Positions 1 through 64,000 of a DNA stretch of 64,000 nucleotides are shown here, one piece after another. The DNA is taken from positions 256,122,001-256,186,000 of the forward strand of contig OZ024742.1 in assembly GCA_964016885.1 (NCBI GenBank), given 5' to 3'. The position numbers and the translations under genes were made by a program. Below the pieces are notes generated by a model. It saw only the letters and a list, made by a program, of their open reading frames with translations. It made no database searches and had not been told where the DNA came from. Positions within the stretch are counted from its first letter, which is position 1; each line of letters begins with the position of its first letter. Origin of the DNA: Eledone cirrhosa (lineage: Eukaryota).

Positions 1-49
1 ATTCGTTGGCTTAGCTGCTACTCGAACTTCGAATATGCTGTAGTTTTGT

Positions 50-87
<38 letters not shown>

Positions 88-221
88 CCAAATAAAGAGA
101 TATGTGTATTTACAGAGAGTGAACGAGCCATATATCGCACAAGAAACACGGTATATTGTATATATATATACCAAATACATATTCAATAGAATAATTTATA
201 CACAGGTGGAAGCATAAGTGA

Positions 222-361
222 AGCCTTATACCGATATTTCATACCTGGAGAGTATGTCTAAAAATGTATCTCTGTAATCGATCATCGAAAGAAAAAAAAA
301 TCAATACATTCGATCATCGAAGACAAACTATCGATTAAGATTCAGGTACTCATCAGAGGTT
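222..361 (-). ncRNA. Type I hammerhead ribozyme motif with ~109-nt stem II
   Basis: Minus strand reads aacct-CTGATGA-gtacctg...(109 nt in total)...caggtat-GAAA-tatcggta-TA-aggct. The core is intact, stem II closes gtacctg/caggtat, stem III is near-palindromic, the predicted cleavage triplet is AUA, and stem I pairs 4 of 5 bp. Confidence 0.7.
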
Positions 362-730
362 TAGTCTCACTATTCTAAGGGAAATATAGAAACAAGATGG
401 TAAATAAATCAATATACCTGGGAAGTCCTACGCGTCCATCATGCTAACAAGCCCATGGAGGAATACGCCAGACCGGAGCAAACAAATATCCACTAGGTGG
501 ACGATAACTCTGCTAGAAATAGGAGCGATAATTATAGCCTCCCAGCTCAACAAGTTAAGAGGTTTGGAGCTGTTAAATACAACTAATGGATCAAATATGT
601 TTAGAATTTTGTGTTTCTAAATAAGCATGCTTGCTCTACAGACTTAATAAAATAATTTTATTGCATAGTTCAAGATTCACTTCTTTTAAAAGATTCAATT
701 TCCAATACTTCCGGTATATCTATACTATAC

Positions 731-1052
<322 letters not shown>

Positions 1053-1219
1053 GTGTGTGAGTATATGAAGAGAGAGATACAGGTAGATAGAGTGACTGTG
1101 ACAGATACATAATATATATATATATATAAATTTATAAATTGCAGAAATAGCCTTCGAAATGGCTTGAGTTCTGCCGTCGGGGTCAAAATTTTACCTATAT
1201 ATATATATATATATATATA

Positions 1220-3085
1220 ATTATAATAAAATAACAGGAGGCTGGACTTGTGTAAATCCTTGAAAGGTTTATTATACTATGATCATTTCAATGACCGGGT
1301 TCCGTATGAATCCGGTGATATCATCAGGTATTCGAAATATAATAAATGAGTGTAATAGATAAAATCCATGGGGCTGAAAATCATAGACCCGTGGACGACC
1401 GACCATCTAGCATCCTCCATTTTAGCCGGTCGCCCTCAAGTGCTACTTAAGTCTATCTGGTGAGGGGGCTAAAGCTTATAGTGTGCTACTAACCTCCCGG
1501 TCAAATAGAAGAAACACAGAAAGGGAGAGGAAGACAAGTCAGCGTTAATGTCATGCTACAAGAAAAAAGACAAAAAGAAAGAGGAAGAAAAAGAAGAAGA
1601 AGAACAGTCAGCGTTAATGTCATGCTACAAGAAGAAAGACAGAAAGAAAGAGGAAGAAAAGTCCGTATTGATGTCATGCTACAATCAGGCCAGGAATCGA
1701 CAAAAGTTATTCTAAAGGACCCATATCTTAACAGAGGTATATATTATAACAGAGGTAAATATAGTTGGGGTCTGCATGTTATAATGTGTGATCAGAAGAT
1801 TGGAACGTTAAATTTTTGTTTAGATTTATAGGATGAAGTTACAAAAATGTAAGATTAACATTATAAAATAAAAAAAAATTAGAAAATTGAAAATTAAACA
1901 GTTTAACATTTTTAAGGTTTTGTGTTGCGAGGTTTAGTTAAAGAAAGAGTCTTTTATGAAGAAACTTTAATTGTATTTTCGCGTAAAGATTATGTCCTTG
2001 TTTAACAGTCAAACAGCATGCGGCGACTGCAGATTCCGGCCAGCCCATCCTAACGGCGTGTCAGCCATTCCGAGTGAGATCGCCTAGTGAAAGATATGGA
2101 AATCAATTTTTCCAAGCACTCTAGGAATGTATTTCAGGCATCAGGTGTCAAACCTCGTCGTTAGGCCATCCTTGTACCAAACTAGTACTATTAATTTACA
2201 CAGGAGGGGGATTTGTTTAAGTAGAGGGAGGCATGATACTGCTAATAGTTATGATTAGGCTGCGCGTCGGGCCCCTGGGTCGAGTCAATCCGCTCCGAGT
2301 AATTTCATTTACCGAAAGAAAGGGAGATTTATTTTTCCAAGCACTAAAGGTAGGCCTATACACCAGGAGGCCGGTCCCGCAGCCAGGAAAACCAACCCAA
2401 CAGTCCGACAGAAAATTGGAACGTTAAATTTTTGTTTAGATTTATAGGATGAAGTTAAACAAATTAAAGATTAATATTATAAAATTAAAAAGTTAGAAAA
2501 TTGAAAATTAAACAGTATAAAAATTGTTTAAATGTTTTGGGTTGCGAGGTTTAGTTAAGAGAGAGTCTTTTATGAAGAGACTTTATAGAGATCCTCTATA
2601 AGTTATCCTAGTGGGATGTTGAGTAAAGAATATGTCCTTGTTTAGCAGTCAAACAGCATGAGGCGACTGCAGCCCCCGGCCAGCTCATCCTAACCACAAA
2701 TCAACCATTCAGAGTGAGATCGCCTAGCGAAGGATATGGAAATCAATTATTCCAAGCACTCAAGGAATGTATTCCAGGTTTCAGGTTTGCTAGTGGGGAG
2801 TCAGCCATCGTCGTTATGCCATCGTTATACCAAACGAGTACTATTAATTTACACAGGAGGAGGATTTATTTAAGTAGAGGGAGGCCTGATACAGCTTATA
2901 TTTATGATTAGGCCTAGAACTTAAAGGTACTATATGGCGGTCAAACAGCGGTTGCGCGGCAGGCCCCTGGGCGAATCATCCGCTCCGAGTAATTTCATTT
3001 ACCGAAAGAAGGGGAAATTTATTTTTCCCAGGATTTATTTTTCCGGAATTGACCAGCTCTATCCAGTGGTGAACCTTCAAACCTA
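1220..3085 (-). mobile_element. Probable PLE-derived 3' fragment with ~0.6-kb partial tandem duplication
   Basis: 1797-2345 is repeated, diverged, at 2410-3030. There is an HHR near the minus-strand 3' end, and both ends abut (TA)n. The minus-strand translation near 2570-2800 (HSLSAWNN...CCLTAKQGHILYST...SLHKR) only weakly resembles a PLE GIY-YIG C-terminus. Confidence 0.5.
1274..1331 (-). ncRNA. Type I hammerhead ribozyme motif
   Basis: Minus strand reads atac-CTGATGA-tatc accggattc atac ggaacccggt catt-GAAA-tgatca-TA-gtat. The core is intact, stem I is atac/gtat, stem III is the palindrome TGATCA, and the triplet is AUA. Confidence 0.8.
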
Positions 3086-3163
3086 AATATATATATAATA
3101 TTCCATCTCTCATTTATTTGAAACATACGTTTATTTCATTGATTACTTTTCTCCGTTTCAGCT

Positions 3164-3575
<412 letters not shown>

Positions 3576-3639
3576 TGTTTTAACATATATTCATTTCTAA
3601 GATTTCACCGACGAGATAACATATATGTATACATACAAG

Positions 3640-6600
3640 ACAGAAAGTGAACATGGGTCGCAGAAAACATTTCTCATCTAAATCCCAACGCATAGCAGCA
3701 GACGCACAATGACAAAGAGAGATGAGAGCAAATCAATCAAACAATAATCGCTCTACAACATCCCAACACGTTTCTACAAATGTAATTCAGTTAACACACC
3801 AATAACAACTTGCAACAAATAGACCAAACGTTCAGAGAAGAAGGAACAGGTCAATTGAAAAAGTCCGGCAAAAATTCCTACAGATGAACCTTTCCAAGAG
3901 GAAACTGTTCTTTCCATAATGCCACAACATAATGCAGGGTGTCTCTTTGCTTCTGTTTGTCCACAAAGCTTATCGCTGGCCACATATATCCGAATCTCTG
4001 TGCTGATTCCAGGGAAAAGTGAAACTCACTCAACTTCCATTTCTTCCACCAAATATACTGAAATATTTTCATATCACTCAAGCAGGAAATTCTTTTCTTC
4101 ATAAGATACGTGCATATAATAGTGTGCTTGCTTTAGCTTCAATTGGTTGCTAAGAGATTAAAGCACCAGAATTTAGTCCAACATTTAAGATCCGAGGTAA
4201 GATTTGTCATATTATTGGATCACTACTTCCAAGTGATGCTTCACGAAAGTTTGCGCAGCTTTACTCCTATGGAGTTTCAGAATCACTTGCATCATGCCAA
4301 TTTAGACGCTGCTGTCCTACAAGACCTGCAAGAAGACTTGCACCACTGCAAAGCCTATATAAGAAGCTTCAAGGCAGTCATTGAAATGACAGTGTCTGAA
4401 AATGTGAATATTGTCCTACATGCTGACAAAGTAAAACCCACTGATTTTCATCGTCGCATGTATAATCATCCCATGGCATCTGAGATTGCTGTTATTCAAC
4501 CTGATACATCATTAGATATCTTGGATGTCATCATTCATAAAAGAGATGGTAGTCTTCAAAGGATTAATCAGTTTCACCATTCATATGATCCTCTGCATTA
4601 TGTGCTACTGTTTCCTTGGGGAAATGGTGGGTTTCAGGTTGGTTTGAAAAGGATTGACAACCACACACTCACACCCACTGATTTCTACTTTTATAGGTTT
4701 CAGGTTAGGCATGGTGACTGTAACATTATCATCAAGAGCAGCCGGCTGATGATGCCGAGGCAAAAATAGAACATTGTCGCCTAAAATGGGACGGCACCAA
4801 TCAAACCATGATACGAGCTGAAAAATATGCTGTGGCTGAAGGAAATTCAGTAAATACAGGCCGGAGAATTTTTCTTCCTCCATCAATCTATGGTTCCCCT
4901 CGCTTCTACAGTGAGTGCTTTCAGAATTCGATTACTGTAGTTCGATACATGGGAAAGCCATCTTATTTCATCACAGTAACAACTAACCCTAACTGGGATG
5001 AAATAAAAAGTAGTTTGCATCCTGGTAAAGAACTTAGAAACCGTCCTGATATTTGTGCATGAGTCTTCAAGATCCTGGATGACATACTGAAAACAAAATG
5101 TGCTAGGAAAAGTTGTGGCTCATTCTGCTGCTATCGAGTGGCAGAAGCGAGGCCTCACTCATGCTCATATTCGGCTGACGATATCAAGCCCAAACCTGAT
5201 GATGCCATTGATCAGTGAGATCCTGATAAAGAGACTAATCCAATTCTGCAAAAGATCATCTCATCCTGCTACATTCATGGCCCATGTGGTCAAGCTAATA
5301 TGGTGTGCTCATGTATGGAAGGACTAGGACAACAAAACCATTGCTAAAAAAGTTGTCCGAATACATTCAGACAAACCACATTTGTTGCTGAAAATTCCTT
5401 TCCGGAGTCTAGAAGAAGGGATAGACAGCATGTTGGTCACACCCATACCATCCAACTTAAAGGTCAGACATTTACTGTTGATAATCGTTGGATTGTTCCA
5501 TACAACCCGTTTCTATCATTGAGATATCAGTGCCACATCAATTACGAGGTTGTCCACAGTGTCAAGGTTGTTAAGTACTTATATAAGTACATCACAAAAG
5601 GCTCACACAAGATCACTTTCACTATTAAGGATGATCAAGGTAATTGTGTATATGTCCAACATGAGATTGAGACCTATATCAATCCACGGTACATCTCAGC
5701 CAGTGAAGCATTCTGGAGAATCTATAAATTTCCATTACATCATCGGAAACCGCCAGCTGAAAGTTGCCTTGCCATTTACCTGGGGAACAAATGTTCGTGT
5801 ATGAGCGAGGGCAGGAAGAAAGTGTTGTTTCAAGGGGACAGCCAATGACTAAGTTGACTGGCCCAAAACATATTGTATATTGATATTCCTAAATATTTCA
5901 CTTGGACAAACAAAAAGTGGCAAAGAAGAAAAAAGGGACATGTGGATCGTGATTAACAATTTATGAGTGAATCTCTCGGACACATTCCAAAAGTATCTCT
6001 CAGTGGACATCAATCTGAATTATATAATCTCAGGCTGATCCTACAGCACGAGGCAGGGTCAATTTCATGCAAAAATTTGAGGACATTTGAAGGAGTTGAA
6101 TTTCCAACATTCCAAGAAGTATGTAGGAAACTTGGTCTGTTGGTTGAAGATGGAGAAAAAGACAAAGCTATGGAAGAGGCTTCATCAATTACGCTTGCTA
6201 CTCAGCTGCGGGAGATCTTCTGCATCATTTTATTGTACTGCATTGCAAATGACTCTCTGCAGTTCTGGGAGAAATGGAAGAATTGTCTTGCAAACCGTGC
6301 AGATTGCTCTACAGAAGATCCAACAAAGACGTCAACATGATGGCTTGGACATTCATGCCACCTATGGACTCCCTAGTCCAGACACAACTATTGTTGCCAT
6401 ATCATAAATCAACAGGGTTCTTATGGCAGAAACTGATTTCAATACACACCAACTGCAAGCAAACATAAACGAACTTCTGCCCACATTGAATCCTGTGCAA
6501 CTGGTTATATTTCACACAGTAATCACGTCTCTAAATGGAAATGAAGGTAGAATTTTCTGCTTAAATGCCAGTTCAGGCAAGGGAAAAACATATATCATCA

Positions 6601-8368
6601 ACATCATTTTAGATTACATCCGATCTAAGAAAAAAATTGCACTTGCTACTGCCATATCTGGAATAGCAGCCTCTTTGCTTCACAAAGGTAGTACACTTCA
6701 TTCCAATTGCAAGGTTCCTCTCAATCAACTGCTTAATCAACTTGCTTCTTCACAAAGAGAAATGCCACAGGTAAACCTATGCAGCAAGCTGCCCTGTTAA
6801 TTATTGATGAGATAGGTATGGAACATAATGAAATCTTTGAATGCCTTAACAGGAGCTTCAAAGATGTTCGACATTGCAAAAAGCGATTTGGTGGTCTAAT
6901 AATATTACTATCTGGTGACTGGAAGCAAATTCTTCCACTTGTACGTCAAGGTGGTAGACCATAAATAGTTGAAGCAACCATCAAGAGATCCTATCTCTTG
7001 GCCGATGTGGAAACCGTGGAGATGACAACCAATCAATGGTTAATTCATGCAGAGGATTCTGCACATGAACTTTGTCTGGCATATGATAATGTGTCTGGAT
7101 TGTGTGATTTTGTGTATACACATCTTCCAGGAAACTACACAAACCCACTATGGCTTGCAAATAGAGTCATTATCACCCAACAAATGATGCAGCAAGATTG
7201 GTGAATAAGTTCATGGTTAACAAGTTCCCTGGTCATGAAACAATCTACAGAAGCTCTGATACAGTTGAAAATGAAATGAAATATCCAATTGAGTGCATCA
7301 ACAAAGTTACCCCATCAGGCTTCCCGACACACATACTTAAACTGAAGAAAGGCAGTTGCATCATGCTTCTGAGAAATCTGGATCGTCTGAACGCGCATTG
7401 CAATGGCACACGCTACATTATCATCAGTTTACATAATCATGTAATTGAAGCTGAAGTGACATTGGGTCCCAATGCTGGAACAAGGTTGCTAATCCCAAGG
7501 ATACCACATGTATCGCAAGAGCTCGAGTTCCCTTTCACCTTTACTTGCAAGCAATTTCCTGTCAAACCAGCCTTTGCCCTTACATGCAACAAGGCACAAG
7601 GGCAGGCATTTGAAAAGGTAGCTGTAAATATTCTCTCATGGTCAGATGTATGTTGCATTATCACGAGTTACAAAAAAAGAAAATATAAAAATATTAAATG
7701 AAAGGGGTCTGTTTGCTGATAAGTGTGTCTACAAAGAAATTCTACAGTAATGTGAAACAGCTGCCATTCTCTTTTAGTTGAAATGAATTTCAGTTTCTTT
7801 TTAATTGCTAGAAAAGGGACACGACAAAAACTTGTGAATACAGTAAAACAACAATAAAGCGAGGTTCAACTCTTCATATTGGTAAATGTAATTCATTCAT
7901 TCCTACCAGCAGCATCTATTTTCACTGCTTGAAGCTTCCCATTAACATTCTCAAGTGAGGATTCACGAACATTTTCCGTCAACAGTTTCATTGCTTTTCC
8001 ATCTTCACTATTGCACTTCATTATTCCATCTTCATTATTACACTTACTTCTGTAATCAGTAAAGTAATCTATGATACATTTTTTAAATAGGCAATAATTG
8101 TTTCTACTTTTGGCACAAGGCCAGTACCAGTAATGCACTGGGTAATTGCTGGCCTTGTGCCAACAGTAGAAACAGTTATTGCCTTTTTAAAAAATGTATC
8201 ATGGATTACTTTACTGATTACAGAAGTAAGTGTAACACAGTCTTTGTTCAGTTTAGGTTCATATTGATAATTAATGTATCATATCTATGTACATATATAT
8301 TTGCGTATATCAATATGGACACTATGGACACTAGCACAGAACCGCCTGTGGGGTGGTTCTTCTGCTAG
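3640..8368 (+). mobile_element. Degraded autonomous Helitron (RepHel pseudogene with intact 3' terminus)
   Basis: Rep motifs: YFITVTTNPNW (4808 ORF), IEWQKRGLTHAHI (HUH, 5100 ORF), KYLYKYITKG (5519 ORF). PIF1 helicase motifs: ASSGKGKT, LLIIDE, GDWKQILP, QFPVKPAFALTCNKAQGQ. Many stops and frameshifts. The 3' hairpin agaaccgcc-tgtg-gggtggttct (8338-8360) is followed by CTAG (8365-8368) and T. The 5' end is not resolved. Confidence 0.93.
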
Positions 8369-8548
8369 TATATATAATATACATATATCCCGACGACAGT
8401 CTATAAATTGCATTTTAGTCGGAGCTACGAAATCAGTAAAGATCTATTTAATTTTTATAAAATGGCAGAAAGACCCCTCTGGTGAATGGTGAAAATCTCC
8501 AACAATCACACCAAAGTGACTTTTGTTAAATTTAAATCAAATATAAAT

Positions 8549-8740
8549 AATTGTTTCTACATTTGGCACACGGCCAGCAATTACCCAGTGCATTACTGGT
8601 ACTTTATTTTATCTATCCTGAAAGGATGAAAGGCAAAGTTAACCTCAGCGGGATTTGAACTCAGAATGGCAAGGACCGTAACTCTATGCGTCAAAGCATG
8701 GCGTCCCACCCTCTACCGATACTGCCAATCCTCCGCCCTC
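8549..8740 (-). mobile_element. tRNA-derived SINE, full length, with TSD
   Basis: A-box-like tggcagtatcgg, B-box gagttcaaatccc, central gcctttcatcc...gataaaataaagtaccag domain, tail gaaacaatt. 14-bp TSD aatcaaatataaat at 8535-8548 and 8741-8754. Confidence 0.9.
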
Positions 8741-10106
8741 AATCAAATATAAATCAAATATAAATAATGAAAGTGTGGAATATCTACAAATAACAACGCT
8801 AACTGGGCATTCTCCTGGATCAGACATGCAATCAACACGTGTCACAATAAGCTGCCCTTTTATTACATTCTCTTATAGCCAGCAATAATCAACAACAAAT
8901 AACAGCAATACACAAACAGTCTCTGGAAACAATGATGCGGGTGACAAGTTTGACGCGGCGTATCTCACCTGACATTACCTTGTATGTATTGGTGTGACTA
9001 TAAATAAGTTAATTGCAAACAAAATAACTTACTTGATATAAAATCATCTACCATTCGGAGTAAACATCTATTCAGTTATTAATACACACACATGCGCGCG
9101 CGCGCGCACACACACACACGCACACACACACATAATCACACGCACACATATAAACACACACACACATACACTTACACACAAAGGCGCACATATATGTAGA
9201 GAGAAAACAATGTGCATATATACAACAATACGTATGCAAACACATATATATTTATGTACATAGAACCAATAGAAAAAACACATACACTTAGACACACACA
9301 CACACACAGACATACCCAAGCATAAAACACACACACACACACACACACAAAAAAAAACTTCCCTCTATAGATAATACAAAGCCATCAACACACACTCACA
9401 CATACTCATCTGACACACATGAACATATACAAACAAACCCACTCAAACCTACATATTCACACACACAGAATAATATAGACACACTCACACACACACACAT
9501 GGTAATAGAATCACAGGCACACAATAGCATGCACACACATACATGGAAAAAAAGAAAAATCGACACACTCGCACACACACACTCACACATGCACACCAAA
9601 ACACACAGACATACATACACACACGTACCATTGTGCATACACCAACTATATAAGTCTCTGACGCTCACACGTGTTTGTACACACATAGACTGAAGCCATG
9701 CATATCATCCAATTTCTTCCCTTCGGCGCACATATACAACCACTCACATATGTACAACATAATTCCTAACTCACAAACATACACACGCACTATTGTGCAA
9801 AAACCCTGCGACACACACCCATACAACAAGACCCCTGACACCCGTGTATCCTCTACTTTGGCTCCCACCCCCAAGGCCGGACTTTTAGATTATCACACCC
9901 TACCAGTCATTCTCCTCCAAACACCTAACTTCCCTTCCTATCTTTCATACACTTCGATCATACATTTATCTGCTGTCTCCTTATCCGAAATTTCCTGATG
10001 AATGACGTCTCTCCAAAACGTGGAACCTTCCTCCATACGTACCAAGTGTGAATCTAATGCAACTGAGTATTTTTGTATTCCTGTGTTTATCTTGTTTCCT
10101 TTTTAA

Positions 10107-10150
<44 letters not shown>

Positions 10151-10881
10151 ACACATACACACACACACACACGCACGCATATATATATATATATATATAT
10201 ATAGTGAAGGAAAGAAGAGGTTATGGTTCGCTGTACAACAAGGGGCTTTATTTCAGGTATTGACAATTGTTTCATTGAACAGGTGAGTCTAGAGGTAACT
10301 AATCGCTCGAAGTTGCGATTATATATCATAATCTATAAAGCTCAGTGTGTGGTCATGCTCCTTTCTTATAGAAATCTACGATATAGAATTTCTTCAATTG
10401 AAATTTACCATTCAGTATTCGAAATAGCTTCGATTGCGTCTTGGCACAGATAATTTTTTCAATTTCACCCACAATTACGCAAAAAATAGATAAAACTCAA
10501 TATTTTATGATTTTTCTCTGTCATTTAAACTGCTAAACTCTTTCCACTACCATTCAACATCTATACAACTTCATACTTTCTGCTACTTTCTCTTTCCAAG
10601 CTTGATGGTGATACTGTCCGTTTTACTCTCTCATATCATCTGCTACTCTCTATCTACAACCCACACATTTTGCTACTTTCTCTTTTATACTTCAAACTTA
10701 CTGATTTATTTCCAAACGCATACAAATACACACTCACTTATTATTCAAAAGCAACAGATACATTTATTCAACAACAAGCGATAAATCTTTTTTAAAACCT
10801 CTTTTCCAAACGCATACAAACACACACTCACTTCAACAACAACAACAACAATCTGCCTTTTATAGATAATGATAAACAATA

Positions 10882-11341
10882 ATATCCTCTATGAGGTCAC
10901 TAAACCTGCTAGAAACAGCAGCTAACTCTCCCCCACACCACACCCCTCCGTAATGTCTTAAATTTAGAAAACATATCTTCTATGAGGTCACTAAACCTGC
11001 TAGAAACAGCAGCTAACTCTCCCCCATATCACACCACTCCCTACTGTCTTAAATTTAGAAAACACATATCCTTTATGAGGTTACTAAACCTGCTAGAAAC
11101 AGCAGCTAACTCTCCCCCATATCACACCACTCCCTACTGTCTTAAATTTAGAAAACACATATCCTTTATGAGGTTACTAAACCTGCTAGAAACAGCAGCT
11201 AACTCTCCCCCATATCACACCCCTCCCTACTGTCTTGAATTTAGAAAACATATCTTCTATGAGGTCACTAAACCTGCTAGAAAGAGCAGCTAACTCTCCC
11301 TCATATCACAACCCTCCCTACTGTCTTAAATTTAGAAAACA
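10882..11341. repeat. Minisatellite, ~92-bp unit, ~5 copies
   Basis: The unit tatgaggtcactaaacctgctagaaacagcagctaactctccccc...aaatttagaaaaca starts at about 10890, 10981, 11074, 11167 and 11258. Confidence 0.92.
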
Positions 11342-11639
11342 CAAACAACCATGCATAACAACTCAATCGCAGCTCTGTTGTTCGGCTGGCATCGTCTACG
11401 CGCGTGTTGCGCAAGTACTGTGAAACAATACATTTCAACACTTTTTTGCACGGAGATAATATCCATAGGCGAAACTACAATTGTCACTGCTGGCGCAGCT
11501 CCTGCTTCCAGGTCTGCAATTCATTCACCCAGTGCCTGGCAGACAAAAAAGTGGTGCCATAAAATGGGTGGTGCAACCTAACTTTGGTAACTTAATGACC
11601 CCGAGCAACACGGGCTTTAATGCTAATATATATATAAAT

Positions 11640-11719
<80 letters not shown>

Positions 11720-13395
11720 TAAAATAACAGATTAAAGTTTAAGCAAAGAATCGCTGCTTTCACCCTTAACGGGATCTTCTGAAACTAACAAAGTCAATCT
11801 GTAAACGCAGAACTGGATATTTCAAAAAACGTTGCAACCGGAGGAAGACAGGAAGACGATACTTTGGTTCATGGTGACGTTCGCTGGCAAAGAACGGGAA
11901 AAAACGAATAATACGTCATTAATAGGAGCGGTGAAAAACAATTACGTGCAAGGACAGAACCACGTTTATGGTATAAAAGAGGTCGTAGACTAATGTTCTC
12001 TAAGTGGTGCATAGAGACGTTCTCTGGCAATGAACGAAAAAACGAAGATAATAAGTCATATGTGGAGCATGGAGGACAATAGCGTGCAAAGACAAAACCA
12101 CGTATGTGGTATAGCAGAAGTCATAGACTAAAATTCTAACTAGGAGACCGAATGAATCTCCGCTACAGAGTTAAGAACAAAGCAAATAAATACAATACAG
12201 AAGTAATAGGAACAAATAAATACATACACGCAAACAGATACGTACATACACAAGCATACGCATAACCTTACCATAGGTATACAAAACCACGCACATATAA
12301 ATATGTGTATGTGTGTATGCTTGTGTACAAATAAATAAATAATTATATAAACGTATATAAGTAAATAAATACGTATATAACAAGCGCACACACATACCTA
12401 CAAATAAATACATGAAGGTTCGGAGACGTAAGTCAACTAAAACAAGAAGTACACATATACACACACCCACCATACGTACGAATCTGCATACTCACGCAGA
12501 CGCAAAACTCCCATATACACATAACCAAGCCCTAAATACCAGAATATGTAAACATTATACGCCAAAACAGTCAAATATACGTACGAGAAGGTATACATAC
12601 CTTCACAAAACATACGGGTAATATATACTTACCTATGCAAAAAGTAAAGGAATAAACAAAACATATACTTAGCTCCCACATCAAGACGTAAATATCCACG
12701 TATAGATCGTGCTATCCGTTAGGGTATAACGTAGGGCTGTAATACAGGAAAGTTTTGTGCAATTTATGTTTACAAGCCGAAATTGCCTCAGATTTTTTGT
12801 TTAAGATGTGGTCTGTGGCGTAGAGTATTTCCAGGGCCTCAGCGGCGCAGAGGTCACATGGTCTTTTATTTCCGTTATACGATCTAGCCCTAGCTATGAT
12901 CTCCCAGTGTAACTTATATTGTGTGTGGTTGTCTTTTAGACTCCAGATATAAGCTGAAAGTGACGTCATATTCCTTCTTAGAGGGTAACGAAAAGAATGG
13001 GTATGCAAGTAAAGACGCTGCTTGAAACTATTGGCGATTAACCCTATGTAGGCCCTACGGGACGTGGGTGTTATAACCTTTCATTTGTAGACAATGTTAA
13101 AAGAGAGGCATTTCCCGGATAGGGGACAATCAGCCCGATTCCTACAATTACAGTTAGTACTAACTACAGGGTTGCACGTGTTCCTACGGCTAGGTATTTT
13201 AGCTAAATTTGAAGCTGTGATGTTATGTGCAAGGTTAGGAGTCGTTGAGTAAGAAATTTTAATAGTGTTTCTATTAAAAATTCTACTATATTTATGTGTA
13301 GGGGGAAAATGCTTCGTAATAAGGGAAAGAAAGATCTTAGCTAATGGTGTGGCCACCTCCATATTATATGATGGGTTAAACCAACAAATGCGACG
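11720..13395 (-). mobile_element. 5'-truncated PLE (Naiad-like) with GIY-YIG endonuclease and ~1-kb 3' UTR
   Basis: WFNPSY, KHFPPTHKY...FNRNTIKISYS, CNCRNRADCPLSGKCL (CxCx5C), IVYK*...YIGL, WEIIARA...CDLC...LNKKSE. The 3' UTR carries a duplication of about 145 bp and ends in an HHR. Both ends lie in (TA)n. Confidence 0.88.
11736..11786 (-). ncRNA. Type I hammerhead-like motif, core variant CAGAAGA
   Basis: Minus strand reads agttt-CAGAAGA-tccc gttaa gggt-GAAA-gca gcgattctt tgc-TT-aaact. All three stems form; U4 is replaced by A. Confidence 0.65.
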
Positions 13396-13405
13396 TTATT
13401 ATTAT

Positions 13406-13490
<85 letters not shown>

Positions 13491-13494
13491 CATA

Positions 13495-13777
13495 CAGGAT
13501 GAAAAACTCAGAGCTGTATGGGAGCCTCCCAAAAGTCAGCTCAAATGTGACACAGAGGAGTCTGAGGTTAGCTGGACATGCTCACCGACATCCAGAGTTG
13601 ACATTGCACTCAGTGCTCCTGTGGAAGAGGAAGCCCATGGTTAACGTATGTTGATTCCCTAAGGACAGACACTGGTGTGTTGGAGACACGTGACATGGCA
13701 GCGATAATGAGGGACAGAGACCGCTGGAGAGAACTCGTCCATGGATATCGGGAATTTTACCCGCCCGCCCTAGAATA

Positions 13778-13780
<3 letters not shown>
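13495..13780 (+). mobile_element. RTE-type LINE 3' fragment
   Basis: SELYGSLPKVSSNVTQRSLRLAGHAHRHPE...VLLW matches the RLxxxGHxxR C-terminal motif of RTE-group LINEs. Confidence 0.7.
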
Positions 13781-13818
<38 letters not shown>

Positions 13819-14059
13819 TGTGTATTCCAACCATATTACTTCATCACTGAGCCTTAATTTTCAGATTCTCGTTTCCTTAGAAATATATCTATATCTCAGG
13901 AGCAAGCTCTCGAAACGAAGTCGGGGAAACCCCATATTGACAACAAAGAGGAGACTCACCCACTCTGTGGGATCTGTGAGAGAGAGAGAACGAAGAGGTG
14001 GGGGGGGACTCTGGTTCACATCGTATCCGAGTGTAAACACCTAGCCAATATTCGCTATA

Positions 14060-14695
14060 AAGGCTGGAGCCACGATATAATAGAAAAGACGATTCACTGA
14101 CATTTATACAAACTAAATAATTTACCCCATTCTGAGAAGTGGTATGAACATAAGCCAGTGTCGGTGATAGAAAACGATCGAGTGAAGGTGCTATGGGATT
14201 TCAGGATACAGACAGACAAGAATTTACAGCACAATAAGCCTGACCTGGTGGGTTTTCACAAGGAAAAACAGATTGCGCCAGATTGTAGATATAGCCTGCC
14301 CCTTTCACACAATTATCATTATTATTATTCTCTTGGAGTCTCAGTCATTAATGTTATTTAACTGGAAAGTTTGTTAAGATGAACATCAAGCCATTTACCT
14401 GCATCCTCATACGCTCAGGACGTATTGTAAGGTTCTTGCTGTTCTCAGCAAGCAAGCCTTTTGAAGTTTTCCCCCAAAAGGGCTGTACTAATGGTCATTA
14501 ACATTCCTTGAAAACTCTTCTTGATACTATTTAGTGCTCCGATGACAATCGGGACGTTCTTGATCTCATGGCAGCCCTAAACCATTTTTAATTCCCACTT
14601 TAAATCCTGGTTTAGGTTGATTTTCTCCTTCTCATTTTCTGTGTGAAAAAAAGGGAAACAAAAACAAAAAATGGAAATAATAATAATAATAACAG
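14060..14695 (+). mobile_element. R4/Dong-type (restriction-like endonuclease) LINE 3' fragment with internal inversion
   Basis: Plus strand: WYEHKPVSVIENDRVKVLWDFRIQTDKNLQHNKPDLV...IVDIACPF. The continuation (EKEKI...KWEL...VPIVIGAL...LQKACLL) is on the minus strand at 14330-14645. (AAT)n tail remnants are present. Confidence 0.8.
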
Positions 14696-14719
14696 TATAG
14701 AAATGATAATCATTCTTTC

Positions 14720-16370
14720 TTTATTGACCACGAGAGCTTACATATAGGGGACAATACAAATAATCACAGGGACAGTGGTCTTTTACAATAAAATTGAATA
14801 CAAAATGAAGACAAAACTATTACCAAACAATGTGAACAACCAAATTTCTCAATAGGAGCAAATCAGCTACTCAACGGATCATGACCTATCAAACGCTTTG
14901 AGAGTACCAGGAAAGGTCACCCCTCTCATCCCCAAATGAACAAGCTTGTAGGCGCATGCTCTGCGTCGGCCCATTCACATGGGCCATTCTTGCAATATTC
15001 ACCTAACTATTAGCAAATGTACCGGAGGAAGATCTAGTCTCTCTCCAACTTCATCTTTTCCAAGTGAAAATTGAAAATTTTGATGAGTGATTGGCCGAAG
15101 AATAACGTGTCTGTCTTCAGTCCTTCACTAGAGAACAACTGTTCCACATAACTCCACAAATCAGTAATGCACAGACACTGGACGAGTGCCCGAAGAACAT
15201 TTTCGTAATCCGTCTGACAGCACTTCTATGCCTGTGGTGTTTATTTCGCACCGGCAGTGTCTCCTGGTTGCACTGCCAATCGCGGGATTTCTGGACGTTA
15301 TCCATAACCCGCGGCTCAAAAGTCTTCTGGAACAGACTGATCATTCTGATTTCGTTGATACCCAGTGCATCCCCATAGAACTCATCTCTATAGAACTCAA
15401 GAGTGGGATTTCAACTGACCGCCTTGTCAACCTGGTGGAGAGCAGTGAGCACCTGGCATCTGGAATGTTGCCAGGTGCCCATTCTCGGTCTCTTCTTGAC
15501 CCACGATTGCAGCTTAGTCGTGAGTCAAGAAAAGACTGAGACTGCAGAATGGCCTGTCTCACTAACGGTCATCCCAGCCGTTAACCGTTTAAGAATATGA
15601 GAAGATGCCATAGCCTCAGGGCATGCTTGCGCATCATCAATGGAACCTGTCACATCCACAGAAAGCGGAAAAGAACACGTTCCAATTTGGTGAGGTGTGA
15701 ACGGGCAAGACACGATGGTCAGGTAGTAGAAGAGAACGGACGCGAATTACGTGTTCAGCACCTCCGTCCGATTTTTCAGGATAGCTTCCTCTAGGCCCAT
15801 TATTGGGTGAGAATGGCGACCCTGCTTGTTTTCTGTCCCAGTTCTTATACTCGAAAGTCAATACGTACAGAAGGCAGGAGGGAGGGCGCCATTGGCGGAA
15901 GGTTTACGGAATCTGAAACGGGTAGCAATATGGCCATTTACTTTCACCAACGAACAGATGCCACTGTACATTATAGCGACCCAGTCTCTGAATACGAGGC
16001 AGGGGCATGCATGAAATGTCTGCTTAAAAGTGTTACTTGGCGGATAATATCAATAAAACTCATCTTGTTCTCGTCTCTCCTCATCTCTTCCCCAACTCAC
16101 GGAACTGGAAATATATCCATTCTTCTGCCAGTTATATTAAACTCCCTGGGTGCTTTTGAAGGTCCGGTGGTTCGGCTTCCACTTCTGGTTGGTGGAGTTC
16201 ATCCTTCTAGAGCTGGTATTCTGATCAAAATTATCCCTTGGCGGTGAAGGATAAAACGCACAAAGAACCAGAAAAATGCCTAGGTCAACATGGGTTGCGT
16301 CCTTCGTTAAGGAATCAACATAGGGTCGAAAAATGAGCAATTGAACCGAGATCTTCTCCAAATACGGAGT
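14720..16370 (-). mobile_element. Tx1/L1-clade LINE 3' portion, degraded
   Basis: Minus-strand WQCNQETLPVR and the following C..C...ETV/QAILQ region resemble the zf-RVT/CCHC end of Tx1-like ORF2. The block is GC-richer than its flanks and has many stops. Confidence 0.6.
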
Positions 16371-16439
16371 TGAATGGTCACTTAAATGAGAATAATCTCA
16401 AACGATAATTTCAACACCAGAAGTAAGACAAAAACTCAA

Positions 16440-18560
16440 CGTACTAAATGAACTCAAGAAATGTATAAAGAAATGTTATATGCATTCTATTATTTATTTG
16501 GCTAACTGTCGGAATCAAACCACACAGTAAATTCTCTGCGTGTATGAAGAGAACGAAATCCAGAAATAGGAGCAAACCTGGATGAACACAAACTTGCAAA
16601 GGTAAGAAGAGATATTTCTTTTAAAAAGAGACTAAAATATGCAGAACTAAATGAAATTAAGAAAAATGTTGAAAAATATTTGAGAATACCAATACAAGAA
16701 CGGGAGGGAAACAAGTATGTGATACACCACATAACTTATTGTCTATGTTGTAACCAGGAGGGATTACACAGAAAATTGAAGTATCAGAAATACAACAGAG
16801 CAGGGTCAAGTTGAAAGACAGATTGACAATATCGATAAGAATATTTATACTCACGACCATAACGATCAGACAGAACAAACACAAATAAATGTCCATGACC
16901 TCGGAAAAAAAACAACAAAACATTAAAATGGGCAAAAGAAAGGCCTTGCAAAAATTCACAAGCAACAACTAGAACTAAAGACACATACAAACTGGAAATG
17001 AAATAAATAAACTGGAAATAAAAGCTGTGAAACGAGCAATTAAAGAGCTGGAACTTGATGTATCAGAATTGAATACGGTTATTTATGCATCAGTAATAAT
17101 AATGGAGAGGAAAGATGTGTTAAGGCAATAGCGAATAAAAAGAGCATTCACAAAACCAGCCCTTGAAAATAAAAATTGAGAGAGAAATGCAAATGAGCTG
17201 GGAGAAATATTGATTCTAGATGAATTATGTGCTGGGAAATATGTCATGAAAATGAAGGAAATTGATAAAGAAACACGAAGCAACTTCAAAACCTGATAAT
17301 TTAACAACCAAAGAAATCCCGAAACAGAAAGTACAGCTGAAAGCTCCAGGAAACAGAAAATTTGAAAAGTGAAATAGGTTTTACAGACAAAATAAACTGT
17401 TTATGTCAGATGATAAAATGTTTTGCAGAGAACACAGACAATTGAAATCAGGAACATTCATCAGTTTATGAAATTGAAGAATTTTGGAAAACTCTATCGA
17501 AGGCAGATAATTCTCATAATGCGAATGCACAAAGGGTAAAGAACATGGCAGAAAACATACAATAATTTAGGCAGACTTGGCAACACTTACCTAGGGAAGA
17601 ACTGAAGTTAGCACTAAATAAAGCTAACAAATGGAAATCTGGTATTGATGATGTAGCAAACGTTTGGCTACCTTCTCTAAATGCTAATTATGAGAAGTTA
17701 GTAATATGCTGAATCTAAATTAAGCACAAAATCGACAGAAACATTTTCCAAAATTATTATCCAATCACTTGCCTTGTTACATCTTACAACATTCTCACCT
17801 CAATCTTGATTGAGACAACCTACAAATGTATGGATCAAAATGATCTTTTCCCTACTGGACAGAAACTTATCATCAGCCGTATATTAGTGAAAAATTGTCA
17901 TAAGAATCAGAGACGTTTGAGTACTGCCTGGGTGACTATAACAATATTTTATAGTGTTTCCCAGGCATGGATTTTGAAAACGTTGGATGTTGTGAAAATT
18001 TCTCCAGTAATACGCAATTTTCTGAAATAGAATGCATCTCTATGGAATACAAACGTATCCCTGTCACACAGTGATGGAACTATAAATTCCTGTTGCATAT
18101 GTATTAACAGTGATAATTCTAATGCGTTCGTTTTCACGTCTGATATTTTGCATTGCCCTCACATCACTGTCTCTAGCGTTCAACTGAACAAAATATGGCT
18201 AGAAAAATAGACATCAAAACCATAAATTAGCTGTTTTATAAGGATGACTTGGAATTCTAGCAAAAATCACAGCGAATTTGAAGGAGTGTTAAAGGGAGTT
18301 AATGCAAAAATACACCAAAGCAAAGTTTAAGAACGGTAGAATGAGAAACACAAAATCAATTGAAATAAGAGTGAATACAATAACTAAGTAACTAGATTAG
18401 GAACAGACCCATACATATCTAGGGAATAATGATGGCTAAGCCGAATATTACCGGAGAGTACGTGCTATCCTGAAAACTGAGCTCAACTAAAAAAAATATA
18501 TCTGCCATGAATGAGTTGTCACCTATATAGCTGCAATATCATGAACTGAAATGTTAATGA
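16440..18560 (+). mobile_element. R4/Dong-type LINE RT relic, highly degraded
   Basis: Fragments NKWKSGIDDVANVWL, YYPITCLVTSYNILTSILI, LSTAWV, YSVSQAWILKTL and YTYLG correspond to conserved RT segments of this clade. Confidence 0.72.
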
Positions 18561-18672
18561 AAGTTTGTGAACAACCCGCCTATATACATCGATGACGTGC
18601 TGCATTGTTATACGGTAGATAAGAAAATCAGAAGTCTCACTTTTGGGACAAACCTCATGTGTGTGTGTGTAC

Positions 18673-18741
<69 letters not shown>

Positions 18742-19456
18742 TATATATTGATTAAAAACTCACAATCCTCCCCTATAATTAAAATAGCTGAAGGAAAAAA
18801 AAAATTCCGAGCCTTATAATATTATTTAATATAATAAAGAGAGAGAAACACAGATATATACATATATGCCTTCAAATCATGAGTTTTTAACTCAATATAT
18901 ACTTTTGGTAAACTCAGCTCCTGGAAGTTTGTCGACGTTTTTACATGTGATTCTGGCTGCTATTTTTAGTAATCTTCGTTTTACAGGAGACGCTAGGCAC
19001 TGAATGCTATACGCGTTCATTTCTCTCTCTTAAAACACGTGCTTCATTTAGTCTTCTAAGAATTTTAGCAGTGATGGGAGTACTAATTCTGTACATCCAA
19101 TGAAGAGTAATCGGATTAGTAACTCGCTTTATTTTGTTGCGAAACTATTCTACCAAAAACTGTCCGGATGTGTTGATAGTTATCACGATTCGGTTTGTAT
19201 TGCTTAATTCATCCTTTTAATTGAGTCTGGCAAACGGTATTGTTCATAGTTAGTATCTTATTTACCCTAGTGGTTTAGGTCCCTATAATTTGAATACATA
19301 TATGTATATATTTGTGTTTGTCTCTCTTTATTATATATATATGTTTATTCCGGGTTCAGTCGGGGTAACCACAGTAAGTAATATACTCAATGCTACATAG
19401 CAGAGTATACATATTTAATATAGAAATGGCTTCTACAGGATTAGAACTGTTTCATC

Positions 19457-19574
19457 TGCAATCTTCAGGTTCATATTGTGTGGTGACAGTCAAGTTTGCA
19501 ATTTTCAACTGTCAGTTGAAAATTGCCAACTTGACTGTCACCATTGACTACACATTATGAACCTGAAGATTGCA
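19457..19574. repeat. Fold-back palindrome, ~118 bp
   Basis: tgcaatcttcaggttcata...gtgacagtcaagtttgcaattttcaactg / cagttgaaaattgccaacttgactgtcac...tatgaacctgaagattgca, centred near 19512. Confidence 0.9.
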
Positions 19575-19596
19575 AAAGCTTGAAAGTACTTGTTCA
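19558..19596 (+). ncRNA. Minimal type I hammerhead motif
   Basis: tgaac-CTGAAGA-ttgc aaaa gctt-GAAA-gtac-TT-gttca. Stem I is 5 bp, stem III is the palindrome GTAC, and stem II is weak. Confidence 0.7.
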
Positions 19597-19756
19597 ATTA
19601 ACACTTAACATTTAATATTCTACCATACTATTTCATTCTAATACCATTATAAACTTTAAAGGATTGTAAATAAAACGTGTACATCAGACGAAGTTGGAAT
19701 TCCTTTTATTAATATAATCTTCTATACACAATCATACACACCCATGTATATTCATA

Positions 19757-19875
<119 letters not shown>

Positions 19876-20814
19876 AGAAAGTCAGTTCCTGTTGTAACTG
19901 TAATATGACGTCGATTCGTATGGTGATATATTTATATTTTCTCATATATAATTTCTACACAGTCTACGAATTAATTTTATCGCTTTTTTTGTATTATAAA
20001 TTAATGCAAGTTAAAAATTACATTCTACCTTATTAATAAATTAGCTGTCTTCTTGATAAGGTATTCGAATGTACTGTGCAATGACTCATTAAATTCAAAT
20101 ACCAAAGCATATTAAACTTCAATTACAGCGGTTCTTTACAAATCTTATCGACAATAAGACGGCTTTAATATTAGCGCTAATTACATATTTAAACTTGTAT
20201 TTTTTAAAGGAAAATTAATTTTATGTTTTAAGATCAATACAAAATATTTTCTACATTATGTATAAAATTTGTATTGAAGTTTTATATATATTCCACCAAA
20301 CTTTTGAATATTCCCGAACAATAATAAATATTTTCTTTAAATTTATTTGAATTAATTATCTAATTTAGATATATATGTGGAAGCTTGCAATCATTTTTCT
20401 ATTTCTCTGAGACATTTCTGATACTACGTATACTATGTAAGTGCTAAAGATCAATAATTCGATAATAATAATTTAGGATATTTGGGGATAAACTTATGCT
20501 TGTTTTTATCCGTAAAACTTTCAATATTTGTGAAAACACTTGAATTTGATACGTTGCGTTTCCTAATACAATTTAGATTTGATTATTATGGCTAAGTGAG
20601 GAGACTAGGTGCTCAAGTGTCTCACCTCTATACTCAAAGTATCATTATACAATACTTGTTGGCTGATCCTGTGAATAAATAGGCAAAACTACAAAGTAAT
20701 AAGATTGATGCCGTAGCTTTTAGATTTAATCTCTACTTCGGTATTGAGTACTAATGTTCATATGCGATATATATGGCTTGGAGATAAGTCCTTCTGGCAC
20801 ATACATTACAAGGA

Positions 20815-22625
20815 AGCGCAGAATTTTGCAACAGAGACAGTCAAGGCGTCCAAAGTTAAGATATGGGACGACTTTGGAGCTAAGCTGAATCCTACATTAG
20901 ATCAGAAAATAACGTGTCTTGGCAGATCATCCGCTGACTTTGTGATCAGAATTTCTCATCCACACCTGTTATCGGGAATGTTGTGGAGAGAAAATTTGGC
21001 TGAACTAAACATGGTCAAGACAGTATTTGATTCAGACGAGATCCATCTAGTACCAATGATTAATATCTCGGAATCTGAGGTCACAAGAGCAGTTAAAAAA
21101 CTTAAATGTAGCAGGGTCATCGGGAATGATGACATTAGACTTAAAAGATGTTAACAGCCTTAAACACAGAAGATGTTATCTGGCTGACTCGTGTTTGTCC
21201 GGTGCCTTGGATCTCTGGAAAGGCACCTAAGCAATGGCAATCAGTGCTTATAATCAGAAAAAGGAGAAAAGAAAGTTTCCTCCTAGTATACACGGATCTC
21301 TTCGTTATGCCTCCTTGGTAAAGTATATGCTAAGTGCCTGGTGAAGGGATAGAGTGTGATGTTCCAGTCCAAGCTTCTTGTTGAAAAGATTTGCTTTTCG
21401 CTCCGAACTCAACACAGCCAACCAAATATTCACATTTCGGCAGGTTTTTCTGAAATCGTAGGAGCACTTCCAAGTGGTATATGCTTATTGCGTACATCAT
21501 GAGAAAGCATATGATCACGTTTTATGGGACCTACAGTGAAATGTTCTGCATGATTATGGGATCTATGGTCAGCTTCTTGTCCTCATATCTCTATACGAAT
21601 GCCCAAGTGATTGTGTTTGGATAAATGGTGCTAAATCGAAACTATTCAATGTGGAAGTCAGGCTCTACCAAAAGTTTGTGCAGGCCCATCTATTGTTCAT
21701 AATATTTATGAACTACATTGACCTGCGCAAACGAGATGGTATCAGTCGGTCAGAATTTGCAGTCGACATGGTATTACTTACCTCATTCGAAGTTGATCTC
21801 CGACATAAGAGGCACTTGATAGGTTTGATACCAATTGTTACATGGTTGGTATGAACATCAGTAGAGTGTAAATTGAAACGCTTGTGTTCTTAAGGAAACC
21901 TGCGCAGTGTGCCCTACATGAGAAGGTAGTTCCACTGAAGAAGGTGGCGAAGTTCAAGTATCTTGGGGCAGTGTTCACGAGTTATGCAAGACAGAGGTGT
22001 GTATTACATGCAATAATTGCAGGAACTGGTGCAGTAATACGCCAACTACAGCATTCGGTATTCAGAAGAAGGGAAGAAGCTGTAAACGCGAAACTCAGTA
22101 TCTTCAGTTTTGGATTCCTTCCAACTCCTTACTATGGTTATGAATCTCGGGAGCTGGTATATTAATGTGCCAGGATCAGGATTCGGTAACCGGAAGAAGT
22201 GAGGCAGTCGTAAAAGCGAAATTCGTTATTTTCCTATGGTCATGAATCCAAGATAATGACTGAAAGAATACGATTGCAAATAGGGGCGGCAGAAATGGAG
22301 TTCCTTCGAAAGACCCTTGGAGTAACGTTACTTGATAGAGAACGTGGTTCGGAGATCAGAGAATCATGGAGGAACCGCTATTTCTCAGAATTGAGAGATC
22401 ACAACTCCGATACAATGGGTATGTGTTTAGAACGTCTCAGAAAAGAATTGCTGGACAGATTTTACGGGAAAACCAACATGCAGGAGCAAGATGGTTGCTA
22501 ACAGCCATGAGCTTGGTAATTAAGCCGGATCAGTTAAAGAATGTTGTTTCTGACAGCCCCCGCTGGAAGGAGTGTTTGAGGAGTCTGCTCGCACGAGCCT
22601 CTTAGGAAACAGTGGGCGAAGAAGA
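20815..22625 (+). mobile_element. RTE-group LINE relic (RT and C-terminus)
   Basis: ISESEVTRAVKKLK...GNDDIR, ISSLCLLGKVYAK, FKYLGAVF, MTERIRLQIGAAEMEFLRK...TLLDR, IERSQLRY. Many stops and frameshifts. Confidence 0.85.
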
Positions 22626-23109
22626 GGAATAGTCCGGATTGTGATTCCTCACATTTAGGTCTATGTTTTTCTTAACATTTTTAAGGCCTTAGACGTATTT
22701 CTAATTTCCTCTTGCATGATCTTGATATCTCATCCTTTCTTCAATCCGCCTCATTTATCAGGTATGGACGTAGTAGAATTAATTTATTCTAGTTTACAGT
22801 AATTCTACACGTAATTCTTTCTGGTTGTTACTTTTCAATATACATATTTGTTAAAATAAATTACATTTATATTGTTTGATTTAAAGTTGAATTCAAAATA
22901 ATAGCGTATTTTGGAAATATTACCTAAATTAGTTCTGATTAGCCTCTTACAAAACCGTTTTATAATGTTATTGATGTGTACCCTGTTAGAGATATTTAAG
23001 GTTCTACACTCAGGAAGAATTTATTTACGTTTATTTAAAACATTATAGAAGTAATTCGTGGTCATATCATTGAAGAATACTGCGAACATAGTCCAGGCTT
23101 TGCTGTTCT

Positions 23110-23343
23110 TCAGGCCGAAGAGGGCAAACTGTCAATATATTTGTCGCTCTCCGATAGATTTGCGGTCGAGCATGTGGCAGTGGAGACCACCGACATTCTT
23201 GACACTCGGTCGATATCCATACTCACTGCTATCAATGTGGAGTTGGCTATTCGCAGTAGCGAGCCGCGTGAGTTGAAATGGTGATCCAGCAAGTTTCCCT
23301 CGTCGTCTTCCGAAGCAATTTTGTCACTTTTTTGTCCACTGAT
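23110..23343 (-). CDS. Possible terminal coding exon of an unidentified host gene
   Basis: A GC-elevated, non-repetitive island. A candidate acceptor (ctgcttcgtAG) precedes 77 open codons, ISGQKSDKIASEDDEGNLLDHH...DKYIDSLPSSA*. No family is recognised, and plus-strand frames are also open. Confidence 0.3.
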   Translation of the reverse strand: MSGQKSDKIASEDDEGNLLDHHFNSRGSLLRIANSTLIAVSMDIDRVSRMSVVSTATCSTANLSESDKYIDSLPSSA

Positions 23344-24587
23344 CTACGAAGCAGATTACGACTTATAATTGCCTTTATGTTGGACTTTAAAATTATATAA
23401 AATAATGATCAGACTTCTAGTAAGTAATCAACTAATAGACGGAGCAACTGATCACATAGAGTGTGAAGTAACATTTTCCAGTGAATGAACAACAAAAATA
23501 GACATTTTTCAGTGATTGATTCTGAACGTCTTGTAAACGTCTCTACTAGAAAATTGAATAAATATGTGGACAGATTTGTTCAGCAATTTGAGTAAACTAA
23601 GACAAAACGTTAGCTTGATGTGCTGCTGTCATACCGCAGTATTATAATTTTTGTGAATGTTTTACTCATACAACTTCTTGTTGTTTGTTAAAATAAATGT
23701 TTATGAGGGTTTAATAGTTTGTTTGAAGCATTGTGTGAAGTGTATAAACTACTACGTTATTCAAAGGCTTGGACAATGTGAAACGAATGGTAAAGTTTGT
23801 AAACATTGAACGCAAGGAAGATGTTTTGTGTTATTTGTAATTTTATTTATCTGTCCTAACATTTCGGGATTAGAAATTAACTATAAGAAACCGATTGCTT
23901 TTATAAACTCACCATGTTACTTTTTTAGTTTGGAAGCAGTGATATCTTTATAGCTACCGGTAGTAATGAAGATATGACGTTTTATGTGCTCTACCATGTG
24001 TATAATGTTATGTGTGTGTGCATGTTTCTCTCAAATATTATGGGCTTTTCTTGTGTTTTTCAGTCAATTTTTTACGAAGGCAAATGTTGTGGGGCGAATT
24101 GTATTCGTTTGGATGTGTTAGCAATTGTGTATTGCATTATGTGATAAGGGTGTGTACGAGTGCGTGTTTATATCAATCTATGTGTGTAATTGTAGTTGAC
24201 AGTTTAAGTTGGCTATTCTGGACTAGGTTATGTGAGTGTACGTTTTTATGTCAAACGTTAAGAGTGCCTGCTGAGATCTAATTTATTGTTTACAAGTGAG
24301 CAGCAGCAGATTTTTGTGAAAATTTTCAGTAGACAATACTTATAAATGTGATGCACATATAATGATACATAGTGATATGTTTACTTTCCATGAAGATGTT
24401 TCTAATGTAATTTCGTGCAGTAAATGTTTTTAATCTGAATTTCCTATTTTGATAAAAGCTGACAATATCTAATTTGTGCAACATTCAGTTTGATTTATTT
24501 TTCATACCGTGGATGGATTGCTGAAAAAACAATTGCCGCAAAACTAGATTCGGTATAGCTTTCTTAAAATTTTTATAGATATTGCAG

Positions 24588-24711
24588 GATCTCTATTGGC
24601 TCTGACGACGAGAATTCTGGTGAATTGAACAATGGAAGAATATGTCGTGAAATTATGGTACAGGATTATTGCCGACATACGTCAGATTCAAACCCTTCCT
24701 TACCATTTTGA
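24588..24711 (+). CDS. Possible short exon of an unidentified gene
   Basis: A candidate acceptor (atattgcAG) is followed by the open frame ISIGSDDENSGELNNGRICREIMVQDYCRHTSDSNPSLPF*. No homology is recognised. Confidence 0.2.
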
Positions 24712-25129
24712 AAACAATCATGAAATATAGTGCGATCTAGAATTTTAACTACGTTTCTCATTATTAAGCTAATTTTGGAACATGATTTAACAAAAGTTCT
24801 TAAATAAGAACTATGTACAAATATTGAAAGGAAAAGCTTTGTGTCATAATAACAAGGGGGTTTCAGGCAATGTACTATCAAAACGTTTAACGTAGATTCA
24901 GGGTGTCACAGTGTATGACACGGATAGGCATATATTTATATAATTCATTTTTTTCTTCTGTGTAGGTTCGGGAACGGAGAAATAAAGTGTCTTGCTCAAG
25001 TATATAACACATTGCCGTGAATCAAAATAATCGCTCAAAGATGGTAGGTTGAAAGGCTTAGGAACTAAGTCATGCGCCTTCACATACCACACTATGATAT
25101 AACACAAATATAATATTTGTTGCTTGACA

Positions 25130-25360
25130 TTACAATACAACGGGAGAAAACATGATAATAGCACTGATGATGTCACCGGTGTGTGATGAAATAACTTTGA
25201 TAGACTATATATATATTAACCGTTGGTCAATCAATGATAAACGTTGATTGCAAGTTAAATTAACTATAGGTATATCAAATCCAAAGCAAACAGTGAGTGT
25301 GTTTTATTAATATTTCTGGTAATATTATAACAATTTGACGCTCCACAATTATAACAGTAT
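25130..25360 (+). mobile_element. PLE 3'-end/pLTR fragment with hammerhead-like motif (dispersed family)
   Basis: tagca-CTGATGA-tgtcac...gtgat-GAAA-taac-TT-tgata (25159-25202), followed by accgttggtcaatcaa...aaacagtgagtgtgtt, which is shared with 42850-43165 (+) and 50552-50765 (-). Confidence 0.65.
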
Positions 25361-25569
25361 ATATATATTTACATTTCTGTATATATATATAGGTATTGAA
25401 GTTTCCGTTGAAAATTGAAAAAGTCATAGGAGTGAAGAGTGCTCTATGTAAGTACCAGAGCAAAATTTAATGTATAATAAACAATACAATATAATTACCT
25501 CATTACCAGAGGTTTCCCGAATAAGACGAATACGAAAGAAACGTCCTCATTCGTTCGTCGGACAAGGCA

Positions 25570-25612
<43 letters not shown>

Positions 25613-25882
25613 GAAATTAAAATGTTGAAGACCAACACAGTGCGTATGGAGAATGTTAAATTGGCAAGATAACAAAACAATCTTACCTTAGCGACTTTAA
25701 CGTTCCCAAATATTTTGGGGTTTAAAAATCCATTATCAAGGGAGTAACCCCATGAGAGATTTAAACATCGGTCGGATAGACTTGCTTCTGTGGAAGCAGA
25801 TTTACACATACACACAAACACAAACACACAAATACAAACACACAAACACACACACACATACACGCCCCCCCCCCACACACAC

Positions 25883-25956
<74 letters not shown>

Positions 25957-26169
25957 ATGTATATATAGTATTAAGGATACTATTTATGGTTATGTATATA
26001 CTAAAACCTTTTATAGTTATATATATTTTATATCCTAAATAGTGAAAGACAGTAATTTATTACTATCTTATTACCAGCAAGATAAATAGCTCAACGTAAC
26101 AACATCAGTTGTTTTACAGAACAGTTATATAGAGATTACATGAATCAAAGTTCTGTTTAAATCATTTAT

Positions 26170-26218
26170 TTGCTTACAATTGTTTCTTCCAAACCGAGGT
26201 TTAGAGTCTTCGGAGCAA
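26170..26218 (-). ncRNA. Type I hammerhead motif, U4C core
   Basis: Minus strand reads ttgct-CCGAAGA-ctctaaacc tc ggtttggaa-GAAA-caattg-TA-agcaa. Confidence 0.78.
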
Positions 26219-26830
26219 TTATTCAGTGATTTTTAACATACTTGACCTCCTTTTCAACACAAAAGACATATAGAAACATATGTATATATTGACCCACAGT
26301 GGGTTGACATCCATTATAATAATATAGCATGGTAATTTACATATAAAGATTACAGTCATATTAAAGGACAAAATTAAAGTTAAAATTAAAATTAAAATTA
26401 AAATAAAACATTGGCAGTTTACTAAGATAAAGCAAGAGGAAAGTCTTGAGTAGCCAGTGTATGCCACAGTCACACGTGTGACATGCACGCGTGTCCTATT
26501 AATACAAAATTATTACACGTAACAATCTGCCGCACTATAATCTTGTATTAATAGGACACGCGTGCATGCCACACGTGTAACTGTTGCATACACTGGCTAC
26601 TCCAGACTTTCCTCTTGCTTTATCTTAGTAAACTGCCAATGTTTTATTTTATTTTTATTTTAATTTTAACTTTAATTTTGTCCTCTAATATGGCTGTAAT
26701 CTTTATATGTAAATTACCATGCTATATTATTATAATGGATGTCAACCCACTCTGGGTCAATATATACATATGTTTCTATATGTCTCTTGTGTTGAAAAGG
26801 AGGTCAAGTATGTTAAAAATCACTGAATAA

Positions 26831-26879
26831 TTGCTCCGAAGACACTAAACCTCGGTTTGGAAGAAACAATTGTAAGCAA
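26831..26879 (+). ncRNA. Type I hammerhead motif, U4C core
   Basis: ttgct-CCGAAGA-cactaaacc tc ggtttggaa-GAAA-caattg-TA-agcaa. Stem I is 5 bp, stem III is palindromic, and the triplet is GUA. Confidence 0.78.
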
Positions 26880-27134
26880 ATAAATGTTTTAAACAGAACT
26901 TTGATTCATGTAATCTCTATATGTATATATATACATTTTTATAATTTTCATAATTTTGATAGGTTTCTGAATAGCTTTCTCATGACGTTAAAGTTTAAGA
27001 AGTTGAAATATGTCAGAGTCACGTGTACTATGTGTACCATTAGACTAAATCTCAGAGGAATTCAGCGTGACACAGTATGTGTCAAGATTGGTCCTTCAAA
27101 TTGGAAGAACAGTTCAACTTATATTATTATCTAT

Positions 27135-27238
27135 GTGGTTAACTTTTCCTTTCATCATTACGGGTCGATAAAATAAAGTACTAGTTTAAATACTGTATTA
27201 ATTGCTGGCCTTGTGCTAAAAAGTAGAAACAATTATTA
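27135..27238 (+). mobile_element. 5'-truncated SINE copy
   Basis: gttaacttttcctttcatcattacgggtcgataaaataaagtact...ggccttgtgctaaaaagtagaaacaatt. Confidence 0.8.
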
Positions 27239-27762
27239 TCTATGTGGATGAATATTCTACAGACACGTCTAACGCTTAACCAAATTTTTAGAGTGATTAA
27301 GCTTACAGTATATACAGGCACACTACAATGCTATTCGAAACTGATTTAGTTTACTCGGTTTCAACTACAACGCTTTACTGTTTACGTAAAATGCGCACCT
27401 GTCTGTAGAAAGCTTGGACACATAGACATTAATTTAATGTACAAGCTGCTCCGTTGAGCAAATAACAGGAATAAGTCTCGAAAGAATGTTGGTTATTTTA
27501 TTTATTTATATTTATAATATAATTTTGAATACGAGAATTGACAGAAATAGAGGAAGAATAACATTAATTTTCTTGATATTTCACTTATATTAATTAAAAT
27601 ATTATATGTTTAATCATAGTAATAACATTAAAAGCATATTTATAAATATCTCCGATCAAACGGGTCATCTATTTCTAGGAGCTACTAGCTGAAAACACAA
27701 ATATTTACTTATGCTTATATGAATGTGTATATATGCATATACAGACATACGTACATATATAC

Positions 27763-27866
<104 letters not shown>

Positions 27867-27873
27867 GGGGGGG

Positions 27874-27907
<34 letters not shown>

Positions 27908-28300
27908 TGAGCGTTGGTTGAGCGAGTATTTTACAAACGACTTGAGACGCAAGAGTTTGGTATATTTATAGTACTGTTCAACTAAAACTTAATAATTGTT
28001 TAATAAATGTCTGTATGAATGCGTTTGAGAGGGAGAGAAAATAAATGAGAGAGGAGAGAGAGAAAAATATATAATAAATATATACATATATAAAAGTGTA
28101 TGTATCAGTAAAAATCTCTCCAAAAATCTCTAAACGTTGAAAGGTCAATGAATCGTGACAATTAAAAGAGCAAAGTTGTTAATATGGAAATGACGAAATC
28201 CAATATGTATATATGTAAATATGTATGTATGTAATACATACATATAAGTAACACTTGTTTGTATACACATGCATACGCACACATGGTCTAGAATCTAGAC

Positions 28301-28516
28301 CATGTTAATAAACTGCTTGTTTTTTTTTATTACTTTTTTATATGTTTTGATATTGTATTATTTGCTAACATAATAAATAGAAGATAAACAAATGGTCAAC
28401 TTTTATTATATATATCGTTTCCGGTATAAATTAATATTACTACGAAATATTAACGGTACGTGGCACGTTGAAGAAAAGATGCCGGTCCGCCACATCAGAT
28501 AGTTTGAGAAGCACTG
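28301..28516. mobile_element. Probable hAT (Charlie-like) MITE relic
   Basis: The right end agtttgagaagcactg is the reverse complement of CAGTGCTTCTCAAACT. A TCTAGA-containing target-like site lies on both sides. The left TIR is degenerate. Confidence 0.45.
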
Positions 28517-29109
28517 GTCTAGATGGTAAAGTTGTTAATTTGGAAATAAAGAAAGTCTATGTCTATATGTAAATATATATGAAATGCATTTTTACGTATA
28601 GAGACACTTGTTTATATATAAATGCATATACACAGAGGTGGCTTAGTTTTGTTGGTGTAGATTATTACGCAATGGGGTCGTAGTCGCTTCAGACAATACT
28701 GGTTTAATGCCTATTCGTATAAAGAAACTAGACAATTTGACGGCTCCAACTCGAAAAATCTCCCCCATTATCATATTTAGAGTGAGTCAGGGATTGGGAA
28801 TATGGATGATGTATGAGGTAGAGATTATGGAGGATATCCTAGTCCTAATATAGACATCTAGTCCATGATTGGCTTTGTTTTTATGAGTGTATTAATTGCG
28901 AGTTTCGAATTCGATGATCTTAACCACGAGAAGCCTACTTTATTGTGACTTTGTTTTCTGAATGTATTATTTAATTGTAGGGCATTCTATAATTATTTGC
29001 TTTTGTTCTAGATATATCTACGTTGAGATGTATGTATTAGACAGTCCTACTTGATTATTTGTCCACAGACAAAGAAACAAACACACACACATACATACAC
29101 ACACATACA

Positions 29110-29150
<41 letters not shown>

Positions 29151-30545
29151 ACTCACACACACACGCAAACACATATATATATATATATTATATTTACGAA
29201 CACATAAACAAGATGAAAGAATGATCTGTACACAAACAGATCTATTCATTATTTATCATGAAAGTTTCACATAATGTTCCACATTTATTCAAAGCATTCA
29301 TGTCATCTAATCTCAACTGCTGTCAACTCATCTCAGTAGCCTCTCAATATCATCTTATTTGGTCTCAATATGATCACTTCTTATATCATCCAATCTCATC
29401 TCATCTCCTACTACCGCATGTCATAACAGCTTGTCTTCCCATCGAACCACAAAAATAACCTCATCCCAGGTGTCTGGACCCATTTGGCTGTTCGTGTTTC
29501 TGATATAGTTTACATACATTCATCCATTGGAAGTATATCAATAAAATTAATGCTTTCTTTCCAAAAGTGTACATGACCATGCCTTACGTTCCATAATACC
29601 CAGATTAAGTCAATTTTCTCTTTAATATTGCAGACCAACATAAAGTTCTGTATTGATTGTGTTATTTCCATCTGGTACTATGAATCATCAATAACATGCA
29701 GTAACACGTTTCGTTTAATTGGTTCTGAAGTTTCTGTTTGAGTACCCATGATGAGACTCTCTTTCGCAATAGTTGATACTCTCTTGTAACTCTCAAAGGA
29801 AAATAATAAATCCATTTAGGAGATAATTAGACTCAATCAACTTAAGTAGTTGAAATGGTATCTTCGTGAAAGTAAATAAAACAGCATTATTCTTCACATC
29901 CTCTATCATATAATTTTATTGTTTTACTCTTTCCCGTTTTACTAAATAGGGCATCACTATGATTTATTTTATAATATCGACCTCACTTGTTATTTCTCAA
30001 TTTTGAGATTTATTTTATTGAACCACTTCTGTTGAAACACAAGGCGTAAATACAGACACAGACAAACATTGACACTGGCACACACATACACACACACAAA
30101 TATACATAATATATCTACATATACATGTAATTTTCATGGAGATTCAGTGTGAAACTGTGACAATGGCAGTTGTTTTTAAATTGGGACTTCCAAAGAGAAA
30201 TGTTCTAGCCAATTTCAATAACATGTCTATTGTAAATGGAACTCGCCCACCATGTTATGCAGTAGCATTGATTTCCAATCGAGTCTCTTACTATTTCAGC
30301 CATACACTGATATTTAGAGATAGTAGTATTTAGAGTTAGACATATTTAGAGACAGGAGAATTTTATCCAACCGTAAATCAATCACTAAATCAGGAAGTAT
30401 AATCACACGTTAATACGTTTATTTGAATTTGTGAATCCGATATTAAGACTATCATAAATCCAGAGAAATCTCTTCTGTCGTCTATTGATAGACTACATGC
30501 TGAATGATTATCTGAAACATACTGATTATATATATATATATATAT

Positions 30546-30632
<87 letters not shown>

Positions 30633-30853
30633 GATTGATATATAAATATATAATCAGTGTATATATATATATATATGTGTGTAGATAAATCTACCAAAAT
30701 GTACGGTAGTGTCCAATCCGTATGAAGAACTCAATGTAATCCGAATATCAGGAAAAGAGAATATGTATTGAAACATTTTTTTTTCCGATGAAAAATACAG
30801 GAAAACAGAGTCAAGATAAATTAATAAAAAAATAATGAATAAAAACAAAGAAA

Positions 30854-30987
30854 CATCATTTTACGATCGTTTCTAGGATATATATGTTTGTGTTGGTATG
30901 TATATCATATAGATCTATGTACATTTTTTACAAACTATCAGGGAATATACATACCTACACATATATATGCTGTCTTCAGAAATAATG
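30854..30987 (-). ncRNA. Type I hammerhead ribozyme motif with 99-nt stem II hairpin
   Basis: Minus strand reads cattattt-CTGAAGA-cagcatatatatg tgt a ggtatgtatat...atatacatacc a aca caaa catatatat ccta-GAAA-cgatcg-TA-aaatgatg. Stem I is 8 bp, stem III is the palindrome CGATCG, and the triplet is GUA. Confidence 0.82.
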
Positions 30988-31733
30988 ATATTTGTTTATT
31001 GAAAAAAACCAACAAATATTTAATATATTAGGTCTGTTTGGGAACAGGTTTTGAATTGACCAACAGGTAGTAAATGGTCAAGATGGTAGAATATTAGTAA
31101 TAGAACTTTAATTTAGGGGTAGAGGAAAGCAGATTTCAGTTTTGAATGGAAAGAGTATGATGAATGAAAAGATTATATTAGGGATGAAAATAGGTCAAGT
31201 CGGTAAAAAGTACACGAAGAATTGATGTTATAAAAGAATAATGCTAATGTAAATATCTAAGGAGAATACAATTTTACGATAAATGTGTTAGTGAAAAATA
31301 TCAAACTTATTTAAAATATAGGGAATTTACATCTATAAAAAGAAAATAAATTAATTAAATTGATAGATATATTTATATTGATAAATTTATATTAATTCAT
31401 ATAGATATGATAAATAAGAGTTAGATGTAATTGAAGAGTGCTGTTAAAAACGAAGGGAAAATAAAAAAAGTAATAATAATAAGTATTGGGGGGGGGGGGG
31501 TAAATTTATTAGTGAGAAATAACAAATTTATATAGATTATAAGGAACATAGAATCATAACCTGAAATTAAAATAGTTTATATGTATACTTATTGGTATAA
31601 ATTTTAGGAAAAGGTGGCTGTAAAAGGGAAATAAAATTATGCAGTTCATTAGTAGTAGAATATTAATTATAGGTTAACTAATTTAAAAAAAGTGTTATTA
31701 TAATAATTTGTAAAGTGTATATTAATTAGGTTT

Positions 31734-33140
31734 CTAATATTTAAAAGTTCTTCTCACTTTATGATTAGATGATATAATTAATTCCTGTCGTTTATTTAAT
31801 AGGATATCCTTAGATTTCATTATTTCAAAAAGTTCCTGGGAACATAATCTACATTCATATCTATTATTTTGATAAGGGGTGGCCCTTTTGAGCACACTCC
31901 AGGTCAGGTTATAATCTATATTCCTCTTTCTATAATTATTAATTATTTCAGCTAAAGATGTATTAGCTAATGCGGAATTTTTAAAACTGTGTTTGTTGGT
32001 ATTAAATCTTACTTTAAATTGGTAAGAAGTAGCTCCTATATATGAATAAGTTGAGTCCTTAGTGTTAACTTTACATTTATATACTATATTATTAATAAGG
32101 CAGTTCCCTTTTAATGGGCAATTTGCTTTGTTTCTACAGTTACAACCTTTCGTGAATGTTGTATCAGAGGAGATAGTCAAATTAGGTGTGGAATTTTCAC
32201 GACTTGTTGTATATGAATGAGATGGTGGTTTGCTGTGGATTATTTTAGTATTATGGTTAGTTTGATGTATTGGTGGTATATGATTGTTTTTTTTACATTT
32301 ATATGCATTATAGGCACTTATATTTTGTTGTATATTTTTGGTTGTTGAGTAGGAGAATTTAACCGTTGATCTATTTAAAATTTGATGGTATTTGTGGTTT
32401 GGCGGGAAGTTTTTCTCGAGGATAGTAAAAACATTTTTAGGGATATTATCTTTAATTTGTAGATTAAATGGAGCATTATACCAAGTAACACGTCTATTAC
32501 GGTTTCGATGTTGTTTATTATTTTTATAGGATGTATCCTGATGTTTATTAAGAGAATTATTGTTAATGATTTCATTACACATATTTTTAGTTAGATTCAT
32601 TGATTTAGGTATTTTAGCCTGTTTACTAGGAATTTTATTATTAACATATATTGGAGTATTAGGATGAATAGGTTTTTGAATGTTACTATATTGTATATTA
32701 GAAGAGTTAGAGAAATTAAGTTTTATGTTGTTATTTTTGGGTATAGTGTGAGTGGCATTTAGGTGTGTATATTTCATTTGGTGTTTGTTGGTAATATTGG
32801 GTTGTATGTTTGTAGTGTTATTGTTACAAGGTATATATACTAATTTGTTTTTGTGGCCACTCATAGCTAAAGCTTTGTTATAAAAGGTCGCATTTTTATC
32901 AAATACATCCTGGTTAGACGAAAGGTTAGAAATTCTGAGTGAGATATTATATGCTAGGTTTTTAAGGATAGATTTAGGGTGATTAGATTGTGAGTGTATG
33001 TAATGTAAGTTTTGGTTAGGTTTATGGTAAGGTTGGTAGATACCCGTAGATAAGTCTAATGTTATATCAAGGAAATTAACTACTTTACTTGTGTTTTCAA
33101 ATGTAATATCTAGACTATAATAGTGTTTGAGGAAAGTTCT
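31734..33140 (-). pseudogene. Longest open segment of the PLE polyprotein (RT thumb, Asn/Ile-rich linker, GIY-YIG)
   Basis: The 376-aa ORF at 31734-32864 extends in frame upstream to about 33140. The RT core is frameshifted and interrupted by a SINE. Confidence 0.85.
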
Positions 33141-33404
33141 AATAAGATTTTATTTTTTTCAATTTCTGATAGGCTAAGGAAAGAAGAAGACAGTCGTCAC
33201 GATATAAATCACCTTTCAGGTGGGGAAAAGAAGCATTTATGTTAAACAGAAGAAAGATGCCCACAAGATCGGTAATTTGGGCAGAATCACTTGAGCCCAT
33301 AGTAATGTCGAATAGATTACTATATGTGTTTCTGGTCCAGTATTCTTTTTGAAATTCCAGTAGTGTTTGTCTAGCATGTGTGATAATATTAATGTCATCC
33401 ATAG

Positions 33405-33600
33405 GGACATCCAAGGGCAGTGGATTTGCAGTATCAGTAGAGAGTCGGACGCCATGCTTTCCAGCATAGTTACGTCCCTTTACGGTCTGAGTTCAAATCC
33501 CGCCGAGGTTAACTTTGCCTTTCATCCTTACGGGGTCGATAAAATAAAGTACCAGTAATGTACTGGGTAATTGCTGGCCTTGTGCCAAAAAGTAGAAACA
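33405..33600 (+). mobile_element. tRNA-derived SINE inserted into the PLE RT, with 17-bp TSD
   Basis: Same family as 8549-8740. TSD attaatgtcatccatag at 33388-33404 and 33601-33617. Confidence 0.93.
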
Positions 33601-33962
33601 ATTAATGTCATCCATAGTTAAGTTTGATCTATTTTTGGCAAATATCAAGGCTTTGTTCAGGAGTATAGGTAATATAGAGGAATAATAATTATCTATATCG
33701 AATTGTAGAAATGAAGCAGAAGATTTATTTCTAATATTAGTAAACCAGTTAATTACCTGGGATGTGTTTTCCCAGAGTGGTAAATTAACATGTTTTCTTA
33801 ATTGTGGGATGACTCTATCTAAAATTAGTTTACTAATGATGCCGACATACCAACACAAACATATATATCCTAGAAACGATCGTAAAATGATGAATTTTTT
33901 AATATAAGGAACTGTTTCTTTGTTTTTATTCAGTATTTTTTTAATTAATTTATCATGACTCT

Positions 33963-34044
<82 letters not shown>

Positions 34045-36300
34045 TTGATGACGAATAATATAATATCCGGTAATGGGAATGAAAGTTGAGGAGGAACGAT
34101 GGGGAGTGGATTATGCAGAATTATTGGTCTGGTTATTTTGATATGACATTTAAAGTCTCCCCTCTCTCCTTGTTGACTAAGAAAGTGGTTTTATTATGTT
34201 TGATAATATGAATGCTCACGAACTGGGTATATTGAAAATAGTGACATCAATACACTTAAAGATTTAGAAAAAAATCATAGGTTTATCTACTTCCTGGACA
34301 TCACTTTTCACTTTTGTTACACTATTTCTAATAACAATGCGTATAATTTGGGAAATATTTTGAAAGAAATCAATAATTTGCAGGATTTAATAAAGTAAAT
34401 AAATTTTCAATTATTAAACTATTGTGATGGAGAGTTTTAGATGAATATAAATAATTATAAAAAAAATGTTTTGAACCATAAAATCAAAGCTGCTTTCAAA
34501 CAGTTTAGTATCATTTAATAATGTATACGCCTCATATCAATGCTTGCTGGGCTCTTAAATTCTGACAAGTGCTGATTTTTACCTGCTAGACTAGACCAGG
34601 AGTATCGATTCTCACACGAGGATGGCATACGGTGCTGTGGAATGAATTACCCTAGGTTAGGAGATCCTACATGTTAGCAACACAAGAAACAATATAGAAG
34701 CTACTGGCTTTCTTAAATCTTAATACCATGTACTTACCGAAACAGTATAAGACATTAACAAAATTACAAAACAACACACACTCCATCACATTAAACATTG
34801 TAGACCTTACTCTAATACAACTACTTTTCGAAGCAACCTATCCTCTAGTAAACATACTATAAACCTTCGAATTAAGAAAAAACTATATGACGCGATATAA
34901 GCAAAACTTTCCTGAAAATAATATAATAGCACTATGACGGAAGTGCGTTACAACTAGATATTACTCTCATTCTGCAAATATTAATAAAAAAAATATGTCT
35001 AATAGTAAAATTACTATAAACAATTTAATTAACAAACCTGTTTTTATATGTTTTCTTCTAAGTCATTACAGAACACTGAGAATTGATTCCCAACTTTGCA
35101 TGTGTAACATTTATGTAAAAGAAGGATTGCACTGCAAATTTAATCCAGGCATTAGTAAACATTTATATTACTTTTTTTAATATTGTTATATTTGAGGAGG
35201 GTCATTTTGTCCTAATATTACCAGAAAAATAGTAAAACACACTCACATTTTGGTTTGGCTTCGCTTAGACAAATTAGGAGGAGTACAGAAATAGAATTAT
35301 GAAAAAATAGGCTGAACAGAAAACATCAATGAAATAACAACAACCATACACAGACACACACTAGTGATCTAAAATAGTCTATAAATATACACAGATGCAA
35401 TAACAACACCAAAGCAAACAGTGAGTCTCTTTTAAAATTTTCTAGCCAAATTAAGACAACAATAACTGTTTCAACAAACGATTTCATAACAGAATCCTTG
35501 CCAAATGAATACATCGCCATTATTTCTTAAAAATATTTTCTTCTAAATGATTACTGAATAAGAAGAGTTGAAGCCCTTCAAGTACATTTTCCTTTTTGTC
35601 ATTTTTAGCAATTTTTGAAAGTCTGGATTATTTGAAAGTTGACAAATTCTAACTACCAAATACGTTTTATACAGAAAAAAAGGAAACTTTAGATTTACCA
35701 TAATGTTTCTATACAGGTGGCGCATTGGCAAAGTCATAGGAGCATGGGATTAAATGCAGTAGGAATGATAAATAAAGTGTCTGTCCAGGGGACGGTTGAT
35801 TCGTGGAATTGTTAAAAAAAAAATCGAAGATAATTTGAATTCTGAGTTGATATCCCGTATCATTCTGCCCGATGTTGAGACCAACAGATAGTATGAACAA
35901 TAATAAAACCTAGTTACCTTGAGCAGGTCCACACATCGGTTCCTTTCATTTCTCAATATTGAAATATAATGATTTCCCTATACTTTTTCCTCAACGTCTG
36001 TTGTCGTTTCCAATAAATTATTCAGGATGTAAATTTAACAATCATTTTACGCAGATTTACCTACCATTTTAACTAACGTTTAACTCATGAATATAACTAA
36101 TCCACTATATCAAACTCAGAGTTAGCCACCATCTTACCCAGTTTTACCAACGATTTCAAATTACCCGTAATTTTACACATCATGTTAATCTTAGAGGTGT
36201 GGTGCATACGATTTTAATTTTCTCGCAATTTTACACACAATTTATATATAATTATAATTTATTCTAAATTTTAACCAACATTTTATTATACCCAAACTTT

Positions 36301-36480
36301 GGCAGTATCGGTAGAGGGTTGGATGCCATGCTTTGCAGCATGGAGTTATGGCCCTTTACGGTATGAGTTCAAATCCCGCCAAGGTTAACATTACCTTTCA
36401 TCCGCACGGGTTCGATAAAATAAAGTACTAGTAATGCAATGGGATAATTGCTGGCCTTGTGCCAAAAGTAGAAACTATTG
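36301..36480 (+). mobile_element. tRNA-derived SINE
   Basis: ggcagtatcggtagaggg...gagttcaaatcccgcc...gataaaataaagtact...ggccttgtgccaaaagtagaaac. Confidence 0.9.
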
Positions 36481-36924
36481 TTTCCGCATTCAGAATGTTC
36501 TTCCTCCTCATCATTACTTCCTGCTTGGGCATCCCTGATCTATTGTTTGCTCCTTCAATACATTATTATTATAGCAACAATGGATCCACACATTATTTTC
36601 TGAAAGAATATATATAAATACACTCACTCACACAGACGCAGACACACACACAAACTTATCTATATATATGTGTATGCTGTCTCCACAATATGCTCTGGTT
36701 TTCAAATAAATTCATTCTATCTTAGTGTTTCCTAACTTCTCTTCCATACTCATCTAATTTCTAATGAAGACCTAACATACGATATGTTGAGACACGTCTT
36801 TCACCCTTTCACACAAGCGTCAATCTAATAAATATTTTTGTAAATGGTTGTCCGTGTTTGTTTTCATTGTCTAGTTTATACTGCATGCATGTGTGTTCAC
36901 GCGTATTAATGTGATTCTTTGTAT

Positions 36925-37005
<81 letters not shown>

Positions 37006-37080
37006 CGTGGTATAAATCCGAGCGCGGTTTCGGGCGATTTCTCGGTGTTTCTTCAGTATATGTATATATATATATATGTT

Positions 37081-37159
<79 letters not shown>

Positions 37160-37262
37160 TTGTGTATATATATGTATATTTATGTATGTGTGTGAGTGTA
37201 TTTATATGTGTATATATGTGTGTGTGTGTGTATATATATGTATGTGTGTGTGTATGTATATA

Positions 37263-37332
<70 letters not shown>

Positions 37333-37916
37333 TATGTGTGTATGTATGTGTATGTATATAAATATATTTATATATATGTGTGTGTGTTTTTATGTGTGTA
37401 TATGTGTATGTGTATGTGTGTTTATGGTTGCGCGTGAGTGTGTGAGTGAGTATGTTTTTTTGTGAATGTGTCTGTTGATTTTTGGCATATAGTTGATTAG
37501 TTTAAGAGAAGTTCGAAGATAATTGTAAGATATGCACTCAGTATTTTGAATCTGTCTACAGAATTCTCTAAACCTTTGTCACTTAGTAGAACCTTAATGA
37601 TTTTAGCTTTTAAAAAATCTCCCTTTTCTTTAATTCTATCGACCATGACTGACCCCCCACTGATCTTATAGACACCTGTTAGCTTAAGGGAAACTTAATG
37701 ACAAGGAATGGTATGCCATCCGGAACCTGTTTATAGAATTCTGTCTGCCCTTGTTACTCTAAAAACATAAATAAATAAAAATAAACTATAGCTTTGTAGA
37801 ATTAGCTTTTAATGAATTCCCTTTTCTATCAACCAATAACCTACACCCATCCCACTCCCCACCCTCTCCTACCACTTGTAGAGACCTACAAATACCATTT
37901 TTATTTTTTGATACCC

Positions 37917-37967
37917 AGATTCCTGATGATTTCTAATGAATGAAACAGTTCTAGTCCTGTAGAATCT
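37917..37967 (+). ncRNA. Type I hammerhead ribozyme motif (non-palindromic stem III)
   Basis: agattc-CTGATGA-t ttc taat gaa t-GAAA-cag ttctagtc ctg-TA-gaatct. Stem I is 6 bp and the triplet is GUA. The downstream 90 bp is homologous to 19345-19453 (-) and 59229-59330 (+). Confidence 0.82.
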
Positions 37968-38050
37968 CATCTATATTAAAACTTTTATACTCTGCTATGT
38001 ATTGAGTACCTTACTTACTGTGGTTACCTCCGATTCAACCTGGAATAACG

Positions 38051-38082
<32 letters not shown>

Positions 38083-38088
38083 CATACA

Positions 38089-38167
<79 letters not shown>

Positions 38168-38189
38168 TAGAGAGAGATAAATAGATAGA

Positions 38190-38308
<119 letters not shown>

Positions 38309-38543
38309 CTATCAGTATGTATGCACACACACATGACATTCAAATATCAACAGTTTTTAAATATACATCTTTGATCATAACTACTTATTGGTGAAAAGAC
38401 ATTTAATTTTAAGAAAATTTGTAAGTTTACCTAATTAAGCTAATTGAATGCCAAGCTTATTAATTAATTAATGCCTTCATATTTTTGCTGTCATTTTATA
38501 TCTATTCTTTTTCAACATTTCTTTCATATGTCCTTGTATTCTT

Positions 38544-38605
<62 letters not shown>

Positions 38606-39129
38606 CACAAAATAGATGTATGTAAACTGGATTACATTTTTTAATCAATATATATTTTTAAATAAACCAATGACTTCTCTGCATACCAGTTCAATTATTT
38701 AATATATTTGCTGTCTCATCCTTAACATTATATATGGTAAACCGGCAAATGCCAGAGTCATTACAGCACTAGAGAGATGTTTGCTTTGTCCTATTTGTTT
38801 TGACTGTTTGCCTTTCTTCTTCATGAGGTCGATAAATAAAATATCTATCTAATATTAGGCTTCACCTTTCGTGATTCTCACTGACACTGTTTAATGTAGC
38901 AATCTGTTGGGCTCAGATCTAAAGACACGCGGTTTATCTGGACGTCATACTTACGAGCAATTCATCAGAGTTTCTTGGCTCTGTGTTTGTACACACACAC
39001 ACACGAGCACGCGCGCGCGCACACACACATGCACACGCACCTACAAACACATATACACACACACATATATATATACATATATACATATTATATATGTACA
39101 TATATATATTAGTTAAATATTAAGATATT

Positions 39130-40020
39130 TGAAAGACAAGGTATTCCCATAAAAACCCTAATTAGTAAAACACCTATTTCAAAGATCCCCCTGTGCTGAT
39201 AAGAAATGCATAAAGTGGAAGCTAAGCCCGCAAACTAACTTCAAATCTAGGAACGTAGTATATAGCATAAAATGCATTGATGGATAGTGTAGGAATAAGA
39301 ATATAACATACATAGGTGAAACAGCCCGTAGCATAGGCGAAAGTATAAGTGAACACTGACGTGAATGGGAAAATATCATCAGTTCTCCCCCAACATGCCA
39401 AATTAGAACATAGACGCATATTATAGAACATAGAGATAACATTATATCCACACACAGAAAAGATGCAATTCTCAGACAAATCACAGAGATGACAAACAGA
39501 AACGAACTCCAACCAAAATTAAAAAGGAAAAACATGAGTGGAACAGCAAAATCACAACTAGTAATTAAGGTCAAAAAGAAGACATCCAGACCATCATACA
39601 AACCAAACTACCAAAACAAATCAGACACACACAAATAGAACAAACATCCAACCAGTGACAAGTAAATAAGCACATAAATAAATAAATAAATAAAAGCACA
39701 CACACACACGAATGTAATGCATGCGGAAAGTAAGGGTACAATGTACAACACAGAAAACAAGATGGTGTAGGGCAGAACAAAGGAGGGACATGAAATAAAA
39801 AGCTAGTCACTGAGGAAGTCACAGAATATGTGATGAAGGAGTTTTAACAATATATAAACCACCATCCGGTTATCGAATCAACCAGCCAACCAGGAATTTA
39901 TAATAAACTGAACGTAAAACTAACATGTGCGTGTGTTTTTATTGGCAACATGACCCTGCCAAAGTATAAACATATCTGCTTCAACACACGTTTTCAGATA
40001 AGAAATTGTGCAAAACAAAT
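39130..40020 (+). mobile_element. PLE 3' fragment (GIY-YIG relic and 3' UTR)
   Basis: RNVVYSIKCIDG*CRNKNITYIGETARSIGESISEH*R. A degenerate HHR-like motif lies at about 39805-39848, and the tail is shared with the 42850-43165 family. Confidence 0.8.
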
Positions 40021-40049
40021 TCAAAAAAGAAACATTATATATAAAGAGT

Positions 40050-40230
40050 GGATTGGCAGTATCGGTAGAGGGTCGGACGCCATGCTTTGATACATAGAGT
40101 TACGGCCCTTGCCATTCTGAGTTCAAACCCCGCCGAGGTTGAGTTTGCCTTTCATCCTTACGGGGGTCGATAAAATAAAGTACCAGTAATGTACTGGTTA
40201 TTTGCTGCCCTTGTGCCTAATGTAGAAACA
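40050..40230 (+). mobile_element. tRNA-derived SINE with 16-bp TSD
   Basis: TSD attatatataaagagt at 40034-40049 and 40231-40246. Confidence 0.92.
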
Positions 40231-40491
40231 ATTATATATAAAGAGTAATGAAATTATGTGAGTACAGATTTACGTTTAAATAATTGTTTTGATTGCATGG
40301 CATATATTTGAATGGCATGGTTACCCAATGATTATTTCATTCAGTTTCCATGTGGCATCATTAAATGCTCATAAAATTATGAGGTGTCATTATGCAAGTA
40401 TGGAGATATGTCGCCATATTGCTTAAACCGGTTTATGCCCAGGTCGTTACGGTGTTACCACAATTGATAATCCCCATAATTATCTGCATTA

Positions 40492-40980
40492 TCTCCTTAT
40501 AATATATAACCAGCAATTTCTCTGTCTGTCTGTCCGACAGTGGAAACACGTGCGCGCGTGCGAATGTTTTTTGCGCACGCGTAGAGAGAGAGTGAGAGTG
40601 AAAGAAAGAAACAGACTACGAGAGGGGGATAGCGGGAGGGAGAGAGGGAGAGAGAGAGTGAATAGACGCTAAAACGCGTGCGCGCGTGCGAATGTTTTTT
40701 TGCGCACGCGTAGAGAGAGAGTGAGAGTGAAAGAAAGAGACAGACTACAAAAGGGGGATATCGGGAGGGAGAGAGGGAGGAATTGAGGAGTGCTGCAGAA
40801 ACATATATACATTTCTGTGTGTGTGTAATATATATATATACACACACAGAAATATATATATATATACACACAAAAATATATATACATTTCTGTGTGTGTA
40901 ATATATCTATATATATACATTTCTGTGTGTGTAATATATATATATACACACACAGAAATATATATACATTGCTGTGTGTG

Positions 40981-41017
<37 letters not shown>

Positions 41018-42448
41018 GAAATATATGGGCATTTCACTGTTTGTCTATCTGTCTGTCTGTCCTTCCCTAAAACTCAAATGTAGGTGCTACAGAAATATTA
41101 CCTTCCCTTCCTTTCTCCACTTTGGTACTACCAAAAGAAACATTGTCGCTATAGAAACATTAACTTCCCCTCTCCACTGACTTTAGTCACTGAGGCCGAG
41201 GGAATAGCTGGTTGCTATAGAGACACCTTGCACAAGCCAGAAGTAACCAGTTCGAGGCGGTTCTGACTTGACACCATGCCAAGGACCATTTGAAGAAGGT
41301 TGCCATTGAATTTGTGGTTTGAAGAAGGTTGCCATTGAATTTGTGGTTGTTGCTGCTGATAATAAGGACCATTTGAAGAAGGTTGCTGCTGATGAGGTAA
41401 TTTATTAATCAGATTGCGCAGTTCCATAACCTACGTTTGATTTGTTCAATTTTTTTCTTCAATTTGTGTTGTTCTTTTTTTTTTATTTCTTATTGAAAAA
41501 ATTTAAATAATAAAATAAGGTTAGACATTTAAATATAATTAAATACGATTTATCTACTTATAATATATAATGGGCGTTTCTCTGTTTGTTTGTCTGTCTG
41601 TCCGTCTGTAAAAAATGCCAAGGAAACAAATAGACGCGGTTTAAAATCTCTATGCTTTTCAAATTCATTACATTAATCTTTATTTATACGTTTCGCTTTA
41701 CGAGTGTTTCGACTTACGAGTGTTTCGGCTTACGAGTGTTTCGGCTTATCATTATATATAAACGTTTCTATTTTCATCGTTTTATCGTAAACGTATATAT
41801 ATTTCAATCGTTATATCATAACGTTTATGTATCATAACGTTTATATTTCCGTCACTAATCTCTTTTTCTCCTTTTTCGTTTTAACATATATTTATTTCAA
41901 CGATTTCACCGTATAGATAACATATATATTTATACATGCATAAAAGGCACACCGAGAGACGGTGAACATGTGGTGCCGAAGACATTTCTCGTTCAAATCT
42001 CAACAATATCAGTATATACACTAGATTTGCTAACAGAAAACCGCCCAGCGGGTGGTTTTCTGCTAGTCTATATATATAAAACTGAGGATCTCTGTCTGTG
42101 TGTGTATGAGATTGAATCCCTGAAACTCGAGAAGCACCCAACCTACTGTTTTCAAACTTTACACATGTAATAGTTATCTTTCAGGGAGTGTTCTGAGCCA
42201 AGAAAAATTCAAATTTTCAATGCCCCAGGGACCGCATTAGGTGATTTAGCGATCTCTCTCTATACTTCTTAGTCTTTCTCTTTTTAGATAGATACATACA
42301 TATAAGGTCGCACCCTCATAATATCTGTCTGCATGTCTGCTATCTGCATTACGTCACTTCCCACAATTTCCTCTTCGTCCAGAACGCGTCCTTCCAATAT
42401 CTGTCTGTACGTCTGGCTGTCTATATATATATATTAGTATACTGCTAC
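40492..42448 (+). mobile_element. Tandem array of non-autonomous Helitron-like elements
   Basis: Three TC...atatataa 5' ends, each followed by (ctgt)n, at 40492, 41553 and 42067. A 3' hairpin cagaaaaccgccc-agc-gggtggttttctg plus CTAG lies at 42034-42066 and closely resembles the 8338-8368 terminus. Internal minisatellites are present. Confidence 0.8.
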
Positions 42449-42849
42449 AAGTGAATACGAACACTCCAGGCAAGAACATGACGGTAACATAGACAACATA
42501 GAAATTAAAATAATATCTAAACATAGAAATGACCCAGCAGAGAGGGAAGTGAAATAGAACTTAGAAGGCCAAAGCTAAACAGAAAAAAAAAATGAATGGA
42601 ATAACGACAATACCCAAACAAACAATACTGACCGTAGAGAAATATAAATATATAAATAAATATATACACAAGCACAACAACAAACACATATAAACACACA
42701 CTAGTAAACTAAGATAGCATACAAAAACCAAAACACAGTCATCCAAACGCGAACACGCATCAAACACGATACACACACGCAAACGCATGCGCAGAGAAGA
42801 AGACACAAGTAAATAAATAAATAAACAGATTAAATAAAGATGGCGTAGA

Positions 42850-43165
42850 CATACAATACAACAGGAGAAAACGTAATAGCAGCACTGACGGCATTGCAGA
42901 TGTGCAACGAAAGAACTTTGTTAGACTATATATATGTGTTTGTGTCTATATAATATCTGTATTTTTGACCGTTGGTCAGTCAATAGTAAACATTGAGGAC
43001 CGAATAAATTAACTGATATAAAAGATATAGAAGCGAAAACCAACCAAACAGTGAGTGTGTTCTGTTATTAATTCTGGCAATATTATTACAACAATATGAC
43101 CCTCCCCAAGTATAACATTACTTGTTTCGACACACGATTTCATATCAAAAACCTCGCAAAACAAA
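42850..43165 (+). mobile_element. PLE 3'-end/pLTR fragment with degenerate HHR
   Basis: ca-CTGACGG-cattgca gatg tgcaac-GAAA-gaac-TT-tgtta (42880-42923). Same family as 25130-25360 and 50552-50765. Confidence 0.62.
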
Positions 43166-43754
43166 TATATATATATATATATATATATTAGTAAAAAGGA
43201 ATAGAAAATGCTGACGAAGTTTTCCCAGTGAAAAATAGTTTAATTAGGAATAAGTATGAATTAGTAATAAGTATTGGTTAGTATTCAGTTTTAGTTTTAA
43301 GTTTTTACCGGTTGCGCATTTCTAATGCTTTTCAAAAATAATTTTGAGATAGAGCGCTCGTGATGTTTGTTCTATAGAGCAAACATCACAAGCGCTCTAA
43401 GGATTTTCTTTTCCCTTTTACTAATATATTACAACTCGTGTGTCACACCTCTATTTAAAAAAAAAAAAATAATAATATATATATATATATATATATATGG
43501 TTTTAAATTTTGATACCACATATATATATATATATACCATATATATATATAGTATTAGTTATACTATTTATGGTTATGTAAATACAAAACCTTAAGCAGT
43601 TATAAGTATTTTACACACACCCTAAATAGTGGTAGGCAGTAATGTATTACTACCTTATTACCAGTAAGTTAAGTAGCTCAATGTAAAAACATCAGATGAT
43701 TTACAGAGCAGTTATATGAAATATAAGAATCAAAGAACTGTTCAAAACATTATT

Positions 43755-43803
43755 GTGCTTACAGCTGTTTCCTCCAAACCGAGGTTTGGATTCTGCGGAG
43801 CAA
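43755..43803 (-). ncRNA. Hammerhead motif, mutated core CCGCAGA
   Basis: Mirror of 45861-45909 with an additional A6C change. Confidence 0.6.
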
Positions 43804-45860
43804 TTTATTAATGCATGGACAGTTATATGACCTCCTTTTCAGCCGAGAGACATTCCGATACATATTCAAACATTGATACATATTCCAACATTGTGGGTCA
43901 ACATTCATTACAGAATTTAGAGTGGCAGTACACAATTCGAGATTACATTTATATTAAGAGGTACAATCAAAAATCAAAAATACAGGTTAAAATACAACAT
44001 GAAGATAAGCGGTTATATAGTGCAAATGTTATATGTATGGCACGCATGTGCGTCTTGTTTATATAGTGTGGCAGAGAGATATGTGTGGTAGAGGCACTTA
44101 GGTAGGTAAACAAGAGTGTTAGGTTGGTAGATCTGGTGGCAAATTCTTTATATGATTGATATAGTCTGTGTGTGGAGAAATGTTATAAGCATTAAAATTA
44201 GTGCAAGCATTAAAAGTGTTAAAAGTATTCGAGATGCACAGCGAAGGGATGTCAAGTATTTCATGTACTTCGGCATTTTCATGGTCAGGGGAGTGTATTT
44301 TTCGATTATATGCCCCTCACATAATCCACGACAATCCGATATTGAGCGTTTGACAATCCAGTTAGAGATCGTAGTCTGGTGTTCTTTAGTTCAATACAGG
44401 AGGCTGTTACGTTTCGAGAAACGCCATTGAATACCACCCGGAAGTGTGTGTGTGGCTAAGGGGAGTTAATACATGCGGGGAGGTAACTCCGGCGTTTCTA
44501 AACCTAGCTATTAAAATGTGTCACAATATAGACCCTAATTTCTATGGTGATGCGCATCCTCCAAGAAAATTTTTAAAGCATAAAGTATATTAACTATAGA
44601 GTAGTTTAATTAAGTTATGCTGAAGGTGATCATATTATTATGGTGGATTAACCCATCGTAAGGTGCCACAAATGGAAATTATAGATGATGAGCGAGGATT
44701 CTAAAATAATGATCTCTGTGGTTGTAGTCTACTACATTGCAACTGCCGTGCGGGTTGTACATATATGGATGATCTGACGGCCAGAGAGGGGTCGCGAGGA
44801 CTGCGGATTGACCTCTGGCCGGCCTGGGGATGATTATCTTTCGACATCCAATGTAGCAAGCGTTGACCCAGAACTTACCAGTGATCATTGGGTCCTGAAG
44901 CAATCCTGCAATCACCGCGCCTGGTCCTATGAGTAGACTACAACCACAGAGATCATTATTTTAGAATCCTCGCTCATCATCTATAATTTCCATTTGTGGC
45001 ACCTTACGATGGGTTAATCCACCATAATAATATGATCACCTTCAGCATAACTTAATTAAACTACTCTATAGTTAATACACTTTATGCTTTAAACATTTTC
45101 TTGGAGGATGCGCATCACCATAGAAATTAGGGTCTATATTGTGACACATTTTAATAGCTAGGTTTAGAAACCCCGGAGTTACCTCCCCGCATGCATTAAC
45201 TCCCCTTAGCCACACACACACTTCCGGGTGGTATGCAATGGCGTTTCTCGAAACGTAACAGCCTCCTGTATTGAACTAAAGAACACCAGACTACGATCTC
45301 TAACTGGATTGTCAAACGCTCAATATCGGATTGTCGTGGATTATGTGAGTGGCATATAATCGAAAAATACACTCCCTGACCATGAAAATGCCGAAGTACA
45401 TGAAATACTTGACATCCCTTCGCTGTGCATCTCGAATACTTTTAACACTTTTAATGCTTGCACTATTTTTAATGCTTATAACATTTCTCCACACACAGAC
45501 TATATCAATCATATAAAGAATTTGCCACCAGATCTACCAACCTAACACTCTTGTTTACCTACCTAAGTGCCTCTACCACACATATCTCTCTGCCACACTA
45601 TATAAACAAGATGCACATGCGTGCCACACATATAATATTTGCACTATATAACCGCTTATCTTCATGTTGTATTTTAACCTGTATTTTTGATTTTTGATTG
45701 TACCTCTTAATATAAATGTAATCTCGAAGTGTGTACTGCCACTCTAAATTCTGTAATGAATGTTGACCCACAATGTTGGAATATCTATCAATGTTTGAAT
45801 ATGTATCGGTATGTCTCTCGGCTGAAAAGGAGGTCATATAACTGTCCATGCATTAATAAA

Positions 45861-45909
45861 TTGCTCCGAAGAATCCAAACCTCGGTTTGGAGGAAACAGC
45901 TGTAAGCAC
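45861..45909 (+). ncRNA. Type I hammerhead motif, U4C core
   Basis: ttgct-CCGAAGA-atccaaacc tc ggtttggag-GAAA-cagctg-TA-agcac. Stem III is the palindrome CAGCTG, versus CAATTG in the 26-kb copy. Confidence 0.8.
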
Positions 45910-45939
45910 AATAATGTTTTGAACAGTTCTTTGATTCTT

Positions 45940-45971
<32 letters not shown>

Positions 45972-47635
45972 GATATAGATATATATGGTTTTGATACCAC
46001 TGGGATAAATGTAATACACTTCAATCCTCCTCGTTTGATATTTTCTGCATGGAAATTCACAAAAGAAATTAATAATAATCTGTATAAATTTCTTTAATAT
46101 AGCTTTTAGTGTTGACACAAATGTTGTTTCAATTTTCTAGCAACTTTCCTTCAATGTGTAGCTATTGAAAATGTTTTATCTAATATTTATGAAGCATATT
46201 TTGCAATCTCCGTCTATATGACATCATACGCATACATTTTGAAACTCTCTTTATGTATATAAATTACCTCTATGCAAATTTCTAGCATGACCGCCCAAAC
46301 GGAAACTATTAAATATTTCGCCACAATAGCCTATGTCTAGCATGATGAATTGGTGAACACAATTATGCATAAAAATACCTGAAAATTCTTCTAGTATTCA
46401 GAAGGCTTTGACTACTCATCTCAAATAATCCACACTAACCAACCCAAAATACCTGCAATATAAAATTATAATGCCTGACGTATCGATAAATATATACAGT
46501 GTTTGCTTTCTATCAGAATTGCAGATGAAGAATGGATATACGATGTTTCCATGCCTCGTATCAGAAAGTAGTAGAAACGTAAATTTAAAAAAATTACTTT
46601 TATACTAACTGAAAAATAAACACAAAACGAAATGACCCGATTGTCAAAGGTGAAGGAAGAAATTATATTTTTACTCGCCATTCCATTGCTGACGTTATCA
46701 GTTCATCACAACTACTAATGAACGCAGAGCGACAACATTTCAACCTATCCATCTCAACTGCTTCCTGGCCTAGTATATTATAAATAGAATCCTGAAACGA
46801 TCGAAGAGAAATTCGACTTCGCTAAGATTCGAACTCCTAACGAAGAATTCTAACAATCCAATCTAACAAGCCTTTAACTACATTATATTTTAACGCACGA
46901 TACCTCATCACATTTTCAGACAGCATCAAAAACTACAATCACCATCCGAGGATTTTGATGATGAATATTGAAGTTGTACGATTAACGGACAACATAAACA
47001 TGACCAAAATGTGTAAATGGGTGAGGATTCGAATTATATCAGCAGGCTATACCTTTGATCAAATAGCTGGTAGACACCTCGTTGAAACAGATGGAGTATC
47101 ATCGTTCTTCTTGTCACAGGTGAAGTAATCCTTATCTTAACCAGGAATATCAGAATATCTTTTATCAACAAATTAATACAATTCGAATTTTAAAGGATTA
47201 ATTATATTTCGCCTTATCTAAGTTTCATTCTTATTGAATAATAATGGTTATCAACGATTGAATGTGTATTGAATGTCATAGAAAAAATAACGTAATATTG
47301 TTTAAAATGAAACCATCAGGAGAAGGGATATGCAATCTTGATAACCGCTAGCGAGCGAGAAATGGCCATCGGTGGTTTCCTTTTGTTTTTGCCAAGACTA
47401 AGCAAGTGACATTAAAACTGCGAATGGTCTTTAAAATGTTATTAAATAAACATACAGTATATTATCAAATATGCTATACATACATCGATACATACATCGC
47501 TACTTCAGAAGAACTGATACTAATATATATATATGTGTGTGTGTATATATATATACATGATGGCTGCCCCCTCGTTATCGAGTATGGCCATTGCACGAGA
47601 AAAAACATCATAATGTTAACAACAATAATAAAAAT

Positions 47636-47725
47636 AAGTGTTTCTACTTTTGGCACAAGGCCAGCAATTAACCACTATATTACTGGTACTTTATTTTATC
47701 GACCCCGTAAGGAGGAAAGGCAAAG
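47636..47725 (-). mobile_element. 5'-truncated SINE copy
   Basis: gtttctacttttggcacaaggccagcaatt...ctggtactttattttatcgaccccgtaagg. Confidence 0.85.
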
Positions 47726-47829
47726 AATAATAATAACAACAATAATAATAACGACAACAATAATATACATATATACATATACACACACGCGCACACATTT
47801 AAACATATCTACACACACGCACACACGAT

Positions 47830-50150
47830 AGCAATTAACAGCGCTGCGATGGAATGTGGCTTTTTTAGCCCAGCCAATGATCTAAAATGTCTTGTACAGA
47901 GCTGGCAACCAAAACATTCACTGGGAATAGCCGGCTGTGGTTGGAGTTCATGTACTTTTGCATGTCGTTTGAGCCCTCCTGCTGATCTACATTCTCTACC
48001 ACATGCTTGGCAAGCATGATGAGTAGCATCTCCAACAGCAGCCTGGTAGTCTACCACTGGTCTTACTTTATGACTGCCAAAATGAATTTCGAGTTAGCTT
48101 TGCTTAGGCAGAGTCTCGCACAGACGCTTCATATCAGCACCATAAGAGGACCCTCGTCGTCTGGAAATGCAGCAGCAATGCCCTTCCTCACATCCCGCAT
48201 TACTTTCTCGTATGCGATTCGAGATACCACAAAGGCAACATTTCCCTCATATACACTTTTTCACCATTTATTATGATCAGCGGCAACATTTTCCCATGTA
48301 TCAGCAGAGATGTTAGCGTCGTTGAAAGAGGCTTTCAAGGAATCCATATACCTCTTTTTTTTTGGTTTATGTGGCGGTCGTTTTCCTTTAACTAACTCTC
48401 CATAAAATAGTTGTTTTAGTATTCTAGAATCCTTCATCCTGGATTGGTGACCACTCCAACGGAGTCGTTGCTTAAGCGCAAGAGCTTCTATACTGTCACA
48501 CAGAGCTTTCCAAAATCTCCACATCACTGATGTGGTCCCTCCAGTGAACGCCATGGATCCGTCTGAGACACATCTGATAGAAAAGCTCCAATTGCTTAAG
48601 GTGGTGTCGATATGTGACCCTCGCAGGCATAAATAAGAGAAGAGAGCACACATACCTTGTACACCTTTACTGTTGTCTTCTTGCATATGTCTCGCCGACC
48701 CCAGAATCGTCTCTCTAGCTTTCCGAAAGCATCACTTGCTTTCTAAATCCTGAGTTGGATTTCATTATGAATGTTGCTGTAGCGATTGACAGTGCTTCCG
48801 AGGTAGAAAAACTGATCAACCACTCAAAGTCGTTTACCATACACATAGATATTTGGTTCACTGTACTGCTTACAAAGGACAGGATAGTACATGACGACGG
48901 TTTTCTTGAGACTGACAGTCAATCCTAGGGCAGTGCAAGCATCAGAAAATGCATTCAAAATGTGCTGCATATCACTCTCTGTATGCGCTCCAAGATTGCA
49001 ATCATCTGCATACAAGAGGTCTCTTATGATTGATGTAAATACTTATGTTTTTGCAGCAAAGCGCCTGGTGTTAAATATGCTGCCTGGGGTTCGATATCGG
49101 ATGTAAACACCATGCTCACAATTCCTGAATGCAATATAGAAAACCATTGCAAAGTATATGGCAAACAGGGTCGGTGCTGGAATATCCCCCTATTTCACAC
49201 CATTTTTTACTGAGATAGGCTCCGACATGTTACCTCCGACATTAACCCAAACCTTCATGTCGTCATGGAAAGACCTAACTAAAGCAAGAAACTTATCAGG
49301 CCAACCAAGTTTCTGGAGAACTTTCCATAATGCATTTCTGTTAACAGTATCTAAAGCTTTTGTCAGATCGACAAAATCCTGATACAGATCCAAACATTGA
49401 TCCATCTGTCACGCATCCTGACAAGGACGCAGTCCAAAAGATACCATTCCTTAGATGCAGGATGCATCCATGTGGTCTTAAATTTGTTCTTTTGTTGGAA
49501 CATGGTGTCGGTAACACACAAATCCAGCTCCTCACATCTGCCGCAGGCGCATACCATCGTTGTTACACTTTCCCATTCCATGCCTTCCGATTACATTCCA
49601 TGTGTTAAAATCCCTACCCACTCTACCATTAAAGTCACCAAGCACGATGACTTTGTCTGCCTGACGGATATTTCTTAAAACACCTTTCAAGGCATGGTAA
49701 AAGGACACTTTTTCTTTATCGACAGAATTCATAGTTGGAGCATACACAGTCACCAGGGTCGCATATCTTCCTTTGTCCAGCGGAATTCTCATGGACCTAA
49801 GACGCTCACTAATCCCTACTGGGAATTCTTCTATTTATTCACAAGAAGTGTCTTAACAGCAAATGCTACCCCATCTTCTCTTCTTATTCCTTCATCTCTT
49901 CCTTTCCAGAGGAATGTATATTCTCCACAAAATTCTGTAAGATGACCATCTCCAGCTAACCTCGTCTCAGATAAAGCTACGATGTCAAGATCGTAATGTC
50001 GAAGCTCCTTTGCAACAAGAGCGGTCCTTCGTTCGGGACGTTCCAAGGAATCCCTATGGAAGCAGCGTCCGTACGTTCCAGCAGCCAAGACTAAATGCCT
50101 TGTTTGGCTCTATTACAGTGGCACGATGACGAGCGGGCCCAGGCTGTGAT
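47830..50150 (-). mobile_element. RTE-BovB-like LINE, internally deleted (APE endonuclease, RT, C-terminal C2H2 fingers)
   Basis: RPERRTALVAKELRHYDLDIVALSETRL, GVAFAVK, YAPTM, VLGDFNGRVG, FVDLTKALDTVNR, LLYADD, FFYLGS, RLRWSGH..RM.DSRI.KQLFYGEL, CQACGRECRSAGGLKRH. The APE end is fused directly to the RT near 49400. Confidence 0.93.
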
Positions 50151-50495
50151 AAACTGGGACACCTGAGCCTATTTCAAATTATCTCTTTTGTTCCAGAACC
50201 TTTATTGCCAATTATCTCTTTCATATTGTTTTGGAACATCATTGAATTGGGGGAAAAAAAAAGTAATAATAATAATAATATACATATATATGTGACCATC
50301 GGCTTACTATTTGACAAGAAATACGTTTTCATTGCTGATTATGTGCCCTGCACTGGCTTATAAAGCCTGCTGGAGATTTGCATATTTTCTTAGTTAAAAT
50401 ACATTCATAATCTTATCCTAGCTCCATCATTTGGTACAATGAATATATAATTTTGAGAGACTTTATAAGTTCTGACATATTTGAAAATTCTCTGC

Positions 50496-50551
<56 letters not shown>

Positions 50552-50552
<1 letters not shown>

Positions 50553-50765
50553 TTGGGGAGGGTCATATTGTTGTAATACTATTGCCGGAAATAATAACAG
50601 AACACACTCACTGTCTGGTTGGTTTTCGTTTGTACATCTTTTATATATCCATAGTTTATTCATTTGGCCAACGGTCAAAAATACAGATATAAATATATAT
50701 ACACAGTTGCACATCTGCAAGATCATCAGTGGTACTATTATCATGTTTCCTCCTATTGTGTTGTG
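50552..50765 (-). mobile_element. PLE 3'-end/pLTR fragment with truncated HHR
   Basis: Reverse complement of the 42850-43095 family. It contains CTGATGA-tcttgca gatg tgcaac but lacks GAAA and stem III. Confidence 0.65.
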
Positions 50766-51922
50766 TTTACGACCGATTTTTTTTACAAACTTTACACGTA
50801 AATTATTTATATTTATTGAAGGGCAATCGGCTCTTCTACCCTAGGGGTCGCATTAGGCGAAAAACCGTAATTTTTAGGCAATTTTAGGTTTATTTGAGGC
50901 GCAATTTAAAGATAATACAACCGATTTCATCGAAATTTGCAGCTCACATAAGGTAATCGCCTCGCATTGCTGTGAACGAAAAAAATTCCGATTTCATTAA
51001 TGGTTTCTAGGAAAGTTATGAATTAGCATTGTGCATTACATGCCATTTTCATTTTCAATGTAAACGCTACTTAAACATCGCAAATAGCGTATAATATTTC
51101 GTTAAAAATTTAGTTTATTTAACAGACGACACAACACATACTTACTTTTAAACAGGACCATTTTCGGGGGATTGAGGAAATGAGGAGGACCTTAACATTT
51201 TTGTCGGCGCCCTGTTGACGCTTCGTGCTTTCATCGCGAGCAAATCCGGGCCGTGTGTACATTGACGTGTTATTGACACCGTAAAACTCACGTATGTACT
51301 ACTCTACTAAGACCCCTTTTGTTGCATCTACACTACAGTATGAACGCCCTGCACACGTGCGTCGAACAGCAGTTGAGCTAATTCCGCACTGACCCCCACT
51401 TGAAATGGTTGATGGGGACCCCAATGGTAACTCCGAAGGGTTCGGAATCCGATATAACAGTTCGGTCTATATCAGATTGGATATATTTACAAAGAGTCTA
51501 TGGTCTCCTGTGGGGAAGGCCCTACATGCTGTATGGTTTCATGACATGTCTTCCTTAAGCATTGCAGACTTTACTCTGTACAGTATGAATGCATGTGCAA
51601 TAGACATAACTGCTGATGTATGTCGAGATAACTGGGTGCCAATCTATAAAACTCGAAAAGTACCTAAGCGATTCTCTCCAAATGGAAGAAAAATCATACT
51701 CTAACATTTAGTTCGCTTTAAGTGTCTCCAGATGATTTTCTTCAGACGTTACACATGCATGCATATGTTTCACGATTCGGGCCTGATGTGCTCCATGTTT
51801 CGAGGAGATGAACAATCATCCCGTGAAAAGAAGGAAATTAAAAAGCTACACAGCTACATTCCCCAATCTTTGCATATGCGTGTTGCTATTTCATATTTCG
51901 TACCCAGTGCAACGTCGGTTTC

Positions 51923-51986
<64 letters not shown>

Positions 51987-51988
<2 letters not shown>

Positions 51989-53530
51989 CCGGGATGTCTA
52001 GTTTTAGGGCACGTTGGAATCCATTGGTGATTAGGGATGGTGGGTAGTTTCTGCTGATAAGTGTGTTTTTTAATTCTTCTAGTCGTGTGTAGCATGTGTA
52101 TTTATCTGAAACTATTGTGCAGATCCTTCTGGCTGCGTTATAAGGAATTGCCCTTTTGGTGTGTCTAGGGTGGCACGAGTTGAACGGAAGGTATTGTTTG
52201 GAGTCTTTGGGTTTCTAGTATATGTCTTAAAAAACACACTTATCAGCAGAAACTACCCACCATCCCTAATCACCAATGGATTCCAACGTTCCCTAAAACT
52301 AGACATCCAGGAACTCAGACACCCCAAACCGAGGGGTGAATCGCAACAAAACACTCTACCATACATCTCCCCACACAACCCCCTCAACAATGAGGCATTC
52401 GATACCATCCTCCAGAACATTCCTTTACTAAAAAGAGACCCAAGAATTAACAATATCCTCCAAACACACAACATCATAAAGAGCAAAAGACAACCCAAAT
52501 CCATAAAAAGCATCCTCACACAAGCCAAAATCCATCAAGCCCTCACAATAAACCCTAGAGTAACAAAATGCGGAAGGCCCAACTGTGGCATATGCATAAA
52601 TCTAATAGAAGGTTCAACATTCAATTTTAAACAAGGACAACGTTTCACAGTTAAACACAACTTTACATGTGCATCTGAAAACCTTATCTATGTTTTGACT
52701 TGCTCAGGTTGTCTAGAGCACTATATAGGACAGACGAAAAACAGCCTCCGTCAACGTATGACCGTCCATAAATCAGAAATTAAAATACAGGAATACAGAA
52801 AGATTGCATTTATTGAACATATCGCCAACTGTGCTCTCAACCAACTTCCAAACTTTAAAATTGTCCCCATTTACAAATTCATAGACAACGCTACTTTCAT
52901 CCAACGCACCAATAAGGAAACACATTTCATTAATATATTTCAACCAGTACTCAATGCCCTAAAATTCGGACATTTCTAAAACTGCAACAAACCATCAAAC
53001 ATTTACAAGAGTTACCTCCCTCACACCCTACCTAATCCTTTTTCTTAAATAAATTAAATATTACCCAGCAAGAATTGTTTCCACCTGCATATTAACTCTC
53101 TAAAAAGGGAAATCACAGTCCACCATTTGCCTCCTTCACGGAACCATGGTTCAACTAAACACTCTTGCGATATTAACACATTTTGAACTGCTTAACTTCA
53201 ATGACTGTGCTTGTAAATAACATTAACTTTTCTTCCACATTGACTTTTTATGCTCTACATTATGCAGTTTTTTTTTCTTTTACTTTTTTCTTTTCACTTC
53301 TTAAACCTTGTTTGTAAATAACATTATTCTTTCTGCACCTTCTGTTTAACATGTGCGACAACACACTAATACATTTCACTATCATTTGATAATGCATATA
53401 AATGCAGAAACCGGTAATAGACAATAATTAAATATACCAATAGATAAATAAATGGCATTGTTAAGTAATAAATAAATCAACTAATACCTTAACACTTCAC
53501 ACAAAGTAAAACATTTCGTTTTAATCATTT
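51987..53530 (+). mobile_element. 5'-truncated PLE (Neptune-like) with inverted 5' segment
   Basis: ORF 52161-52979 contains CGRPNCGIC and NLIYVLTCSGCLEHYIGQTKNSLRQRMTVH (GIY-YIG). The upstream thumb motif KPKDSKQYLPFNSCHPRHTKRAIPY is on the minus strand at 51987-52228. A degenerate HHR lies at 53379-53420. Confidence 0.9.
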
Positions 53531-53620
53531 TCTAACCCAGAAAAAAGAGAGAGAGAGAGAGACACACAAAAAAATGAAAAAAAAAATTTTTCTTGCTCAT
53601 AATCGACTCTTTCTCCCTGT

Positions 53621-53680
<60 letters not shown>

Positions 53681-53686
53681 ATATAT

Positions 53687-53769
<83 letters not shown>

Positions 53770-53999
53770 AGAGTATTGAAGTTTGCTTGAAGCATTGTGG
53801 AATAATAAATAAATATCTTTAAGTCGTTTGGAAGCCTCGACAATGCAAATGGATAAATCTCCGGGTAACAAGATCCGGTGGTGGAGAGAGAGATGTAAGT
53901 GGGTGTACATTGAGATGCGTGGTGTGTAAAGATGTGTAAATGTGTAGAAGAAAGAAGGGAAGAGTATAAAGGATAAAATAAAAATAACAACACAAGAGA

Positions 54000-54871
54000 G
54001 AGTTACCTTGGGAGAGATTTAATAGTCCCTTTATATTTCGGATTCACCTCCATCAACAGGGTTTTTTTTCCGGGGTAAAGGTTGTCTGTCGGACAGGTGC
54101 GAAACGCGTCCTCCGCTGTTTGTTGTTTTGAATATCTGAGGTATTCGGCAGAGCGCGCGTGCGCGTGAAATGGGGTCGATCGGGCAGAGCTCAGCGGCCG
54201 AATGAGGGAGTGGGGTGGCACTAGCTGTCAGTCCATTCTCTGCCTGTTTGTTAAATGTTACTGTGAGTGTGTGTGCGTGTGTTGTTGTCTCGCTTGAGTG
54301 TGTGTGCGTGTGTAGTTGCCTTGTTCCTCTGTATTGGCAGTGTAGTATGTTCGTATGGTGGAATGCTACTGTGGGTGTGTGTGCGTGTAGTTGTCTCGTT
54401 TGTGTGTGCGTGTTTTGGGTGTTGCTACATCGTTTGTTAACTTAAACCAGCCATCTCATTTCGCTTCTCTCTAATCGGTTGTTTATTTGCGGTTGCAGGC
54501 GTTTGATAAAAAGTGCTTCCTTGATACGTAACGTGCCGACGTTTCTTTCAGTCGCTAGAATTGTGACAATGGGCCTTCCGTCCTTGTTTCCGCATTTGTC
54601 TATGTGTTTCCGGAAAGACGAGGCCCTGGTTTAGTGTGTTCCTTGATCCGGATGTGCAAAGGTCTGATTGTGCTACCTATGTAGTATTGGTTGCACCTGT
54701 CACATTCTATCTTATACACGACGCATGTGCGTAGGCAACAGTTCGCATGGCGTATCGGGCAGTCTCTGAGGGAGCATGCGTCAGTAGATTTCCCGGGTTT
54801 CTTGGAGAGGCATCTTCGCAGGGAGCCCCCCCCCCCCCTGCGAAGATGCCTCTCCAAGAAACACGGGAAAT

Positions 54872-54873
<2 letters not shown>
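54000..54873 (-). mobile_element. PLE 3' fragment (GIY-YIG) with 5' fold-back hairpin
   Basis: CSLRDCPIRHANCCLRTCVVYKIECDRCNQYYIGSTIRPLHIRIKEH...EALFIKRLQPQINNR. A palindrome lies at 54788-54872. Confidence 0.85.
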
Positions 54874-54909
<36 letters not shown>

Positions 54910-54923
<14 letters not shown>

Positions 54924-55286
54924 TCAGGCTGTCTGTCTGTGTGCGTGTGAGTTTGAATCCCTAAAACTCAAGAAGCACCCAACCGATTGTTTTCAATCTT
55001 TACACATGTAATAATTATCTTTCAGGGGGTGTTCTGAGCAAAAAATAATTCAAATGTTCAATGCTCTAGGGACCGCATTAGGCGATTTAGCGATCTCACT
55101 CTATAATTCTTAGTCTTTCTCTTTTTAGATAGATACATATAACGTCGCGCCGTTATAATATATGTCTGTATGTCTGGCTGTCTGCATTACGTCACTTTCC
55201 ACAATTTCCTCTTCGTCCAGAACGCGTCCTTACAATATCTGTCTGTACGTCTGGCTGTCTATATATATATATTAGTATACTGCTAC
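54910..55286 (+). mobile_element. Second copy of the non-autonomous Helitron-like element at 42067-42448
   Basis: Colinear high similarity from tataaaact.agg.t.tctgtctgtg...gaagcacccaacc to tattagtatactgctaca. Confidence 0.85.
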
Positions 55287-55636
55287 ATTAGCCGATGTTC
55301 ATTGGTCGAGTGACTGGACGGCTAATCCGTTCCAAAGCGGCTAATTCTACCCTTGAGACGCAACTCTTAGCCAATTATGTAATGGTTAATAGCATTACCT
55401 TATTTCTGTTCAAAGGGAGTCCCATTTGGTGCAGACGGAGTCGCAGAAGCAAATGTATTGTTCCGAATTTGTTACCCACAAGAAATCGCTTTTCTCTTAC
55501 TAAATAGCGTATAAGTGTCGTCTACTGTAATTCTCTTGGGTTGGTGTCTTAATGATACTGATTTCATTAGATTTTTGCTGGAATGGAAAACGACCACTGA
55601 TCTATCGGTTCTATCCGCAAGCTTCGTTTCAGTATT

Positions 55637-56814
<1,178 letters not shown>

Positions 56815-57108
56815 ATTAATTATAGTTTATTTCATACAGTCATTTATTCGTGAAAGACTCATGAACAAGGTTTGAATGAGTTTCCGTAATGGAAGATGGA
56901 AGAAATTCTTTCATCATAAATGTGTTATTGACAGGCACACGGCATATGACAATAGATCTGACGTATATACGTTCCTCATCTAGTTATTGTAAAAATTGGG
57001 CAAAGTTTTTTTATTTGCATATTTACTTATCAATTTTGTTTGCGTTTGCTATTGTCAAACGAGCATAGAAAGCAATTATGAAATCATCAATAGTTGAAGT
57101 ATATAAAT

Positions 57109-57159
<51 letters not shown>

Positions 57160-57601
57160 TCTGTGTTTGTGTGAGTATACAAATATGTATATACTTATAT
57201 GCAGATGTATTTATATAAAAGTATATACGCACACATATTTAAATATGTGTGTGTGTCTGTTTGCAAGGATACAGCCACTAGAAAAGGGAGAGAAAAAATG
57301 CATCGTGACAACAAAGATAATAGTGTTTCTAAATATTATAAAAGAGTAAACAAGTAATCTGCTTCTGATATAACTCGTTAGAATATGCAAACAAAGCTGG
57401 TAATATATTAATAAAAACTATAAGCATATATGCAAATAATTTATTTTCCTCAGAATACCTGAGAAGAAAACAAAGCGTCATCAAAATAAATTATATGCAC
57501 ATCTATGTAATATACAATGAAGCAATTCCTGATGCTTCGAAGTCACTGGCAGCTATTTATATCTCTCACAGTCTATCTCTCTCTCTCTCTCTTTCTTTCT
57601 T

Positions 57602-57670
<69 letters not shown>

Positions 57671-57794
57671 ACTGTCTCTCTCTCCCTCTCTCACTCCCTC
57701 TCTCACTCCCTCTCTCCTCACGCACAGGAAAGTGAGACATTTTTTGTCAGATTCTGTATATATAAATGGAACCTGAGTTTTTTTAATATTAATA

Positions 57795-57915
57795 TTAATA
57801 ATTGTTTCTACTTCTGGCACAAGGCCAGCAATTAACCAGTGTATTACTGGTACTTTATTTTATCGACCCCGTAAGGATGAAAGGCAAAGTTAACCTCGGC
57901 GGGATTTGAATTCAG
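57795..57915 (-). mobile_element. 5'-truncated SINE copy
   Basis: Runs from the tail to the B-box (gggatttgaattcag) of the same SINE family. Confidence 0.88.
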
Positions 57916-57916
57916 A

Positions 57917-58150
57917 TAATACTATTCAATTCGTTTGCAATTATGCAAACATCCTCTTTTAAGCTATGTCAGTAGAATGAGCCTCTCGACTGTTAGCAGG
58001 TGAACAGCAAACTGCACTGATAAAGCCATACACATTATTGTCTGCAGTTCTGTTTACATGCCAACACAGGAGCAAGAATGAGAGGCTCATTCTACTGACA
58101 TGGATTAAAAGAGGCTGTTTATATAATTGCAAACGAATCGAATAGTATTA
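57917..58150. mobile_element. Palindromic MITE-like element
   Basis: About 70-bp terminal inverted repeats: taatactattcaattcgtttgcaattat...gtcagtagaatgagcctctc / gagaggctcattctactgac...ataattgcaaacgaatcgaatagtatta. Confidence 0.8.
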
Positions 58151-58157
58151 TTAATAA

Positions 58158-58350
58158 AAGGTGGTGAATTAGCAGTATCGATAGAGGGTCGGACGCCATG
58201 CTTTGCAGCACAGTTACGTCCCCTTACAGACTGAGTTCAAATCCTGCCGAGGTTAACTTTGCCTTTCATCCTTACGGGGTCGATAAAATAAAGTACCAGT
58301 AATGCACTGGGTAATTGCTGGCCTTGTGCCAAAAGTAGAAACAATTATTA
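58158..58350 (+). mobile_element. tRNA-derived SINE, full length
   Basis: ggtggtgaattagcagtatcg...gagttcaaatcc...gtcgataaaataaagtaccag...gaaacaattatt. Confidence 0.92.
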
Positions 58351-58564
58351 ATATTAGAAGAACTCAGATTACATATATTGTATTCAGCCATGTAGACTCT
58401 ACATTGTTGTGCGATAACTGTTTGTCAGTTATCTTTATATATAGTTTCCTTTAAATTCGTGATTAAAGTGGGAACTAGTTGATAGGGGAAAGATGAATTA
58501 ATGGAGAGAAGGTTGTGATGTATTAAGCGATGGAATAAAGAGTAGAAGGAAGAAGTAGAAAACA

Positions 58565-58575
58565 AAGAAGAAGAA

Positions 58576-58606
<31 letters not shown>

Positions 58607-58654
58607 AAGAAGAAGAAGAAGAAGAAGAAGAAGAAGAAGAAGAAGAAGAAGAAG

Positions 58655-58686
<32 letters not shown>

Positions 58687-59031
58687 GTATGTTAGTATGA
58701 GGAGTAGTAGAGAATGAAATCAAATTAAGGTGAAAAGATGAATAAGTAGGGGGAAGGGAGTATATGGTGTGGAGGGGGGAAGTGAGATTAAGCAACTTGA
58801 CTATAAGCACTAAAGACCTGTCATGCGTGGCGGGAATTCGTAAAAGCTTCGGTCTAAGCTAATTACATAAAGGTTTTCCAAACGCTATCCTTAATCTCCC
58901 TTCACCCTTCCCCGCCACCCTCAGTTGCCCTCCTTATTTTTCTCTCCGTGGTATATCACAACATTCTTCTTCTTCTTCTTCTTCTTCTTCTTCTTCTTCT
59001 TCTTCTTCTTCTTCTTCTTCTTCTTCTTCTT
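58565..59031. repeat. (GAA)n and (TTC)n trinucleotide tracts in inverted orientation
   Basis: (GAA)n at 58565-58684 and (TTC)n at 58964-59031, with diverged inverted flanks. Confidence 0.85.
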
Positions 59032-59399
59032 CGTCTATCCCGCTCCATCTACTTCACCTTCTGTCCATTGCCTACCACACCACATCCTTATCTCTATTTC
59101 TCCGCTATCCCCAACTTACAACCCCTACCCCCCCCCCCCTTTAATTACCCCTCCCAACACCCATTTCAAGGGAACTATATATAGAGAATCTGACAATTGC
59201 TTGTTTTTCCCGGTGATTTCTTACGAATGAAACAGGTCTAATCATGTAGAAGTCATTTATATAATAGTTTAAGATGTCTATACTCTACTAACATATTGAC
59301 TAACATTTTTACCTCTGGTTACCCGTTGGCACAAATTATTAAAATTGTTCACAACATTAGACTGTTGATGTTATTCAATCTGGAGCCTTGTAATTATGC

Positions 59400-60060
59400 A
59401 AAATGAAAAAAGGACATTACTTGAATTTAGTCTAACGTTATTGCGTAACATCTCACTATTTTTATCCATTCTTCAATGCACAGTCCACAAGACGGATTAC
59501 CCCTTGCGTAAGGCTTGGACTTAATGATAGCTTTCCATTGGATGGAGTAGTGTACGTCTGAGTCATTGAATGACCATACGTGGCTCACGAGTTTCGTGGA
59601 CGATCGTTTGTCCGGGTATCTAAAGGTCTACTGATGGTTCAGGATGCGTTAGTTAAACCGGCCCTCCAAGATACCTACATAGGATTTAACCATTTGTTGT
59701 TGATTTGGTCTGTTGGAAGTAACCTCAGATTCGTACATTACAGCGGGTGTGTTGAATTGTTGTTGAAGGGTACAAGCTTCAGGCTTGGAATGCTGCTCTT
59801 AGGGCTGTTGGTAATGTGGGCCTTCATATTCTTAGTACAGGATACTCCTGTAAACTGGGATGCGGGAGATCCGTGACGGTGCACACCCTCCTATATATTC
59901 GAAGTTTTCCAAAGCAAGGAAGGTAATAGGCGGGGGAGGGCGTGCAAGTTGGGCATAAATGAGATGAGAGAGATTTTTAGTTGATGAGATCGAAGGTATT
60001 AAGTGTAGGAAGGGAGAATGGGGCCTTTTCTTCCAGGCATGTTGTTTCATTGTGTGCAAA
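59400..60060 (-). mobile_element. PLE (Naiad-like) GIY-YIG relic
   Basis: Minus strand: VKSYVGILEGRFN*RILNHQ*TFRYPDKRSSTKLVSHVWSFND...IQWKAIIKSKPYARGNPSCGLCIEE. Confidence 0.82.
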
Positions 60061-60084
60061 TGTGAAGGCAGGTCTTCTTAAGTA

Positions 60085-61275
60085 CAGCGTCATGTCACAT
60101 ATCTCGGTCCAGTGTCATCGCTTTTGCATGTCTTACTTGGTTTAATTGTACAAGGTCAGCTTTGATAATGTCATGCCAAAAATTCTTAGGTCTTCTTCCA
60201 TAAATTCCATCAACTTCGAACGCCCAGTACATTTTTATACAGCTCTCATTCTCCATCCGTATCACATGTCCATACCACAACAGCACCTAACCTGCACGCT
60301 GTATCCGACCCCTCTTATGTTCTGTTTCTTTCTCGGTTCATTAATGCTTTGCCGTTCTTGTATATTGCTATTACATACCAATCGATGCATGCAAGTTTCA
60401 TTTTGTTTCCAGTCATTGTAGGTCCTCTGTGCACAGTGCCCATACTCACGCCCATCTAGCAGTGCATCATGAAATTCGCCTTTCATGTTGTCAGAAAAAT
60501 ACTTTGTAGTTATCAACGGGTGTAACTTCGTGAACCTCTTCTATCCCATTCTCACTGGCTAATTTAATTTCAGAACACTCACCTTCACAGCTAATTTGGT
60601 CAACTATGTAATGGAACCAATCAACTTCTTCTAAGGAGGCCTCTGGGCATTTAATATAACTTGTTTCCTGAAATTCTTGCTGCTATCAGCTCCTACGCAT
60701 CAACCATATACATAAACCTACTTTCTTTGCTAGCCTACTTGAAATCAAGCTTCATCAATTATGTGCCCATAGTTTGCATTTAGGGCATAGGATACAATTT
60801 CTGCACACAACATTTCTGCACACAGAGCATGGTCAGGACATGATTCCTGAAGAAAACAACTCCCTGTTTCCTTTTCTACTTAGAGGACTTAACTCTTTGC
60901 TATGTTGACTTTAAGATTTTGTGTCAAATTTATGCTTCCAGGTCTAATATGTGTTCTGTAATTCTGGCAGAGATTTGGCAATGAGGCTTATTCATTAGTT
61001 TTCATGGGTAGCGGTACTCAGATTCTACCATTATACTTTGCAGGAGGATAATAAACAGCAAGTAGTTAAGAATAGATCACCGATGGGCACTGATACGTAC
61101 ACTAAATCTTTCACTATTTATCATTGTTAATTCTGACGTTGTTAATTGCTCCACAGTACATGACTTGTACTGCACCCACAAAACTACTCATGTAGCCTTC
61201 GTCTCCTGAGATCCCACCAGGTTATGAAGTGGGAGATTGTGTCTAAAGGTTTCTCCAGATCAACATAAGCAATGC
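60085..61275 (-). mobile_element. RTE-group LINE relic
   Basis: IAYVDLEKPLDTISHFITWWDLRR at one end and LLWYGHVIRMENESCIK...GRRPKNFWHDIIKADL at the other. Confidence 0.78.
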
Positions 61276-62508
61276 GCACACACACACATATATATGAAAA
61301 TACGTATATATATATGTGTATATATATATATATGTATATATATATATAGGTGTGTGTGTGTGTGTATACACACACACACACCTATATATATATACACTAA
61401 GAGAGAGATAGTGAGAGAGAGGGGGGAGAAAGCGATAGAGATGTGTGTGTGTGTGTTTGTCTCCGAGCGTTTGCATATGTACACTTCAATACGTTGGCAC
61501 ATATATGCTTGCGACCGTACATTCACATGAATAAAACTTTGTTTCAATCACATTCATTTTCTTAAGTGCTTCACGTGACTTTACGTTGGGTTATATACTA
61601 GTGAATGTTTCTTTATGATAACTGATTGAAATAAATATCGTTTGTTATTGTATTTGCTAATTTTTTTCAATTCTATCTTTAACAAAGATGAGATTTTAGC
61701 GTGATGAATACTATTTTGAAATGATAAGCTAATTGCATGTTTATATAGCGTTTGTAAAATGTAGCTAAAGGCTCGAAGGAAGTGGGTACACAATCATGAA
61801 TACGCACACAGATTGTCAAAGATACAAATGGACATACACAGTGTAATATGCATTCAAACTGCTGCATGTGAAGGTGCATAACTATAAGAATATGTATAAA
61901 TACACACACACAAACACACATATACGCACACACACACACGCACAAACACATACGCACACACACACATATGTATATATGTGTGTGTGTATGTGTGTATGTT
62001 TGTGTGTGTTTGTGTATATATGTGTGTGTGTTCTCACGCGCATATTTGGAAAATTTGGCCCTTCGAAATACTTATTTGGCTGGAACGACATGCAACAGCG
62101 TGTCTTGTTATTCATAATCGTGAGACGAACATCTTTACCCGAAGCATTTCGCCGTCACATGAGCGTCATTTGACTGTTACAATAGGTATTCGTATTGTAA
62201 CGACAACAAAATCTATTTAATCTGAATACGATATATATATATATTTATATATATATATAATTGGTGTTGGATGCTTAAAGCGTCCGTATGCGGTAGGCCG
62301 TATGAGCACTCGTTGCTCTCATAGAGCAGAATATGATATCATAAGAACATCTGCTTCGTAAAATCAAGACGTATCTGAGGACCTTGCGATTTTCAGAGTC
62401 AGGTTCGACCATCACATCGATCGTGCCTCCAGCTGGTCGCCAGAGAAACGATTACAATATGCCCAATAAATTCCATTCGTCGCAACACTGATCCTCTTTT
62501 TTTATGTG

Positions 62509-62588
<80 letters not shown>

Positions 62589-62988
62589 ACATATATAGGA
62601 AAAAAAGTTTAAAAAGCGATTTGAGTCTTTAAGAATTTAAAATAATTCATAATTTTACTAGTTTTACATGTTTTATTATTTTCAAATTTAAGAGAGATGG
62701 AGAAATATGTGCCTATGCCAACTTGTAAGTTACAAGGCGCCATAGCAACATATATCTCCATCTATGTTTACTTTTGAAATTAATAAAACTTGTGAAACCA
62801 ATAATTTTCAACTTCTTTTTCCTATATTTTTACTCGTGTGAGATATACTGAAAAAAATCTTACTTTCGAATATATAACCCTCTACTACATTAGATATGGT
62901 ATATACTCCACTGTATATAGAATACCTTACTTACCGTTGCTACCTCCAATTAAACCAAGGACACACACATACACACACACACACACAT

Positions 62989-63045
<57 letters not shown>

Positions 63046-64000
63046 CATATACATATATATTGAACTTCAGGTTCATCTTTTCACGAAGACTGCATATTTA
63101 ATAAAGGCTCACTGGTTAGAATATTTTGTTCATGGTTGTAATATCGTGAGCGTGCAATATATCCTGTAAAAAGAGTTTATTTCACATTAATTCTATTTAC
63201 TCAACTTGCCAGATACACTGTGTCTGTAATCCAAAATGACAATCTTGTCATACATTGGGTTCCGTTGCATCTGCCTAATAGCTACCTTAATGTTGTGAAT
63301 TTTCGCTACTTGTTGATTTTATGAAAAATTACATTTGGAAAGCTTCACTTAACTTTCAAGGATCACAACAAAGGAAAGGATTCATGTACACTCTAGACAA
63401 ATATGGTGGCTGTATATATCCTCCACTCCCTCTCACATATCGATTTATTGAAGAGAAGTATGCAATACTGAAAGTATAAAAAAAAGCAAGGTTTACATTT
63501 ATAAAGTGGAAGAACTAAAATGAAATAGAAAAATTGGTGGAATAAATAATGAACACTTGGACCCAGGAGGAGGGGTCAACCTCAACACTTTTGATTGAGC
63601 GATATATAACCACTTCTAAACCTTTTATTGAAGCTTTGAAACACACTGTAAAATATCACCTGCTTCAATGCAAATAGCAATTTCTTACCTCCACATATTG
63701 TTTTCCCGTGTGTTGCACATCAATTCCTTATCTAAAATTCTAATTTATTGTTATGAGAACAGCATTAGTCAATAGAAACTACCAAAAGCCAGTTATTGAT
63801 CTGATAAAAACAGACAAACAGGGCAACCGATAAATGATTTTGTTTAGTCTCAAACGTGCCTATTAATTAACGTCGAAACAAAAATAGATACTAACGCCAT
63901 ATTTTTATTATCATTGCCAACAGCCAACAGCTAAATACTAAAAGAAAAAGAAAAAAAATCTTTAATTCTTTTGCAAATGATACATCAGCTACTATTGATA

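What the first reader, a model, noticed from the sequence alone, without database searches (positions are those of the whole stretch)
25965..26922. Second, independent HHR-capped palindrome of the same family with the same asymmetric architecture
Seen: 386-bp arms and a 23-nt spacer. The terminal ~300 bp is clearly homologous to, but diverged from, the 43.5-46 kb element. In both elements the right arm stops at the same homologous point, about 45 nt past the HHR, and runs into (TA)n, while the left arm continues ~160 bp further. Inference: two separate insertions with the same geometry point to a programmed mechanism (a fixed internal priming site plus fold-back or template switch) rather than random rearrangement.
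Basis: partly seen in the sequence, partly recalled or inferred. Interest (0 to 1): 0.75.

Follow-up and report, generated by a model that had tools for sequence, protein, structure and literature searches.

The report
Penelope-like retrotransposon insertion with inverted arms
This palindrome is a truncated insertion of a high-copy Penelope-like retrotransposon in a (TA)n microsatellite, and its two inverted arms were likely copied from the element's RNA starting at two fixed sites 160 bases apart, an architecture already described for this class of element.

Summary
Arms 26127-26513 and 26537-26922 are 96.6% identical, with a 23-nt spacer. The left arm runs 161 nt further, to 25966. The element at 43552-45951 has the same geometry.

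It is not a new kind of structure. Both loci are 5'-truncated insertions of a Penelope-like element (PLE): RT plus C-terminal GIY-YIG ORF, tandem pseudo-LTR units of about 4.2 kb, (TA)n flanks, and thousands of copies in this 3-Gb genome.

Copy ends fall in two sharp peaks. Of 92 ends seen, 44 lie at q1-4 and 40 at q160-167. Of 33 head-to-head pairs, 30 join one long-ended and one short-ended arm, and none joins two alike. The second subfamily shows this in 12 of 12 pairs.

This is the published PLE signature: an inverted 5'-truncated copy plus a one-sided "tail". In 2024 it was explained in vitro by reverse transcription starting at two internal RNA sites on both cleaved DNA strands.

Fold-back is not supported. 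The "spacer" is element sequence continuing the right arm, and the short-ended arm is the longer one in 9 of 30 pairs.

The "HHR" fits the PLE minimal hammerhead layout but has C at core position 4. Rfam does not detect it, and cleavage is untested.

New here: a 161-nt tail and a shared UAACUGYUC box.

The parts
25865..25965 (.). (TA)n microsatellite abutting the long-form end, preceded by (CA)n from about 25790. It is either the insertion target or the tail.
   Evidence: Sequence. In the genome sample, 37 of 44 long-form ends and 32 of 39 short-form ends abut (TA)n.
25966..26513 (-). Long-form arm: a 5'-truncated PLE copy. RNA sense is on the - strand, and its 3' end is at 25966 (= q1). It reaches element position about 530 of a long natural copy.
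   Evidence: ORF direction comes from L035.
25966..26126 (-). The 161-nt one-sided 'tail': the sequence between the two start sites, present only in the long-form arm.
   Evidence: The literature describes a 30-40-bp tail (PMC8557442) that equals the sequence between two RT start sites (PMC11167929).
26170..26219 (-). Hammerhead-like motif of the left arm.
   Evidence: It meets the min-HHR descriptor if C is allowed at core position 4. Motif table.
26514..26922 (+). Short-form arm: a 5'-truncated PLE copy with RNA sense on the + strand. Its 3' end lies at the internal site (q162). It includes the 23-nt 'spacer' 26514-26536, which is element sequence (positions 531-554).
26831..26879 (+). Hammerhead-like motif of the right arm: UUGCU / CCGAAGA / C / helix II with CUCG loop / A / GAAA / C-AAUU-G / UA / AGCAA. 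Predicted cleavage is after 26874. Helix II is weakened in this copy (ACUAAAC instead of UCCAAAC).
26915..26936 (+). Short-form end (...AATCTCTATA) running into a short TA tract.
43552..44733 (-). Second element, long-form arm (a different subfamily). Its tail is 43552-43712. Its hammerhead-like motif is at 43755-43803, with the core mutated to CCGCAGA.
44734..45951 (+). Second element, short-form arm. It includes the 198-nt 'spacer' 44734-44931, which continues this arm. Hammerhead-like motif at 45861-45909. The end at 45951 is followed by (TA)n.

Best explanation
The locus is a 5'-truncated insertion of a Penelope-like retrotransposon (PLE) in a (TA)n microsatellite, and its two inverted arms were likely made in one event by target-primed reverse transcription from both cleaved DNA strands, one starting at the element's terminal site (q1) and the other at a fixed internal site 161 nt upstream (q162).

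Shown:
- The family encodes an RT plus GIY-YIG ORF.
- It forms tandem units of about 4.2 kb with pseudo-LTRs.
- It has thousands of young copies.
- Copy ends fall at only two positions.
- Every complete inverted pair joins one end of each kind.
- Inner junctions are variable.
- The 'spacer' belongs to the short-form arm.

Inferred:
- Both strands of the self-complementary (TA)n target give a ...TA-3' primer.
- Each primer starts cDNA immediately 5' of a UAACUGYUC box that occurs twice in the RNA.
- The two cDNAs stop at independent points.
- Their 3' ends are joined through 0-17 nt of overlap or short filler.

In vitro work on another PLE supports initiation at two internal sites and extension of both strands. 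The hammerhead-like motif 48 nt upstream of the internal site does not define any copy end, so it would not be needed to explain the geometry.
For: PLE identity:
- The ORF carries RT motifs and IIY..YIG..R..H..CxxC..E.
- The AlphaFold model (mean pLDDT 73.9) matches reverse transcriptases including telomerase. There are 127 PDB hits at E<=0.001, among them 9vma_A at 1.6e-7, TERT 6zdu_A at 3.5e-7 and group II intron RT 6ar1_A.
- The C-terminal 143 aa is nearest to 'GIY-YIG domain-containing' clusters at 0.95. PF01541 matches 2 of 34 homologues, best E 0.0037.
- Tandem junction ...CTTAATACTA|TTAACTGCTCC..45 nt..ATG occurs in 4 loci and in 5 of 5 junctions of the second subfamily. Same-strand copies lie about 4.2 kb apart.

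Two fixed ends:
- Of 92 ends, 44 lie at q1-4, 40 at q160-167 and 8 elsewhere.
- A sample drawn with a probe shared by both arm types gives 19 long, 25 short and 0 other.

Pairing:
- Of 33 pairs with both ends seen, 30 are long+short, none is long+long and none is short+short.
- In the second subfamily, 12 of 12 pairs are long+short.
- Older relatives L125 and L132 show the same pairing.

Start-site stutter: 11 of 39 short ends carry (AG)>=3 between (TA)n and the element.

Single event: within-pair identity exceeds the mean identity to other copies in 25 of 27 pairs.

Literature, main text read:
- PMC8557442: inverted 5'-truncated copies, a tail at one end, (TA)n targets.
- PMC11167929: RT starts at two internal sites, the tail is the stretch between them, both strands are cleaved and extended, and HHR mutants still insert.
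Against: - No RNA or biochemical data exist for this element. No RNA run was listed.
- The published tail is 30-40 bp; here it is 161 nt.
- In the published case the start sites had no homology to the cleaved DNA. Here both sites sit in UA-rich sequence next to a (TA)n target, so microhomology-guided priming or joining cannot be separated from protein-guided initiation.
- Three of 33 pairs have a second arm ending elsewhere (q651, q654, q1441), and a triplicated locus has an end at q275.
- Higher within-pair identity could also come from gene conversion between palindrome arms.
- Pfam does not recognise the ORF or its homologues at its thresholds. A profile search of PDB sequences found nothing.
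- The loci sampled are the best-scoring, hence youngest, copies. Two of the 30 pairs (C3:290.50 Mb and C3:290.53 Mb) share a flank and may not be independent.
Confidence: 0.8

Rival explanations
1. Snap-back (fold-back): one cDNA primed at q1 folds on itself, copies itself back, and is joined to the (TA)n target at an internal TATATA by microhomology.
For: Some insertions are near-perfect palindromes. The inner ends of the two arms lie within 60 nt of each other in 6 of 30 pairs, including this locus. The internal end sits in TATATA next to a (TA)n target.
Against: The short-form arm carries element sequence that is absent from the long-form arm: 24 nt here and 198 nt in the second element. 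It is the longer arm in 9 of 30 pairs, for example 1290 against 696. A self-copied strand cannot contain sequence its template lacks. A second TATATA at about q290 is never used as an end. The (AG)n stutter at 11 of 39 short ends fits initiation, not end-joining. Solo copies ending at q161-162 exist (L067, L071).
Confidence: 0.06
2. Two independent insertions of the same family, in opposite orientation, into the same (TA)n tract.
For: The family targets (TA)n, or brings (TA)n with it. Outer-end to outer-end neighbours occur, for example the left flank of L008.
Against: The inner junction has no (TA)n and shows 0-17 nt of overlap or short filler. Pairing is long+short in 30 of 33 pairs, with no like-with-like pairs. 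Independent events would give about half like-with-like, since both end types are about equally common. The arms of a pair are more alike than random copies in 25 of 27 pairs.
Confidence: 0.04
3. A DNA-level rearrangement (replication-error palindrome or segmental duplication) unrelated to transposition.
For: The flanks of the two window elements share a 270-nt similarity upstream.
Against: That similarity is an old dispersed repeat with 3638 first-look candidates at 75-82% identity. The same end positions recur on many chromosomes in three or more subfamilies.
Confidence: 0.02

Closest known systems
Poseidon PLE of Anolis carolinensis (PAc), studied in vitro (Frangieh et al. 2024, PMC11167929; main text read, supplements not seen)
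   Same: RT plus GIY-YIG ORF in tandem units with pseudo-LTRs. Reverse transcription starts at two fixed internal RNA sites, and the genomic 'tail' is the stretch between them. Both DNA strands are cleaved and extended. Targets are AT-rich. A hammerhead lies upstream of the start sites and is not needed for insertion.
   Different: The tail here is 161 nt, not 30-40 bp. Both start sites lie in UA-rich sequence that can pair with the (TA)n target, whereas the PAc sites had no homology to the cleaved DNA. The start sites lie in the 3' UTR/pLTR just before the unit junction, not inside the ORF. Nothing has been tested biochemically here.
General PLE insertion architecture (Craig et al. 2021, PMC8557442; passages and figure legends read)
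   Same: High 5' truncation. Partial tandems forming pLTRs. An inverted 5'-truncated copy adjacent to the main copy. A tail at only one end. (TA)n target bias. High copy number in marine invertebrates.
   Different: That paper attributes the tail to endonuclease-mediated resolution and gives no pairing statistics. Here 30 of 33 pairs, plus 12 of 12 in the second subfamily, are strictly one long end plus one short end. The clade of this family (Neptune-like or other) was not determined.
Minimal type I hammerheads of PLE pseudo-LTRs (Cervera and De la Pena 2014, PMC4209133; main text read, figures and supplements not seen)
   Same: Long helix II (7 bp). Short helix I (4-5 bp). An unpaired base after A9. 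A two-pair helix III with a palindromic 4-nt loop. Paired motifs 100-700 bp apart on opposite strands.
   Different: The core reads CCGANGA, with C instead of U at position 4, in 5898 of 6070 motif copies. There is no G10.1-C11.1 pair, and an extra unpaired base precedes G12.
Twin priming of human L1
   Same: The second DNA strand primes cDNA at an internal RNA position, giving an inverted 5' segment. The junction forms by microhomology.
   Different: In L1 the internal position varies and the two segments do not overlap. Here the internal site is fixed, and both arms cover the same part of the element.

Membership tests
Penelope-like element (EN+ PLE) | Reverse transcriptase related to telomerase RT | tested here: met
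   RT motifs are visible in the ORF. The AlphaFold model matches RTs including TERT at E 1e-7 to 1e-6. No tree was built, so the specific kinship to TERT was not tested. Pfam finds no RT domain.
Penelope-like element (EN+ PLE) | C-terminal GIY-YIG endonuclease with Cys-rich linker and CCHH motif | tested here: met
   Motifs CNCRSNRTCPLDKKC, IIY-x12-YIG, R, H and CNLCLLETH are read from the sequence. The model places strands and helices confidently there. Atlas nearest clusters are named GIY-YIG at 0.95. PF01541 matches only 2 of 34 homologues, best E 0.0037. The support is moderate.
Penelope-like element (EN+ PLE) | Tandem or partial-tandem units forming pseudo-LTRs | tested here: met
   The 3' terminal region sits directly upstream of the ORF start in L043, L044, L054 and L018. 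Junctions were seen in 5 of 5 loci of the second subfamily. Same-strand spacing is about 4.2 kb.
Penelope-like element (EN+ PLE) | Inverted 5'-truncated copy next to the main copy | tested here: met
   44 head-to-head pairs were found among the fetched loci. Both window elements show it.
Penelope-like element (EN+ PLE) | Tail extension at one end only | tested here: met
   30 of 33 pairs, plus 12 of 12 in the second subfamily, have the extension on exactly one arm. Its length is 161 nt, against the 30-40 bp in print.
Penelope-like element (EN+ PLE) | Hammerhead motif in the pseudo-LTR | tested here: inconclusive
   The motif has the right place and architecture but C at core position 4.
Hammerhead ribozyme (type I, minimal PLE form) | Core box C3-U4-G5-A6-N7-G8-A9 | tested here: not met
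   All 109 copies tabulated read CCGAAGA or a derivative of it. Genome-wide, 172 of 6070 motif matches have T at position 4. C4-G5 is a CpG, so those 172 may be decay products.
Hammerhead ribozyme (type I, minimal PLE form) | GAAA box, A15.1-U16.1 pair and H17 cleavage triplet | tested here: met
   GAAAC...GUA in both window subfamilies, and GAAAC...GUC in older relatives.
Hammerhead ribozyme (type I, minimal PLE form) | Helices I and II, and a short helix III with a palindromic loop | tested here: met
   Descriptor hits in 2 of the 4 window arms, and 0 hits in 100 simulated windows. Loop 3 is AAUU in one subfamily and AGCU in the other, both palindromic. The four differences between the two subfamilies' commonest motifs, as tabulated (these are not the window's own E1 copies, which carry further helix II substitutions), fall on the bulge, the unpaired base and loop 3.
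Hammerhead ribozyme (type I, minimal PLE form) | Match to Rfam hammerhead covariance models | tested here: not met
   No hit at E<=10, even on a 101-nt search. The control was also missed: a relative with a canonical CUGAUGA...GAAAC...GUC core. The negative result therefore says little.
Hammerhead ribozyme (type I, minimal PLE form) | Self-cleavage | not testable with these tools
   No RNA runs were listed. A natural U4C viroid hammerhead is reported to work in vivo (passage in PMC3088659).

The most novel reading that the evidence does not exclude
The strict one-long, one-short pairing would be an in-vivo footprint of an obligately asymmetric, probably dimeric, PLE particle. In this reading the particle primes one RNA at two UAACUGYUC-marked sites from the two strands of a (TA)n break. 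The lineage's conserved C4 hammerhead (about 5,900 copies) would be a protein-assisted ribozyme that tolerates a core change usually considered disabling.
Probability: 0.2. Interest if true: 0.55.

Novelty: new member of a known kind. Interest (0 to 1): 0.3.

Why it matters
The locus is an ordinary product of a known class of retrotransposon, so the claim of a new programmed mechanism falls away.

It is still a clean natural data set for a poorly understood integration pathway. This family has thousands of young copies and an unusually long (161-nt) gap between its two start sites, so long-form and short-form arms cannot be confused.

Three observations give testable constraints on how Penelope-like elements prime both DNA strands:
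- the strict long-plus-short pairing;
- the shared box 3' of both start sites;
- the (AG)n stutter at the internal site.

For genome annotation, such insertions look like hairpins or miRNA precursors to RNA-family scans. They should be masked as PLE fragments.

Tried and rejected
- Rfam: no hammerhead hit at gathering thresholds or at E<=10. Only palindrome-driven miRNA-like matches below threshold appeared. The control on a canonical-core relative also failed.
- Pfam on the ORF and its homologues: nothing at threshold.
- Profile search of PDB sequences: nothing.
- Earlier notes of this scan: none for this genome.
- RNA evidence: no RNA holder listed. The three runs listed hold under half of the words and are of unknown kind.
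- Fuzzy-regex extraction of the motif timed out and was replaced by BLAST.
- Folding energies of the motif are not distinctive (z -1.1 to -1.8).
- Lunse et al. 2017 on PLE hammerhead dimers is not held.
- Considered and dropped: Helitron, foldback DNA transposon and DIRS-like inverted repeats. The ORF, the pLTR tandems and the variable 5' truncation point to a PLE.
- Not attempted: clade assignment (Neptune, Poseidon or other), target-site duplications (hidden by the microsatellite), and a dimer prediction of the protein.

Full report
**1. The observation**

The palindrome is real. The repeat finder reports arms 26127-26407/26642-26922 (96%) and 26371-26513/26537-26679 (90%), 23 nt apart. A global alignment of the whole arms gives 374 matches, 12 mismatches and 1 gap.

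The element at 43.5-46 kb has arms 43713-44733 and 44932-45951 with 198 nt between them. Those arms show 1006 matches, 14 mismatches and 1 gap.

The outer about 320 nt of the two elements are about 79-81% identical. In a four-arm alignment both right arms stop at the same homologous point, and both left arms run about 160 nt further to TAGTATTA.... All four ends abut TA-rich repeats.

**2. What the family is**

I number the element from 25966 (q1) in the orientation of the left arm.

- A probe of q1-325 finds 2707 first-look candidates in the 3.0-Gb genome. The 40 that were scored are 97-100% identical.
- Long copies carry an ORF on the opposite strand, so the RNA sense of the left arm is the - strand and q1 is the element's 3' end.
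- Natural copies give ORF pieces that together span about 820 aa. They show the motifs ADKT, FDINSYY, MGSSDS, YRDD and FLD...HKP...SNHP, then a Cys-rich linker, IIY-x12-YIG, and CNLC...E.
- Pfam does not recognise the ORF. A profile search of PDB sequences finds nothing.
- 689 homologues exist. The only one with an organism name is from an octopod.
- An AlphaFold model built on 34 sequences has mean pLDDT 73.9. It matches reverse transcriptases, including telomerase, group II intron RT, defence RTs, retron RTs and LINE-1 ORF2p, with 127 hits at E<=0.001.
- The C-terminal 143 aa is nearest to clusters named GIY-YIG at 0.95. PF01541 matches 2 of 34 homologues weakly.
- In full-length copies the 3' terminal region (q548 to q1) lies directly upstream of the ORF, joined as ...CTTAATACTA|TTAACTGCTCC...45 nt...ATG with no (TA)n between. 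This is a pseudo-LTR tandem. The unit is about 4.23 kb.
- The second subfamily has 1306 exact copies of its 20-nt 3' end, with same-strand neighbours about 4.2 kb apart. It shows the same junction in 5 of 5 loci read.

These are the defining traits of an endonuclease-bearing Penelope-like element.

**3.

I merged 114 copies of the first subfamily from 86 fetched loci. For 22 of them the 3' end lay outside the locus.

- Of the other 92, 44 end at q1-4, 40 at q160-167 and 8 elsewhere. Three of those 8 are one triplicated locus.
- In the sample drawn with a probe common to both arm types (q171-335), 19 copies are long-form, 25 short-form and none other.
- There are 44 head-to-head pairs. In 33 of them both outer ends are visible. 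Of these, 30 are long+short and 3 are long+other (q651, q654, q1441). None is long+long or short+short. Two of the 30 share a flank and may not be independent.
- In the second subfamily my reading of the table gives 12 of 12 long+short. One of these assumes continuity across 2 kb that the reference does not cover.
- Two pairs from older relatives follow the same rule.
- Solo copies of both kinds exist, for example L063 (long) and L067 and L071 (short).

**4. Fold-back or two primings**

The 23-nt "spacer" of this locus is the reverse complement of positions 531-554 of a long natural copy. The short-form arm therefore reaches position 554, while the long-form arm stops at 530. The 198-nt spacer of the second element likewise continues its short-form arm.

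Across the 30 pairs the short-form arm is the longer one in 9, for example 1290 against 696 and 339 against 111. The inner ends lie within 60 nt of each other in only 6. A cDNA that copies itself cannot contain sequence that its template lacks, in either direction. Two separately primed cDNAs are therefore needed.

- Inner junctions show 1-17 nt of overlap in 16 pairs, 0-1 nt of gap in 5, and 10-202 nt of filler in 9.
- Arms of one pair are more alike than each is to other copies in 25 of 27 pairs. This fits a single event from one source, although gene conversion could contribute.

**5. The two start sites**

- 37 of 44 long-form ends and 32 of 39 short-form ends abut (TA)n.
- 11 of 39 short-form ends carry an (AG)n run between (TA)n and ...ATTACATG. 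This is a stutter on the template's CUCU and fits initiation there.
- In RNA sense the contexts are ...UAAUACUA|UUAACUGCUCC (terminal site, read across tandem junctions) and ...UAAUCUCUAUA|UAACUGUUCUG (internal site).
- In the second subfamily they are ...ACUAAUACUA|UUAACUGCUCC and ...UUUCAUA|UAACUGCUCUG.
- Both starts therefore lie immediately 5' of a UAACUGYUC box.
- Because (TA)n is self-complementary, a break in it offers a ...TA-3' end on both strands. This step is inferred.

**6. Comparison with print**

Craig et al. 2021 (PMC8557442; passages and legends read) describe PLE insertions as highly 5'-truncated partial tandems. These often carry an adjacent inverted 5'-truncated copy and a 30-40-bp tail at only one end. 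They report (TA)n as a preferred target and hammerheads in the pLTR.

Frangieh et al. 2024 (PMC11167929; main text read, supplements not seen) purified a Poseidon PLE protein. They showed that it cleaves and extends both DNA strands, and that it starts reverse transcription at two adjacent internal RNA sites. The tail is the stretch between those sites, and hammerhead mutants still insert.

The differences here are:
- a 161-nt tail;
- start sites that can pair with the target;
- a quantified strict long+short pairing;
- the shared box.

**7. The "HHR"**

The commonest form of the motif is UUGCU-CCGAAGA-C-UCCAAAC-CUCG-GUUUGGA-A-GAAA-C-AAUU-G-UA|AGCAA.

It fits the PLE minimal hammerhead layout described by Cervera and De la Pena 2014 (PMC4209133; main text read). 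That layout has a long helix II, a short helix I, an unpaired base after A9 and a tiny helix III with a palindromic loop. Pairs of motifs lie 100-700 bp apart on opposite strands.

- A descriptor scan finds the motif in 2 of the 4 window arms if C is allowed at position 4. It finds no canonical hammerhead in the window, and no hit of either kind in 100 simulated windows.
- The two subfamilies differ at four motif positions: the bulge, the unpaired base and two loop-3 bases (AAUU against AGCU, both palindromic).
- Core position 4 is C. Of 6070 genome matches to the motif, 172 have T there. Because C4-G5 is a CpG, those may be decay products.
- Older relatives read CCGAUGA or CUGAUGA ... GAAAC-GAUU-GUC.
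- Rfam finds nothing, but it also misses the canonical-core relative.
- A natural U4C viroid hammerhead is reported to keep function in vivo (passage in PMC3088659).

I file it as hammerhead-like, with cleavage untested. It lies 48 nt (47 nt in the second element) upstream of the internal start site and defines no copy end.

**8. Independence of the two window loci**

The two loci belong to different subfamilies and have different inner junctions. The only flank similarity is an old dispersed repeat of about 270 nt, with 3638 first-look candidates at 75-82% identity.

**9. Verdict**

The thing itself is a new member of a known kind.

Limits:
- the copies sampled are the best-scoring ones;
- there are no RNA or biochemical data;
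- the clade was not placed;
- supplements of the cited papers were not read.

Noticed in passing
window 25125-25415 and 42848-43120: An old SINE-like dispersed repeat of about 270 nt ending in a TA tract lies a few hundred bases upstream of both PLE insertions, in the same orientation. It has 3638 first-look candidates genome-wide, at 75-82% identity.
   Followed up: partly
G000:C4:308479535-308483799 (L074 and L045): One copy spans exactly one tandem unit, from the internal site (q161) through the unit junction to q166 of the upstream repeat. It has (TA)n only at its 3' side. This suggests that the template RNA begins, or the enzyme stops, at the same internal site. It is a single example.
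   Followed up: no
L009 (C2:89808996-89809121) and L028 (C2:334669043-334669134): Two unrelated loci have a short inverted arm whose outer end lies at q651-654 without (TA)n. This may be a minor third junction site or a recurrent rearrangement.
   Followed up: partly
genome-wide: At least three or four PLE subfamilies share helix II (UCCAAAC/GUUUGGA) but differ in loop 2 (CUCG, GAAA, GAUA, GGCU, UAAA), in position 7 and in the cleavage triplet (GUA against GUC). C at core position 4 is the majority state in all of them.
   Followed up: partly
window 43344-43410: A 26-bp perfect hairpin (GAGCGCTCGTGATGTTTG...CAAACATCACAAGCGCTC) gives weak sub-threshold miRNA-like Rfam matches. Its nature is unknown.
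   Followed up: no
window 26466-26586; L132 1460-1648: The centres of PLE palindromes score as miRNA precursors in Rfam at E down to 1e-13, yet below the gathering thresholds. This is a likely source of false miRNA calls in this genome.
   Followed up: no
L008, left flank of the copy: Two copies lie 3' end to 3' end, separated only by (TA)6. This fits repeated insertion into, or next to, the (TA)n tails of earlier copies.
   Followed up: no

Follow-up and report, generated by a model that had tools for sequence, protein, structure and literature searches.

Why does a stretch of a cephalopod genome contain a long, near-perfect palindrome with a hammerhead-like motif in each arm? Such a locus may be a mobile unit in its own right, or it may be left by the insertion of another element. 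The palindrome discussed here occupies positions 43549–45951 of a stretch of 64,000 nucleotides from Eledone cirrhosa (the window; assembly GCA_964016885.1, contig OZ024742.1, positions 256,122,001 to 256,186,000). It is, very probably, a one-off insertion, now dead, that a young and autonomous Penelope-like element (PLE) left behind, likely by paired priming; the hammerhead of this family likely cuts a few of the family's RNAs, and would be trapped in this copy.

An asymmetric palindrome

The mirrored parts of the palindrome, 43713–44733 and 44932–45951, align over 1,021 bp with 98.5% identity (14 substitutions and one 1-nt gap), which bears out the near-identical inverted arms of about 1020 bp reported in a first-pass annotation of this DNA. 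That annotation also described a 198-bp spacer. The mirrored arms are indeed separated by 198 nt, but 197 of these bases (44735–44931, + strand) are element sequence that extends the right arm on its 5′ side, has no pairing partner, and is unbroken with that arm in most of 28 other loci; the one remaining base is an extra A (44734, without strand), which belongs to neither arm and forms the head-to-head junction. The complete left arm (43549–44733, − strand) corresponds to 8021–9205 of the family copy L046, with an identity of 96.5–98% to L046 and 98% to other copies, and is a 5′-truncated piece of a PLE 3′ UTR with the long one of two 3′ ends found in the family. The complete right arm (44735–45951, + strand) is a 5′-truncated piece of the same 3′ UTR with the short 3′ end, and corresponds to 7825–9041 of L046 (97% over 1,218 nt). 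As the arms correspond to these positions of L046, the palindrome consists entirely of 3′ UTR; it has short frames only, and the ORF for reverse transcriptase (RT) and GIY-YIG is absent from the window copy. The palindrome is asymmetric, in that the left piece is 164 nt longer and reaches about 43549: this tail (43549–43712, − strand) is the segment between the short and the long 3′ end, and is not mirrored in the right arm.

The target flanks (both without strand) are (TA)n-rich on the left (43475–43548) and (TA)n on the right (45952–46000), and 43493–43519 is a repeat of 45980–46000 in the right flank with a 7-nt insertion, resembling a target duplication. No convincing host-gene exon was found in the window, where ORFs of at least 110 aa, read by eye, are transposon debris only; the palindrome may be intronic. 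A second, older fold-back (25893–26943, without strand) belongs to a sister subfamily about 75% identical to that of the palindrome. It has its long end on the left and its short end on the right, arms that are 94.9% identical, the core CCGAAGA and the stem III CAATTG.

The arms differ at 15 places. Compared with 46 family copies, they have four rare variants in common (two present in no other copy and two present in one), and each has private changes relative to the family's commonest base, eight in the left arm and six in the right. Thus, both arms came from one source and then decayed independently, by about 0.7% per arm. An artefact of assembly, or a chimeric read folded back on itself, is consequently very unlikely, to the point of being negligible: the changes are private to each arm, the palindrome ends on two termini that are family-wide, the flank duplication is present on both sides, and neither arm contains the other, which precludes a read fold-back or a snap-back copy. 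Contigs of four runs from one study, of unspecified kind, were compared with the centre and with the right hammerhead; the family is present in them at high depth, and none of the listed contigs bridges the junction, which carries no weight if the insertion is young and perhaps polymorphic.

The rare variants common to both arms would also be expected if one arm were a DNA-templated snap-back of the other, or if a local inverted duplication or gene conversion had followed later, and there are some tiny fold-backs in which both arms start at one base. Here, however, the tail is present in the left arm alone, and the segment 7825–8020 in the right arm alone, so that neither arm can have templated the other. 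This excludes the simple form of the explanation and leaves it improbable overall.

The parent family and its two 3′ ends

A search with the right arm returned 2,110 candidates, and the 40 that were scored were all 95–100% identical. The parent, reconstructed from twenty 10-kb stretches around family copies, is a unit of 4,218 bp that comprises an upstream pseudo-LTR, a single ORF, and a 3′ UTR of 1.7 kb in which the hammerhead is close to the end (e.g. L046). Partial-tandem pseudo-LTRs are present in L046, L037, L038, L150, L172, L183 and L270, and an uninterrupted ORF of 832 codons in three of 25 loci screened for their longest frame (L172, L183 and L270). The product in L270, counted from the first Met, has 819 amino acids, with YRDD at 354–357. 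The protein P0108 has RWR at 38–40 (conservative for RWK) and DKT at 123–125; a linker C678-N-C680-x5-C686, corresponding to CxCX5C, is followed by C776xxC779, E782, N795 and C804xH806, without CCHH (motifs read by eye). Also by eye, the N-terminus and the RT align with those of Hydra-1_Obim. Pfam gave nothing significant on the intact 819-aa protein: RT and GIY-YIG were below cut-offs or absent, the GIY-YIG matches being weak (E 0.005 and 0.019, under the curated cut-off). There are 107 protein homologues, many with PF26215, and the sole named one is from Octopus bimaculoides. The target of family insertions is (TA)n.

With an ORF comprising RT and GIY-YIG, the latter at the C-terminus, pseudo-LTRs, and inverted copies with a tail at one end, the family is an EN+ PLE. 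The initial reading of the palindrome as a PLE-derived, inverted and 5′-truncated insertion therefore holds, as its arms are 3′-UTR pieces of an RT and GIY-YIG unit, and the link to a PLE ORF is provided by the intact frames of L172, L183 and L270. The further suggestion of a non-coding or decayed unit that is mobilised by a PLE has to be replaced by that of a one-off truncation from a young autonomous family with intact ORFs.

The protein motifs and the target suggest that the family is a Hydra-like variant. As in the Hydra clade [Craig et al. 2021, PMC8557442], there are RW(K/R), DKT, CxCX5C, CxxC..E..N..CxH, no CCHH and a (TA)n target; many Hydra hammerheads in File S2 of that source have an unpaired or mismatched stem-II foot and a stem III of the form GAAACAG..CTGTA, and the family hammerhead is similar. 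In contrast, elements of the Hydra clade are generally shorter than 3 kb, whereas the unit here has 4.2 kb, a 1.7-kb 3′ UTR and thousands of copies; the core is CCGA here and CTGA in 26 of 26 Hydra rows of File S2 (PMC8557442); and the hammerhead sequence is unrelated to that of Hydra-1_Obim. Short size and a canonical hammerhead are typical traits of the Hydra clade rather than its definition.

The frequency of fold-backs was determined in a sample consisting of the first 100 motif matches by position (contig C1, 0–70 Mb), which represent 77 insertions, all of which were fetched: 37 are fold-backs and 40 are not. Outward-facing (−/+) pairs of motifs on opposite strands occur 17 times within 7 kb, compared with 0.23 expected by chance. 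The 3′ ends of the family lie at just two places, short (9041) and long (9205), which are 164 nt apart, and both 3′ start sites adjoin the same 9-mer, TAACTGCTC. Each of the 37 fold-backs has one short and one long end: 35 were scored so directly, and of the two apparent exceptions L149 clearly follows the rule, while L134 does so with a long tail that is noisy (L173 and L181, inverted internal pieces without a terminal end, are not among the 37). The 40 other insertions have 23 short and 19 long ends. The overlap between the arms ranges from none to 4.4 kb and is at least 200 bp, at 90% identity or more, in 13 of the 37, so that the window copy is long but not exceptional. Rare variants common to both arms were found in 8 of 13 other fold-backs. 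Extrapolation from the 77 insertions gives a genome total of probably about 2,000 fold-backs, about 700 of which would have a duplex of at least 200 bp; as a rough figure, family arms make up about 5e-4 of the sampled 70 Mb.

Fold-backs that are so frequent (37/77) could constitute a distinct non-autonomous element, similar to a MITE or a retrozyme, that is copied as a palindrome and acts via long dsRNA, and the inverted arm of L033 starts at 8021, as does the left arm in the window. Yet the other arm of L033 is 2 kb longer; arm lengths in the family range from about 35 nt to 4.4 kb; the junction is different in every locus, no two loci having one in common, and that of the present palindrome is not repeated among the 30 best matches; and there is no sequence specific to such a unit. 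The distinct fold-back unit that had been proposed for this locus is therefore abandoned, since arm length and junction vary between insertions, and we consider it highly improbable.

One short and one long end in all 37 fold-backs points instead to paired priming at two RT start sites. By analogy with the enzyme of an anole PLE in vitro, the element enzyme would nick both strands of a (TA)n site; one nicked strand would then prime at the long site and the other at the short site, 164 nt away; and both cDNAs would stop early and have their ends joined head-to-head. Both arms would contain the hammerhead only because the inner start site is 47 nt downstream of it. The anole protein, a predicted dimer, cleaves AT-rich DNA on both strands and extends each of them; its reverse transcription begins at two positions inside the RNA, which delimit the tail seen in the genome [PMC11167929]. 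In the same system, the RT start sites are alike on both strands, no RNA ends at the cut site were seen, and insertion in vitro does not depend on the ribozyme cutting [PMC11167929]. Thus, the strict short/long rule, and the reading of cleavage given below, exceed what is supported in vitro.

The head-to-head layout itself is already known, even within the Hydra clade. Inverted 5′-truncated copies with a one-sided tail of 30–40 bp have been described for PLEs [PMC8557442, PMC3846280]; Penelope-13_HM, of the Hydra clade, has a 966-nt inverted 5′-truncated copy with a hammerhead on both strands [PMC8557442]; and pairs of hammerheads on opposite strands, 100–700 bp apart, are reported in metazoan PLEs [PMC4209133]. 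The insertions of this family resemble PLE inverted insertions in general [Craig 2021; Arkhipova 2013; Frangieh 2024] in the head-to-head arrangement, the tail at one end, the two 3′ ends at RT starts and the AT-rich target. They differ in that the tail is 164 nt rather than 30–40 nt, that short and long ends are combined in 37 of 37 cases, and that the start sites adjoin TAACTGCTC; the 164-nt tail and the 37/37 rule are what the family adds to the known layout.

A variant hammerhead and its predicted cut site

A pattern of 28 letters for the family motif has 5,449 matches and none in the control, which confirms that the hammerhead is conserved across the family. With the canonical U4 there are 66 matches, a number that CpG decay would account for. 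Among 100 sampled copies, the core is CCGAAGA in 98; stem III is CAATTG in 42, CAGCTG in 33, CAGTTG in 19 and another sequence in 6, i.e., it covaries and keeps its palindromic character; and at the foot of stem II the bases are A..G in 83, C..A in 11, C..C in 3, and T..A, C..T and A..A in one each. The architecture is type I, with three helices around the core, the NUH triplet GUA, and GAAA; stem I has 4 bp and is extended by an internal loop, and stem II has 7–8 bp. A CUGANGA core and a 10.1–11.1 pair are absent. Between subfamilies that are about 75% alike (ungapped flank figures understate this identity), the motif stands out as an island of conservation. When one additional N is allowed in the pattern, 32 insertion variants are found (29 with CCGA and 3 with CTGA).

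In the right arm, the motif (45862–45908, + strand) has its core CCGAAGA at 45866–45872 and a predicted cut after GUA, at 45904|45905; stem I is TGCT/AGCA, stem II has 7–8 bp with A.G at its base, GAAA follows, and stem III is the palindrome ACAGCTGT. In the left arm, the motif (43756–43802, − strand; predicted cut 43760|43759) has the core CCGCAGA, in which a private A6C at 43795, where 46 of 46 compared copies have A, is added to the U4C of the family. The first-pass annotation had placed a hammerhead about 45 nt inside each end, one per strand, so as to cap the palindrome. A type I-like motif is indeed present on both strands, in each arm reading outwards, and the predicted cut falls 47 nt inside the mirrored end of that arm; the left cut site, however, is 211 nt from the true left end, the cores are U4C variants rather than CUGANGA, and an Rfam scan gave no hammerhead match at the gathering score or at E≤10. 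The fold of the 81-nt hammerhead alone has no significance (z −1.4), and stem III is missing from the lowest-energy fold predicted for the monomer. The motif is accordingly called on family-wide conservation and covariation, not on Rfam or a fold score.

The computed pairing of the 47-nt motif with its mirror is worth −88.6 kcal/mol, as against −7.6 to −9.6 kcal/mol for the local fold. This agrees with the earlier predictions that a read-through transcript of either strand would form a 1-kb duplex around the ribozyme, and that the ribozyme could fold only on escaping its mirror arm. As the antisense arm is made first and the duplex is far stronger, the hammerheads would be trapped in such a transcript, and the local copies are probably inert. 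In addition, as both arms extend through the cut site, the RNA that served as template for each was likely uncut.

If the hammerhead cuts RNAs elsewhere in the family, some copies should begin at the cut site. In the subfamily of the palindrome (about 2,080 copies), copies that depart from the family base directly ahead of a given position were collected, and junctions were separated from point changes. The predicted cut site has 24 such copies, of which 17 are junctions, belonging to 15 insertions; six are point mutants and one is a small deletion. At the control offsets −8, −2, −1, +1 and +3, junctions make up 2/9, 3/10, 1/7, 5/13 and 2/9, and insertions number 2, 3, 1, 4 and 2. Against these controls, which are five positions only, the 15 insertions at the cut site have a binomial p of 5e-6, and junctions versus point mutants a Fisher p of 8e-4. 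Microhomology of 2–7 nt blurs the end in 5 of the 17 junctions, and copies beginning at the cut site are under 1% of the about 2,080. In the insertions L209/210 and L215/216, both arms start at the cut site, whereas L270 starts exactly there and continues with a complete intact unit, so that cleavage of its template likely took place at the first hammerhead but spared the second. The arm start at 8975 in L150, which had been a candidate for a cut end, is 20 nt upstream, in stem II.

Judged from these genomic ends, the excess of 5′ ends likely reflects hammerhead cleavage in vivo at low efficiency, where the ribozyme probably dimerises via ACAGCTGT or is assisted by a protein. An alternative with the same origin for the palindrome is that the hammerhead is dead, that the hairpin is a signal for protein binding or RT positioning, and that the pile-up results from RT stalling, transcription start or microhomology. 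Several observations are in keeping with this: the core and the base of stem II are non-canonical, the Rfam match is absent, more than 99% of copies extend through the cut site, and the anole protein needs no cleavage to insert in vitro [PMC11167929]. Moreover, the older CAATTG subfamilies show no peak, with 2 breakpoints and 11 point mutants in 13 matches, scored without control positions; their stem III dimers, predicted at −8.4 and −5.4 kcal/mol compared with −13.1 kcal/mol, would, after the fact, fit a missing peak. Against a dead hammerhead, the peak is one base wide and falls where hammerhead numbering had placed the cut in advance, both arms start at this site in L209/210 and L215/216, and stem III is palindromic in all subfamilies. 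An RT stalling before stem III would stop at offset −1, where there is one junction, and an RT stalling before stem I at offset +3 or beyond, where there are two. Copying of a cap tends to leave a G, but the base preceding the 17 junctions is T in 13 and C in 4, and never G, which argues against transcription start. A dead hammerhead is thus rather unlikely.

With respect to known ribozymes, the family hammerhead resembles minimal type I hammerheads [Cervera and De la Pena 2014, PMC4209133] in its short stem I, its stem II of 7–8 bp and its small palindromic stem III suited to dimers, and differs from those of that source in the fixed U4C, the missing G10.1-C11.1 pair and the pile-up of genomic 5′ ends at the cut site. 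U4C is a rare but natural variant in a viroid, with reduced activity in vitro and infectivity kept [as cited in PMC3088659], whereas here it is fixed in a whole retrotransposon lineage; an A6C hammerhead is reported at under 0.1 per minute. U4C and the mismatched base of stem II are expected to lower activity. Descriptors that allow CYGANGA exist [PMC13481778]. The literature searched yielded no paper with a fixed U4C hammerhead in a PLE or with a pile-up at the cut site, although Lunse et al. 2016 may list U4C hammerheads.

Implications for the family and its host

The palindrome itself is ordinary; what is new is a hammerhead in which U4C is fixed and whose cleavage has likely left a trace in the genome, together with the strict rule of two ends. 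Taken jointly, that this weakened hammerhead cleaves in the germ line and that every two-armed insertion uses two RT start sites, as in an asymmetric dimer, is a reading towards which we lean by a narrow margin. If true, it would be in-vivo evidence for the activity of an animal PLE ribozyme, evidence stated as lacking for metazoan PLE hammerheads in PMC4209133, and the two-start-site rule would explain PLE inverted insertions.

Long near-perfect fold-backs are substrates of ADAR when transcribed, Penelope repeats of a lizard undergo heavy editing, and the octopus has much potential dsRNA [Porath 2017, PMC5625713]; the idea, raised for this locus from the start, that such palindromes give edited dsRNA is thus plausible but not new. 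The 46 inserted copies have no excess of A-to-G changes (33 A>G versus 42 T>C, p=0.36), and nothing in them points to templates that had been edited, editing of host transcripts being outside the scope of this test.

Counting genomic 5′ ends base by base is a cheap general test of the cutting of PLE ribozymes in vivo. Its positive outcome for a ribozyme that is missed by CUGANGA searches and by Rfam suggests that counts of variants of this kind are too low. That a short end is strictly paired with a long one limits the mechanisms that could underlie the as yet unexplained inverted insertions of PLEs, and the many long fold-backs of the family are candidate sources of edited dsRNA.

Other repeats and Penelope-like remnants in the window

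The window also carries the remains of several other mobile elements. Two broken Hydra-type Penelope-like element (PLE) open reading frames, both on the minus strand and belonging to other families, lie at 31734-34110 (33% identical over 485 amino acids to P0108, the 819-residue protein of the young family) and at 12712-13080; a simple scan downstream of these two frames found no hammerhead. The endonuclease end of a Neptune-type PLE, with its CxxxxCxxC linker and HYIGQT motif, is present on the plus strand at 52110-52979, and has a short inverted arm (inverted repeat 51986-52073/52227-52314). Decayed Helitron-like Rep/PIF1 helicase frames occupy 4137-7701 on the plus strand, their motifs read by eye alone. 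There is a tandem array of five 93-bp units at 10882-11343, and a SINE-like repeat of 100-200 bp is present in about ten copies, in both orientations (8123-8739, 27134-27238, 33414-33607, 36299-36483, 40034-40248, 47626-47725 and 57762-58378). A perfect short hairpin with arms of about 24 bp (43344-43410) lies 150 bp to the left of the studied insertion; its scores against miRNA models are weak, far under the gathering cut-offs.

An older fold-back of a sister subfamily is found at 25893-26943, with the same U4C hammerhead core (CCGAAGA) as the young family; its centre (about 26410-26640) is a nested, hairpin-like stretch without match to the young copy.

Hammerheads of other families and a hammerhead deletion

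A canonical type I hammerhead of another family (1262-1345, minus strand; core CTGATGA) has a palindromic stem III, TGATCA, and a 10-bp stem I, and is adjoined by a (TA)n run. In the fetched flanks of many loci there are at least two further hammerhead families, with canonical cores and stem III TATATA or TATGTA. In an older-subfamily copy (L281, G000:C18:17893386) the entire hammerhead is deleted, and the 3′ breakpoint coincides exactly with the predicted cut site.

Start sites and recent insertion

In the natural copy L046, the 9-mer TAACTGCTC adjoins both reverse transcriptase start sites, 9041 and 9205 (=4987), and at the long site it is present only when a second unit follows. Thus, if the motif matters, copies with the long end would have to be made from a template that is tandem or circular. 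Stuttered copies of TTTCATATA ahead of (TA)n are frequent at short-end junctions (L125, L132, L136, L181, L209 and L217), resembling repeated re-priming at the start site. The family has also inserted very recently: the 10-kb fold-back L172 (G000:C1:56974508-56984718), both arms of which are longer than one unit, has arms 99.9% alike and an intact open reading frame.
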